This document shows, piece by piece, positions 1 through 51,863 of a stretch of DNA of 51,863 bases. Location: positions 1-51,863 of the forward strand of contig JAZNCT010000027.1 in the NCBI GenBank assembly GCA_045587665.1, in the 5' to 3' direction. Origin of the DNA: Eubacteriales bacterium. Its GTDB lineage: Bacteria; Bacillota; Clostridia; Oscillospirales; CAG-272. The position numbers and the translations under genes are program-made. Each line of letters opens with the position of its first letter. Position 1 is the first letter of the stretch. The notes beneath the pieces are model-generated. The model made no database searches, had not been told where the DNA came from, and saw only the letters and a program-made list of their open reading frames with translations.

Positions 1-25
1 CCTAAGACCGCTTGGCCTCCGACTT
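1..25 (-). other. Untrimmed MGI/BGI (DNBSEQ) sequencing adapter, an assembly artefact
   Basis: The reverse complement of 1-25 is AAGTCGGAGGCCAAGCGGTCTTAGG. This matches the first 25 nt of the MGI adapter as I recall it (AAGTCGGAGGCCAAGCGGTCTTAGGAAGACAA), and it sits at the extreme end of the window. Confidence 0.93.
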
Positions 26-600
26 TGATTGTCATTGTAGAAATAAAAACGACGAATGGTTACCACACCGTTCACATCCATTAAACGCAGAGTAATCATG
101 TTGGTTTCTTCCGGGATGAGACCGATAATCTGGAACTCATGCACCTTGGAGGTATCCGGACGGTTTGGCACAGTAAATGCACCAAAGTCTTTATATTCTG
201 CTTCCGGTGTGTGTACGGAATAAGAAACCGCATATGATTCCTCTGTTTCAAAATACACATAAAGAGACTGGGAATTGGTTTTAAACGGATTATAAATTAC
301 CAGCGGATTGTCCTCAGTATAGGTATGCGTTTTCTGTAACTCACTTATTTCAGAGCGTACTAAAGCTTGGAACTCCGCTGTATAAATGCCGGATTCCGCC
401 TCTGCGAAGTTTTCTTTTACCTCTACCACAATTTCTTTATTGCGGCTTGTATCTTCAATATAATTATCCTGATAGTCCTTCAGGGAAGGAACACCCGTGT
501 CCGGCGTGTTTTTATTATCGCCAAACAACAGCACCACAGCTCCCAGACCAAGCAGGCTCAACATTGCTATTAAAATCAAAATGATATTTGTCTTCTTCAT
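26..600 (-). CDS. Aryl-sulfate sulfotransferase-like protein, N-terminal part (membrane anchor plus Ig-like N domain), truncated at the window edge
   Basis: Not in the ORF track because there is no stop codon. Translated by hand from the ATG at 600: MKKTNIILILIAMLSLLGLGAVVLLFG...YTEDNPLVIYNPFKTNSQSLYVYFET...HEFQIIGLIPEETNMITL. The YTxxNPLVIxNP and HExQIIGL segments are typical of the Firmicute arylsulfotransferase N-terminal domain. The frame stays open until it runs into the adapter. Confidence 0.7.
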
Positions 601-654
601 GGGTCCACCCCTTTTATGTACTCTATCCCTTAGTATAATATATTTACGGATACA

Positions 655-683
655 ATTATACTACATTTTCTTCCAAAATTCAA
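655..683 (-). promoter_or_regulatory. Putative sigma-A promoter for the 600-start gene
   Basis: Minus strand TTGAAT (683-678), 17-bp spacer, TATAAT (660-655). Confidence 0.5.
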
Positions 684-702
684 GGGGGGAAAGGGAATTA
701 AA

Positions 703-1917
703 ATGAAAACTACAGCAATTATTTGTGAATTTAATCCTCTACATAACGGGCATATCAGGCTTATTGATAAAGCACGCGAAGGGGGTGCTGACCGCATTCT
801 TTGTATAATGAGTGGGAATTTCATTCAGCGCGGGGAGCCGGCTATTATGGATAAATATACGAGAGCAAGATCTGCTGTGCTTGCGGGAGCCGATATAGTG
901 CTTGAAATGCCTTTGCCCTTTGCCGCCGGAAGTGCGGAATATTTTGCATGGGCGGGAGTATATATAGCAGATAAGCTCGGCTTTGCAGACGAGCTTATAT
1001 TTGGCAGTGAAAGCGGAGATATTGATGAACTCAGACTGATTGCCAAGAGACAGCTCTCGCCTGAATATACTCAGCGTCTTTCAGAGATATATAGGGGGGA
1101 GGCAGGATATCCTGCTGCAATGCAAAGGGCTTATGAAGAGCTATACGGCAAAAGCGGACTTTTGAATAGTCCAAACAACATTTTGGCTATTGAATATATA
1201 AAGTCACTGATCCGCCTTTCCTCTCCTATAACAGCCGCAACGGTTCGGAGAGAGGATAACTATTCTTCAGATCAACTTGGCACATCCTATCCCTCGGCAA
1301 CAGCCCTGCGTCGTCTTATAGAACGCTCTGAGGTGGGAAAGCTGGCCTCACATATGCCGATGCAGGTCTACAAGGAGCTTTGTGCTGCAGGAGAAAGAGG
1401 GCTGTTTCCTATAAATATGAATAAATACGGTGAATATGCTCTTTCATATCTGCGTCTTTGCCATAAGGATGATCTTTCAAATATAGTTGGAATGGGCGGA
1501 GGAATTGAAAACCGCATTTTGCAGGCGGCATCAGTCTCATCTACCTATGAAGAGCTGCTTTGCGCTATTTCAACTAAAAAATATACAGATGCAAAGCTTC
1601 GCAGAGCAATTCTTGCTTCACTTCTCGGTGTTACTAATACCCATATGGAGCGTGACATTCCATATGTGCGCTTGCTTGCGGCAGGTCGAAAGGGAAGAGA
1701 AATGCTGGCACTTTTGCGCAAAAACGAAAATATTTTTATTGCAACAAAAACTGCCGATATCAAAGGCATAATCGAAGGGCTTGAAACAGGCAAAAGAGCG
1801 GTGGCAAGGCGTCTTTATGAAATTGAAAAAAGGGCAGATGCACTTTTTACACTGTGTCTGCCTCATCCCAAAGAAGCCGGATTTTTTGGAAAGATGATGC
1901 CTTTTGTAGAAAAGTAA
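703..1917 (+). CDS. tmcAL: tRNA(Met) cytidine acetate ligase (HIGH-family nucleotidyltransferase, YlbM/TmcAL)
   Basis: N-terminal CEFNPLHNGH (HIGH-like), SGNFIQRGEPA, FGSESG, PNNILAIEY and SATALR motifs; 404 aa. Confidence 0.88.
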   Translation: MKTTAIICEFNPLHNGHIRLIDKAREGGADRILCIMSGNFIQRGEPAIMDKYTRARSAVLAGADIVLEMPLPFAAGSAEYFAWAGVYIADKLGFADELIFGSESGDIDELRLIAKRQLSPEYTQRLSEIYRGEAGYPAAMQRAYEELYGKSGLLNSPNNILAIEYIKSLIRLSSPITAATVRREDNYSSDQLGTSYPSATALRRLIERSEVGKLASHMPMQVYKELCAAGERGLFPINMNKYGEYALSYLRLCHKDDLSNIVGMGGGIENRILQAASVSSTYEELLCAISTKKYTDAKLRRAILASLLGVTNTHMERDIPYVRLLAAGRKGREMLALLRKNENIFIATKTADIKGIIEGLETGKRAVARRLYEIEKRADALFTLCLPHPKEAGFFGKMMPFVEK

Positions 1918-1940
1918 AAAAACAAGTTTACAAATTATCG

Positions 1941-1969
1941 TTGACTTATAAGGTGAAATATTGTATAAT
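1941..1969 (+). promoter_or_regulatory. Sigma-A promoter
   Basis: TTGACT (1941-1946), 17 bp, TATAAT (1964-1969), upstream of a GGAGG RBS and the ATG at 2000. Confidence 0.7.
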
Positions 1970-1999
1970 ATAGAAAAGTTTATTTTTGGAGGAATAATT

Positions 2000-2278
2000 A
2001 TGGCTGAAAAGGTAACAGGCAAATACCTTGAATATAAGGGCAAGCCCCTTGTAAGAGAGGGCGACACTATTTGCTATGGAGATAAAACAGATAAGTGCTT
2101 TCTGATTCTTGAGATAATGTCTTATAAAAAGGTTGGAGACGCTGAGATACCCGAGAAGATATTCATTCAGATCGTGGATTCCCAAAACCCTTCAAAGATC
2201 GTAAAGCAGGGAGAGAAGAACGGCCTTTACGATGCTTTTGGAATAGGGCTTATTTGGCTTGATATGGCAAATAAATAA
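2000..2278 (+). CDS. Small hypothetical protein (92 aa)
   Basis: GGAGG RBS precedes the ATG at 2000; the ORF-track start at 1961 overlaps the promoter. YKGKPLVREGDTICYGD... looks like a real globular protein, but I cannot assign a function. Confidence 0.75.
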   Translation: MAEKVTGKYLEYKGKPLVREGDTICYGDKTDKCFLILEIMSYKKVGDAEIPEKIFIQIVDSQNPSKIVKQGEKNGLYDAFGIGLIWLDMANK

Positions 2279-2287
2279 GAGGTTGGT

Positions 2288-3442
2288 ATGAAGAGATTTT
2301 ATTTTATACTTCTTTCTGCTTTTTTGATCGTTTTCTGTTTTGCTTCCTGTGGGGAAAATGATTCTACCCGGGGCAATGCGGATACCGATGCTGTTTCCGA
2401 CACAGTGACAAATACCTATATAACAGAGGCACCGCTCACCGATACAGAACCGCTTTTGCCGCCCCAGATCAAGTTGCCCGATCATTTGAATCCGCTGACG
2501 GGGCTTGGTGCTTCTGAAGATCTTTCCGCGTCGCGTCCCGTGGCAATTATGATAAATAACCTGAGGGCTGCTCTTCCTCAGCCCGGCCTTTCTGATTTCG
2601 ATATTCTTTATGAATGTCTTGTTGAGGGCGGAATAACAAGGCTTATGGGAGTTAAATCCGATTACAGGGAGCTTGGCGTTGTTGGCTCTATTCGCTCCTG
2701 CCGTCATTATTATTTAGACCTTGTGCAGAATCACGATGCTATATATATTCACGCTGGCGGAAGCGATCAGGGCTATATTGAGGTAAAAAACAGAGATATA
2801 GACAATCTTGACGGTGTTAATATGTATGTTAAGGATATGTTTTACCGCGATCAGGATAGGCTCAGTGCCGGCTACGGATATGAGCACACACTGATGACCT
2901 CGGGCGAGAGGATAGAGGGCGGTATCGCATATAAAAAATACCGCACGGAGCTTCGGGATGAATTTAAGGGGGCAGATGCCTTTAATTTTGTTGACTATGG
3001 CACACAGCGTGAGCTCAGTGGCGGGGATGCCCTTTGCCTGCGCCTTCCTTATTCAAAATATCAGACTGTTCGCTTTGACTATGATAAGGCTACAAAGTCT
3101 TATTACCGCTGTCAGTTTGAGAATGAGCCCCACGTTGACGGAACAAGCGGTAAGCAGATCAGCTTTACAAATGTTTTTGTGCTATTCTGCAATGTTGTAA
3201 ATCTTGGGGATTCATACGGTCATCTTGACATTACTACCGAGAATGAAAATGGCAGCGGATATTATTTGTCAGGCGGCAGATATGAGCCTATAACATGGAG
3301 TAAACCTACGGCAGATTCACCTATTGTCTATTACGGTGAAGACGGCGAGGAGCTTTCCGTAAACAGAGGCAAGACATTTGTTTCAATTTTCCCCGAATAT
3401 AACAGAGAAAATATTGATTTTAATTTTGCACCTGCGGAATAA
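2288..3442 (+). CDS. DUF3048 (YerB-like) lipoprotein
   Basis: Signal peptide ending in lipobox-like FASC, then a Thr/Asp/Pro linker, then RPVAIMINN, PQPGL..DILYECLVEGGITRL, GSIRSCRHY and C-terminal NRGKTFV, all characteristic of DUF3048. Confidence 0.85.
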   Translation: MKRFYFILLSAFLIVFCFASCGENDSTRGNADTDAVSDTVTNTYITEAPLTDTEPLLPPQIKLPDHLNPLTGLGASEDLSASRPVAIMINNLRAALPQPGLSDFDILYECLVEGGITRLMGVKSDYRELGVVGSIRSCRHYYLDLVQNHDAIYIHAGGSDQGYIEVKNRDIDNLDGVNMYVKDMFYRDQDRLSAGYGYEHTLMTSGERIEGGIAYKKYRTELRDEFKGADAFNFVDYGTQRELSGGDALCLRLPYSKYQTVRFDYDKATKSYYRCQFENEPHVDGTSGKQISFTNVFVLFCNVVNLGDSYGHLDITTENENGSGYYLSGGRYEPITWSKPTADSPIVYYGEDGEELSVNRGKTFVSIFPEYNRENIDFNFAPAE

Positions 3443-3452
3443 TATAATTGTC

Positions 3453-3482
3453 ATCGGCTGAGCTTTTGGCTCAGCCGATTTT
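3453..3482 (+). terminator. Rho-independent terminator
   Basis: ATCGGCTGAGC / GCTCAGCCGAT 11-bp inverted repeat followed by a T-run, just after the DUF3048 stop. Confidence 0.8.
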
Positions 3483-3516
3483 GCTTTAAAAAGTTGTTTT
3501 ATGACGGAAATAAATC

Positions 3517-3550
3517 AAAAAAGAACCCCGGCAGATATGATTCTGCCGGG
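3517..3550 (-). terminator. Rho-independent terminator of the ROK kinase gene
   Basis: CCCGGCAGA / TCTGCCGGG 9-bp stem; followed on the minus strand by GTTCTTTTTT. Confidence 0.7.
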
Positions 3551-3570
3551 AATTTAGATATTTCTTGGAA

Positions 3571-4530
3571 TTACATACCAAGTGTTGCTGCACCAACTAT
3601 GCCTGCGTCGTTTCCAAGCTTTGCTATGCGCAGCTCGGTTGCTTTAACAACACCGCCGCCGTAGGTTTCTGCCTTGATCAGCGGATCAAGCATATCAATG
3701 AGAATCTGACCCTCATTTGAAATGCCTCCGCCGATAGAAACAACCTCAGGCTGGAAGATATTGACTATATTTGCAAGACCTGTTGCCAGATAGGCGATAT
3801 ATGAGTCAACGACCTCTTTTGCGGCTTTGTCCCCCCTGTTCATAGCCATAAATGCTGTTCTTCCGCTAACCCTGCCATGTTCAGCGGCAATGTCGCTCAT
3901 GAGAGTGTGAATACCTGATTGCTTACATTCCTCGATCTTTTCTCTTGTCATGTTTATAAGACCTGTAGCAGAGCTGTAAGCTTCCCAGCAGCCCTTGCGT
4001 CCGCAAGAGCAGGGCTTGCCGCCGTGTTCAATAACGATGTGCCCAAGTTCAGCACCGGCAAAATTGAAGCCGGAATAAACCTTATTATCTATGATTATTC
4101 CGCCGCCAACGCCTGTTCCGAGAGTTATCATTATAGAATTGGATGTGCCCTTTGCGGCGCCGGCGATAGCTTCTCCCCAGGCAGCGGCATTGGCATCGTT
4201 TTCAACGTGAACGCTTCCTACGCCTGTAAGGGAAGAGATAAGCGAGCATATAGGGAATTTTCTGAAGGGAAGATTGTTTGCATATTCAACAATGCCGTCT
4301 GCGCTGTTGGCAATGCCGGGAGATGCGATGCCGATAGACTCGATTTCGTTCATGTCAATTCCGTTATCGGCTGTGATCTTTTTGCAAAGGTTTGCTATAT
4401 CCTGTGCAACCTTGTCGGCACCTTCGGTTACTACTGTGGGTACGCTGGACTTTGCGATGATCTTAAATTCCGAGTTAACAATACCTGCGGCGATATTTGT
4501 GCCGCCAAGGTCTATACCAATACGATACAT
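3571..4530 (-). CDS. ROK-family sugar kinase (glucokinase-like)
   Basis: IGIDLGGTN, ENDANAAAWGE, TLGTGVGGG, AELGH and CSCGRKGCWE Zn motif. No N-terminal HTH, so a kinase rather than a ROK repressor. Confidence 0.92.
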   Translation of the reverse strand: MYRIGIDLGGTNIAAGIVNSEFKIIAKSSVPTVVTEGADKVAQDIANLCKKITADNGIDMNEIESIGIASPGIANSADGIVEYANNLPFRKFPICSLISSLTGVGSVHVENDANAAAWGEAIAGAAKGTSNSIMITLGTGVGGGIIIDNKVYSGFNFAGAELGHIVIEHGGKPCSCGRKGCWEAYSSATGLINMTREKIEECKQSGIHTLMSDIAAEHGRVSGRTAFMAMNRGDKAAKEVVDSYIAYLATGLANIVNIFQPEVVSIGGGISNEGQILIDMLDPLIKAETYGGGVVKATELRIAKLGNDAGIVGAATLGM

Positions 4531-4599
4531 TTTAGATACCTCTCATGCTTTGATTTTGCCAAGAGTTAGAAAAAATACACCTTGGCACTGCATATAGAT

Positions 4600-4628
4600 A
4601 TTATAACTGTTATTTGCAATAAAGTCAA
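4600..4628 (-). promoter_or_regulatory. Sigma-A promoter of the ROK kinase gene
   Basis: Minus strand TTGACT (4628-4623), 17 bp, TATAAT (4605-4600). Confidence 0.7.
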
Positions 4629-5154
4629 CCTGATTCTGTATAAATATTAAAGAAAAAACACACAACCTTTTTCACCCGAAGAAAAGCACTGAATTTATCA
4701 TAAAAAGCCGATTGTTATAAAAATGAATAATTGTAAAAAAATGTAAAAACACTCGAAAAATGTGCGCTCAATTATGCCAAAAACGGAAAAAATAATGTTT
4801 TTGTGCATTTTGTATATGTGTAGAAAATTTGACCTTGTTTTTGTTGAAAATTCACAAAGAATTTTGGGCTTCAATAGGAATGGTGGAGATTTGACGCATA
4901 GGCGATTGGGTAAATTTTGCTTACGCAGATGCTGGAACGTCTATTGATATCGGATGTATCTGTGAAAATATGCACAAAAAAGCTATATGATGCGACGGAT
5001 TGTTGAAAATGTTGGTAAAATAAATTTACCATTGAGTTTTTTGAACAAATTTATAACAAATGATACCGATTTTGTGATGAAAAAAAGATCGCAAATTGAA
5101 GCATTTTGAACTTTTTAAAACGGTTTTGAGCCTTTCTTATATTAAATACAACGC

Positions 5155-5184
5155 TTGACATTTTTGGGTATTGTATGTTATTAT
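5155..5184 (+). promoter_or_regulatory. Sigma-A promoter (extended -10) of the ABC/DUF5696 operon
   Basis: TTGACA (5155-5160), 18 bp, TG-n-TATTAT (-10 at 5179-5184). Confidence 0.6.
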
Positions 5185-5533
5185 TATTGCATGAAAATAG
5201 GGCCAAATTATGCCCCTGAGCAAATAAATAGTGCTTTTCTGCTCTTGAAAAAGCTCATTTGGGGACGTGCTTGACCTTTGTGTTTCTGCGCATAGCGATA
5301 TGCTGCCGATGAGTTCGCTGTTTCTGCCGTTTTGGTGGTGGCGATGTGCGGTTTCTCTTGTCATTCGGGATTCCGCTTGCTTTGTCTGTCGGCAGATTTG
5401 CGATCGTTTGATTTTGCTTTTCTTTTTTTGGCCACGGCAGATCGGAAACAGACGGGCGGAAAGATCGCATGATGCCGCGCGACATTCTAACCCCGACACG
5501 GATGTGTCACAATTTTGCAGGAGGAATTTGCAG

Positions 5534-8500
5534 ATGATGAAAACACTACTTAAAAGATCAACGGCGTTTGCGCTTGCTTTGATCATGGCTATCGGTTGCG
5601 GTCAGTTTGCCGTCTTCGCTACCGATACAGAAGAGACTGCTGATGTGCTTGTCTCTGCCCCCATTGAGGTCACACCGGCTGAGGGTGACGGCGTGGGCGG
5701 TTCTTCGGTCTCTGATACCACCATTGAGGATGTCAGAGAAATTTTGAATGCTATTTCATATGAAGAGTATTCGGAAAAATTTGCTAACGTTGCCAGAGCA
5801 GAGCAGAGCTTGCATATAAGCGCACTCGACTATCTGGCTGACAAGACAGATGCCAAGGTTTCTGCCACGAAAGAATATCCCGCTGAGGATGGCAGTGAAC
5901 TTGAGTCTCTTTTCGTTCCCGGCGACGGTACTGTTGTTTGGGGCGTTGAGATTCCGGCAACTGCTAAATACAGTATTCAGCTTGAATATTATCCTATTGA
6001 GGCCAAATCGGTTCCGGTTCAAAGGATCTTCAGAGTAAACAGTAAGATCCCGTTTGCCGAGGCTCGTTACATAACGATGTCAAAGGTCTGGTCAAATACA
6101 TATGAAGAGCTTGATGCCGAGACAGGACGCAAATTTAAACTGGATATTGATAGAAATGAGCTTCGTCCTATGATGGCTCAGACCCCTGAATGGAGAGTTT
6201 ATGAGCTTCGCGACGGCGATGGCTTCTATTCTGAGAGCTTTGAGTTTGTTTTTGAGGCAGGCTACAATGAGATATCTCTCGAATCTGTGAGTGAGCCAAT
6301 GGCTCTTAAGAGCATTACTCTTGTTCCTCACACCGATCTTCCCAGCTATGAAAGCATTTCTGCAGACTATGCTTCAAAGGGGTATGCTCCCGCAGGCAAG
6401 GATGCTTATGTTCATTTTGAGGCAGAAGAACCGGTAGCAACTTCTTCGCAGACAGTATACCCTGTTGAAGATGTTTCTTCGGCAATAACTTCTCCCAGCG
6501 ATTCAACAAGAATCATTCTCAACACTATTGGCGGTGAGAAGTGGCAGACACCGGGTCAGTGGGCACGCTATAAGTTCACTCCCGAAAAGAGCGGTCTTTA
6601 TAATATTGTTACAAGATATAAGCAGAGTATAAACGATGGTCTTTACAGTTCCCGTACTCTCTATATCTATGGCGGCCAGTATAACGGAGTTCCTTTCTCC
6701 GAGGCAACTCAGCTTCGTTTTGGATACTCTTCCGAATGGCAGGTTGCAAAGCTTGGCGATGGCAATACCGAATTTGCTTTCTATTTTGAGGCAGGTACAG
6801 AATATACCATTGAGCTTGAGGTTTCTCTTGGCTCTATGGGCGATGTGGTTCGCCGCGTTGAAAGCGCTCTTACCAGAATCAACAATGCCTACCTTAATAT
6901 TATAAAGCTGACAGGCTCCAGCCCTGACAGCTACCGTGACTACGGCTTTTCACGTGTAATGCCTGAGGTGCTTAATGAGTTTATTCTTATGTCTCGTGAA
7001 ATAAACGATGTTTCTGAATATCTCGCTAATGTTGCCCGTGTTAAGGGTTCTCAGGTTGCAACACTTGACAGAGTTTCATGGCTTCTTGAAAAGATGGGCT
7101 CTGATGAGGATGTTATCGCCAAGAACCTCAGCGAGCTTAAGGCTTACATCGGTAACCTTGGTACATGGATAACAACAGCTAAGACTCAGCCTCTTCAGCT
7201 TGACTATATCGTTGTTCAGTCTACAGATGCAGAGCTTCCCGAGGCAACAGAAGGCTTCTTTAAGGCTTTCATGTTTGAAATTCAAAAGTTCTTTATGAGC
7301 TTTGTTCGTAACTATGACCGTGTAGGTTCTCAGGAAGAGCTTAAAGATGATGACGATGTTGTTGAGGTTTGGCTTGCATACGGTCGTGACCAGTCGCAGG
7401 TTATCAGAACTCTTGTAAACAACGAGTTCACTCCGCAGTCCGGCGTTTCCGTTAATTTGAAGCTTGTTGCGGGAGGTACACTTCTTCCTTCTATTCTTGC
7501 AGGCATGGGCCCCGATGTTTATATCGGTCTTGGACAGTCGGAGGTTATCAACTATGCTATCCGAAGCGCAGTTATGCCTATCGAACAAATGGAAAACTAT
7601 GATGAGGTTATCGGCTCCTTTAACGATGCGGCTATGATCCCGCTTGGAATTGAGGATGCTGAGGGCGTTTATCACTGCTATGGTCTGCCCGAAACTCAGC
7701 GATTCCCGATGATGTTCTATCGCAAGGACGTTCTTGCTGACCTTGGAATTGATATTCCTAAGACATGGGACGATATTCTTGCGGCAGTTCCTGTTCTCCA
7801 GGCAAACAACATGGAGATCGGTCTTACAACCGAATATAAGATGTTCCTCTATCAGAAGGGTGGAGAGCTCTTTGCTGATAACGGAATGAGAATAAATCTT
7901 GATGCTAATATTGCACTTGAATCCTTTGAGATGATGTGTAATATGTTTACAATGTATTCCTTCCCATATAACTATAACTTCACAAACCGTTTCAGAACAG
8001 GTGAGATGCCTATAGGAATTGCAACATACAGCGATACTTATAACAACCTTATAGTATTTGCAACCGAGATCGACGGACTTTGGGAATTTGCTCCTCTGCC
8101 CGGCATAATGGATGAAGAGGGCAATATAAACAATGTTTCGATTTCAACTATAACGGCAACTGTTATGATAGATGGCTGTGACAATCCCGAAGATGCTTGG
8201 AAGTTTATGCAGTGGTATTGCGGAGAAAGCTGCCAGATACAGTATTCAAACGAAATGGTTGCTATTCTCGGTGACTCTGCTAAGCACCCAACTGCAAACA
8301 TAAATGCGCTCTCCAGCTTGCCTTGGACAACAGATGAGCTGAACAACCTTGAACTTCAGTTCAACAACCTGGCATCTATTCCTAACTATCCCGGATATTA
8401 TTTTATCGACCGTTATACAGGCTTTGCTTTCCTTTCTGCTTATAACGATAAGGCAAATCCTGTAACAGAGCTTCTCAGTTACATAAATACTATCAACAAA

Positions 8501-8779
8501 GAGATAACTCGTAAGCGTGGCGAGTTTGGCCTTGAGACCCTTGAGGTTGGTCAAACACTTGCAGAAAAGCGCTTGGGTCAGGCTCTTGAAGCACTTGAGG
8601 AAATAAACAACGCATCCTACTCCGCTCAGATCGAGGCAGCAAAGGCAGCGATTGCAAGCGAGACGGATATACAGGCAATCAGTGCCGCAGCTGACGCTCT
8701 TGAAGCCGCTGATGCGACGCTCTTTGAGACAGTGATCGGATATCTCCGCGAGGCTTCCGCAGCATTGTCTACCTATTAA
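5534..8779 (+). CDS. Giant extracellular solute-binding protein (N-terminal CBM-like beta-sandwich region plus C-terminal sugar SBP family 1 domain)
   Basis: True start is most likely the ATG at 5534 after CAGGAGG, giving ~1081 aa. Signal peptide MMKTLLKRSTAFALALIMAIGCGQFAVFA; two FEAE/'GLYNIVTRY'-type beta-rich modules; a helical linker; then SBP motifs GRDQSQVI, YGLPETQRFPMMFYRKD, PKTWDD, FRTGEMPIGI and AWKFMQW. Confidence 0.85.
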   Translation: MMKTLLKRSTAFALALIMAIGCGQFAVFATDTEETADVLVSAPIEVTPAEGDGVGGSSVSDTTIEDVREILNAISYEEYSEKFANVARAEQSLHISALDYLADKTDAKVSATKEYPAEDGSELESLFVPGDGTVVWGVEIPATAKYSIQLEYYPIEAKSVPVQRIFRVNSKIPFAEARYITMSKVWSNTYEELDAETGRKFKLDIDRNELRPMMAQTPEWRVYELRDGDGFYSESFEFVFEAGYNEISLESVSEPMALKSITLVPHTDLPSYESISADYASKGYAPAGKDAYVHFEAEEPVATSSQTVYPVEDVSSAITSPSDSTRIILNTIGGEKWQTPGQWARYKFTPEKSGLYNIVTRYKQSINDGLYSSRTLYIYGGQYNGVPFSEATQLRFGYSSEWQVAKLGDGNTEFAFYFEAGTEYTIELEVSLGSMGDVVRRVESALTRINNAYLNIIKLTGSSPDSYRDYGFSRVMPEVLNEFILMSREINDVSEYLANVARVKGSQVATLDRVSWLLEKMGSDEDVIAKNLSELKAYIGNLGTWITTAKTQPLQLDYIVVQSTDAELPEATEGFFKAFMFEIQKFFMSFVRNYDRVGSQEELKDDDDVVEVWLAYGRDQSQVIRTLVNNEFTPQSGVSVNLKLVAGGTLLPSILAGMGPDVYIGLGQSEVINYAIRSAVMPIEQMENYDEVIGSFNDAAMIPLGIEDAEGVYHCYGLPETQRFPMMFYRKDVLADLGIDIPKTWDDILAAVPVLQANNMEIGLTTEYKMFLYQKGGELFADNGMRINLDANIALESFEMMCNMFTMYSFPYNYNFTNRFRTGEMPIGIATYSDTYNNLIVFATEIDGLWEFAPLPGIMDEEGNINNVSISTITATVMIDGCDNPEDAWKFMQWYCGESCQIQYSNEMVAILGDSAKHPTANINALSSLPWTTDELNNLELQFNNLASIPNYPGYYFIDRYTGFAFLSAYNDKANPVTELLSYINTINKEITRKRGEFGLETLEVGQTLAEKRLGQALEALEEINNASYSAQIEAAKAAIASETDIQAISAAADALEAADATLFETVIGYLREASAALSTY

Positions 8780-8826
8780 ATATTATAAACAACACAATTT
8801 AGACTAAAATATTAAGGAGAGAGCAT

Positions 8827-9774
8827 ATGTCACAGAAAACGGCTCAGAAAAAAGCGGTTTCGCGCAAGGATATGACAAAAGCTCAGTGGACATGGAAGGA
8901 AATGAAGAAGAACTGGGTTGCTTATGCAATGGTAGCGCCCTTCATGATCCTCTTCACTGTTTTTACGGTGCTTCCCGTTCTTTTGTCAATCGTTATCAGC
9001 TTTACCGACTTCAACCTGCTTGAAATGCCAAATTTCGTTTTCATGCAGAACTATATTACACTGTTCTTTGATGATGATATCTTCCTGCAGGCGGCTCAGA
9101 ACACCTTTGTGTTTGCCGTTATCGTAGGTCCCTCATCATATCTGATGTCTCTGCTGGTTGCTTGGTTCATTAACGAGCTGAGCCCCAGGATCAGAGCTAT
9201 CGTAACTCTTATCTTCTATGCACCTTCTATTTCCGGTCAGGTTTACCTCATTTGGGGTACTCTCTTCTCCGGAGACTCATACGGATGGGTAAACGGTGCG
9301 CTTCTTAACCTTGGTATCATAACCGAGCCGATCCAGTTCTTCCAAAATGCAAGCTACGTTATGCCTCTGTGTATCGTGGTTTCGCTCTGGACCTCACTTG
9401 GTACCTCATTCCTTTCATTTATCGCAGGTCTCCAAGGTATCGACCGTTCTCTTTACGAGGCAGCGGCGGTGGACGGCATCAAAAACCGTTGGCAGGAGCT
9501 ATGGTATGTGACCCTGCCTACGATGAAGCCTCAGCTGATGTTCGGTGCTATCATGTCTATCACATCATCCTTCGGCTTTGGCGGTATCGTTACATCACTT
9601 TGCGGCTTCCCCTCGGTTGACTATGCGGCGCATACTATCATGCACCACCTTGAAGACTACGGTGGACAGCGATTTGAAACAGGCTATTCTTCTGCTATTG
9701 CGGTTATACTGTTTGCAGTTATGATAGGTGCAAACGTATTCGTTAAAAATTTGATTTCAAAGGTGGGACAATAA
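8827..9774 (+). CDS. Carbohydrate ABC transporter permease (MalF/UgpA-type)
   Basis: Multiple TM segments; EAA loop LYEAAAVDG...WYVTLP. Confidence 0.92.
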   Translation: MSQKTAQKKAVSRKDMTKAQWTWKEMKKNWVAYAMVAPFMILFTVFTVLPVLLSIVISFTDFNLLEMPNFVFMQNYITLFFDDDIFLQAAQNTFVFAVIVGPSSYLMSLLVAWFINELSPRIRAIVTLIFYAPSISGQVYLIWGTLFSGDSYGWVNGALLNLGIITEPIQFFQNASYVMPLCIVVSLWTSLGTSFLSFIAGLQGIDRSLYEAAAVDGIKNRWQELWYVTLPTMKPQLMFGAIMSITSSFGFGGIVTSLCGFPSVDYAAHTIMHHLEDYGGQRFETGYSSAIAVILFAVMIGANVFVKNLISKVGQ

Positions 9775-9775
9775 T

Positions 9776-10651
9776 ATGGCGACAAAACTCAGAACCAGAA
9801 AACATAAAGTTGTCCTTAACCGCAGTGCGGGAGGCGACGCCGGCATTACATTTATGCTGACAATTCTCGGAGCATTCATGTTCCTCCCAATGGTTTATGT
9901 TGTAATGCAGTCACTTAAACCACTTGACGAGCTTTTCATGTTCCCGCCGAGATTTTACGTTATGAATCCTACATTCCAGAACTTTAAGGACCTCTTCACT
10001 CTCATGAATACCTCAATGGTTCCTTTCTCAAGGTACATATTCAATACGGTATTCACTTCGGTGGCAGGTACAACCGGTAACCTTTTCTTCTCTTCACTTG
10101 CTGCATATGCACTTGCGAAGATCAAGTTTCCCGGAGCAAAGCTGATGTTCTCAACAGTCAGAACTTCTCTTATGTTCCATTCAACGGTTACAGGTATCAC
10201 CAGCTTTATCATCATGGCATCCCTTAAGTGGGTCGATACATATTGGGCAATCATCATCCCCGCATTCTGTACTTCACTTGGTCTTTACCTTATGAAGCAG
10301 TTTATGGAAACTAACGTTTCAGATGCGGTTCTTGAGAGCGCACGTCTTGACGGTGCAAGTGAGATCAAGACCTTCTGGGTAATTGCAATGCCAATGGTTA
10401 AGCCTGCTTGGCTTACACTTATCATTTATTCGTTCCAGGGACTTTGGAACGCAGGAGCATCTATCTATATCCACAGCGAGCAGCTCAAATCCTTCAACTA
10501 TGCTATTAACCAGATAGTTGCCGGCGGTATCCGCCGTTCGGGTGCTTCTGCCGCATCAACGGTTATTATGATGCTTGTTCCTATTCTCGTATTCGTTATT
10601 ACACAGTCTAACATTATCGAAACCATGGGTTCCAGTGGTATGAAGGATTAA
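9776..10651 (+). CDS. Carbohydrate ABC transporter permease (MalG/UgpE-type)
   Basis: SLKP..ELFMFPP, AAYALAKIKFPG and EAA loop LESARLDGASE...IAMPMVKP. Confidence 0.92.
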   Translation: MATKLRTRKHKVVLNRSAGGDAGITFMLTILGAFMFLPMVYVVMQSLKPLDELFMFPPRFYVMNPTFQNFKDLFTLMNTSMVPFSRYIFNTVFTSVAGTTGNLFFSSLAAYALAKIKFPGAKLMFSTVRTSLMFHSTVTGITSFIIMASLKWVDTYWAIIIPAFCTSLGLYLMKQFMETNVSDAVLESARLDGASEIKTFWVIAMPMVKPAWLTLIIYSFQGLWNAGASIYIHSEQLKSFNYAINQIVAGGIRRSGASAASTVIMMLVPILVFVITQSNIIETMGSSGMKD

Positions 10652-10663
10652 GGAGGAAAGCAA

Positions 10664-12802
10664 ATGAAAAGGTTTTTAAATACACTTTGTTTGATATTTG
10701 CTTTGGTTATGCTGATGACGACAGTTGTCAGTGCCGCTGCTCCTTATCAGACTTATACATATTCGATCAACGGATTTGCTCTTTATTCTCCGGATGCTTA
10801 TGTTCCGATAATGAGGGTTGACTCTGATTATATGGGTCTTGACGCACCCCTTGAGGGTATTAGCGATATGGTTACGGATGAGAACGGAAATGTATATCTT
10901 GTTTCATCTGTTAATAATGAGCTTATAGTTCTTGACTCATATTACAAAAAGAAGTTTACTGTTAAGAACTTTGTAAATGACCAGGGCGTTCCGGATGAAT
11001 TTACAAGTCCCCGTGGCGTGTTTGTTACAAAAGACAGGATCTTTGTTTGCGATACAGACGCAAGCCGTATCGTAACATTTGACCTTGAAGGTAACTTTCT
11101 TGCTATTATTCCTCAGCCCGAATCAAACCTCTTTACAGAGGGTTCAACCTACAGCCCGATAGCACTTGCTGTTGACCAATATGACCGTTTGTATGTTGTT
11201 TCTTCAACAACCTATCAGGGTGTTATAGTTATGACAGACGAGGGTCAGTTTACTCAGTTTGTCGGTGCGCAGAAGGTTGTTGCAAGCCTTTGGCAGCTGA
11301 TATGGAGAACATTCCAGACCGATGAGCAGAGAGCTCTTTCTCAGTCTTTCATTTCAACAGAGTTCAATAATATCAGCATAACAGATGACGGCTTTATCTA
11401 TGTTACAACACAGTCTCTTGATGAGGGTAAGCAGCAGGGCGCAATTACAGGTCAGGATAAATCCGGTGACTATGCTCCTGTTAAGCTTCTCAATGCTTCC
11501 GGTGTTGAGATCATGAGAAGAAACGGCTTCTATCCTCCCTCCGGTGAGGTTGACGTTTCCAATCTTTCAACAGATAAGATAATTGGTCCTTCAAGAATAA
11601 CCGATGTTGCTGTGGGCCCTGAAAAGACTTGGTCTATAGTTGACCAAAAGCGTTCTAAAGTGTTTACCTATGATTTCGACGGCAATCTGCTTTTTGCCTT
11701 TGGTAATGAAGGAACTATGCTTGGTAACATCGCTTATATAGCTTCTATCACATATCAGGGCGACATTCTTATGATGCTCGATACCGGTAACGATAAGAAC
11801 AATACTATCACAATATTTAAGAGAACAGAATACGGTGATGCACTGATACAGGCACTTGCTTATCAGAATGACCGTAAATATGACCAGGCTATCGAATCAT
11901 GGATAGAGATCCTCAAGAGAAACAGTAACTTTGATACTGCTTATATCGGTATCGGTCAGTCACTCTTCCGCCAGGGTGAGTATGCTGAGGCAATAGAATA
12001 TTATCAGTCTGCTTATGATACGGCCAACTATTCGGATGCTTATAAGGAGCTCCGCAAAGAGTGGATCTCAAAATATCTCTTTGTTCTTCTGGCTGTTATC
12101 GTTGTAGTTTTGATCCTTATATCCAAGTTCCTCAAATATGCTAAAAAGGTTAACTACAAAACCAGTATCTCGGTTGGCAAACGTACATATAAGCAGGAGC
12201 TTCTGTATGTTTTCCACTTGATATTCCATCCATTTGACGGCTTCTGGGATCTGAAGCACGAAAAGCGCGGATCTGTTCGTGCAGGTATAACTATAATAGC
12301 AGTAACGATACTTGCTTTCTATTATCAGTCTATCGGTCAGGGATATATTATGAATCCCGAGGGTGTATATTCATCTATCTTTGTACAGTTTGCATCGGTG
12401 CTTGCACCATTCTTCCTTTGGGTTGTTGGTAACTGGTGCCTCACAACTCTCTTTGAGGGTGAGGGTAGCTTCAGAGATATCTTCATTGCTTGTGCATACT
12501 CCCTTGCACCTGTGCCGATAATGGTTGTTCCTTCAACAATTTTCTCAAATGTTGTTACCTCTTCCGAAACAGCGATCATCAGCCTTCTCGTAACTGTTGG
12601 TTACATTTGGCTTGGTCTGCTTATATTCTTTGGAATGATGGTTACACATGATTATTCGCTTTCCAAAAACGTTCTTACTTCTGTTGGTACTATAATCGCT
12701 ATGGCGTTTATTATGTTCCTTGCGATACTGTTTACAACGCTTCTTGGTAAGGTTGTAAGCTTCTTTACTAACATTATTGATGAGATAAGTTACCGACTAT
12801 AA
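10664..12802 (+). CDS. Secreted NHL-repeat beta-propeller + TPR + Yip1-domain membrane fusion protein
   Basis: Signal peptide, then PYQTYTY; NHL repeats (FTSPRGVFVTKDRIFVCDT, PIALAVDQYDRLYV); TPR helices (AYIGIGQSLFRQGEYAEAIEYY); one TM; then the Yip1-like HPFDGFWDLKHEKRG and five hydrophobic helices. Confidence 0.82.
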   Translation: MKRFLNTLCLIFALVMLMTTVVSAAAPYQTYTYSINGFALYSPDAYVPIMRVDSDYMGLDAPLEGISDMVTDENGNVYLVSSVNNELIVLDSYYKKKFTVKNFVNDQGVPDEFTSPRGVFVTKDRIFVCDTDASRIVTFDLEGNFLAIIPQPESNLFTEGSTYSPIALAVDQYDRLYVVSSTTYQGVIVMTDEGQFTQFVGAQKVVASLWQLIWRTFQTDEQRALSQSFISTEFNNISITDDGFIYVTTQSLDEGKQQGAITGQDKSGDYAPVKLLNASGVEIMRRNGFYPPSGEVDVSNLSTDKIIGPSRITDVAVGPEKTWSIVDQKRSKVFTYDFDGNLLFAFGNEGTMLGNIAYIASITYQGDILMMLDTGNDKNNTITIFKRTEYGDALIQALAYQNDRKYDQAIESWIEILKRNSNFDTAYIGIGQSLFRQGEYAEAIEYYQSAYDTANYSDAYKELRKEWISKYLFVLLAVIVVVLILISKFLKYAKKVNYKTSISVGKRTYKQELLYVFHLIFHPFDGFWDLKHEKRGSVRAGITIIAVTILAFYYQSIGQGYIMNPEGVYSSIFVQFASVLAPFFLWVVGNWCLTTLFEGEGSFRDIFIACAYSLAPVPIMVVPSTIFSNVVTSSETAIISLLVTVGYIWLGLLIFFGMMVTHDYSLSKNVLTSVGTIIAMAFIMFLAILFTTLLGKVVSFFTNIIDEISYRL

Positions 12803-12826
12803 CGATTACAGATAGGAGAGATAAAA

Positions 12827-15715
12827 ATGAAAATGAAAAGAATAACTTCGCTGCTCTTAACTGTACTGTTGGTGCTCGGTAGTATCAATTTTACAGCCAT
12901 AGGCGTTTTTGCGGCTGATATCAACAAGGATGCAAAGGCAAAATACCAATCCTATTTTACGGCAGAATATAATTCCGCCGAGGACAGAATTGCGGCAATG
13001 GAACTCTATGCTGTTGTTGACGGTATGGAGATATATTGCGATTCTTTCTCAGGTGAGGTTGCTGTCAAGGAGATAGCTTCAGGTCAAGTGCTTTTGACAA
13101 ACCCCTACAGTGTTGGATCATCCAAGGCCTCACAGGACCAGAAGACTGAGTTGCTTTCACAGATCATAGTTGAATACAGTGACAACGGTCAGTCTAAATT
13201 CCTTAATTCTTTCAAGGATGCAATGGATCAGATAACCTATAGCAGACAGATCAATGTTGAGAGAATTAAAAATGGACTTCGAGTTGAATACTCGCTTGGT
13301 AGCGAGCAGAGCCGTCTTCTTGTTCCAAAGCTAATAAACAAAGAAAGATTCCAGACAGAGATACTTGCAAATGTAACGGATGCAGCTGCAAAGAGTCAGC
13401 TTCTCGCGTTCTATTCACTGAAGGATCCTGCAATGGAAAAGGAGAAGATCAGAGAGGCTATCTACAAGAGATGGCCGATCACAGAGGAAATGCCTATATA
13501 CGTTCTTCCTACTGACGGAAACGGTGCTGTTACCGCAAACGACCAGAAAGACATCGAAGCGATCATCAAGCAGTATTGCCCTGCATATACCTTTGAAGAT
13601 CTTGACTATGACCACTCCCTCACTAAGTTTGAAGGCATAGACAGAGAGCCCGTAAACTTCAGAATGGCTCTTGAATATGTAATAGACAACGGTCAGCTTG
13701 TGGTTACCCTTCCTGCAAACGGTATTCTTTATAACGAAGAAGAGTATACACTTGAAAATATAACAATTCTTCCTTATATGGGTGCAGGTACTAATCCCAA
13801 TTCAGGTTATACATTCCTTCCCGATGGCTCGGGTGCAATATTCAAGTTTGAAGAGCTGGTTGACACAACAACAACTATCTTTACAGACCTTTACGGCGTT
13901 GACTATGCTTACCAGACTATAACAGGAACATATCAGCAGCCCGGCAGAATCCCTGTTTACGGACTTGTTGAAAACGAGGATGTTTACAGGACTGTTGCTA
14001 TCGAAAAGGATATCCCTTCAGATCTGACAACCGATGATGATGCGGCAGATGTGGCTGAAAACGCTGAGTCAGATGAGCCTAAAACAGAAACTGTTTATGA
14101 AAAAGAATTTGTTCGCAATCAGGATAGAGGCTTTGTTGCCATTATCGAAGAAGGCGAAGCAATGAGCAAGCTTACCACCTACCACGGCGGTGCAATGCAC
14201 GAGTATAATACAATTAAGCTTTCGGTTACCCCAAGACCAAAAGATTCTTATAATCTTTCAACGGCAATTTCCGTAGGTTCAAATGACATATGGACTGTTG
14301 TTTCCGAAAGACGTTACACAGGTAACTATAAGGTAAGATATGTCATGCTTACAGATGACACTGTTGCTGCTGAGAACGACCTCACAGATACATATGAAAC
14401 ATCCTGGAAGGGTATGGCAGAGGCTTACAGAGATTATCTTATCGACAAGGGAATTATAACAAAGCTTACCGATGCTGATCTTGGCGACGGAATACCGCTT
14501 TACATTGAAACTTTCGGCTCAATGGAAAGCATTGAAAAGATACTTTCTATTCCTGTAACCGTTATGACGGCTATGACTTCCTTTGAAAATGTTCAAACTA
14601 TGTATAATGATCTTTCTTCGGAAGGAATCAAGAACATCAACTTCAAGCTTACAGGCTATGCGAACGGTGGTATGACCTCAACCGTGCCCTATAAGCTGAA
14701 ATGGGAAAAGTCGGTTGGCGGTAAGGACGGATTTGAAGCGCTTTTGGCTGATGCAAAGGAAAAGGACTACGGAATTTATCCTGATTTTGATTTTGCATAT
14801 ATCAACAAAACCTCAATGTTTGACGGAGTCAGCCTTAAAAAGCACGCAGTTAAGTCCATAGATAACCGCTACACAAGTAAGCGTATCTACAGTGCGGCAA
14901 GACAGAATTATGCTTCATATTTCCAGCTTGCACTTTCTCCTGCATATTATTATCGCTTTATTGATAAGCTGGCAGAAAGTTATACCCAGTATGATCCTAT
15001 AGGAATTTCGGTTTCAACTCTCGGAAACACTCTTAACTCCGACTTTGATCAGAAGGAGCCATATAACCGCGAGGACAGCAAGAATTATACTATAGACGCA
15101 TTTGAAAGCCTTGGAGCTTCCTATAACAGTGTTATGACAAGCGGAGGCAATGCCTACACATGGAAGGAAGCAGATCATATTCTTGAAATACCGCTTGATT
15201 CCAGCCGATACAATATTGCAACATACACAGTTCCGTTTATCGGATATGTGCTTCACGGCTACAAGAACTTTACCGGATCTGCTATCAATATGGCAGGTGA
15301 TATCCGATATGAGGTTCTGAAGTGTATTGAAAACGGTGCATATATGTACTTTATTATGTCCTATGATAACACCGAGCTTCTGAAGGACGATGAGCTTCTC
15401 AGTAAATATTATTCTATCAGATATGATATCTGGCAGGAGGATGTTATAGAGCTTTATAAAGAGCTTAACGAAGTTCTTGAGCCTCTTCAGACACAGTCTA
15501 TCGTAGATCATGAATTCCTTATCGGTCAGCGAATTCTTGCAGAGGGCGAGGAGCTTGATGAGGATAATATGGATAAGTACACAACTATGGATGATGGCCG
15601 CATAGTTAAGGTAACATATGAAAACGGCACAACATTCATTCTTAACTACAACTATTTTGGTGTCACTGTCGAGGGTCAGGAAATTGATGCCTACGGCTAC
15701 GTGAAGCTTAATTAA
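12827..15715 (+). CDS. DUF5696-family secreted protein (putative glycoside-hydrolase-like fold)
   Basis: Signal peptide; LPYMGA...GYTFLPDGSGA, PVYG, MTSFENVQTM..L, GYANGG, GGKDGFEAL and VPFIGYVLHGY motifs recalled for DUF5696; lies between ABC permeases, as is usual for this family. Confidence 0.75.
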   Translation: MKMKRITSLLLTVLLVLGSINFTAIGVFAADINKDAKAKYQSYFTAEYNSAEDRIAAMELYAVVDGMEIYCDSFSGEVAVKEIASGQVLLTNPYSVGSSKASQDQKTELLSQIIVEYSDNGQSKFLNSFKDAMDQITYSRQINVERIKNGLRVEYSLGSEQSRLLVPKLINKERFQTEILANVTDAAAKSQLLAFYSLKDPAMEKEKIREAIYKRWPITEEMPIYVLPTDGNGAVTANDQKDIEAIIKQYCPAYTFEDLDYDHSLTKFEGIDREPVNFRMALEYVIDNGQLVVTLPANGILYNEEEYTLENITILPYMGAGTNPNSGYTFLPDGSGAIFKFEELVDTTTTIFTDLYGVDYAYQTITGTYQQPGRIPVYGLVENEDVYRTVAIEKDIPSDLTTDDDAADVAENAESDEPKTETVYEKEFVRNQDRGFVAIIEEGEAMSKLTTYHGGAMHEYNTIKLSVTPRPKDSYNLSTAISVGSNDIWTVVSERRYTGNYKVRYVMLTDDTVAAENDLTDTYETSWKGMAEAYRDYLIDKGIITKLTDADLGDGIPLYIETFGSMESIEKILSIPVTVMTAMTSFENVQTMYNDLSSEGIKNINFKLTGYANGGMTSTVPYKLKWEKSVGGKDGFEALLADAKEKDYGIYPDFDFAYINKTSMFDGVSLKKHAVKSIDNRYTSKRIYSAARQNYASYFQLALSPAYYYRFIDKLAESYTQYDPIGISVSTLGNTLNSDFDQKEPYNREDSKNYTIDAFESLGASYNSVMTSGGNAYTWKEADHILEIPLDSSRYNIATYTVPFIGYVLHGYKNFTGSAINMAGDIRYEVLKCIENGAYMYFIMSYDNTELLKDDELLSKYYSIRYDIWQEDVIELYKELNEVLEPLQTQSIVDHEFLIGQRILAEGEELDEDNMDKYTTMDDGRIVKVTYENGTTFILNYNYFGVTVEGQEIDAYGYVKLN

Positions 15716-15732
15716 AGAGAGGAGAAAAAACT

Positions 15733-16698
15733 ATGACAAATAATGCAGTTCAGGCGCCAAAGAAAAGAAGACGCGCCGCTTCTCTTGACAAGCGTAAGGC
15801 ACGTGCCGGTTGGATTTTTGTTCTGCCCTTTGCAATAGGCTTTTTGCTTGTATATCTTCCGATTTTGTTTGATTCGGTCATATTCAGCTTCCACCACGTA
15901 AGTGCTAGATCCGGCGGCGGTATGATACTTGAGTGGGTTGGTCTTGATAACTTTAATCAGGCGCTGTTCGTAAACCCTAATTACATCCAGACCCTTGTTT
16001 CCGGTCTTGGTCAGATGGCATTTGATATTCCTGCTATCGTAATCTTTTCACTCTTTATGGCGGTTCTTCTTAACACAAAGATGGTTGGACGTGCCGCATT
16101 CCGTGCAATATTCTTTATTCCCGTTATCCTTTCAACAGGCTTTATGGCTTCCCTTGAGTCGGGCAACATTCTTTCCGGCTATATGGATAGCACATCGGGT
16201 ATTGCAGACGGTTCAGGTCATAGTGCCTCGCAGGATATTATTTCGATTCTCGATTTTGAAAACATGTTTGACCAGATGAAGGTCGGCGTAGAGATCGTTT
16301 ATGTTGTTGTCGGTATTATAAATAATATTTATGATATCGTAAACCGCAGCGGTGTTCAGATGCTTATCTTCCTTGCAGGCTTGCAGTCTATTTCACCTGC
16401 AATATATGAGTCCTGCCAGATCGACGGTGCTTCCGGTTGGGAGACTTTCTGGAAGATCACCTTCCCCATGATCAGCCCTATGATCCTTGTTAATGCAGTT
16501 TATACTATCATCGACTCGTTCACTGCCGAATCAAATCTTGTCATGAGATTTATTGAAAGCGTGGACAGCGGTCCTACCCCTCACGGCGGCGTTATCAGCT
16601 CTGCAATGTCATGGATGTACTTTATAGTAGTAATCCTTATCGTTGCAGCTGTTGCGGGTATATTCTCTGCATACGTATTCTATCAAAGACGTGATTAA
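15733..16698 (+). CDS. Carbohydrate ABC transporter permease (second MalF-type)
   Basis: TM segments; FRAIFFIPVI, GVQMLIFLAGLQSI and EAA loop YESCQIDGASGWETFWKITFP. Confidence 0.92.
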   Translation: MTNNAVQAPKKRRRAASLDKRKARAGWIFVLPFAIGFLLVYLPILFDSVIFSFHHVSARSGGGMILEWVGLDNFNQALFVNPNYIQTLVSGLGQMAFDIPAIVIFSLFMAVLLNTKMVGRAAFRAIFFIPVILSTGFMASLESGNILSGYMDSTSGIADGSGHSASQDIISILDFENMFDQMKVGVEIVYVVVGIINNIYDIVNRSGVQMLIFLAGLQSISPAIYESCQIDGASGWETFWKITFPMISPMILVNAVYTIIDSFTAESNLVMRFIESVDSGPTPHGGVISSAMSWMYFIVVILIVAAVAGIFSAYVFYQRRD

Positions 16699-16711
16699 GG
16701 AGGTATGATAA

Positions 16712-17767
16712 ATGGACGCACAAAACACAGTTAAAAAACCAAGAGTTACAAAAGAAACCAAGAACAAAATTCGCGTTGATTTTGAAAGAACTCCTTTAAA
16801 AGAAAGACTGAAGGCTAAATTTGGAACATCTTATATTTACCAAAAGGTTTTCCTTGCGATATTCCGCTTTGTTCTCCTTATCGGTATCTCATATATAGTA
16901 TTGTTCCCCTTCATATCAAAAATCGCATCTTCATTTATGGGCATGTCGGATTTCGTTGATGCAACGGTTCGTCTTATCCCTAAAGCATTCACCTTAAATA
17001 CCTACAAGGCGGTATTTGTAGAGCTTAGATATTTTGAAGCATTTTTCAATACCTTTACGCTTTCTATTCTTTCTGCAATACTTCAGACATTCTCGTGCTG
17101 TGTTATTGCATATGGATTTGCAAAGTTTAAGTTTAAGGGCAACAAGCTTCTGTTTATGCTGGTAATGCTCACAATGATCATTCCTCATCCAACACTCAAG
17201 CTTTCAATGCTTCAAAATTTCAAGGACTTTGATGTGCTGGGAATCTTTGGGCTTCTCGCAAAGATCGGTATTGTTCCCGATAGTATGGCATACGGTCTGA
17301 GACTCACCAATACATATTGGCCTCTCGTAATTCTTTCAGCTTGCGGCCTTGCGTTTAAGAACGGTCTTTATATCTTTATGCTAAGACAGTTCTTCCGCGG
17401 AGTTCCGGATGAGCTTGAAGAATCGGCATATATTGACGGTTCAGGTGTTTTCCGCACCTTCTTTACCATCATTATACCGCTTTCTGTACCTATGCTTATC
17501 ACAGTATTCCTCTTCTCATTCTCATGGCAGTGGACAGACAACTATTATATAGATCTGTTCTTCCCGGCAGGCAGAATGTGGAACTGGTCTAATGTTGTTA
17601 AAGAAATTCCTGTTTCGCTAAAGACAACATACGCAGGAGCAAATCTCTTCAATCAGGCTATTCACAATACTGCAGGTATGATGGCTATCGCACCGCTGAT
17701 AATCCTCTATCTGTTCTGCCAGAAGTTCCTTGTTCAGGGTATTGAGCGTTCGGGTATCGTAGGCTAA
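16712..17767 (+). CDS. Carbohydrate ABC transporter permease (second MalG-type)
   Basis: AYGFAKFKFKG, RQFFRGVPDELEESAYIDG, FSWQW and QKFLVQGIERSG. Confidence 0.92.
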   Translation: MDAQNTVKKPRVTKETKNKIRVDFERTPLKERLKAKFGTSYIYQKVFLAIFRFVLLIGISYIVLFPFISKIASSFMGMSDFVDATVRLIPKAFTLNTYKAVFVELRYFEAFFNTFTLSILSAILQTFSCCVIAYGFAKFKFKGNKLLFMLVMLTMIIPHPTLKLSMLQNFKDFDVLGIFGLLAKIGIVPDSMAYGLRLTNTYWPLVILSACGLAFKNGLYIFMLRQFFRGVPDELEESAYIDGSGVFRTFFTIIIPLSVPMLITVFLFSFSWQWTDNYYIDLFFPAGRMWNWSNVVKEIPVSLKTTYAGANLFNQAIHNTAGMMAIAPLIILYLFCQKFLVQGIERSGIVG

Positions 17768-17786
17768 TGTTTAAATAACAATTTCC

Positions 17787-17818
17787 AAAGGGCTGAGATC
17801 AACTCAGCCCTTTTTTTT
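17787..17818 (+). terminator. Rho-independent terminator closing the ABC/DUF5696 operon
   Basis: AAAGGGCTGAG-atcaa-CTCAGCCCTTT stem ending in a T8 run. Confidence 0.88.
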
Positions 17819-17824
17819 AAAAAC

Positions 17825-17856
17825 AAAAAAGCTAACTGCTTTTTGACAGTCAGCTT
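17825..17856 (-). terminator. Rho-independent terminator of the dnaX-aroK run
   Basis: Minus strand AAGCTGACTG...CAGTTAGCTT stem followed by a T-run. Confidence 0.6.
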
Positions 17857-17892
17857 TAATATTAAGGATTAAAATTCGGTAACGTGCACTGA

Positions 17893-18390
17893 TCAACAAA
17901 GACCAAGTTTTTCTTTGATCTTCAGTACACAATCTTCAATGCCAAGCTCGGCACAGTCGACCGTTATATCAGAATAATGCTCATATAAGGGGGCGCGTTC
18001 TGTATATAGATCATTTATTGTATAACCGGTTTCCATAGCAATTCCGCGTGTTTTAATATTGTTTATTCGTTTTGAGATTTTATCGGGTGAAAGCTTTAAA
18101 TAGAAGATTTTTCCACTCAAACGAAGGTTTTCCATGCCCTCTTTGCAATAAACAGCACTTCCTCCGGTTGCAATAACAGAGTTTTCGGCTTTAAGATCTG
18201 AGAGAATTTTATTTTCGGCTTCTTTGAAAAAATCAAGTCCTCTTTTCTCTATAATGTTGCAAAGTGAATCACCGCACTTGCTTTGCAAAATGAGGTCGGT
18301 ATCAATAAAATCAAAAAGCAGTGCTTTTGCAAGCAGAACTCCTACTGTGCTTTTTCCGCAGCCCGGCATACCTATAAGGACAATGTTCAT
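17893..18390 (-). CDS. aroK: Shikimate kinase
   Basis: Start reset to MNIVLIGMPGCGKST (GAGGT RBS); Walker A, FIDTD, ATGGS and ERAPLYE motifs. Confidence 0.9.
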   Translation of the reverse strand: MNIVLIGMPGCGKSTVGVLLAKALLFDFIDTDLILQSKCGDSLCNIIEKRGLDFFKEAENKILSDLKAENSVIATGGSAVYCKEGMENLRLSGKIFYLKLSPDKISKRINNIKTRGIAMETGYTINDLYTERAPLYEHYSDITVDCAELGIEDCVLKIKEKLGLC

Positions 18391-18442
18391 ATTATACCTC
18401 GATGATGGTGCATTTTTAACTATACAAGAATGCAAAACGCCT

Positions 18443-19042
18443 TTAAACGTCTCGCCTGCCTTCAAGTGCTCGGTATAACGTTACCTCGTCGGCATATTCA
18501 AGATCTCCGCCAACAGGAACGCCGTATGCAAGTCGTGTAACTGCAAGCCCCAGCGGCTTCAAGAGTCTTGAAAGATACATTGCCGTAGCTTCACCCTCAA
18601 CAGTTGGATTTGTGGCAATTATGATCTCTTTTATTTCAGTGTCGCTGCAGCGTGAAAGCAGCTCCGCAATCTTCAGCTTTTCGGGCGTAATTCCGTTCAT
18701 AGGAGAGATAACGCCATGCAGCACATGATAAAGTCCATTAAATTCTCTTACCTTTTCAAGAGAGAGCACGGCCTTTGCATCCTCAACAACGCAGATGACC
18801 GAGCGGTCACGGTTAGTGTCGGCACAAATATTGCATATATCCTTATCAGTGAGATTTTGGCATATTGGGCAGAGATGAATTTTGGATTTGGCATCAATTA
18901 TAGCTCCGGCAAATTCTTCCGCCTCCTCATTTGTCATATCCAGCACCGAAAAAGCAAGACGCAAAGCGGTTTTTCTGCCAATGCCTGCAAGTCTGCCAAA
19001 TTGCTCTGCCAGCTTGCTAAGCGGTTCTATATGGTCAGCCAT
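18443..19042 (-). CDS. recR: Recombination mediator RecR
   Basis: HhH GIGRKTA, C4 zinc finger [29 protein letters not shown] and GGDLEYAD. Confidence 0.97.
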
Positions 19043-19389
19043 CAGAACAGCCCCGGCATACCGAGACTGCCTGTTATCTTTTGCATCTCGGCACTGTTTG
19101 TTTCTTCAACTCTCTTTATAGCTTCATTGATTGCGGCAACAAGAATATCAGAAAGCGTTTCAACATCGTCCGGGTCAACGATCTCGGGCTCTATGTTTAT
19201 GGCAAGTATCTCCTTTTTGCCGTTGATCTTAACGCCAACAACACCGCCTCCTGCGCTGATATCATATTCTCTTTCGTCAAGGTCTGCCTGAAGTGCCTCC
19301 ATATCCTCCTGCATTTTCTGTGCCTGCTTCAGCATAGCCTGCATATTCTGGGGACCTCCGCCCATTCCTTTTGGTAAATTAGCTTTCAT
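19042..19389 (-). CDS. ybaB: YbaB/EbfC nucleoid-associated protein
   Basis: KQAQKMQ, AGGG.V.V.ING and [15 protein letters not shown] motifs; conserved dnaX-ybaB-recR order. Confidence 0.95.
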
Positions 19390-19409
19390 TTTTTATTCCT
19401 CCGTTTATC

Positions 19410-20999
19410 TTAAAGGTTGTTTTCTTTAATGATCTCTTCAATGCTTTCTCTTCCTTCATCAACAATATCGTTTTCCTTTGAAACCTCAAAAATGATATTT
19501 GAGTGTGATATTGGGCGCTTTTCATAGGATGAAAGAATTGCAGAGAGTGTATCAAGGGTTGTTTTTCTTGCCTTTATCATGCTTGCGGCAAAGTTGCTGT
19601 CGAGACGGATGACGATGTTTCCGTTTGCATCCTTATATGTTTTTGAGCTTTTCATAAATCCTGAAAGGCTCGGGTCGCCTTTGCATATTCTGTCAACAGC
19701 TTCAAACCAATAGGGAAGTGCCTTTTTCTTGACCGGAGCTTCGGGAGTCTCTACGCCGACAGGCGGACCCGCCGGAGCTTTTTCTTCCTTATCTGTTTCT
19801 GTTTTAGCAGGCGTGGGCGTGTCTTCCGTGATTGCAGGGGGGGCGTACTGGCCTCTGTCCAGACGATCTTCAATAGCAGATATTCGTGCCAGCAGTGCTT
19901 CGTTTGTAGAGTCCAGTGTTTCATCGCACATTTTTATCAGAGCCATTTCTGCACAAAGCCGAGCTGATGCACCGGCTTTTGGCATAGTGATCATAGCCTG
20001 CTCAAGAATTCGGCAGTGATATACCAAAGCCTCTTTTGAAAAAAGCTTTGAAGCATTTTCTGTTTGTTCAACCTCATTTTCCGTTAGATCAAGATATTTT
20101 TTAGCATCCTTTGTTGTTTTCATAACCAGCATATCACGGTAAAATGAAAGCAGATCCTGCCAGAAAACAGAAATGTCCTTTGATGAGGCTGTTACCTCGG
20201 CAATTTGAGCAAAAATCGCCTCATAGTCTTTTTCAGCAACCGCCTTAACGGTTTTTGCTGTGCTTTCTCTGCTGCTGATGCCAACCACATCTGCAACGAG
20301 AGCCTCGTCGATCTCCCTGCGATTGCCTGCGCAAAGTTCCAGCAGGCTAACGGCATCTCTCATTCCACCCATTGCCAGCTTTGAAAGAAGCTGGGCGGCA
20401 CTTTTCTGAATGGCAATGCCCTCGGCCTCGGCTATCTTCATTAGTCTATCTGTGATAACAGAAACGGATATTCGTCTGAAATCAAAGCGCTGACAGCGTG
20501 AAATTATTGTTGAGGGGAGCTTATGAAGCTCTGTTGTAGCAAGGATAAAGATAACGTGTGCAGGTGGCTCTTCAAGAGTTTTCAGAAGAGCATTAAAAGC
20601 ACTGCTTGAAAGCATATGAACCTCGTCTACGATATAAACACGGTATTTGAGCATAGAGGGAGAATATACGACCTCATCGCGGATGTCTCTGATGTTGTCA
20701 ACGCCGTTGTTTGATGCGGCATCCATTTCGAGAACATCGGTCGCGCTGCCCGAATCTATAGCACGGCAAGAATCACATACTCCGCATGGGTTGCCGTTTA
20801 ACGGAGAGGTGCAGTTCACAGCTTTTGCGAGTATCTTTGCACATGTGGTTTTGCCGGTGCCTCTTGAACCGCAAAACAGGTAGGCATGGGAAAACTTGCT
20901 GTTTTCACATTCATATTTAAGAACCGAGGTGATGTGATCCTGACCGCAAACATCGTCAAATGTGGTGGGACGCCATTTTCTGTATAAAGCCTGATGCAA
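19410..20999 (-). CDS. dnaX: DNA polymerase III subunit gamma/tau
   Basis: Likely TTG start at 20999 after GAGGTG. ALYRKWRP, Walker A GSRGTGKTT, Zn motif, DAASNNGVD, DEVHML and SRCQRF. Confidence 0.96.
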   Translation of the reverse strand: MHQALYRKWRPTTFDDVCGQDHITSVLKYECENSKFSHAYLFCGSRGTGKTTCAKILAKAVNCTSPLNGNPCGVCDSCRAIDSGSATDVLEMDAASNNGVDNIRDIRDEVVYSPSMLKYRVYIVDEVHMLSSSAFNALLKTLEEPPAHVIFILATTELHKLPSTIISRCQRFDFRRISVSVITDRLMKIAEAEGIAIQKSAAQLLSKLAMGGMRDAVSLLELCAGNRREIDEALVADVVGISSRESTAKTVKAVAEKDYEAIFAQIAEVTASSKDISVFWQDLLSFYRDMLVMKTTKDAKKYLDLTENEVEQTENASKLFSKEALVYHCRILEQAMITMPKAGASARLCAEMALIKMCDETLDSTNEALLARISAIEDRLDRGQYAPPAITEDTPTPAKTETDKEEKAPAGPPVGVETPEAPVKKKALPYWFEAVDRICKGDPSLSGFMKSSKTYKDANGNIVIRLDSNFAASMIKARKTTLDTLSAILSSYEKRPISHSNIIFEVSKENDIVDEGRESIEEIIKENNL

Positions 21000-21039
21000 A
21001 AAAATCACCTCACTTACAAAAATCAAGCTGCAAAATAAG

Positions 21040-21308
21040 ACCATACACCTTAAGATCGAATCTCGGAAATACGCGCATTCCGATGCCTCTGCTCAAAGCA
21101 GGCTGCCTTGCGGCACATCGGGTACACTGCTTAATGCTGCTTGGTTCCCCACCTGACATGGTTCACAGCTCCCGATCGCGCAAGACCCACTTCTCAGCAC
21201 AGAAGCAAACGGTGCAATCGCACCTCCTTGACCCTCAAAAAAGGGATTCACCCCTGCTGTAGCGGATTTCAGGTTCAGGGCTCCGCTATGTCCCCGGCTA
21301 GTATGGCC
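21040..21308 (-). ncRNA. ffs: Large bacterial SRP RNA (scRNA, with Alu domain)
   Basis: Minus strand has the S-domain motif GTGAACCATGTCAGGTGGGGAACCAAGCAGCATTAAGC and an Alu-type 5' end GCCATACTAGCCGGGGACATAGCGGAGCCCTG..ATCCGCT. The 5' and 3' flanks pair. Classic position upstream of dnaX. Ends are approximate. Confidence 0.9.
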
Positions 21309-21359
21309 TTATTTCACAGCTTGTGGCTGCGGAAACGTCTTTTGACGCTCACTTTATAT

Positions 21360-21388
21360 ATTATAACAGATTTACAGCATTATTGCAA
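21360..21388 (-). promoter_or_regulatory. Sigma-A promoter of ffs(-dnaX)
   Basis: Minus strand TTGCAA (21388-21383), 17 bp, TG-n-TATAAT (-10 at 21365-21360). Confidence 0.78.
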
Positions 21389-21669
21389 GAGTTTTTAAAA
21401 AAAATCTCATTTAACTTTGATTTATCTGTGATGATAAATAATTATACAGCCGAGAGTTTCAGCCCATTGATAAGCACGTTGGTTATAGATAAGCTGAACT
21501 GTAGCTATCTTGTTGGCTATATACTATCGGCATAAAAAGAGTTGCAAACTGCCTGACTGCCGTTTTTGGATGAGATCGGCATATATAGTAAAAAAACACA
21601 AGATACCCCTTTTCAAAATTGAATTTTTGTGTTATACTATAAAGAGAATAATTGTAAAGAGGTACCGAA

Positions 21670-23670
21670 ATGGCAAAAAGCAAAGATACCGCAAAACAAT
21701 ATAACGATCAAAGCATAACTTCGCTGAAAGGAGCCGACCGAGTTAGAAAACGTCCGGCTGTTATTTTTGGCTCTGACGGTCTTGAAGGCTGTGAACATTC
21801 AATTTTTGAGATACTCTCAAACTCGGTTGACGAGGCCAGAGAGGGATATGGAAAAGAGATAATAGTCACCGCATATCTTGATAGATCTATTAAGGTTGAG
21901 GATTTTGGCCGTGGAGTTCCTCTCGGTTATAACGAGAGGGAAGGAAAATATAACTGGGAGCTTGTTTACTGTGAGCTTTATGCCGGCGGTAAATATGATA
22001 ACAACTCAGAGGATTCGGCATATGGCTATTCACTTGGAACAAACGGTCTTGGCGCATGTGCAACACAGTACAGCTCCGAATATATGGATGTTTTTTCATA
22101 TGACGGAACAAAGGTGAGCGAGATACATTTTAAAAAAGGTGAGCCGATAACAGAGCTATCTGTTCGTGAGCTTGAACGCAAAGAGAAACGCACCGGCACT
22201 GTTATAAAATGGCGTCCCGATCTTGAGGTCTTTACCGATATAAACATCCCCAGAGAGTTTTTTGACGACGTGATGCACCGTCAGGCTGTGGTAAACTCGG
22301 GTATTAAATTTGTTTTCAAATATGAGCTTCCTGACGGAAAGTTTGAGGAAAAGTCATATTATTATGAAAACGGTATTGCCGATTATCTCCGTGAGCTGGC
22401 AGGCGAGAATACCATGACCGCTCCCGTTCTCTGGAAAATGGAGACTAAGGGTAGGGACAGAGAGGACAAAGAGGAATATAAGCTTAAGGCGGAATTTTCC
22501 TTTTGTGTTTCCAATACGGTAAACCGACTTGAATATTATCACAACTCCAGCTATCTTGAGCACGGAGGTTCTCCCGATAAGGCTGTAAAAACCGCCTTTG
22601 CTTATGCAGTTGATAAATATTTGAAGGGTGCAAACAAATATAACAAAAATGAGAAGAAGATAACATTTGACGACATTGCAGACTGTCTTGTTCTCGTTAT
22701 AAACAGCTTTTCAACCGTTACCTCTTACGAGAACCAGACCAAGAAATCTATAACTAACAAGTTTATCGCTGATGCGATGACAGAATTCTTAAAGAGAAAT
22801 CTTGATATCTACTTTATCGAAAATCCTACCGAGGCAGAGGTCTTTGCAAATCAGGTTCTTGTTAATAAGAGAAGTCGTGAAAGTGCGGAGAATACACGAA
22901 TAAACATTAAGGAAAAGCTCACAGGCACGCTTGATATCTCAAACAGGGTTGAAAACTATGTTGACTGCCGCACAAAGGACCCCAAAAAGAGAGAGGTCTA
23001 TATCGTGGAGGGAAAATCGGCGCTCGGTTCCTGTAAACTTAGCCGTAATGCAGAATTTCAAGCACTTATATCTGTCAGAGGCAAAACGCTGAACTGCCTT
23101 AAATGCGGCTATGACCGAATTTTTAAGAGCGATATTATTGTGGACCTGCTGAGAGTAATCGGATGCGGCGTTGAAATGGACGGCAGAATAAAGGGTAATA
23201 TCCCGAGATTTGATATGAATCTGCTTCGCTGGTCGAAGATAATTATATGTACCGATGCGGACGAGGACGGCTTCCAGATCAGAACCTTGCTTTTGACTAT
23301 GTTTTACCGCCTGCTTCCCACACTTATAGAGCAGGGAAAGGTGTTTATTGCCGAAACTCCTCTCTTTGAAATAACAACTAAAAACGAGACGTTTTTTGCA
23401 TATGACGAATTTGAAAAGGCAGATATCCTTCGTAAGCTGGGGGATCAGAAATATAAGCTCCAGCGTTCAAAGGGTCTTGGTGAGAACAGCGCGGATATGA
23501 TGGCTCTTACCACCATGAATCCGGCAACAAGACGCCTTATTGCGGTTACCCCTGCAGATGCTGCGGCAACAGAGAGGATATTTGAAACATTGCTTGGAGA
23601 CGATCTTCCTGCGAGAAAAGAGTTTATTGCCGTTCATGGCAGTGAATATGTTAAGGATGCGGATATTTAA
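21670..23670 (+). CDS. Type IIA DNA topoisomerase subunit B (divergent GyrB/ParE-like)
   Basis: GHKL ATPase motifs (VRKRP, EILSNSVDE, DFGRGVP, AGGKY), TOPRIM (IVEGKSA, TDADEDG) and C-terminal RSKGLGE..TTMNP. Too divergent to choose between gyrB and parE by eye. Confidence 0.9.
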   Translation: MAKSKDTAKQYNDQSITSLKGADRVRKRPAVIFGSDGLEGCEHSIFEILSNSVDEAREGYGKEIIVTAYLDRSIKVEDFGRGVPLGYNEREGKYNWELVYCELYAGGKYDNNSEDSAYGYSLGTNGLGACATQYSSEYMDVFSYDGTKVSEIHFKKGEPITELSVRELERKEKRTGTVIKWRPDLEVFTDINIPREFFDDVMHRQAVVNSGIKFVFKYELPDGKFEEKSYYYENGIADYLRELAGENTMTAPVLWKMETKGRDREDKEEYKLKAEFSFCVSNTVNRLEYYHNSSYLEHGGSPDKAVKTAFAYAVDKYLKGANKYNKNEKKITFDDIADCLVLVINSFSTVTSYENQTKKSITNKFIADAMTEFLKRNLDIYFIENPTEAEVFANQVLVNKRSRESAENTRINIKEKLTGTLDISNRVENYVDCRTKDPKKREVYIVEGKSALGSCKLSRNAEFQALISVRGKTLNCLKCGYDRIFKSDIIVDLLRVIGCGVEMDGRIKGNIPRFDMNLLRWSKIIICTDADEDGFQIRTLLLTMFYRLLPTLIEQGKVFIAETPLFEITTKNETFFAYDEFEKADILRKLGDQKYKLQRSKGLGENSADMMALTTMNPATRRLIAVTPADAAATERIFETLLGDDLPARKEFIAVHGSEYVKDADI

Positions 23671-23681
23671 AAATATAAAAC

Positions 23682-23706
23682 CGGGAGCGATAACGCTCCC
23701 GACTTT
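23682..23706 (+). terminator. Probable terminator after the topoisomerase B gene
   Basis: CGGGAGCG-ataa-CGCTCCCG hairpin followed by a T-rich tract. Confidence 0.65.
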
Positions 23707-23745
23707 ATATTTTCGCAGTTTTTTGATTTTTTTGGTATAAAACCC

Positions 23746-23774
23746 TTGACAAAAGGTGAAACTTGTGGTATCAT
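23746..23774 (+). promoter_or_regulatory. Sigma-A promoter of tRNA-Ser
   Basis: TTGACA (23746-23751), 17 bp, TG-n-TATCAT (-10 at 23769-23774). Confidence 0.8.
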
Positions 23775-23808
23775 TTATAAGTCATGAAAATGACGGTTAA
23801 ATTGATAT

Positions 23809-23900
23809 GGAGAAGTCGCGTAGTTGGTCGAGCGCGCACGACTGGAAATCGTGTATACCCCAGAAGGGTATCGAGAGTTCGAATCTCTCCTTCTCCGCCA
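23809..23900 (+). tRNA. tRNA-Ser (GGA)
   Basis: Acceptor stem GGAGAAG/CTTCTCC, anticodon arm CACGA-CT-GGA-AA-TCGTG, long variable arm, GTTCGAATC T-loop, encoded CCA. Confidence 0.97.
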
Positions 23901-23905
23901 GTCTG

Positions 23906-23959
23906 AGAACCCCTGAAAACGCTGAAAAATCCAGTGTTTTCAAGGGTTCTTTGCTTTTT
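23906..23959 (+). terminator. Long hairpin/terminator directly 3' of tRNA-Ser
   Basis: AGAACCCCTGAAAACGCTG / CAGTGTTTTCAAGGGTTCT, a ~19-bp imperfect stem followed by TTGCTTTTT. Confidence 0.65.
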
Positions 23960-24053
23960 GGGATTATATTTTGGGGCTATTTATGCCGTTTTTTACCCAT
24001 AAATGTTGCCTCCCTCTGATTTTGCTCACCAAAGCTATAAAAATGGTGTAAAT

Positions 24054-24081
24054 AAAAAGCTCTGAGTTCTCAGAGCTTTTT
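24054..24081. terminator. Bidirectional rho-independent terminator
   Basis: AAAAAGCTCTGAG-tt-CTCAGAGCTTTTT perfect 13-bp inverted repeat just past the stop of the 24477-24100 gene. Confidence 0.8.
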
Positions 24082-24099
24082 GTTTCATGGTTTGATAAA

Positions 24100-24477
24100 T
24101 TATTGTTTGTGATTATTTTCTGAAAATTTCTCTGCCGCAAGAGAGAGAGCACGGCGGCGCAGTCTGAATCCGCTCGTTCTTCCAATGTTCATCATTTCGG
24201 CGCATTTTTCAACAGAAAAGCCTTTTATGTAGTGATAAAAAAGCAAAAGCTTGCAGTTCCCGTCCTCCAAGTTTGCGATAAACCGACGTGTTTCCATCAT
24301 TTTTGATTTAACCAGCACCTCGTCGCCGCCGGGGATAGGAAGTAGGCTTTCATTATCGCTTTCACCGGAAAAGAACAGCTTTTCATATTGCATCATTTTA
24401 AGCATTCTTTTGTTGATTTGGTAGCTTTCAAGAAATCTTTTAACCTCTCTTATGCTTTTTTCATTGTTTTTTGTCAT
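24100..24477 (-). CDS. ArpU/RinA/DUF1492-like transcription activator (sigma-70 region-4 HTH)
   Basis: N-terminal VKRFLESY and C-terminal IANLED...LLLFYHYIKGFSVEKCAEMMNIGRTSGFRLRRRAL match the phage late-activator pattern; AAGGAGG RBS. Confidence 0.7.
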   Translation of the reverse strand: MTKNNEKSIREVKRFLESYQINKRMLKMMQYEKLFFSGESDNESLLPIPGGDEVLVKSKMMETRRFIANLEDGNCKLLLFYHYIKGFSVEKCAEMMNIGRTSGFRLRRRALSLAAEKFSENNHKQ

Positions 24478-24487
24478 TTGTGCCTCC

Positions 24488-24709
24488 TTAAATTCTTGTG
24501 AAACCTATGTGATATAAAAGTTCTTCTTTTGAAGTAAATTCGCAAATGCGTAATAATTCTTTTAGTGATATTTCGGAAATGCAGGTGCTGCAAATAGTTT
24601 TGCTTCCAAATTTCATGGCAGTTTCCCATTCGCCAATGTGCGCACCGCAAATGCGGCAAAATCGTTGCGTTTGAACGGCTGCAATGTTTTGCCTTGCGTG
24701 GTAGATCAT
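24488..24709 (-). CDS. Small CxxC...CxxC zinc-ribbon protein (phage-like)
   Basis: 73 aa with CRICG..I..(x)ICSTCI; AAGGAGG RBS; first gene after a consensus promoter. Confidence 0.7.
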   Translation of the reverse strand: MIYHARQNIAAVQTQRFCRICGAHIGEWETAMKFGSKTICSTCISEISLKELLRICEFTSKEELLYHIGFTRI

Positions 24710-24733
24710 TTAAGTGTGCCTCCTTGATTTTTC

Positions 24734-24762
24734 TTGACAAATCTAAAGCTTTGAGTTATAAT
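24734..24762 (+). promoter_or_regulatory. Consensus sigma-A promoter facing right (toward the repressor)
   Basis: TTGACA (24734-24739), 17 bp, TATAAT (24757-24762). Confidence 0.82.
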
Positions 24763-24834
24763 ATCCATATATATTTCCGAGACGCGCTTATTTTGCGGGG
24801 GAGAAATTCTCGTTGTGTTTTTTTCTTGTGATTT

Positions 24835-24901
24835 GTCCGATTACAGAAATATTATAACGCAAAACCGAAGCATTGTCAAGTGTTTATTTCGGAAATTCTT
24901 C
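24835..24901. promoter_or_regulatory. Three putative XRE operator sites
   Basis: Degenerate 14-bp TTCGG-N4-CCGAA-like sites at 24835-24848, 24856-24869 and 24888-24901, overlapping the leftward promoter and its start site. Confidence 0.4.
24851..24879 (-). promoter_or_regulatory. Consensus sigma-A promoter facing left (toward the Zn-finger and ArpU-like genes)
   Basis: Minus strand TTGACA (24879-24874), 17 bp, TATAAT (24856-24851). Confidence 0.82.
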
Positions 24902-24939
24902 CTAAATTGGAAAAATTTTTGAAAAAGGGGTTTGTTTAA

Positions 24940-25578
24940 GTGAGTTATTCTAATTATGAAAAGCTGTTGAAGATGAAAAATACTACCTCTTATAAGGTCG
25001 CAAAGGCAACGGGAATTGCCCATTCAACCTTGTCTGATTGGAAAAAAGGCAGATCTGTACCTAAAACCGATAAAATGAGACTGATAGCAGATTATTTTGG
25101 GGTTGAGATAGAGCGTCTGGTTGGCGACGATATAGATTTTTCGCTTTCGGAAGTTGCACTTGAAGAGTCTGATAGCCGCGGAAGAAAAATGATACCCATA
25201 ATCGGCGAGATAAGAGCCGGACATCCTATCATAACAAATGAAACGCTCCTTGGATATGAGAGTGCCGACATTGGCGGAGCAGACGAGAGAGATTATTTTT
25301 ATCTTACTGTTTGCGGAGACAGTATGAAGGACTGCGGAATGGTTGACGGATCCCTTGTGCTTTTCAGAAAACAGCAATATGCCGAAGAGGGCAACATCGT
25401 TGCCTGCCTTGTTGGCGACGAGTGTGCCACGGTCAAGCGTTTTCACACCGAAAACCGAAGGATATATCTTGTGCCTGAAAACGATGAATATGAGCCTATA
25501 GAGCTGACCTCAGAGGACTTTGAATGTGGCAGTGCCCGAATACTTGGCGTTGCTATCGAAATGAAAATTAAATTTTAA
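24940..25578 (+). CDS. CI-like repressor: XRE HTH + S24 peptidase (LexA/CI autocleavage domain)
   Basis: HTH YKVAKATGIAHSTLSDWKKGRSVP..IADYFGV; Ala-Gly cleavage site IGEIRAG; catalytic Ser in VCGDSM; catalytic Lys in ATVKR. Confidence 0.9.
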   Translation: MSYSNYEKLLKMKNTTSYKVAKATGIAHSTLSDWKKGRSVPKTDKMRLIADYFGVEIERLVGDDIDFSLSEVALEESDSRGRKMIPIIGEIRAGHPIITNETLLGYESADIGGADERDYFYLTVCGDSMKDCGMVDGSLVLFRKQQYAEEGNIVACLVGDECATVKRFHTENRRIYLVPENDEYEPIELTSEDFECGSARILGVAIEMKIKF

Positions 25579-25587
25579 GGATGGATT

Positions 25588-27540
25588 ATGACTGCGATAA
25601 GTGTTGAAAATCTTGGCTTTTCAGTTGGGATGAAAACTATTCTTCAAAATGTTTCCTTTTCGCTTGAAGAAGGGGATAAGCTTGGCATAATCGGCGTAAA
25701 CGGCAGTGGAAAATCCACTCTTTTTAAGCTGATAACGGGCGAATATGAGCCGAGTGAAGGCTGTGTTTATATATCAAAAGATAAAAATGTGGGCGTGCTG
25801 ACACAGGACGGTGCTTTTGATATTTCCGAGCTTTGCGGAGATACGGTGCTGGAGCAGATGTATTCCGCCTTTCCGGAGTTTATAAGGGCCGAGAGGCGGC
25901 TCTCTGAGCTTGAGTCTCTGCTGAGGGAGCACGCAGGCGAATCTGAGAGTGATTATTACCGTTCCCTCACCCTTGAATATACAGAGCTTTACAACCGATT
26001 TGTCAGTGAAGGCGGGCCGCAATTCAGAGGCAGAGCGGCTTCTATACTTAAAAAAATGGGCTTTGATGATGAAATGCTGAATCAAAAATGTTCAGAGCTA
26101 AGTGGGGGGCAGAGGACGAGACTTGCTCTTTCACGTCAGCTTTGCCGTGAGCCTGATCTGCTTTTGCTTGACGAGCCAACAAATCATCTTGATATGGAGA
26201 CAATGCGCTGGCTTGAAAATTTTCTTGTTTCATATAAGAAAAACGTTCTTGTAATCTCCCACGACCGCTATTTTCTTGACCGGGTAACAAACAAGACACT
26301 TCTTGTTGAGCATAATCATGCAAAGCTTTATGCCGGTGGTTACACTGCCAGCATGGAGCAGAGAAGGATAGACAGAGAGATAGCCGAGCGTCACTATAAA
26401 AATCAGCAAAAGGAGATAGCAAGACAGGAGGCATATATCGCTCAGCAAAGAGCGTGGAACAGAGAGCGAAACATCATTGCTGCAGAAAGTCGCCAAAAGG
26501 CTCTTGACCGAATGGTGAAGCTTGAAAAGCCTCAAAATGACCCAAAAGGAATAAGAATGACCTTTACAAAGGGCGGTGAGAGTGGAAATGAGGTTCTCTG
26601 CGTTAAAAATCTTTCGATGTCCTTTGGCGAAAAAAAGCTGTTTGAGGATATTTCTTTTCTTATAAAGAAAAAGGAAAAGGTATTTATCGTCGGTGCAAAC
26701 GGCTGCGGCAAATCCACACTTATAAAAATTCTTCTTGGAAAGCTTGCGGCTGTTGGCGGCAGGGTTGAGACAGGTTATAATGTTGAGATAGGATATTATG
26801 ACCAGGAAAATCAAAATCTTGATATGAAAAACACTGTTATCGACGAGCTTTGGAACGCCTATCCTTTTATGAAGGAGACCGAAATAAGAAATACTCTTGC
26901 GCTTTTCAGATTTATAGGCGAGGATGTTTATAAAGAGGTTTCTGTGCTCAGCGGTGGAGAGAGGGCAAGGCTTACCCTTGCAAAGCTTATACTTTCGCAT
27001 ATGAATCTCCTTATTCTTGACGAGCCCACAAATCATCTTGATATCGGTTCGAGAGAGGCTCTTGAAAGTGCTCTGCAAAGCTATGAGGGTACGGTGATAA
27101 CAGTTTCACACGACAGATATTTTATAGGAAAGCTTGCAACAAGGATAATAGAAATAAAGCCTGGAGATATTGGCGGTTCGGATATTCTTGACTACACCAT
27201 AACGAAAGTAGGCGATGGATATGACGAATATCTCGGCTACAGAGAGGCGAGAGAAGAAAGACTTATGGCTTCATCTGTGCCCGAGAGAATAGCAAAACCG
27301 AGCACAGAAAAGGAGCAATATCTGAAGGCAAAGCAGAGTGCATCAGAAACAAGAAAAGAGCTGAAGCGTCTTGAAAGGCTTAAAAAAGAAGCAGAACAGC
27401 TTGAGGGTGAGCTTGAAGAGGTTGAAGAAGAGCTTTATGGCTCTGCGGCAAGCGATTATATGAGAGCAGCTGAGCTTGATGCAAGGAAAAATGAGATAGA
27501 AGAGCGGCTTATGGAAATATATGAGGAGATTGGCTGCTGA
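25588..27540 (+). CDS. ABC-F family ATP-binding protein (ribosome-associated)
   Basis: Two ABC domains (GVNGSGKST / GANGCGKST, LSGG, LLDEPTNHLD, SHDRYF), inter-domain linker, C-terminal coiled coil, no TM segments. Confidence 0.93.
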   Translation: MTAISVENLGFSVGMKTILQNVSFSLEEGDKLGIIGVNGSGKSTLFKLITGEYEPSEGCVYISKDKNVGVLTQDGAFDISELCGDTVLEQMYSAFPEFIRAERRLSELESLLREHAGESESDYYRSLTLEYTELYNRFVSEGGPQFRGRAASILKKMGFDDEMLNQKCSELSGGQRTRLALSRQLCREPDLLLLDEPTNHLDMETMRWLENFLVSYKKNVLVISHDRYFLDRVTNKTLLVEHNHAKLYAGGYTASMEQRRIDREIAERHYKNQQKEIARQEAYIAQQRAWNRERNIIAAESRQKALDRMVKLEKPQNDPKGIRMTFTKGGESGNEVLCVKNLSMSFGEKKLFEDISFLIKKKEKVFIVGANGCGKSTLIKILLGKLAAVGGRVETGYNVEIGYYDQENQNLDMKNTVIDELWNAYPFMKETEIRNTLALFRFIGEDVYKEVSVLSGGERARLTLAKLILSHMNLLILDEPTNHLDIGSREALESALQSYEGTVITVSHDRYFIGKLATRIIEIKPGDIGGSDILDYTITKVGDGYDEYLGYREAREERLMASSVPERIAKPSTEKEQYLKAKQSASETRKELKRLERLKKEAEQLEGELEEVEEELYGSAASDYMRAAELDARKNEIEERLMEIYEEIGC

Positions 27541-27551
27541 AAGGGGAGCTT

Positions 27552-28364
27552 ATGAACATTCTGTCATTTGCAAGAGAACTGCTGAGAGCAGAGAAAATTG
27601 AATATGTTTCTGCCCTGTCTCTTGCGGATTGCAGAGTGGTGCGTCCATATCTTCTGAGCAGAGCAGGTATTGGCGGAGAGGGCAGTGCAATTATTTTTGC
27701 CGTTCCGTATTATGCCTTAGATGAAGGAGAGATAAACCTCTCTCTTTACGCTTTGCCGAGAGACTATCATCTATACTTTTCACAGCTTTTTGAAAGAATT
27801 TTGCCAAGGCTTAGAGAAAGATTTCCCGGGCATATCTTCGAGGGCTTTGCCGATCATTCTCCTATCGACGAGATAGATGCAGCCGCCAAAGGCGGGCTTG
27901 GGGTCGTTGGCAAAAACGGTCTTATTATAACAGAAAAATATTCTTCATATGTTTTTCTCGGTGAGATAATATGCTCGGCAAAATGTGGTGAGATACCCCA
28001 CAGAATAAAGGAATGTGAGAACTGCGGTAAATGTGCCGCGGCCTGCCCCGTGCACCTTGACAAAGGCAAATGCCTCTCTGCAATATCGCAGAAAAAGGGT
28101 GAGCTGACAGATGCGGAGAAAACGGCTCTTTTCACATCAGGCAGTGTGTGGGGCTGTGACATTTGCCAAAGTGTTTGCCCACATTCGGGGAAGGCAGAGA
28201 ACACCCAAATAGATTTTTTTTGGCAAAAGCGTTTGAATTATTTAAAAACAGAGACAATAGAGAATATGAGTGATGAGGATTTTGCCGAAAGGGCATATTC
28301 TTGGCGAGGCAGAGACGTTATACTCAGAAATTTAAGAATATTCGGGAGCAAAGATGAGCATTAG
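27552..28364 (+). CDS. Epoxyqueuosine reductase-like Fe-S protein (QueG family)
   Basis: YALPRDYH, DHSPIDE..AA..GGLG..GKNGL, YVFLGEI, and two 4Fe-4S motifs CENCGKCAAACP and WGCDICQSVCP. Confidence 0.8.
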   Translation: MNILSFARELLRAEKIEYVSALSLADCRVVRPYLLSRAGIGGEGSAIIFAVPYYALDEGEINLSLYALPRDYHLYFSQLFERILPRLRERFPGHIFEGFADHSPIDEIDAAAKGGLGVVGKNGLIITEKYSSYVFLGEIICSAKCGEIPHRIKECENCGKCAAACPVHLDKGKCLSAISQKKGELTDAEKTALFTSGSVWGCDICQSVCPHSGKAENTQIDFFWQKRLNYLKTETIENMSDEDFAERAYSWRGRDVILRNLRIFGSKDEH

Positions 28365-29103
28365 AGATGCGGATAGATCTGCAGAAAACAGGGAACTGAG
28401 GCGAGAGAACTCTGCTCTGCGCAAAAGTATTGAAAAACTGAGGGCAGAAAACGCAGAGCTTAGGTCAGAGAGAGGCCTTCGCCGCCGAGGAGATGAGATC
28501 GAGGAGCTTTTGTGGCAGATCGGCAGGCGTGAGCGGATGATGAGTGCCCAAAGCTATTTTGGGTATATTTCGGCACTTTTTAAGAGCAATTCGGTTTGGC
28601 TAGTTTGCAAAAAAGGAATTTCATATTTCAGAAAATTCAGGCTCATATCTGTGCTTCTTCGTATTGTGACCCGCATTGTGATCTTTGCTGAAAACAGCGT
28701 TGCTTTTATTGCCTGGCTGTCGGCGGCAATAGTTGTGCTTCCATTTGTTGCGATTTTTTCTGTGGTCAGTATCCTTGTGGCTCTTATAAGAAGCAGGCGA
28801 TCAAATAAGATGTTTTATGAGCTTAGCGCAGATAAAAATGTGTATGTCTTTTTTGCTTCAAAAAAGCAGCTTTCAGGAGAAGGCTTTTTTGCGGCAAATA
28901 TTAAAGAACTTTCTCGGGGCGGAGCACTCTGCCTAATAGTTTCTCCGTATTCTTTTGGCAGGAAAGGTCTTTTCAGCAGGAATTTTTATGTTACTGCCAG
29001 AAGAGAGGCCGAAAACGTATATATGGTGAGAAAGCATTATTATTTCATGCTGAGACGCTTTGCGATAGAGCCTGCCTCGCATGAAATGATCTGCATATAT
29101 TAA
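28354..29103 (+). CDS. Hypothetical membrane protein with N-terminal coiled coil
   Basis: Heptad-like LRRENSALRKSIEKLRAENAELR and a long central hydrophobic segment; start overlaps the queG-like stop. Confidence 0.7.
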   Translation: MSIRDADRSAENRELRRENSALRKSIEKLRAENAELRSERGLRRRGDEIEELLWQIGRRERMMSAQSYFGYISALFKSNSVWLVCKKGISYFRKFRLISVLLRIVTRIVIFAENSVAFIAWLSAAIVVLPFVAIFSVVSILVALIRSRRSNKMFYELSADKNVYVFFASKKQLSGEGFFAANIKELSRGGALCLIVSPYSFGRKGLFSRNFYVTARREAENVYMVRKHYYFMLRRFAIEPASHEMICIY

Positions 29104-29114
29104 GGGGGGATAGA

Positions 29115-32100
29115 ATGCTTAATCTGATTCTTGGCGGTGCAGGGTGCGGTAAGACACATCTGATAACCGAAATGATAAAAAAGGATGTTTCCCTTGGTCA
29201 GCGTGCCATACTGCTGGTTCCCGAACAGGAGACGGTTGCAAGAGAGAGGGCTATGCTTGAGCAGCTCTCCCCCTCGGCTCAGCTTACATTTGAGGTTATG
29301 AACTTCACAAGGCTTGCTAACAGTGTTTTCAGAAAATATGGGGGACTCACATACAATTATGTGAGTGCTTCGCTAAAAGCACTTGCAATGTGGAACACCC
29401 TCCGTCAGCTTTCCCCTCTTTTAAAAGAATATGGAGGGCAGAGCGATGATGTGGAGTTCTCTGCAATGATGCTTTCGCAAATTGAAGAGTTCAAAGCATA
29501 CGGCATCTCTCCCACAGCTCTTGAACGGGCGGCAGATAAGGCACAGGAAAAAACCAAAACGAAAGCAAAGCTTGAGGATATGTCACTTATCTATGCGGCA
29601 TATTCAGCGGCCCTTGCTTCTTTTGGTGCAGGCGATGCTTCTGATGATATAGCGAAGCTTGCCGAAAAGCTGAGAGAGCATGATTTTTTTGAAAATACCA
29701 ATGTTTATATAGATTCATTTACAAGCTTTACAGCATCTGAGGAGCAGGTGCTCCTTCAGATAATGCGCACTGCAAACAGCGTGAGCATTGCTCTCTGCAT
29801 ACCTTGTGAGGGCGAAAAATCAGGCCTGCAATTTGAATGTGTTGCGGGCACTCTTGGCAGAATTGAAAGACTTGCCGAGAAATGTGTGTGCCCCATTGAG
29901 CGCACAGTGCTCAGAGAAAACCGCAGGACAAAAAACAAGGCACTTTTATATCTTTCAGAAAATATCTGGAGCTTTAATTCTGATGCCTTTGATGAAGCTT
30001 GTGAGGGCATTGAACTGATAAAGTGTACAAATACTTATGAAGAAGCAGAGGCTGCCTGCACTGCTATATCAAAGCTTGTTAGAGAGGGTATGCGATATAG
30101 AGATATCGTTGTCCTTGCACGAAACATAAAAAGCTATGAGGGGATAATAGACAGTGCCCTTGAAAAAGCCGACATTCCGTATTTTATATCAAAAACGGAT
30201 GATGTAACGTCAATGCCGCTGTCAAAGCTTTTGCTTTCGGCACTGCGGATAAAGAATTCCCTTTGGCGCACAGAGGATATTATCACATACATAAAAACAG
30301 GTCTTACCGGAATTGATGAAAGGGCGGCAGATCTTTTTGAGCAGTATATCTGGAAATGGAGCATAAGCGGAGCTGCCTTTTTAGGGGATGATTGGACTAT
30401 GGATCCCGATTCATATTCGCCAGAGACAAGCGAAAAGAACAGAGAGATACTGCGCAAGATAAATGAGGCACGTTTTGCACTGATTGCCCCACTGAAAAGA
30501 CTTTTTGAAAAGATAGATGCGGCTGTGACAAACCGTGATATTTGCCGAGGAATTTTTGAATATATGGAGGAGCTTTCCATAGCTCAGAAGCTGAGAAATT
30601 TTGCCGAAAGGTGGCGTGTCGAGGGGAATCCCGCTATGGCATCGGAAAATCTTCAGCTTTATAACAGCGTTTTGGATGTGCTAAGTATTCTTGCCGAATT
30701 TGATATGGGCGAGGAGCGATTTAACAGTGCTGATCTTGAGGTGGCACTGAGAATTGTTCTTGCAGGGACCGGACTTGGAGTTATACCCACCTCCTGCGAT
30801 GAGGTCAGCGTTGGATCGGCGTCTCTCATGAGAGCAGACAGCCCCAGATGCGTGATACTTATTGGAGTTAATGACGGTGTGTTCCCCGAAAATGTAGAGG
30901 AAAACCGTATGCTTTCGGATGAAGAAAAGCAGTTTTTGGCTCTTTACGGCATAGAGCTTTCGGGCGGAAAAGAGGAACGGTCTTCTGAAGAGCTTTTTTA
31001 TGTGTACCGAGCGATTTCTGCACCCTCTGAAAGACTTATTATGACATATGCGGCGTCAGAGCTTCAGGGGGGAAAGGAGATAAGACCCTCGCTTGCTTTT
31101 GAGAGGACAAAGCTTCTTTTAGGGCTGAATGAAACAGATTATTCCCTTGTTCCGCTCAGTGAAAGAATATGGAGCGAAAGGGTAGGCTTTGAATATACCG
31201 CTCTTGCAGACGGTGTGCTTTCCGCAGCACTGCAGAAATATTTTTCCGAAAGCGAAGTTTACCGTGACAGGTTGAATGCGCTCTATATTCCCATATGCGA
31301 TAGGGAGTGCTTTGTTCCCCCAACAATGGCAGACACAGTGTTTGGCAGGCAGATGTATTTTTCTCCCTCAGCTCTTGAAAAATATGTTAAATGTCATTTT
31401 GACTATTGGTGCGAATACGTGCTTCGTCTCCGCCGTGACGAGAAGAATGTGTTCAAACTGAGTGATACGGGTTCGCTTATCCATGCTCTCCTTGAAGAGT
31501 TTGTAAATGCTCTTACCGACGAAAACGGTTTTAACGCCGAGAGGGCGGAAGATGAGGGCGAGGAGCTTTTAGAGGAGCTGATGCAAAGATATATTGCTGA
31601 AAATTTTCGTGAAAAGGATGCGACCAGAGCAAGCTTTGTTCACGTGATAAAAAAGCTTGCCCACCTCTCGGGACTTGTGGCAAAAAGTATAACGAACGAA
31701 ATGAAAAAAAGCCGTTTTAAGCCGTCATTTTTCGAGCTCAGAATAGGCGAGAGGGGAGAAAAGACAGTTAAACCCTTGCGATTTGAGCTTTCGGACGGCT
31801 CTGCGGCTTCTCTTGGCGGAATCGTTGACAGAGTTGATCTTTTAAATGACGGTGATGATGTTTATGTAAAGGTGGTTGACTATAAAACAGGCTCAAAAGA
31901 GTTTTCTCCTGAGCAGATAAAAGAGGGACTTAATCTGCAGATGCTCCTTTATCTTTTCAGCATATGCAGAAATGAAAAGAACAAGGCACTTTTTGGCTGC
32001 GGAGAAAAGGGAAAGCTGAAGGGAGCGGGAATAGTTTATCTTTCATCAAAGTTTCCGCCGATTATGAAAATGAGCGGAGCAGGAGAAGAGCAGATAGCTG

Positions 32101-32441
32101 AGGAAGCCGAAAAAAGCATAATGCGCAGCGGTATGCTTCTTTCCGATGAAAAGGTCCTTTCGGCAATAAGCGAGGATATGGATTTCAGATATATACTTTC
32201 AAATGCAAAAAGCGAAAAGAGCAGGAAAAAATATCTTAAGAGTGAAGAAGAATTTGAAGAGGTATACCAAACAGTAGCCGCTACTTTGACCGAGCTTTTT
32301 GAAAGGATAAGATATGGCGATGCCTGCATAGACCCGCGGGAAGATGGCAGGGCGATGACCTGCGACTATTGCGGAATGGGCGCGGTGTGCCGCAGAGCAC
32401 ATGTTAAAAAGAAAGAAGAAGGAGGCAAGGACAATGGCTGA
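29115..32441 (+). CDS. addB: ATP-dependent helicase/nuclease subunit B
   Basis: GGAGCGKT Walker A, LVPEQ, FTRLA, PD-(D/E)xK nuclease GIVDRVD..VDYKTG, LQMLLY, and Fe-S cysteines (KCHF..; CDYC..AVC). Confidence 0.92.
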   Translation: MLNLILGGAGCGKTHLITEMIKKDVSLGQRAILLVPEQETVARERAMLEQLSPSAQLTFEVMNFTRLANSVFRKYGGLTYNYVSASLKALAMWNTLRQLSPLLKEYGGQSDDVEFSAMMLSQIEEFKAYGISPTALERAADKAQEKTKTKAKLEDMSLIYAAYSAALASFGAGDASDDIAKLAEKLREHDFFENTNVYIDSFTSFTASEEQVLLQIMRTANSVSIALCIPCEGEKSGLQFECVAGTLGRIERLAEKCVCPIERTVLRENRRTKNKALLYLSENIWSFNSDAFDEACEGIELIKCTNTYEEAEAACTAISKLVREGMRYRDIVVLARNIKSYEGIIDSALEKADIPYFISKTDDVTSMPLSKLLLSALRIKNSLWRTEDIITYIKTGLTGIDERAADLFEQYIWKWSISGAAFLGDDWTMDPDSYSPETSEKNREILRKINEARFALIAPLKRLFEKIDAAVTNRDICRGIFEYMEELSIAQKLRNFAERWRVEGNPAMASENLQLYNSVLDVLSILAEFDMGEERFNSADLEVALRIVLAGTGLGVIPTSCDEVSVGSASLMRADSPRCVILIGVNDGVFPENVEENRMLSDEEKQFLALYGIELSGGKEERSSEELFYVYRAISAPSERLIMTYAASELQGGKEIRPSLAFERTKLLLGLNETDYSLVPLSERIWSERVGFEYTALADGVLSAALQKYFSESEVYRDRLNALYIPICDRECFVPPTMADTVFGRQMYFSPSALEKYVKCHFDYWCEYVLRLRRDEKNVFKLSDTGSLIHALLEEFVNALTDENGFNAERAEDEGEELLEELMQRYIAENFREKDATRASFVHVIKKLAHLSGLVAKSITNEMKKSRFKPSFFELRIGERGEKTVKPLRFELSDGSAASLGGIVDRVDLLNDGDDVYVKVVDYKTGSKEFSPEQIKEGLNLQMLLYLFSICRNEKNKALFGCGEKGKLKGAGIVYLSSKFPPIMKMSGAGEEQIAEEAEKSIMRSGMLLSDEKVLSAISEDMDFRYILSNAKSEKSRKKYLKSEEEFEEVYQTVAATLTELFERIRYGDACIDPREDGRAMTCDYCGMGAVCRRAHVKKKEEGGKDNG

Positions 32442-35400
32442 TTTTACAAGGGCTCAGCTAAATGCTATTGAAACAAGAGATAAAACAGTACTTGTTTCGG
32501 CGGCGGCAGGCTCGGGAAAAACAACAACGCTGACTGAGCGTATTATAAGGTCCTTAACAGACGAAAAAGCCCCTGCCGATATCGGACGCTTTCTTATAGT
32601 TACCTTTACAAAAGCGGCGGCGGCAGACCTTAGAAGCAAAATATCAAGGGCTCTTGGAACTGCGCTTGCCAAAGATCCTTCAAACAGGCATCTTGCACGC
32701 CAGATGATAAAGCTGGGCAGTGCCGATATATGCACGATAGACTCCTTTTATCTGAAGGTGGTAAGGAGCAATTTTGAGTTGCTGGGCCTTCCAGCAAAGC
32801 TTTCTATGGCAGATGAAAGCGAGCTTGAAGTAATGAAGCTTAACATACTTGCATCTGTTATAGAAGACTTTTATGAAAAAAAGGGTCCCGGTTTTACAGG
32901 ATTTATGGATTGCTTTATGGATTCGAGGGGAAACAGCAATGCACCGGAGATATTGAATAAGCTATATAAGACTCTTAGCGGCTACCCGGAATTTTTGGAA
33001 TATCCTGCGATAAATGCAGAAAAGCTGAGACTTGAAGCCTCTCTGCCATTTTTTGAAACAAGGGCAGGTGCAGATATAAGAAAGCGGTGTCTTGATTTTT
33101 TTGATCACTGTCAAAGGATATATAAGGACGCTCTCCAGCTTATACTTGGCGACGTAAAGGCTGTGAGGGCATATGGCCCCGCCTTTAAATATGACAGTGA
33201 GCATTTTGAGGCAACAAGGCGTGCTGTGGAAAACGGGGATTACAACGGTGCAGCCGAGGCATTTCACGGTTATTCAAAGATAAATCTTGGAGTTTACCGA
33301 GGTGCCGACAAAATTTATGAAGAATTCAGGTCGTTGAGAAGTCAATGTATAGAGCAATATGAAAAGTTTGGCGAATCATTCTTTTCTTCAGACAGTGAAC
33401 AGCTTAGAAGCGATGCACTTAAAACAGCTGAGTTTTCGGAAATGCTGTATGAGCTTCTTTCAGAATTTCACGATAGATTCAGCCGCGAAAAGCTGAGCAG
33501 AAACATTTGCGATTTCACGGATAACAAGCGATTTGCCCTTAAGCTTTTTATCGGGGATGACGGAAAACCCACAGACCTTGCTCTCGAATATACCGAAAAA
33601 TATGATCAGATATATATTGACGAATATCAGGATACCGATCTTGTGCAAGATATGATATTCAGTGCCATATCAAAGCAGGGCAACAGGTTTTTGGTTGGTG
33701 ATATCAAGCAGAGCATATACCGCTTCAGGGGAGCAGACCCTTCGGTTTTTGCTTCATATAAAAAAGCCTTTCCCGACCTTTTGGCGGCTGGAGATTGCCA
33801 TAACTGTGCTATTTATATGTCCGAGAATTTCCGCTGTGACAGACCTGTTATAGACATAACAAACCGCATATGCGGATTCATTTTTAATAAAGGGGCTAAC
33901 AGCATAGGCTATACGGAGAAGGACGATCTTATCTGCAAGAAAAGAGTAGCTCCTGAGGATAGAGAAATGTATGGGGCACGCTTTAAAATGGTTAGGGCTT
34001 ATACCGAATCTGCACTTTCAAAAATGTCAGAAGAGGAAAGAGAGCTATGCCGCGGCAAGGGCGGTGAGCTTGAGATAAGGGCGGTTGTCAATGAAATAGC
34101 GCGCCTCTTAAATGACAAAAATGAAAAATGCGAGGAGGGCGGTGCACTCAGACGGATCGAACCGCGAGATATAGCTATACTCACAAGAGACAACAGCACG
34201 GCAAACAGCTTTGCCAAAGCTCTTTCGGAGAGGGGGATCCCCTCATCGGCAAGAACAACGGTGAATTATTTTGAAAACCCAGAGGTGCTTCTGGCACTCA
34301 GCCTTCTAAGTGTTATCGACAATCCGCAAAGGGATGTTTATCTTGCGGGGGTTTTGCGCTCACCTCTTTTCGGATTTGGAATGGGAGAGCTTGTGCAGAT
34401 AAGAAAAGAGGGGAAGGGGGCAATTTCGCTTTATGACGATCTGCTCTATGCTCTTGAAAACTCCGAGAGTGAGGACATTCGCCGCAAGTGCGAATATTTC
34501 TTCCAAAAGCTCGGGCTTTACCGTGAAAGGGCAAGACTTCTAAGTGTTGACAAGCTTTTGAAATTCCTATATGCCGACACGGCTATGATGTCTTTTGCAG
34601 GTGCACAGGCAGACAGCGAGCTTGCCGATGTTTCAGAGCGCAGAGCAAATCTGCTCCTTCTTTACGACTATGCAAGAAGATATGAAACAGGCTCCTATAA
34701 GGGGCTTCACAGCTTTATCGGATATATAAACGATATTATTGCATCAGGTCAGACAATTGACCCACCTGCCTCTGCCGCCGTAACAAATGTTGTCAGCGTT
34801 ATGACGATACATAATTCAAAGGGTCTTGAATTCCCGGTCTGCTTTATAGCAGCTACCCATAAGGCCTTTGGCGGAGCTTCGGGTTCTGTTATTGAATTTG
34901 ACCGTGAGCTTGGCATTGGTGTGCTTTTTGGAGACGAAAGCGGCTTTGCCAGGATAGATAACACGATTCGCCGCAGTATAATAGAAAAAAGGCACAGCGA
35001 GGATATTGAGGAGGAGATGCGTGTTCTCTATGTGGCGATGACCCGTGCCAGAGAGCGGCTCTATATGAGTGCGTATTCCTACTCTGATAAATGGGAGGAG
35101 GATGCAAGACTTTGTGCAAAATATGCAGATGAGTATTCGATTATGTCCTCTCAGAGCTATCTTAGCTGGATAATGACGGTGTATTTCTCTCTTGATGAGG
35201 CGGATAGAAAAGTGCTTTTGCTTGAGCGTCTTCAACCTGCTGATATAGCGAGCCCGAGCTTTGTCGAAGCTGAGAATATCGGCAAAGATCTGCCAAATGA
35301 CGAAGAGAATGAGGCAGATGAGCTTTGCAATTTGCTTACCTCACGGTTTTCTTTTAAATATCCGTATTCGCATCTCACACGCCTGCCTGCAAAGCTTTCT

Positions 35401-36090
35401 GTTTCAAAGCTTTATCCACAGGTTCTTGATGAGACCCGAGAGGATGAGCTTTGTCCGGATGAGATAACATTAAAAGAAAAGCCTGCCTTCCTTGTTCCCC
35501 CTTCAGAGCTTGCAACAGGCGCCGACAGGGGAACTGCAACCCATACATTTATGCAGTTTTGTGATTTTGAAAGGGTGGAGAGGCAGGGCGTTTCAGAGGA
35601 GATAGCAAGGCTCTGTGAAGTGGGGCTTTTGTCTAAGGAATATGCGGAGCTGATTGACGTTTCAAGCGTGGAACGTTTCTTTGAAAGTCGGTTTTATAAC
35701 AGTATGAAAGAGGCTGTTTCATGTGGCGGCAAGCTGTTCAGAGAACAGCGGTTTAACATTGCTTTGCCTGCTTCACTTTTTACGGCAGATCCGGATTTTA
35801 AAAAGATGATAGAGAATGAAAGAATAGCCGTTCAGGGTGTTATAGACCTTGTTTTTGTTGATAAGAACGGGGATATAACTCTTTGCGATTATAAGACAGA
35901 TCATCTTGAAAAACATGAGATTCAAAATCACTCTCTTGCGGCAAAGAAGCTCGGTGAGAGACACGGACTCCAACTTTCATATTACAGCACCGCTGTTTCC
36001 ATGATGTTTGGCAGAGAGCCGAGTAGAGTGTGCATATATTCTCTCCCCTATGGAGAAGCACTGGATATTAAGATAAGCAATCTTATGTAA
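32434..36090 (+). CDS. addA: ATP-dependent helicase/nuclease subunit A
   Basis: Start at the ATG at 32434 (GGAGG RBS). VSAAAGSGKT, TFTKAAA, DEYQD, VGDIKQSIYRFRGA, TIHNSKGLEF, YVAMTRA and the C-terminal QGVID..DYKTD nuclease. Confidence 0.95.
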   Translation: MADFTRAQLNAIETRDKTVLVSAAAGSGKTTTLTERIIRSLTDEKAPADIGRFLIVTFTKAAAADLRSKISRALGTALAKDPSNRHLARQMIKLGSADICTIDSFYLKVVRSNFELLGLPAKLSMADESELEVMKLNILASVIEDFYEKKGPGFTGFMDCFMDSRGNSNAPEILNKLYKTLSGYPEFLEYPAINAEKLRLEASLPFFETRAGADIRKRCLDFFDHCQRIYKDALQLILGDVKAVRAYGPAFKYDSEHFEATRRAVENGDYNGAAEAFHGYSKINLGVYRGADKIYEEFRSLRSQCIEQYEKFGESFFSSDSEQLRSDALKTAEFSEMLYELLSEFHDRFSREKLSRNICDFTDNKRFALKLFIGDDGKPTDLALEYTEKYDQIYIDEYQDTDLVQDMIFSAISKQGNRFLVGDIKQSIYRFRGADPSVFASYKKAFPDLLAAGDCHNCAIYMSENFRCDRPVIDITNRICGFIFNKGANSIGYTEKDDLICKKRVAPEDREMYGARFKMVRAYTESALSKMSEEERELCRGKGGELEIRAVVNEIARLLNDKNEKCEEGGALRRIEPRDIAILTRDNSTANSFAKALSERGIPSSARTTVNYFENPEVLLALSLLSVIDNPQRDVYLAGVLRSPLFGFGMGELVQIRKEGKGAISLYDDLLYALENSESEDIRRKCEYFFQKLGLYRERARLLSVDKLLKFLYADTAMMSFAGAQADSELADVSERRANLLLLYDYARRYETGSYKGLHSFIGYINDIIASGQTIDPPASAAVTNVVSVMTIHNSKGLEFPVCFIAATHKAFGGASGSVIEFDRELGIGVLFGDESGFARIDNTIRRSIIEKRHSEDIEEEMRVLYVAMTRARERLYMSAYSYSDKWEEDARLCAKYADEYSIMSSQSYLSWIMTVYFSLDEADRKVLLLERLQPADIASPSFVEAENIGKDLPNDEENEADELCNLLTSRFSFKYPYSHLTRLPAKLSVSKLYPQVLDETREDELCPDEITLKEKPAFLVPPSELATGADRGTATHTFMQFCDFERVERQGVSEEIARLCEVGLLSKEYAELIDVSSVERFFESRFYNSMKEAVSCGGKLFREQRFNIALPASLFTADPDFKKMIENERIAVQGVIDLVFVDKNGDITLCDYKTDHLEKHEIQNHSLAAKKLGERHGLQLSYYSTAVSMMFGREPSRVCIYSLPYGEALDIKISNLM

Positions 36091-36093
36091 CAA

Positions 36094-36134
36094 AAAATCA
36101 AGCCCCCGGAGCCACGCTCTGAGGGCTTGATTTT
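36094..36134. terminator. Bidirectional terminator between addA and the convergent gene
   Basis: AAAATCAAGCCC...GGGCTTGATTTT inverted repeat. Confidence 0.78.
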
Positions 36135-36181
36135 ATTATTCACAAGAATTTTTGTTTTTTTTGAACAGGCAGGTGGAAGCT

Positions 36182-36892
36182 TCAGCTATATATAAAAAAT
36201 ATAGTTCCGATATCATAAAGTGGCTCATTTGAAAGTGAAATAACTTTAGTGCAGTGCTTTTCGCAGAAGCCTGAAATTTCGCTGCCGTTTGTGTGAGACA
36301 TAATATCCCCGCAAAAATAAACACTTTCTCCGTCATAGCCGGAGGCTCCTCCGATAAAGCCCTCACTGTAGCCGCCAAGCGCGACACCTCCGTGGCAGAT
36401 GCTTAAAACATCAATGCCTGCGTTTTTTGCCGCATCCGATATAGAGGGATCGGCGGTTATTGCTGCATTATTTGATATGGTGCAAAGGGAACAGCGTGCA
36501 TAGCCCTGATTTACATTTATCAGCTCCATATTCTCTGACATGGCAAGCTGCAAAAGTGAGGAAGAAATATGAGAGAGCTTTCCGAAAATTCTGTTTCCCA
36601 CATTTGCCGCATTTAAAAGGATATCAAAAGGATATTTGGCTCCTATCTGTTCTTTTATCGGTATTATCTCATATCCGAGAAAACCGAGAAGCTCACTTGC
36701 TCTGCTGAAATAATCTTTATGTGTAAAAATAATTTTTTTTGCCGGATAGGGAAATAGCAGCATATCCGGATGAGCCGATACGGGAGCATCTAAAGCTTCA
36801 AGTGGGGGAAGAAGAACAACTCTGTCGGCCACCTTTTTCAAATTATCAAGTGCTTTTGTGGGTATTCTGCTGTCGCATATTGCTGTTTTCAT
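36182..36892 (-). CDS. DUF6873-like GME-fold (amidinotransferase-like) protein
   Basis: HPDM, YPFDILLN, NQGYARCS, ITADPSI and GFIGGASG motifs; family assignment recalled. Confidence 0.7.
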   Translation of the reverse strand: MKTAICDSRIPTKALDNLKKVADRVVLLPPLEALDAPVSAHPDMLLFPYPAKKIIFTHKDYFSRASELLGFLGYEIIPIKEQIGAKYPFDILLNAANVGNRIFGKLSHISSSLLQLAMSENMELINVNQGYARCSLCTISNNAAITADPSISDAAKNAGIDVLSICHGGVALGGYSEGFIGGASGYDGESVYFCGDIMSHTNGSEISGFCEKHCTKVISLSNEPLYDIGTIFFIYS

Positions 36893-36911
36893 AGATTTTC
36901 TCCAATAAAAG

Positions 36912-36947
36912 AAAAATATGGCAAACCCAAAGGTCTGCCATAATTTT
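36912..36947 (-). terminator. Terminator of rpmB
   Basis: Minus strand ATGGCAGACC-tttg-GGTTTGCCAT hairpin followed by ATTTTT. Confidence 0.65.
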
Positions 36948-36955
36948 CTATTCGC

Positions 36956-37141
36956 TTAAGCGCGTGTAACCTTGCCGGAACGCAGGCAGTTTGAACATAC
37001 GCAAACTGTCTTATGTGTGCCGTTTACAACAGCCTTAACCTTACGAATATTGGGTTTCCATGTTCTGTTTGTCTTACGGTTGGAGTGGGAAACGTTGTGT
37101 CCGAAAACTACGCCCTTACCGCAAACGCTGCATTTTGCCAT
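36956..37141 (-). CDS. rpmB: 50S ribosomal protein L28 (Zn-binding form)
   Basis: MAKCSVCGKG..FGHNVSHSNRKTNRTWKPN...VCSNCLRSGKV; GGAGGTG RBS; 61 aa. Confidence 0.97.
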   Translation of the reverse strand: MAKCSVCGKGVVFGHNVSHSNRKTNRTWKPNIRKVKAVVNGTHKTVCVCSNCLRSGKVTRA

Positions 37142-37219
37142 GCTTGACACCTCCTCAAAAGCACCCATTTGGGCACTGCTTATATTGAAATAATTATTTT
37201 TTACGCTATAACAAGGGTT

Positions 37220-37248
37220 ATTATACCATGACTCTTCAAAAAATGCAA
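37220..37248 (-). promoter_or_regulatory. Sigma-A promoter of rpmB
   Basis: Minus strand TTGCAT (37248-37243), 17 bp, TG-n-TATAAT (-10 at 37225-37220). Confidence 0.75.
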
Positions 37249-37344
37249 GAGTTTTTTGAAAGAAAATCATATTTTTTTCAAAAAACTCAATAAAAAAGGT
37301 TTTTTGCGCTTTGTTTTGTGCACTTTATCAAGCAAATATACTAT

Positions 37345-39003
37345 TTATACATCTTCTTGGCTGTCTATATAGCCTATCTTTTGCAGGATTATGCCGGGTG
37401 CACCTATGAGCGATGCATTTGTCAGAACCAAAAAACCACCGATAAAGTTTGCATTGCTTTGGCAGGGAAGGTCTTTATTCATACCTGTGCCAATCCCGGA
37501 GGTGTCAAGTGCGGCTGCTCTTGATGAGGGAAGCTTATCCAGCAGCTCTGATACATAGGAAAAAGTTTTTCTGATATTCTCAAACGAAAGTGTGTCCTTA
37601 TCCTGCTCCGGAGCTATCAGCCAAAGTGTACCACTATTGCATTTTTTCTTTTTGATAGCCTTGGTAATTGCCACAGTTCTGCTTTCAGCTTCTTTTGAAT
37701 CCTCGGATATTCTGATCAGATCATCCTCATTAAACAGGCAGAGCTCTGTTTCGGCTCGGTATATGCCAAGCAGATGAGCAAGAAGAAGCGAGGGGTCCTG
37801 ATCCTTTGGACAAGTGATGTGGTGTACAAGCTTTATGTTGTTTCTGCCGCTTCCAAAGGCAACAGCAGTTGCGGCGGCTATGACAGCCTGAGCCATGCCG
37901 TTTTTATAAGGTGATGATGTGAGAGTGCTTTTTACAGATGAAACAAAAAGCTCTTTTTTATCTTTAAAAAATGGGGTGTATTCCATTGGTTTTTTATAAG
38001 ATGTCAGCTCTTCAAAACGGCAGCTTGGTTGCGCTTTTAGCATATCACTTTCTATAACTGCCGAAACAAGCCGGTTTTGACACAGTATTGTCAGATCATA
38101 AATCATAGAGGATCGAAGGGTAAGTTTGTTTATATTTCCAAAAAAAGTTAGATTTCCTTTTGTCTTTTTTCTGCCTGCAAGCTTGAAGCTTATGCCATTT
38201 TCAGCAAGGGCAGAGCAGATCTTTTGGCTGTGTCTCTCTTTGCAAAGAAGCAGGATATCTCCCCTTCCCATACACGCCGCATGTGGAAGAGAATATGGAA
38301 CGTGGATATCACAATGGCGGCCGTGTGAAAGTATTTCTTCAATTATGTTTTTACGGATAACACTTGATTTGAAACTCACCCCGTCTTCTTTAAGGTGAGA
38401 TAAGATATCTCTGAGGCTTTCGCTGTTTTCAATTTGAATATAATCGCCCTTTTCAATGTACACCTTTTCTTCAAAGGTTGTAATGTCAAAGCAAATTTGC
38501 GATTTATCTATGGAAAAGCTCTGTGTTTTGTGTGAAAAATCGGGCGGCCGCAAATCATTTTGTTTGTTCCAAAATCTAAGCCTTAGAGAACCGGGACATC
38601 TGCCCGGCATAATGGAACGTATATATCTGCCCGGGGTGGTGAGAACATCTTCGAAGGGCAGGGGACCGCTTCTGCCCGGATCGAGGGCACATAGCTTTTC
38701 ATTTAGGTCCTTTAAAGCGGCTTTGATTTCTTCATCATCAGTTTTCAGGTCAGAGAGAAGGAGCTTTTTGCTTTGCTCAGCTTCATATTTTGCATTGCTG
38801 AAAAGAATGTCAAGCATTATCATCTCTTCAACAAGGGGGTCTCTGTGCTCATATATTCGGTAGTGATTCTGTATATGGCTTATTGCAGATATCGGGAGCG
38901 AAAGGAACAGATCTGTTTTTATCATTTGCAGATAATCTGTTGGAGCATAGCAAAAGCCGTTTATAACGCCCCATTTTTTTGGGTAATCTTCAGCGGTCTT
39001 CAT
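37345..39003 (-). CDS. Hypothetical protein; highly diverged PurL (FGAM synthase)-like paralogue
   Basis: Intact 552-aa ORF with AAGGAG RBS. IQNHYRIYEHRDPLVEEMIMLD, SSPYKNG..AV and LAHLLGIYRAETEL resemble collinear segments of clostridial PurL, but the catalytic motifs are missing. Confidence 0.6.
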   Translation of the reverse strand: MKTAEDYPKKWGVINGFCYAPTDYLQMIKTDLFLSLPISAISHIQNHYRIYEHRDPLVEEMIMLDILFSNAKYEAEQSKKLLLSDLKTDDEEIKAALKDLNEKLCALDPGRSGPLPFEDVLTTPGRYIRSIMPGRCPGSLRLRFWNKQNDLRPPDFSHKTQSFSIDKSQICFDITTFEEKVYIEKGDYIQIENSESLRDILSHLKEDGVSFKSSVIRKNIIEEILSHGRHCDIHVPYSLPHAACMGRGDILLLCKERHSQKICSALAENGISFKLAGRKKTKGNLTFFGNINKLTLRSSMIYDLTILCQNRLVSAVIESDMLKAQPSCRFEELTSYKKPMEYTPFFKDKKELFVSSVKSTLTSSPYKNGMAQAVIAAATAVAFGSGRNNIKLVHHITCPKDQDPSLLLAHLLGIYRAETELCLFNEDDLIRISEDSKEAESRTVAITKAIKKKKCNSGTLWLIAPEQDKDTLSFENIRKTFSYVSELLDKLPSSRAAALDTSGIGTGMNKDLPCQSNANFIGGFLVLTNASLIGAPGIILQKIGYIDSQEDV

Positions 39004-39024
39004 TTTTTTATCAGCTCCTTTCAT

Positions 39025-40344
39025 TTATTCTTTTAGCTTTCCATGGCATTTTGTTTCGTCAGATCCCGTGATCTGAACATCTAAAAGACAGGCGTTGAGA
39101 GGCCGTTCACTTTCCACTGCAACGGGAACAAATGACGCAGTGTGACCGTAGGCTAAGCCGTTTTCATAGGTTTCAAAAAGCACCTCGGTGCTTTCGTTTT
39201 CTCTTGCAAATCGTTTCAGATTCTCTTTTGTCAGCTCTTTTCCAAGGGCGATCAGAGCCGCGCTTCTCTCCCTCTTGACGTTTTCCGGCAGCTGCATCGG
39301 CATTGATGCGGCAGGGGTACCCGAACGCTTTGAATAAGCAAAAACGTGCATATCAAGAAAGCTTGCCTGCCTTGCAAAATCAAGAGTCAACTCAAAATCC
39401 TTATCGGTCTCTCCGGGGAATCCCACTATAAAATCTGTTGTAAACATAACGCCTTCCATGCTTGCACGAAGATTTTTTATGTTCCTAAGGGCTGTTTCTC
39501 TATCGTATTTTCTGCCCATAAGCTCCAGAATTTTGTTGCTTCCGCTTTGCATGGAAAGATGAAAATGAGGAGCAAGGCATTTCACCTTGGCAATTTTTGA
39601 AACAAATTCCTTTGTCATTACCGAAGGGTGGATAGAGCCAATGCGTATTCTGCCAATGCCACTCAGCTTATCTATCTCTGTCAGAAGATCCGCAATGTCG
39701 ATTTCGCCCAAGTCTCTGCCATAGGAGGCAGTCTCTATACCTGTCAGCACGATCTCACGGCAGCCGTTTTCGCTTAGCCTTTTTACCTCGGATATAACCT
39801 TTGAAAGCGGCTTTGAACGTATAGGGCCTCTTGCATCGGGAATGGCGCAGTATGAGCAACGGTTTTCACAGCCGTCCTCTATCTTGAGATATGCACGGGT
39901 ACGTTCAAATTTATTTATCGTCATTTCTTCAAATGGGGCATTTGCAAGAGAGGGGATGTTTATTTCCGGCTCATCTCGTTTCTTTCCTTCTTCAAAGAGC
40001 TGAATAACCTTTTCAACTACGCTTGTTTTGTTTGAAGAGCCGCAAATGTAGTCCACTCCGCTGATGGCACCGGCCTGCTCGGAGCGGCTCTGCGCCATGC
40101 AGCCTGTAACAAGTATAAAGGCCTTTGGATTCAGAGAAATGGCACGGCGGATAAACTGCCTTGCTTTTCTGTCACTTTCAGCTGTAACGGTGCAGGTATT
40201 GATTATAAAAGCATCACAGCTACCCGAAGGCGGGCAAACCGAAATGCCTTTTGCTTCAAGAAGCTCTGAAATAGCCTCGCTTTCATATTGATTGACCTTG
40301 CATCCAAGGGTGTATATACAGGCGGTTTTGTTCATTTTGAGCAT
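39025..40344 (-). CDS. mtaB: tRNA t6A37 methylthiotransferase
   Basis: TLGCKVNQYE, INTCTVT and VTGCMAQ UPF0004 cysteines; radical SAM KIEDGCENRCSYC; VGFPGET; HVFAYSKRSGTPA. Confidence 0.9.
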   Translation of the reverse strand: MLKMNKTACIYTLGCKVNQYESEAISELLEAKGISVCPPSGSCDAFIINTCTVTAESDRKARQFIRRAISLNPKAFILVTGCMAQSRSEQAGAISGVDYICGSSNKTSVVEKVIQLFEEGKKRDEPEINIPSLANAPFEEMTINKFERTRAYLKIEDGCENRCSYCAIPDARGPIRSKPLSKVISEVKRLSENGCREIVLTGIETASYGRDLGEIDIADLLTEIDKLSGIGRIRIGSIHPSVMTKEFVSKIAKVKCLAPHFHLSMQSGSNKILELMGRKYDRETALRNIKNLRASMEGVMFTTDFIVGFPGETDKDFELTLDFARQASFLDMHVFAYSKRSGTPAASMPMQLPENVKRERSAALIALGKELTKENLKRFARENESTEVLFETYENGLAYGHTASFVPVAVESERPLNACLLDVQITGSDETKCHGKLKE

Positions 40345-40466
40345 CCTTTTCTCACTTGAAACAGTGTAGAGATCTTCTTTTTTTAAATTGTAACACTATG
40401 AGAGGGATAAGTAAAGCACTTTTTTGTAAATCTTTATGCTTTTTTTAAAATATTTGAGTTTTACAC

Positions 40467-40495
40467 TTGAAAAAAAACTTTTAATGGGTTATAAT
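40467..40495 (+). promoter_or_regulatory. Sigma-A promoter of the upp operon
   Basis: TTGAAA (40467-40472), 17 bp, TATAAT (40490-40495). Confidence 0.7.
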
Positions 40496-40536
40496 GAGTG
40501 AGAACACTTATCCTAATGAATAAAGGAGAAAGAAAA

Positions 40537-41166
40537 ATGAGCGAACTTCATGTTGTAGACCATCCACTTATAACTCACAAGCTTTCCATAATGCGCAATC
40601 GCAAAACCGGCTCAAAGGATTTTCGTGAGCTGCTTGACGAGATAGCGATGCTTATGGGTTATGAGATCACCCGCGACCTTCCCCTTGAGGATGTTACTAT
40701 CGAAACGCCGATCACCAAAATGACCGCAAAAATGATTTCCGGCAAAAAGCTTGCCATAGTTCCAATTCTCCGTGCAGGTCTTGGTATGGTTGACGGGCTT
40801 CTCCGTCTTGTGCCTGTGGCAAAGGTTGGGCATATAGGTCTTTACCGTGACCCCGAAACCCATTTGCCTGTTGAATATTATTGCAAGCTTCCTTATGATA
40901 TCGAAGATAGGATAACCATTCTTGTTGACCCAATGCTGGCAACAGGCGGCTCTGCTTCGGATGCGCTGACACTGCTTAAAAACAAAGGTGTTAAGAACAT
41001 TCGAATGATGTGCCTTGTTGCGGCTCCTGAGGGAGTTGCAAAGCTGCAGGAGGATCATCCTGATGTTGATATTTACACTGCGGGTCTCGACGAGAGGCTG
41101 AACGAGCACGCTTATATCGTTCCCGGACTTGGAGATGCCGGAGACAGAATTTTTGGAACAAAATGA
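40537..41166 (+). CDS. upp: Uracil phosphoribosyltransferase
   Basis: Start at the ATG at 40537 (AAAGGAG RBS). [26 protein letters not shown] and [12 protein letters not shown]. Confidence 0.97.
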
Positions 41167-41212
41167 ACATTTAAGCTACCGCGCTCTGCTCGGCAACTTT
41201 ATTTGGAGGAAT

Positions 41213-42172
41213 ATGCGCAGTATAACCATTAAGAAAAACGATGCGGGTCAAAGACTTGACAAATTTCTTTCAAAGGCGATAAAGGGCTTGCCCACATCGC
41301 TTATGTATAAATATATAAGGACAAAAAAGATCAAGGTCAACAGAAAGCGCGCAGAGCAAAAATATATTCTCTCTGAGGGGGATATAATCGATCTGTTTAT
41401 AAGGGAAGAGTTTTTTGATTCTCCTGAGAGGGACGGCGGAGCTATAGAGCGCATTGAGCCAAAGATAAATGTGGTATATGAGGATGAAAATATACTGCTT
41501 GTAAGCAAGCGTCCCGGCGTTGTTGTTCACGAGGACAGCGAGGCAAAGGACAATACTCTCATTATGCACATAAAGGCTTATCTATACCGCAAGGGCGAAT
41601 ATGATCCTTCGGCTGAGCAATCCTTTGCTCCTGCTCTTTGCAATCGCATTGACCGGAACACGGGCGGCATAGTTATTGCGGCAAAGAATGCCTCTGCGCT
41701 GAGAATAATGAACGAAAAAATAAAGAATAATGAAATAAGCAAATTTTACCTTTGTGCCGTTCACGGCATTATGCCTCAAAAAGAGCAAACTCTCAGAGGA
41801 TATCTGATAAAAGACAGTGCCACAAATATGGTAAGTGTGTATGATAAAAAAACAGGCACGGCAAAGGAGATAATTACAAAATACAGAGTTGTTGCACAAA
41901 AAGGTAAAAATTCTTTGCTTGAGGTCGAGCTTGTTACGGGCAGAACACATCAGATAAGAGCGCATATGGCTCACATCGGGCATCCTCTGGTTGGCGACGG
42001 GAAATACGGTGTAAACAAGCTTGACAGGGAGAAGGGATATAAATACCAGGCTCTTTATGCCTATCGCCTGAAATTCGATTTTGATAACAGTGAGGGCGAG
42101 CTGGGATATCTCAGAGGCAAAGAAATAATGCTTGACAAAAAGGATATTTGGTTTATTGAGGATTTTATTTAA
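41213..42172 (+). CDS. RluA-family pseudouridine synthase with S4 domain (RluC-like)
   Basis: Start at the ATG at 41213 (GGAGG RBS). GQRLDKFL S4 domain, NRIDRNTGG catalytic Asp, TGRTHQIRAH and GDGKYG. Confidence 0.92.
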   Translation: MRSITIKKNDAGQRLDKFLSKAIKGLPTSLMYKYIRTKKIKVNRKRAEQKYILSEGDIIDLFIREEFFDSPERDGGAIERIEPKINVVYEDENILLVSKRPGVVVHEDSEAKDNTLIMHIKAYLYRKGEYDPSAEQSFAPALCNRIDRNTGGIVIAAKNASALRIMNEKIKNNEISKFYLCAVHGIMPQKEQTLRGYLIKDSATNMVSVYDKKTGTAKEIITKYRVVAQKGKNSLLEVELVTGRTHQIRAHMAHIGHPLVGDGKYGVNKLDREKGYKYQALYAYRLKFDFDNSEGELGYLRGKEIMLDKKDIWFIEDFI

Positions 42173-42201
42173 TTTTCTTTGAGGCATTTGGGGGTGAGAA
42201 G

Positions 42202-43758
42202 GTGAAAAGGGTAGCTTTGGCTTTTTTGTTTGGAATATTTTCTGCAATGCCAATAGTTTTTTCGAGCCTTGGACTTTTTCAGTGGGTGGTGATGATACCG
42301 TTTGCACTTTTGATGCTTTCTCAAATTGACGATGATAAGAAAGGCTTTTTTTCTTTTTACAAGCTTGGCTTTTTCTTTTTCCTTGGTTACTTTCTCCCGG
42401 GGTATTCTTGGTTTTTGGATATGTATCCGCTGTCGGTAACGGGAATTTCAAGGGCTGCGGCTCTTGGTGTTGTTCTTCTTGCCTTTCTTGGAATATCGGC
42501 TTTTCAGGCCATTGGCTGTGCGGCAGTGTTTCCTGTTTTCGCCTCTGCTTCAAGGGGCGGTATGCCAAAACCTATTTTGCCTCTTTTTATGGGAGCGCTT
42601 TGGTGTGTGATCGAATGGGCTCAGAGCTTATTTTGGTTTGGCCTCCCTTATATAAGGCTGGCACTTGGACAGGTTGAAAATCTCGCATTTTTGCAGTCTG
42701 CAAAACTTTTCGGGTCAGGTTTTACAGCCTTTCTGATAATTGCGGTGAATTTTTATGCCGCTCTTGCTATAAAAGAGGCGAAGAGAAGAAGCAAAATAGC
42801 TTTTGCTTTAACGGCTGTATTGCTCTTTTCTGTTATCGGCACATACGGCGGCTATCAGCTTGGCAATAAAGCAGCTCTCAATAAAACAGTTAAGATCGCC
42901 GCTTTGCAGGGCAATATTTCAACCGAGGAAAAATGGAGCTACAGTATGCGAGAGCAGACCTTTTCGGTTTATGAAGAACTTTGCAGAAAAGCAAGCGAGG
43001 CGGGAGCCGGATTTGCACTTTTTCCCGAGACTGTTTTTCCTTATATAATAGAACAGGACCCTCAGATAGACCACACTGTAAAGAACTGGGCAGATAAATA
43101 TAAAATCACTCTTATGATCGGCTGTTTTGGTTCTTCGGGAGAGGAAACGGAAAATATTATAAGAGTTTATCAGCCCTTATGCGAGGGAAAAAACGTATAT
43201 TCAAAGCAAAGGCCTGTGCCATTTGGCGAATATGTGCCGATGCGTGATATTATTATGAATCTGCTTCCGATTCTTGGTGAGATAAATATGCTTGACCGTT
43301 CGCTTTTGCCGGGAGAAAGCAGCTCTGTTTGGCAAAGTGAAGAGGGAAGCTTTGGACATCTTATCTGCTTTGATTCAATTTATGATACTCTTGCAAGAGA
43401 GAGTGTGAAAAACGGAGCTGAGATTTTGCTTGTTTCCACCAACGATTCGTGGTTTGGTGATTCTGTCGGTTCAAGACTTCATGCTTCGCACGCTGTTCTT
43501 CGTGCCGTTGAAAACGGAAGGAGCGTTGTGAGAGCGGCAAACACGGGCATCTCATCTATAGTTTTGCCAACCGGAAAAACTGCAGAGCACCTGCCTGCAG
43601 ATACCGAAGGATTTATTATTTCTTCTGTAGAGTTCAGAAAGGATATTACACCCTATACCCGTCTTGGAAATATTTTTGTGTATATAAGTCTTGCATTTTC
43701 TGCTTTTTGCAGTATAATGTATAAAAAAGGTTTTTTTACCAAAGGAGAAAATTTATGA
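42202..43758 (+). CDS. lnt: Apolipoprotein N-acyltransferase
   Basis: Multi-TM N half, then a CN-hydrolase domain with QGNI, FPET (Glu), YSKQRPVPFGEY (Lys), ICFDS (Cys), TNDSWFG and RAVENGR..VRAANTGIS. Confidence 0.9.
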   Translation: MKRVALAFLFGIFSAMPIVFSSLGLFQWVVMIPFALLMLSQIDDDKKGFFSFYKLGFFFFLGYFLPGYSWFLDMYPLSVTGISRAAALGVVLLAFLGISAFQAIGCAAVFPVFASASRGGMPKPILPLFMGALWCVIEWAQSLFWFGLPYIRLALGQVENLAFLQSAKLFGSGFTAFLIIAVNFYAALAIKEAKRRSKIAFALTAVLLFSVIGTYGGYQLGNKAALNKTVKIAALQGNISTEEKWSYSMREQTFSVYEELCRKASEAGAGFALFPETVFPYIIEQDPQIDHTVKNWADKYKITLMIGCFGSSGEETENIIRVYQPLCEGKNVYSKQRPVPFGEYVPMRDIIMNLLPILGEINMLDRSLLPGESSSVWQSEEGSFGHLICFDSIYDTLARESVKNGAEILLVSTNDSWFGDSVGSRLHASHAVLRAVENGRSVVRAANTGISSIVLPTGKTAEHLPADTEGFIISSVEFRKDITPYTRLGNIFVYISLAFSAFCSIMYKKGFFTKGENL

Positions 43759-44747
43759 GAACGGCTTATGAGAACAACATCCTGCTTATGCAAAAGGTGA
43801 CACCGTCTATGCCATATAGAGGCGGTCTTGATGAATGGCGCAGACCTGCAAAAGAGAAGCTGTGCGCTCTGCTTGGCATGGATAGGTTTAAAAAGGTTGA
43901 ACCTGATCTTAAAATAGAATATGAAACCGAAATTGAGGGTGCACTTGAGGTGCGTTTTACATTTCAAAGCGAAGAGGGCTACAGAGTGCCCTGTCACCTG
44001 CTTTTGCCAAACGGAATAGAAAATCCTCCGCTTATAATTACACTTCAGGGGCATTCAAAGGGAATGCACCGTTCTCTCGGACGATCAAAATATCCCGGTG
44101 AGCCGCCTGTTGAGGGGGACAGGGATTTTTGCATAAGGGCTGTTAAAGAGGGTTTTGCGGCAATAGCGCTGGAGCAGAGAAATTTTGGCGAATGCGGAGG
44201 AACTGCGGCAGGTCCTCAATGCGTTGAATCATCTCTCACTGCCATTCTTATGGGCAGGACAACTATCGGAGAGCGTGTTTGGGACGTTATGCGCCTTATA
44301 GACGTCGTTGAAGAGAGCTTTTCTGACAGAGTCGATGTAAACTGCATAAGCTGTATGGGCAACAGCGGAGGCGGAACAGCAACCGCTTATATTGCTGCTC
44401 TTGAAGACAGAATAAAGCTTGCAATGCCTTCCTGCGCAATGTGCACCTATAAGGATTCTATCGGAGCAATGCAGCACTGCGCCTGCAACTTTGTACCTCA
44501 TATCGCAGAATTTTTTGATATGGGCGATCTTATGGCGCTTGCCTGCCCCAAATTTTATATACAGGTTTCCGGAATTGAAGATAAAATATTCCCAGTTGAT
44601 CAGGCAGAAAAGGTTTTCCTTGACGGAAAGTGTGCCTATGAGGAAAAGGGAATCTCAGACCGCTGTGTTTTGATAAAGGGTAAGGGCGGTCACCGCTTCT
44701 ATGCAGACGATGCCTGGCCATATGTTCACAAATTTCTTCAGAGATAA
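43755..44747 (+). CDS. Alpha/beta hydrolase (esterase; dienelactone-hydrolase/acetyl-esterase-like)
   Basis: LQGHSKG oxyanion region, nucleophile elbow MGNSGGG, G.ED.IFP and GGHRF. Confidence 0.85.
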   Translation: MRTAYENNILLMQKVTPSMPYRGGLDEWRRPAKEKLCALLGMDRFKKVEPDLKIEYETEIEGALEVRFTFQSEEGYRVPCHLLLPNGIENPPLIITLQGHSKGMHRSLGRSKYPGEPPVEGDRDFCIRAVKEGFAAIALEQRNFGECGGTAAGPQCVESSLTAILMGRTTIGERVWDVMRLIDVVEESFSDRVDVNCISCMGNSGGGTATAYIAALEDRIKLAMPSCAMCTYKDSIGAMQHCACNFVPHIAEFFDMGDLMALACPKFYIQVSGIEDKIFPVDQAEKVFLDGKCAYEEKGISDRCVLIKGKGGHRFYADDAWPYVHKFLQR

Positions 44748-44758
44748 AGAATTGCATA

Positions 44759-44802
44759 AAAATATATCCCCAAAACCGATAAGGGTTTTGGGGATATATT
44801 TT
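44759..44802. terminator. Bidirectional terminator between the convergent hydrolase and hprK
   Basis: Perfect 19-bp inverted repeat AAAATATATCCCCAAAACC-gataag-GGTTTTGGGGATATATTTT. Confidence 0.88.
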
Positions 44803-45757
44803 AATTTGCACTTTCGGGATCAATGCCCATTTGGCTCATAAGATGCTTGTTGAATTCAAGAGCGGTATTATAGCCCATGCGTTTTTGGCGGTTGTTCATT
44901 GCCGCTATCTCAAGAATGATCGCAAGGTTTCGTCCGGGGCGGACAGGAATAGTTATCGAGGGGACCTTTATTCCCAGGATATCCATTGTTTCGCTGTCTA
45001 TACCAAGCCTGTCATACATCTTTCCCTGTATCCAAGGCTCAAGATTGATAACAAGGTCGATCTTTTCTGTATCCTTTACAGCACCTACACCGAAAAGCCT
45101 CTTTATATCAACGATTCCAATGCCTCGCAGCTCAACATAGTGCCTTATTATCTCAGGTGCGCTGCCAACAAGGGTGGTTGCCGAAACACGCTTTACTTCA
45201 ACGGCGTCGTCCGCTATCAGTCTGTGGCCTCGTTTAACCAGCTCTATTGCCGTTTCACTTTTTCCTACGCCGCTGTCGCCAAGCAGCAAAAGACCCTCGC
45301 CATAGACTTCAACAAGGACGCCGTGGCGTGTGATCCTCGGCGCCAGCTCAACGTGCAGATATGCAATTATTGCCGCAAGCAGGGCACTTGTTCTTCTTGA
45401 ACTTGAAAGAATCGGAACCTTGCATTGCTCTGCATATCTAAGAACGTCATCGAAAACAGGCAGATCCGATGAAAAAATAACCGCTACGGGCTCAAGCTTC
45501 ATAAAGTTTTTAAGGTGGATCCTTCTCTCCGATTCATTCAGCCCTTCAAGATATGAAACCTCTGCTCTTCCGAATATCTGTATTCTTGTGCGCTCATAAT
45601 TTTCAAAAAAACCTGTCAGTGCAAGGCCTGGTCTTTCTACATCGGGACTTGTGACTTCGATGTTATCTGCATTTTCAGGCAGATATACCTGGGTGAGCTG
45701 CATTTCTTTAATAATTTTGCTCAGCTTTATAGAATAAATCTCTTCCAAACTGCACAC
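44801..45757 (-). CDS. hprK: HPr(Ser) kinase/phosphorylase
   Basis: RPGLALTGFF, HGVLVEVYGEG, GDSGVGKSE, LIADDAV, ELRGIGI and PVRPGRNLA. Confidence 0.97.
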   Translation of the reverse strand: MCSLEEIYSIKLSKIIKEMQLTQVYLPENADNIEVTSPDVERPGLALTGFFENYERTRIQIFGRAEVSYLEGLNESERRIHLKNFMKLEPVAVIFSSDLPVFDDVLRYAEQCKVPILSSSRRTSALLAAIIAYLHVELAPRITRHGVLVEVYGEGLLLLGDSGVGKSETAIELVKRGHRLIADDAVEVKRVSATTLVGSAPEIIRHYVELRGIGIVDIKRLFGVGAVKDTEKIDLVINLEPWIQGKMYDRLGIDSETMDILGIKVPSITIPVRPGRNLAIILEIAAMNNRQKRMGYNTALEFNKHLMSQMGIDPESAN

Positions 45758-45901
45758 CGCCTTTCCCTATACACTATTTTATCATAATTTTATATAATTT
45801 CAAGCCATTTTTCTCGAAAATATTCAAAAAAACAGCAAAATTCATAATGAATTAACAATCTTATTATATAATATCATATATATTGTGTTTTGGAGGTCAA
45901 A

Positions 45902-46894
45902 ATGAGGCTAAGGATCTGTTTTAAAACAGCTTTTTTGTTTTTACTTATAATCTCACTTTCCGCTTGTTCCGGAATAAGACCCATAAAAGGGGATAAAAGC
46001 GATCTTAACATCGTTGCAAAGATAGGCGATGTGCCGGTGTATCTTGAAGAAGTGAAATATCTGGCTAAAAACTATAAGCAGGATATGGAAAAGAAATACG
46101 GTGAGGGGATATGGGATAATGCCGACACCGCAGAAAAATACCGCGCCGAGCTTGAAGAGAACATTCTTGGCGGCATGAAAAAATCTGCTTCTTTTGTCTC
46201 TCTTGCGCAAAAATACGGCGTTGATATAGACGATAAGGAAACAAAGGAATATGTAAACGAATATATCAATTCTCAGTTTGATGATAAGGCTGTATATACA
46301 GAACAGCTTGAAGAAAACGGCATAACAGACCACCACTGGCGATATCTGATAGCTATTGAGGCTTCAAAAGAAGAGCTGAGACAGGCCCTTTGCCGAGAGG
46401 GAGTTTTGGATGACTCTGACGAGAAGGCAAAGAGCGTTATCGAGAGCGATGAATTTATCAGAACGCTGAATGTTTATATCGGAAATGACGAGGGCGAGGA
46501 TATAGAGGCAAACAGGGCAAAGGCAGAGGAGGCTCTCGGAAAGCTTGAAGAAGGCGAAAAGCTGACGCGCGTTATAGGCAGATACAGTGATTATGACGGA
46601 ACTACCACCACCGACGGCCATTATTTTATGCGTGGAGAACACGAAAAGGCTTACGAAGAGGCTGCTTTTGCACTTGATGAAAATGAGTACAGCGGTGTTG
46701 TTGAGGGAGAAAACGGTTTTTACATAATTGCACGCTTACCGAAGGATGCCGAATATATCGAGAAGAATTTTGAAACCCTGAAGGCGCAGTATTTATATGT
46801 TGAGTTTAACGAGCTTTTGTCAAATGAGGCAGAGCAGGCAGAGCTTGAATTTACCGAATACGGAAAGACACTTGATCTTGCTGCCACCAGATAA
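45902..46894 (+). CDS. PrsA-like peptidyl-prolyl isomerase lipoprotein (parvulin domain)
   Basis: ATG at 45902 after GGAGG; lipobox LSAC; SurA-like helical region; C-terminal rotamase pattern KAYEEAAFAL..NEYSGVVEGENGFYII. Confidence 0.8.
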   Translation: MRLRICFKTAFLFLLIISLSACSGIRPIKGDKSDLNIVAKIGDVPVYLEEVKYLAKNYKQDMEKKYGEGIWDNADTAEKYRAELEENILGGMKKSASFVSLAQKYGVDIDDKETKEYVNEYINSQFDDKAVYTEQLEENGITDHHWRYLIAIEASKEELRQALCREGVLDDSDEKAKSVIESDEFIRTLNVYIGNDEGEDIEANRAKAEEALGKLEEGEKLTRVIGRYSDYDGTTTTDGHYFMRGEHEKAYEEAAFALDENEYSGVVEGENGFYIIARLPKDAEYIEKNFETLKAQYLYVEFNELLSNEAEQAELEFTEYGKTLDLAATR

Positions 46895-46911
46895 ATCTAT
46901 TTTTGGAGAAC

Positions 46912-47961
46912 ATGATGAAATCTAAAAAAAGATATAGCCGCCGCCGATATAACGGCAAGCGGAGAACTGCCAGAAAGCGTTATGGCATTGCCATTTTGCT
47001 CATAATAGTTTTTGTTATAGCAGTGGTCGTGTTTGCGGTATTCCTGGGCAAATATCTTAAGCTGAAAGCTGATGCCTCAGCAGATGAACGCAATGCTACC
47101 GGGGGCACGAGCGACACTGGGGAAATTCCCGGAGGAGCAGGGGACAAAGATGAGAGCTTGCTGTATGAAGCTGAGCTTCCGAAGCGTCTTGAATCCTTAT
47201 ATATAGCTTCGGATGAGCTTGACGCTGTTCTTGAAAGCGGCGCTCGTGGGGCTTATTCGCTTGTAATGAGAAATGAGGAGGGAGAATTGTTTTATTCTTC
47301 TGAAGCGGCTCAAACGCTTGGATTACAAGCTCCCGATAACGGTATGCCGAAGATAGAGGAACTTGGCGCAAAGCTCGGTGAAGGCAATTGCTATTTCAGC
47401 GCATTCCTTTCGCTTTCCTCACATCCCGGTGGTGTGGCGGCTCTTGACGCCCTGCATGCATATGAAGCGGCACTGATCTCAGAGCTTGCTTTGGCGGGCT
47501 TTGATGAGGTGATAGTTTGTGCACCAAATAATGTCGATGAGGAAACTGTCAGGTCTTTGTGCGGACTTTCGGAGTTTTACAGGCGAGTCAGTGAAACAGC
47601 TGTCCCTCTTGGCGTTGTGCTTCCTTATTCCTTCTTTTTGGCAGAAAACGCAAATGAGCTTTGCAGAGCTCTTTCGGAGTGCTTTGAGATAATAGCGGTG
47701 GATTATACCGATATTGTGCCTGAAGCGGAGCAGAGCTTTTATGAGGCTGTGGGGGCAAGGATAGATTCAATGCAGATGTATTTTTCGAGATATTCTCTCA
47801 GAGCTGTTTTGGATCATGATAACGGGCAATATTCAGAGACCCTTGAGGCTCTCTCGGATTCTGCAATCTATCTTGTTCACTCGGTTTTGGGAAGAGAACT
47901 TTTCTCTTCTGCCGTGGTTGGTGGAGACGGCAGTAATGCTGACACGGGTGTGGCTCAATAA
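46912..47961 (+). CDS. Membrane-anchored hypothetical protein, weak DUF4015/glycoside-hydrolase-like resemblance
   Basis: Very basic N-terminus, one TM, low-complexity linker; MRNEEGELFYSS and ELALAGFDEVI recall DUF4015-type barrels. Confidence 0.55.
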   Translation: MMKSKKRYSRRRYNGKRRTARKRYGIAILLIIVFVIAVVVFAVFLGKYLKLKADASADERNATGGTSDTGEIPGGAGDKDESLLYEAELPKRLESLYIASDELDAVLESGARGAYSLVMRNEEGELFYSSEAAQTLGLQAPDNGMPKIEELGAKLGEGNCYFSAFLSLSSHPGGVAALDALHAYEAALISELALAGFDEVIVCAPNNVDEETVRSLCGLSEFYRRVSETAVPLGVVLPYSFFLAENANELCRALSECFEIIAVDYTDIVPEAEQSFYEAVGARIDSMQMYFSRYSLRAVLDHDNGQYSETLEALSDSAIYLVHSVLGRELFSSAVVGGDGSNADTGVAQ

Positions 47962-48014
47962 AATAAAGGGGCTGCTTCATTTGAATGAAGAAGCCCTTTT
48001 TTGCGGAGGTTTTT

Positions 48015-48902
48015 ATGGATTTTAAAAAGCGTTATCCTTTTGTGATCGCTGATGAAAACGGTTATGTGCTTTTAGCTTCTCCGATCGGCCTTTGCGGTGG
48101 AGATAATATTTTTTATGAGCATAGCATTTCTTCAGAAGATTCTTCGCTTATTATGAAATGTATTTTTCAAGGCAGGTGCGACAAAAGGGTGCTTGCCTCG
48201 GATCAGAAAAGCGGAAAGGCTGTTATAATAAATCTTTCTCTTTTTCCTTCAACAAGAACGATTGCGGCTATATACACGGATATTGATTTTACTGCCGCCG
48301 CTCAGATATGCAGAGCCACAGTGCCAACAGTTTTGGTAAGGCAAGGGAAGACCGTGCCGCTTAAAAGAAAGCACGAGAAGATCTTTTCTGCTCTCTCGGA
48401 TGCACTTTTTACTTCTGACGCTATGTTCTCCTCTGCTCTCTCGGATGCCGCTCATTTTTTAGGATCGCTTTCCGATAGAGTTCATGCTCTTAGCTATCTT
48501 GCAGGTGTAAGAACAAGGTTCTCTTTTGAACTGCAAACTTATACTCCTTGTGATAATTTTGATTTTGGAATGGCAAGCCTGTTCCTCATTACTGTTCTTT
48601 CTGCCGCATCGGCAAATTCGGATATGAGGCAGGCAGAGATAAATGCAGTTGACTGCGGTGGAGAAATAAAGCTTTGTGCTTCATTTTCATTGCCCTCACG
48701 CCGTATTATCAGCAATGAAGAAAGACTTTTTCTTGAAAACGGCTTTGATAAGGCTTTGAGTTATCTTCGCCGCCTTTGCGAAAGACTTAATATTCCATTT
48801 TCCTATATGGTGTCGGATAGTGTCTCGGCATCAGTAATACCTTTCAGACTTGAAGTTTCCAAGATAGGACTTAAGCATCCCTATCCGAAAATAGAAGAAT
48901 AA
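48015..48902 (+). CDS. Hypothetical protein
   Basis: Long ORF co-oriented with the upstream genes; GGAGG RBS before the ATG at 48015; no recognisable catalytic motif. Confidence 0.6.
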   Translation: MDFKKRYPFVIADENGYVLLASPIGLCGGDNIFYEHSISSEDSSLIMKCIFQGRCDKRVLASDQKSGKAVIINLSLFPSTRTIAAIYTDIDFTAAAQICRATVPTVLVRQGKTVPLKRKHEKIFSALSDALFTSDAMFSSALSDAAHFLGSLSDRVHALSYLAGVRTRFSFELQTYTPCDNFDFGMASLFLITVLSAASANSDMRQAEINAVDCGGEIKLCASFSLPSRRIISNEERLFLENGFDKALSYLRRLCERLNIPFSYMVSDSVSASVIPFRLEVSKIGLKHPYPKIEE

Positions 48903-49299
48903 AAAGTAAAAGTATAAGCATCATATCGTCATCGCCGTCATTGCCCATAATGAGCAACAGCAGAGAAGCGATGAGTAGGTCGTCACTGCTCGGATTTTCA
49001 CGCTTTTTCTTTGTAAATGACGTATCTGTATTCACCGTTTGCACATTCGGCTCTATGTTTTCTTCTGCTTTTAAAACACACTTTTCTTCACTGATTTCGT
49101 GATCCTTTTTCGGGGGTCTTTGTTCGATCTTTGGTGTGACAGCTGGTGAAAGTCTTGTTTTCTCTGGGATTGGCAGGGGGGTGGGTGCGTGAGCATATGA
49201 CATTTCTGCTTTTTGCCGTTCGTTTTTCCCAAAAGCCACCCCGCTGTAGTGACTTGGTATTCGGTATTCTTTTGGATTTGTATTGCGACTGTACATCAT
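48871..49299 (-). CDS. Hypothetical protein, probably sporulation/spore-coat associated
   Basis: IPSHYSGVAF N-terminus, Pro/Glu-rich linker, C-terminal DDLLIASLLLLI..DDDMMLILLLFILL; GGAGG RBS. Confidence 0.6.
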   Translation of the reverse strand: MMYSRNTNPKEYRIPSHYSGVAFGKNERQKAEMSYAHAPTPLPIPEKTRLSPAVTPKIEQRPPKKDHEISEEKCVLKAEENIEPNVQTVNTDTSFTKKKRENPSSDDLLIASLLLLIMGNDGDDDMMLILLLFILLFSDRDA

Positions 49300-49308
49300 G
49301 ACCCTCCC

Positions 49309-49740
49309 TTAAAGCGAACTGAGCAGCTCTCCGAGCTTTGAAAGCTTGATTATTTTTTCGATAGTATCGGCTTTTTCTCGGCTTAGATAGGGCTTTAATG
49401 CACACAGCAGAGCCTCTCTGTTGGCTTCGTTTTTGCTTTTTGAAGCTGTTTTCTTCTCTGAAAACAGCGAGAGCACCGCCGGCAGCTTTCCTATAAGCTC
49501 CGGTGATAGTGAGGATAGATCAAGAGGGCTAACAGAAGAAGTCTTTTCCTCGGCGTTTTCTTCCCCTAAGGGGAGAGGGGAAGTGTGCGCATCCTTATCC
49601 CCGGGGTCACTTTCGGGATTTGACATCGCGCCTATAGAGCTGACTATGCTCTTTATAAGCTCCGGGTTTTGGCTAAGTGTTCCAATTATGCTTTTCAGTG
49701 CGTCTGCAGAGGGGAGCTCACTTCTGTCTATATCACTCAT
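49309..49740 (-). CDS. Hypothetical protein, probably sporulation associated
   Basis: N-terminal I..L.QNPELI..I and C-terminal REALLCALKPYLSREK..TIEKIIK pattern, which I recall from small clostridial proteins; start overlaps the upstream stop. Confidence 0.65.
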   Translation of the reverse strand: MSDIDRSELPSADALKSIIGTLSQNPELIKSIVSSIGAMSNPESDPGDKDAHTSPLPLGEENAEEKTSSVSPLDLSSLSPELIGKLPAVLSLFSEKKTASKSKNEANREALLCALKPYLSREKADTIEKIIKLSKLGELLSSL

Positions 49741-49964
49741 AGGCCTCTCCTGTTTTTATATTCGTCAAGCTTCTTTTGAGCCGTTTTCAGATCTTCATCG
49801 GTTGCACCTTCAAGAGCCTTTCTGATCGAAGCGATATCACTGCCGGAAATGCCTAAACTCTTTATGTCTATCCCCGATTCGGCAGCTATCGTCTCTATCA
49901 CTCCCTTTAGCTGAGTGTCGTTTAATGAAATCAGACGGCTTAAGGCGTTGCGGTCAAGTTTCAT
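49737..49964 (-). CDS. Small helical hypothetical protein (75 aa)
   Basis: AAAGGAG RBS; first gene of a three-gene minus-strand unit. Confidence 0.65.
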   Translation of the reverse strand: MKLDRNALSRLISLNDTQLKGVIETIAAESGIDIKSLGISGSDIASIRKALEGATDEDLKTAQKKLDEYKNRRGL

Positions 49965-50061
49965 GGCATATTTCTCCTTTTCTTTTTGTTTTCAGTTTAT
50001 GCGCATTTTCTTTGGATTGACAGCAATGAGAGGGCAAAATGATTAAAATTTCTGTTTTCTA

Positions 50062-50090
50062 TTGCAACATGGGCGAAAATGTGATATCAT
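50062..50090 (+). promoter_or_regulatory. Sigma-A promoter of the udg-AEC genes
   Basis: TTGCAA (50062-50067), 17 bp, TG-n-TATCAT (-10 at 50085-50090). Confidence 0.65.
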
Positions 50091-50120
50091 ATAAGGCAGT
50101 TATTTTTTTATGGAGGCAAT

Positions 50121-50684
50121 ATGAGCTGTTGGGAAGAACTTAAATCCAAATGCGAGGCCTGCAAGGCTTGCTCGCTTTATAAAACCAGGACAAATTGCGT
50201 TTTTGGAACGGGAAATGAAAATGCAGACGTTCTTTTTGTTGGCGAAGCTCCCGGAGAAAAGGAGGATCTTAGCGGAATTCCTTTTGTTGGTGCGGCGGGA
50301 AAGCTGCTTGACAAATATCTTTATGCAGTGGATATTTCAAGAGATCAGGTCTATATAGCCAATATTCTTAAATGCCGTCCGCCAAATAACCGTGATCCCC
50401 TGCCTGAGGAAGAGGAGGCTTGCCTGCCGTTTCTGCGTGAGCAGCTAAGGCTTATGCAACCAAAAATGATAATTTGCCTTGGCAGAATATCGGCAATGAA
50501 GCTGATAAAGCCGGATTTTAAAATAACAAAAGAGCACGGACAGTGGTTTAAAAAGGGAAACTATCTTATGACTGCTGTTTATCATCCTGCAGCACTCCTC
50601 AGAGACCCACGCAAAAAAGAGGACATGCTCTCTGATATGCAGAATATAAAGGCAAAGCTGGAAGAGCTTTTAAAAGATAATTGA
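50121..50684 (+). CDS. Uracil-DNA glycosylase family 4 (Fe-S)
   Basis: CKACSL, VGEAPG, PFVGAAGKLL, NILKCRPPNNR and YHPAALLR. Confidence 0.93.
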   Translation: MSCWEELKSKCEACKACSLYKTRTNCVFGTGNENADVLFVGEAPGEKEDLSGIPFVGAAGKLLDKYLYAVDISRDQVYIANILKCRPPNNRDPLPEEEEACLPFLREQLRLMQPKMIICLGRISAMKLIKPDFKITKEHGQWFKKGNYLMTAVYHPAALLRDPRKKEDMLSDMQNIKAKLEELLKDN

Positions 50685-50700
50685 GAAAGAGATATAATAA

Positions 50701-51654
50701 ATGAGTACAGAATCGTTTTCTTCGCTTATACAGATAATGACAGTCCTGTTTTTCCTTTTGGCAACAGGTTTTTTGGCCAGAAAAACAGGAATTATAGATG
50801 AAGTTGCATCAAAGAGACTTTCAAAGCTGATAGTCCATATCGGTCAGCCGATGATGATTGTCTATTCACTGATAAAAATTGAATATTCGGCAGAAAACAC
50901 AAGGGCAGGCTTTACTATGTTTGCCTTGGGAATCGGAGTTCACCTGCTTCTCTGCGTAATGGCTTTTTTTGCTTCTAAAACCGTTAAGAATTTTGAGGAA
51001 CACAAAATTGCGGAGTTTTCTCTGATATTCGCAAATGCCGGCTTTATTGGATTTCCTATCTTTAAGTCGATCTTTGGAGATATCGGTGAATTTTGGGGTT
51101 CCTTTTATGTTATCGGATTCCACCTTTTCGTTTGGACTTGGGGAATGATAATTCTTGCAAGAGGCAGAAATGATATAAAGATGAATGCAAAAAAGATCTT
51201 CATAAATTTTGGCACCGTTCCTTGCTTTATCGGCATAGCACTTTATTTTTTGATGCGTTTTATAGATATACCCGATGTTATAATAACCTACACGGGCTAT
51301 CTCAATAACCTTTGCACGCCAATATCTGTTCTCATAGTTGGAGCACTGATCGCAACAAGAAGCACAAAGCAGATATTCTGCGATCTTAAAATGTACTATA
51401 TCTGCTTGATGAGACTTATCATAATGCCGCTTATTATCTGCGCTGTGGCAAAGCTTGTGGGTCTGCCCGACTATATGGTTCTTTTTGCAACGGCGGCTGC
51501 GGCTCTGCCCAGTGCAACAAATATAACTATGTTTGCCGAGATTTATGATATTGCACCCGGTTATGCGGCACAAACGGTTGGCGTTACATCTCTTTTCACT
51601 GTTGTAACCTTGCCTTGTATTATGCTTGTGGCAGATTTTATTGTGAGACTGTAA
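50701..51654 (+). CDS. AEC (auxin efflux carrier) family transporter
   Basis: About 10 TM helices; FANAGFIGFPI, PISVLIVGA and ALPSATN..FAE.Y. Confidence 0.88.
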   Translation: MSTESFSSLIQIMTVLFFLLATGFLARKTGIIDEVASKRLSKLIVHIGQPMMIVYSLIKIEYSAENTRAGFTMFALGIGVHLLLCVMAFFASKTVKNFEEHKIAEFSLIFANAGFIGFPIFKSIFGDIGEFWGSFYVIGFHLFVWTWGMIILARGRNDIKMNAKKIFINFGTVPCFIGIALYFLMRFIDIPDVIITYTGYLNNLCTPISVLIVGALIATRSTKQIFCDLKMYYICLMRLIIMPLIICAVAKLVGLPDYMVLFATAAAALPSATNITMFAEIYDIAPGYAAQTVGVTSLFTVVTLPCIMLVADFIVRL

Positions 51655-51691
51655 GGTGAAATCATAAACATAAAAAAATCTGAAAAAAGTA

Positions 51692-51720
51692 TTGACAAAT
51701 TGATTTTTCGGTGATATAAT
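51692..51720 (+). promoter_or_regulatory. Consensus sigma-A promoter of a tRNA operon
   Basis: TTGACA (51692-51697), 17 bp, TG-n-TATAAT (-10 at 51715-51720), with A-tracts upstream (UP-element-like). Confidence 0.88.
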
Positions 51721-51754
51721 ATATAACGTTGTCACGGCAAGTGGCAGCGGACAT

Positions 51755-51830
51755 GGGAGCATAGCTCAGTTGGGAGAGCATCTGCCTTACAAGCAGAGGG
51801 TCATAGGTTCGAGCCCTATTGTTCCCACCA
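51755..51830 (+). tRNA. tRNA-Val (TAC)
   Basis: 76-nt cloverleaf; anticodon arm TCTGC-CT-TAC-AA-GCAGA; GTTCGAG T-loop; encoded CCA. Confidence 0.97.
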
Positions 51831-51834
51831 TGTT

Positions 51835-51863
51835 GGCCCGGTAGTTCAGTTGGTTAGAACGCT
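51835..51863 (+). tRNA. Partial tRNA (5' end only; probably tRNA-Asp)
   Basis: GGCCCGGTAGTTCAGTTGGTTAGAAC gives an acceptor strand plus D arm typical of Firmicute tRNA-Asp. The anticodon lies outside the window. Confidence 0.7.

Follow-up and report, generated by a model that had tools for sequence, protein, structure and literature searches.

Do seven closely spaced genes that encode two pairs of ABC permeases, a single solute-binding protein (SBP) and two further large proteins specify one import machine, or two transporters that are merely transcribed together? The question is raised by positions 5534 to 17818 of the window, by which we mean the whole 51,863-nucleotide stretch analysed, from an Eubacteriales bacterium.

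The seven genes and their setting

The block consists of seven open reading frames on the + strand, with intergenic gaps of 47, 1, 12, 24, 17 and 13 nt, all below the 50 nt given in a first-pass annotation of this DNA. The features are the following:

3571..4530, - strand: ROK-family sugar kinase
5155..5184, + strand: sigma-70-like promoter match (TTGACA-18-TATTAT with TG extension, 11/12 positions), ~350 nt upstream of the first start
5534..8779, + strand: giant SBP, 1081 aa; Pfam SBP_bac_1 on residues 625-894 only
8827..9774, + strand: permease P1, MalF/UgpA type; BPD_transp_1, EAA loop
9776..10651, + strand: permease P2, MalG/UgpE type; BPD_transp_1, EAA loop
10664..12802, + strand: NHL propeller, TPR, transmembrane helix and Yip1 membrane domain, 712 aa
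12827..15715, + strand: DUF5696, exported, GH129 fold, 962 aa; Pfam E 1e-143
15733..16698, + strand: permease P3, MalF type; BPD_transp_1, EAA loop
16712..17767, + strand: permease P4, MalG type; BPD_transp_1, EAA loop
17787-17813 (+) and 17857-17828 (-): back-to-back terminator-like hairpins, pattern match, intrinsic type

The first gene was taken to start at 5534, where an ATG is preceded by an AGGAGG site; a GTG at 5267, given by the ORF finder, was ruled out as too far upstream. Pfam confirmed the two permease pairs and one SBP of the first-pass annotation (BPD_transp_1 four times, SBP_bac_1 once). The NHL-TPR-Yip1 fusion and DUF5696 were likewise recovered, TPR and Yip1 through Pfam and the NHL part through NCBIfam ScyF and NHL proteins of the PDB. 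As had also been noted, no ATPase, regulator or recognised hydrolase is encoded within 5534-17818. The block was further said to lie between a single promoter and a strong terminator. Matching patterns are indeed present, and the hairpins would mark the ends of the operon and of a convergent shikimate kinase gene; a single transcript of all seven genes is suggested by these pattern matches, promoter-like patterns numbering 59 in all against 36.6 expected. The 344-nt leader was considered as a structured RNA and rejected, since it folds no better than shuffled sequences (z 0.57) and is without a match in Rfam. A search for operator palindromes gave no clear candidate. The ROK gene is divergent, as described, though its start lies ~1 kb away; of 91 closely related loci, 22 have a ROK gene in the vicinity of the cassette.

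The seven genes are a single instance of a cassette conserved in Bacillota. Among 301 genomes of the phylum, DUF5696 occurs in 22. These 22 also have NHL-Yip1, which is seen otherwise only as a fragment at one contig end, and the giant SBP, which occurs in addition on two contigs of 3.8 and 4.3 kb that end inside P1. The NHL-Yip1 gene is found in 61 of 121 genomes of the order. Of 40 diverse loci, 27 keep the seven genes in uninterrupted order, as do 62 of 80 close loci; the remainder are truncated, rotated, reduced to four genes or supplied with an extra permease fragment. Independent assortment of accessory genes and permeases, which the first-pass annotation had raised against its own idea of a complex, is thus not what the co-occurrence and gene-order surveys show. 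Two modules can nevertheless be recognised, A (giant SBP, P1/P2) and B (Yip1-propeller, DUF5696, P3/P4), which lie apart in some genomes, B outnumbering A. An apparent 1:1 copy number of the two was an artefact of scores that had been capped: one genome (G090) has at least seven B and four A.

All four permeases of the window carry the EAA coupling loop, which is also present in the consensus; the strict pattern matches just 33 of 115 P1 and 62 of 117 P3 sequences, owing to family variants. Of all subunits, P1 is conserved best (53% over 30 diverse cassettes, with 49% for P2), and a permease tree separates P1 from P3, the support for P1 being only 0.34. Correlations of subunit distances (0.61-0.82) include shared ancestry and were set aside as evidence. 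In one relative (locus L023), an IS110 element is inserted within P2.

The large subunits

Instead of a ~430-aa lipoprotein SBP for each permease pair, the locus has a single 1081-aa SBP for two pairs. Its family-1 match (PF01547, E 6e-19) is corroborated by the fold match. In the predicted structure (pLDDT 86), a signal peptide is followed by two CBM35/CBM6-like beta-sandwich domains (~90-430), a four-helix bundle (435-550), an amphipathic helix (575-591), the family-1 binding domain (~605-997) and additional C-terminal helices. A lipobox-like pattern was seen in just 10 of 112 homologues. The closest matches of the binding domain are proteins whose ligands are large (beta-1,2-glucan, cyclic isomalto-oligosaccharides), and 430-aa relatives of this domain exist in four genomes that have no cassette gene. 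At 17 loci with both kinds of SBP, identity is 22% among the ordinary SBPs and 46% among the giant SBP domains; residues W613, R677, R821, N922 and Y956 of the giant SBP are invariant in 50/50.

The best fold matches of DUF5696, whose predicted structure (pLDDT 90) shows a protruding hairpin (565-582) with a hydrophobic tip, are GH129 enzymes (5opq, E 1e-27; NagBb, 3.6e-21; Foldseek probability 1.0). Profile comparison agrees (E 6e-9; hhalign 99.9%); a PDB search with the single sequence returned nothing, GH129 being reached only by profile and fold. The layout is that of GH129: an N-terminal beta domain, a (beta/alpha)8 barrel and a C-terminal beta domain. In NagBb, we take D435 (after strand 4) to be the nucleophile and E478 (after strand 5) the acid/base. 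Both positions are invariant in 12/12 GH129-like proteins, and Ser730 and Ser772 occupy them here. Because both are serines, DUF5696 is likely a pseudo-enzyme, judging from the sequence, which speaks against the hydrolase activity that had been suggested for it. Both acids are in place in 0/117 members of the family: Asp occurs at position 730 in at most two, never combined with an acid at 772, while in six an acid at the acid/base position is accompanied by an Asp displaced by one residue from that of the nucleophile. Thus DUF5696 has its overall fold in common with GH129 (NagBb 5WZN, ZgGH129 5OPQ) and GH101, but is only 10-11% identical to them, has Ser for the catalytic Asp and Glu, possesses the extra hydrophobic hairpin and insertions and, unlike them, is always tied to permeases. 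It is also the least conserved subunit (27-29%), with few conserved residues in the cleft. Pfam PF11308 (GH129) has no match in this genome at E 1e-8, and the literature search returned no papers on DUF5696.

The NHL-TPR-Yip1 protein corresponds to two separate genes in many relatives. Modelling covered one interface, that of Yip1 with P3/P4, contacts between subunits being what the first-pass annotation had proposed to look for. The model scored 0.62, against 0.13 for the best of three controls, a mark attained by 116/157 solved complexes and 2/215 mismatched pairs, although the contact involves hydrophobic helices, and three chains with their own alignments fall outside the calibration of the tool. 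Its runs share at least 90% of contacts, with a partner pLDDT of 76-77, and place the last Yip1 helix on P3/P4 through P3 segment 173-199 and P4 helix 51-65. Yip1 is thereby predicted to clamp onto P3/P4.

Power, receptors and cargo

The operon lacks an ATPase, as first described, but CUT1 importers are commonly encoded without one, and elsewhere in the genome there is an orphan gene of MsmX type (G000:C47:23062-24178). This gene is out of frame in the assembly, in frame in near-identical contigs from two runs of one study and intact in 4/4 relatives; the frameshift is likely an assembly error. Importers of the MalEFG type share an ATPase, such as MsmK/MsmX of Caldicellulosiruptor bescii, S. 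pneumoniae and B. subtilis. For C. bescii it is reported that the CUT1 importers have no ATPase of their own and that growth on oligo- and polysaccharides suffers when msmK is deleted (PMC8579813). The cassette resembles this class in its MalF- and MalG-type permeases with EAA loops, its family-1 domain, its operon without ATPase and the orphan MsmX-type gene. It departs from the class in its two fixed permease pairs, its ~1000-aa non-lipidated SBP, its NHL-TPR-Yip1 and DUF5696 subunits and the up to 31 receptors counted for one cassette.

These receptors are encoded away from the cassette. Three orphan lipoproteins of ~500 aa are present in this genome, and the two receptors beside P4 in another locus (L094) best match two of them (E 2e-26 and 1e-20). 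The family occurs in 22 of the 121 genomes of the order, exactly those with the top-scoring, single-copy NHL-Yip1, a cassette subtype; since these genomes all belong to four related families of one order, the co-occurrence may reflect one evolutionary event. Of 29 relatives in which the receptor family is present, four showed no strong DUF5696 match, three of these four being 72-85% complete. No CUT1 permease was found near any of 33 receptor-family genes in 20 regions, whose neighbours are mostly housekeeping genes. In nine receptor-carrying genomes tested, there are 12 to 31 receptors per genome, and in seven of them P2 and P4 of the cassette are the only MalG-type matches; a control genome has 25. 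Two further CUT1 operons of the present genome are complete, and its three orphan receptors could use them. Pfam matches of single members (E 5e-7 and 1.7e-8) and an hhalign probability of 48% weakly suggest a family-1 SBP fold for the receptors, which have no PDB match. An ordinary SBP lies within the stretch around the cassette at 19/40 diverse loci and 2/80 close loci. The former, and the receptors encoded elsewhere in this lineage, make it doubtful that DUF5696 stands in as a binding subunit, as had been proposed.

The linked enzymes vary from cassette to cassette (GH26, GH43, GH10, GH106, GH78, GH29 and pectate lyases, for mannan, xylan and pectin). No substrate could be deduced from neighbouring genes in the close lineage, these being mostly housekeeping genes. 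The GH26 genes of this genus hint at beta-mannan fragments as the likeliest cargo; no paper on GH26 expansion was found in the literature. A phosphorylase route is unsupported, because no GH94, GH16 or GH130 was found in this genome, which is 94.9% complete.

One machine or several

The reading that we favour, just on the probable side, is that the seven genes form one oligosaccharide-import machine, powered by MsmX, which takes its cargo from interchangeable receptors encoded elsewhere. The two CUT1-type permease pairs, the giant SBP, the propeller-Yip1 protein and a DUF5696 devoid of catalytic acids would assemble together, drawing power from the shared MsmX-type ATPase of the genome, and the receptor lipoproteins, up to dozens of them, would hand over the cargo. 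Module B would be the substrate-variable gate at which ordinary receptors dock. Its pseudo-hydrolase and propeller might act without catalysis, as a scaffold or to guide glycans, and stay at the membrane through hydrophobic loops, not lipid anchors. Module A would be an invariant core whose ligand is independent of the linked enzymes, and the ROK kinase would phosphorylate imported sugars once cleaved. A bolder version is tentative: a seven-subunit, twin-channel ABC supercomplex acting as the general glycan gate of many uncultured gut Clostridia, with Yip1 as a permanent subunit, the dead GH129 and the propeller as a docking platform, dozens of scattered interchangeable receptors, and the giant SBP with P1/P2 gating or sensing, not selecting the sugar.

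The first-pass annotation had imagined that the complex itself captures and threads long glycans, DUF5696 perhaps serving P3/P4 as binding subunit; the CBM-like domains would then be the capture arm. The two sandwiches, a binding domain nearest to large-ligand proteins and the rarity of ordinary SBPs at close loci are consistent with this, and loss of catalysis need not prevent the barrel from binding glycan; we hold it unlikely in view of the ordinary SBPs at diverse loci, the receptors supplied in trans in this lineage and the poor conservation of DUF5696 and its cleft. Unlikely, too, is a pair of ordinary CUT1 importers that work independently of each other, with co-transcription as their only tie to a scaffold protein and to an active surface glycosidase of GH129-like type. 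This is implied by the annotation of xloEFG-X-GH129-axoFGE of C. bescii, which lists two predicted transporters plus a putative GH129, the whole set xylan-induced, and gives X and GH129 no role (PMC8579813). Going by gene order and annotation labels, this locus (Athe_0174-0181) is equivalent to the cassette, its order being SBP, two permeases, NHL-repeat protein, 'GH129' and two permeases; it has an ordinary SBP and xylanases downstream and is controlled by XynR/AraR, whereas the cassette here has no linked receptor, enzyme or regulator. The separability of the modules and the six DUF5696 proteins with a displaced Asp also favour two importers. Against this stand the serines at both catalytic positions in the protein of the window, the association of the family with unrelated substrates, which fits one enzyme specificity poorly, a conservation of the giant SBP and P1/P2 far above that of substrate-specific importers, and the Yip1-P3/P4 model, which passed its controls.

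We give still less weight to a non-catabolic machine, handling envelope or lipid-linked glycans or acting as a sensor, with the orphan lipoproteins as unrelated adhesins or sensors. Within the close lineage there is indeed a single copy of the cassette, surrounded by housekeeping genes, the invariant residues of the giant SBP do not follow the linked enzymes, and sugar genes rarely adjoin the orphan receptors. In diverse genomes, however, the cassette is multiplied among glycosidases, lyases, LacI/AraC regulators and sugar SBPs, and the C. bescii counterparts are reported to be xylan-induced.

Expansions of orphan receptors of the Bug/TctC type feed few transporters, and in Bacteroidota the SusCD systems and utilisomes capture glycans by a multi-protein surface assembly. 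The proposed machine would resemble the former (many receptors per gate) and the latter (surface capture) by analogy of function only: the proteins are unrelated, no SusCD family (TonB-dependent barrel, SusD lid) is represented among the seven, and the cassette would be an ATP-driven system of the cytoplasmic membrane of a Gram-positive cell. No description of its mechanism was found in the literature searched, which included two transporter reviews and left most subscription papers outside.

The uptake of fibre fragments by Gram-positive gut bacteria is far less understood than the SusCD route of Bacteroidota, and a like locus is present in a genetically tractable biomass degrader, C. bescii. 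Should the cassette prove to be one machine, bacterial Yip1 proteins and DUF5696 would gain a function, the existence of large families of orphan binding proteins in uncultured Clostridia would be accounted for, and 'GH129' annotations would need correction. Sugar uptake could then be engineered on a platform into which receptors are plugged.

A conserved seven-gene cassette and its two modules

The seven-gene feature is real. The first-pass annotation had described seven open reading frames, with their lengths and short intervals, and these are borne out (gaps of 47, 1, 12, 24, 17 and 13 nt). Pattern matches place promoter-like and terminator-like sites on either side of the block, and the seven genes would be co-transcribed. 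The region is laid out as follows.

3571-4530, - strand: ROK kinase gene
4531-5533: AT-rich intergenic region of 1 kb that separates the ROK gene from the cassette and carries divergent promoter-like sites
5534-17767, + strand: cassette, in the order giant solute-binding protein (SBP), P1 (MalF-type permease), P2 (MalG-type), NHL-TPR-Yip1, DUF5696, P3 (MalF-type), P4 (MalG-type)

The leader within 4531-5533 matches no recognised RNA. In Pfam, the family-1 binding domain is confined to the last 40% of the 1081-aa protein; the other matches in the block are four BPD_transp_1 permeases, TPR and Yip1, and DUF5696, the NHL part being detected through NCBIfam and PDB matches. The window corresponds to contig C27 in a genome (G000) of 1.73 Mb and 94.9% completeness, in which no second copy of the giant SBP, NHL-TPR-Yip1 or DUF5696 gene was found. 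The closest named loci belong to uncultured Clostridia, many labelled herbivore gut. Elsewhere in the window, a divergent GyrB/ParE-like gene (21670-23670) falls under every curated cut-off and has no GyrA/ParC-sized ORF beside it, and four ORFs lack any Pfam match: 37345-39024 (559 aa), 46903-47961 (352 aa), 47985-48902 (305 aa) and 28354-29103 (249 aa).

Judged by gene content and order, the block is a conserved cassette. Among 301 genomes of the phylum, each at least 90% complete, DUF5696 was matched in 22, NHL-Yip1 in these 22 and also, as a contig-end fragment, in G292, and the giant SBP in the same 22 plus G142 and G200. The giant-SBP contigs of these last two (3.8 and 4.3 kb) stop inside P1, and DUF5696 was not found elsewhere in either genome. 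G116 holds a cut fragment, and in four further genomes the binding domain is represented only by 430-aa relatives. At the order level there is one exception, G039, where DUF5696 lies close to the start of a contig and NHL is not matched.

The plain seven-gene order recurs in 27 of 40 diverse DUF5696-centred loci; the other 13 comprise two seven-gene blocks that gain a permease fragment at the edge, three rotated blocks, seven four-gene forms (NHL-DUF-P3-P4) and one cut block. All seven genes are present in 62 of the 80 closest loci, and in the remaining 18 a part of the block is present in the right order, as short contigs would leave it. All five tested genomes with four-gene copies also contain the giant SBP with P1/P2, within full cassettes in some cases and on their own in others. 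The cassette thus consists of two modules, A (giant SBP, P1, P2) and B (NHL-TPR-Yip1, DUF5696, P3, P4), which within these samples always share a genome. Across 30 diverse cassettes, mean identity is 53% for P1, 49% for P2, 42% for the binding domain, 38% for P3, 39% for P4, 35-37% for NHL-Yip1 and 27-29% for DUF5696. One complete genome carries an IS110 transposase inside P2 of its cassette (L023:5887-7212).

The three large proteins

In its model (pLDDT 86) the giant SBP combines two beta-sandwiches, whose profile match is CBM35-like, with a four-helix bundle, an amphipathic helix of moment 0.54 and the binding domain, which is nearest to Lin1841 and to a cycloisomalto-oligosaccharide-binding protein. 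Residues W613, R677, R821, N922 and Y956 are kept in 50 of 50 giant domains, and R618 and D619 in 48; aligned to Lin1841, all seven would line the cleft. In the 17 loci encoding both kinds, identity is 22% among ordinary SBPs versus 46% among giant domains, and the giant SBP looks like an invariant part. Stand-alone proteins of about 430 aa are close in sequence to its binding domain (E about 1e-95; L197:3723-5003, L198:9168-10442); they occur two per genome in family f28, with no cassette gene nearby, and could reveal the ligand of the domain.

A lipobox pattern is mostly absent from the three large proteins (present in 10/112, 9/135 and 8/132), and each keeps a hydrophobic surface element, which suggests tethering via the membrane or via partners. 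When TPR-Yip1 (residues 385-712) was modelled with P3 and P4, the score was 0.62, versus 0.13 for the best control; replacing P4 also gave 0.13. At least 90% of contacts agree between runs (partner pLDDT 76-77), and the final Yip1 helix (677-711) is predicted to pack against P4 51-65 and P3 173-199. Of 157 solved complexes 116 reach the mark, as do 2 of 215 mismatched pairs. The present job was unlike this calibration set, and the model supports the interface and does not amount to binding. That it recalls a solved Yip1-permease complex seems unlikely, since a PDB search with the NHL-TPR-Yip1 protein matched the TPR and NHL parts only.

For DUF5696, the model (pLDDT 90) has GH129 as its top fold match (5opq, E 1e-27; NagBb, 3.6e-21), followed by GH101, GH36 and GH31, and the family profile also reaches GH129. 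Twelve GH129-like proteins were aligned, tied to NagBb and profile-compared with DUF5696 (99.9%). The invariant Asp and Glu of GH129 (NagBb D435 and E478, which we take to be catalytic) align with Ser730 and Ser772 of the window protein. In a sample of 117 DUF5696 proteins that is weighted to close relatives, no member combines both acids and at most two have Asp at 730; six have Asp one residue after 730 and an acid at 772, and these may retain some activity. By its catalytic residues, the window protein is not a GH129 enzyme, and DUF5696 is likely a dead GH129.

In some DUF5696 relatives of the lineage (P0121, P0128, P0143, P0160, P0172; loci L063, L066, L127), an alanine-rich tail extends the C-terminus by as many as about 1500 residues; these tails match nothing in Pfam and may be long helical stalks. 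Separate GH129-like proteins of about 480-575 aa with both acids intact are encoded in five congeners (L134-L138, in G012, G001, G014, G010 and G015, respectively), close downstream of rpoC in several.

Neighbours and possible cargo

Linked substrates differ between the diverse loci, whose neighbours include GH26, GH43, GH10, GH5, GH2, GH31, GH29, GH42, GH78, GH106 and GH130, as well as pectate lyases and LacI/AraC regulators (the scan covered 159 of 196 unlabelled ORFs of at least 200 aa). An ordinary SBP of 430-660 aa lies in 19 of 40 diverse loci, versus 2 of 80 close loci. In the close lineage the cassette sits among housekeeping genes, and 22 of its 91 loci have a ROK kinase close by.

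G000 encodes six GH26 matches (near mannanases), along with two acetyl-esterase lipoproteins and a pair of GH2 proteins; GH130, GH94 and GH16 gave no match there. GH26 matches range from 1 to 59 among congeners (G000-G015). Mannan fragments as cargo are a guess, since several congeners with a single GH26 keep the cassette. Six congeners (1.9-3.1 Mb) show a very large GH26 expansion (59, 40, 32, 28, 24 and 14 matches); G000 has 6, five other congeners have 1 each, and nine same-order genomes from other families have none. The expanded set, which includes lipoproteins, LRR fusions and small cytoplasmic forms, is closest to the recent PDB entries 12NQ, 12OA and 12NX and to mannanases. In the window, an acetyl-esterase-like gene (43755-44747; weak AXE1/glucuronyl esterase matches) overlaps lnt, and two larger AXE1 lipoproteins are encoded elsewhere in the genome.

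ATPase, candidate orphan receptors and overall reading

By its core parts the block is a CUT1 importer, though no ordinary one, and its missing parts appear to be encoded elsewhere in the genome. An orphan MsmX-type gene on contig C47 (G000:C47:23062-24178 = L011:798-1914) is split by a frameshift, probably an assembly error: contigs otherwise identical over 172 bases have two extra bases that restore the frame (they come from two runs of one study, which may include the source sample), and the gene is intact in four of four relatives.

In locus L094, two SBPs adjoin P4, and their best matches in G000 are two permease-less lipoproteins, candidate orphan receptors. A profile seeded with these proteins finds 3 members in G000, 1 to 37 per genome in 29 of 41 relatives, and the family in 1 of 301 phylum genomes versus 22 of 121 order genomes. 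Those 22 are the same 22 with the best-scoring NHL-Yip1 (at least 879 bits; next 738), which is single-copy in each. No CUT1 permease lies near any of 33 genes of this family in 20 regions; their neighbours are mostly housekeeping genes (the scan covered 71 of 111). A lipobox-like pattern occurs in 24 of the 33, and 15 paralogues of one genome share 31% identity; profile matches to an SBP fold are weak, with no PDB match. Cassette P2 and P4 are the only MalG-type matches in G029, G022 and G036 (31, 20 and 16 receptors) and in G353, G424, G394 and G399 (at least 12 each); G040 and G417 have one more such gene, and a control genome has 25 matches. The receptor reading is limited by the weak SBP-fold matches and the housekeeping neighbours, by the restriction of these genomes to five related families, and by the two other CUT1 operons of G000.

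Literature searches found no mechanistic study of the cassette. PMC8579813 lists xloEFG-X-GH129-axoFGE in C. bescii, where X carries the label NHL-repeat protein and two importers are predicted; it reports xylan induction and shows that growth on oligosaccharides needs the shared MsmK. From gene order and labels only, we take this locus to be the same cassette. PMC12285236 confirms XynR binding upstream, and PMC10492685 cites work that treats Athe_0181 as a helper without catalytic activity; term searches of PMC13543919 and PMC11212667 gave no mention of the relevant terms. On balance, we lean slightly towards the cassette forming one multi-subunit gate that would be powered by a shared ATPase and served by interchangeable receptors.
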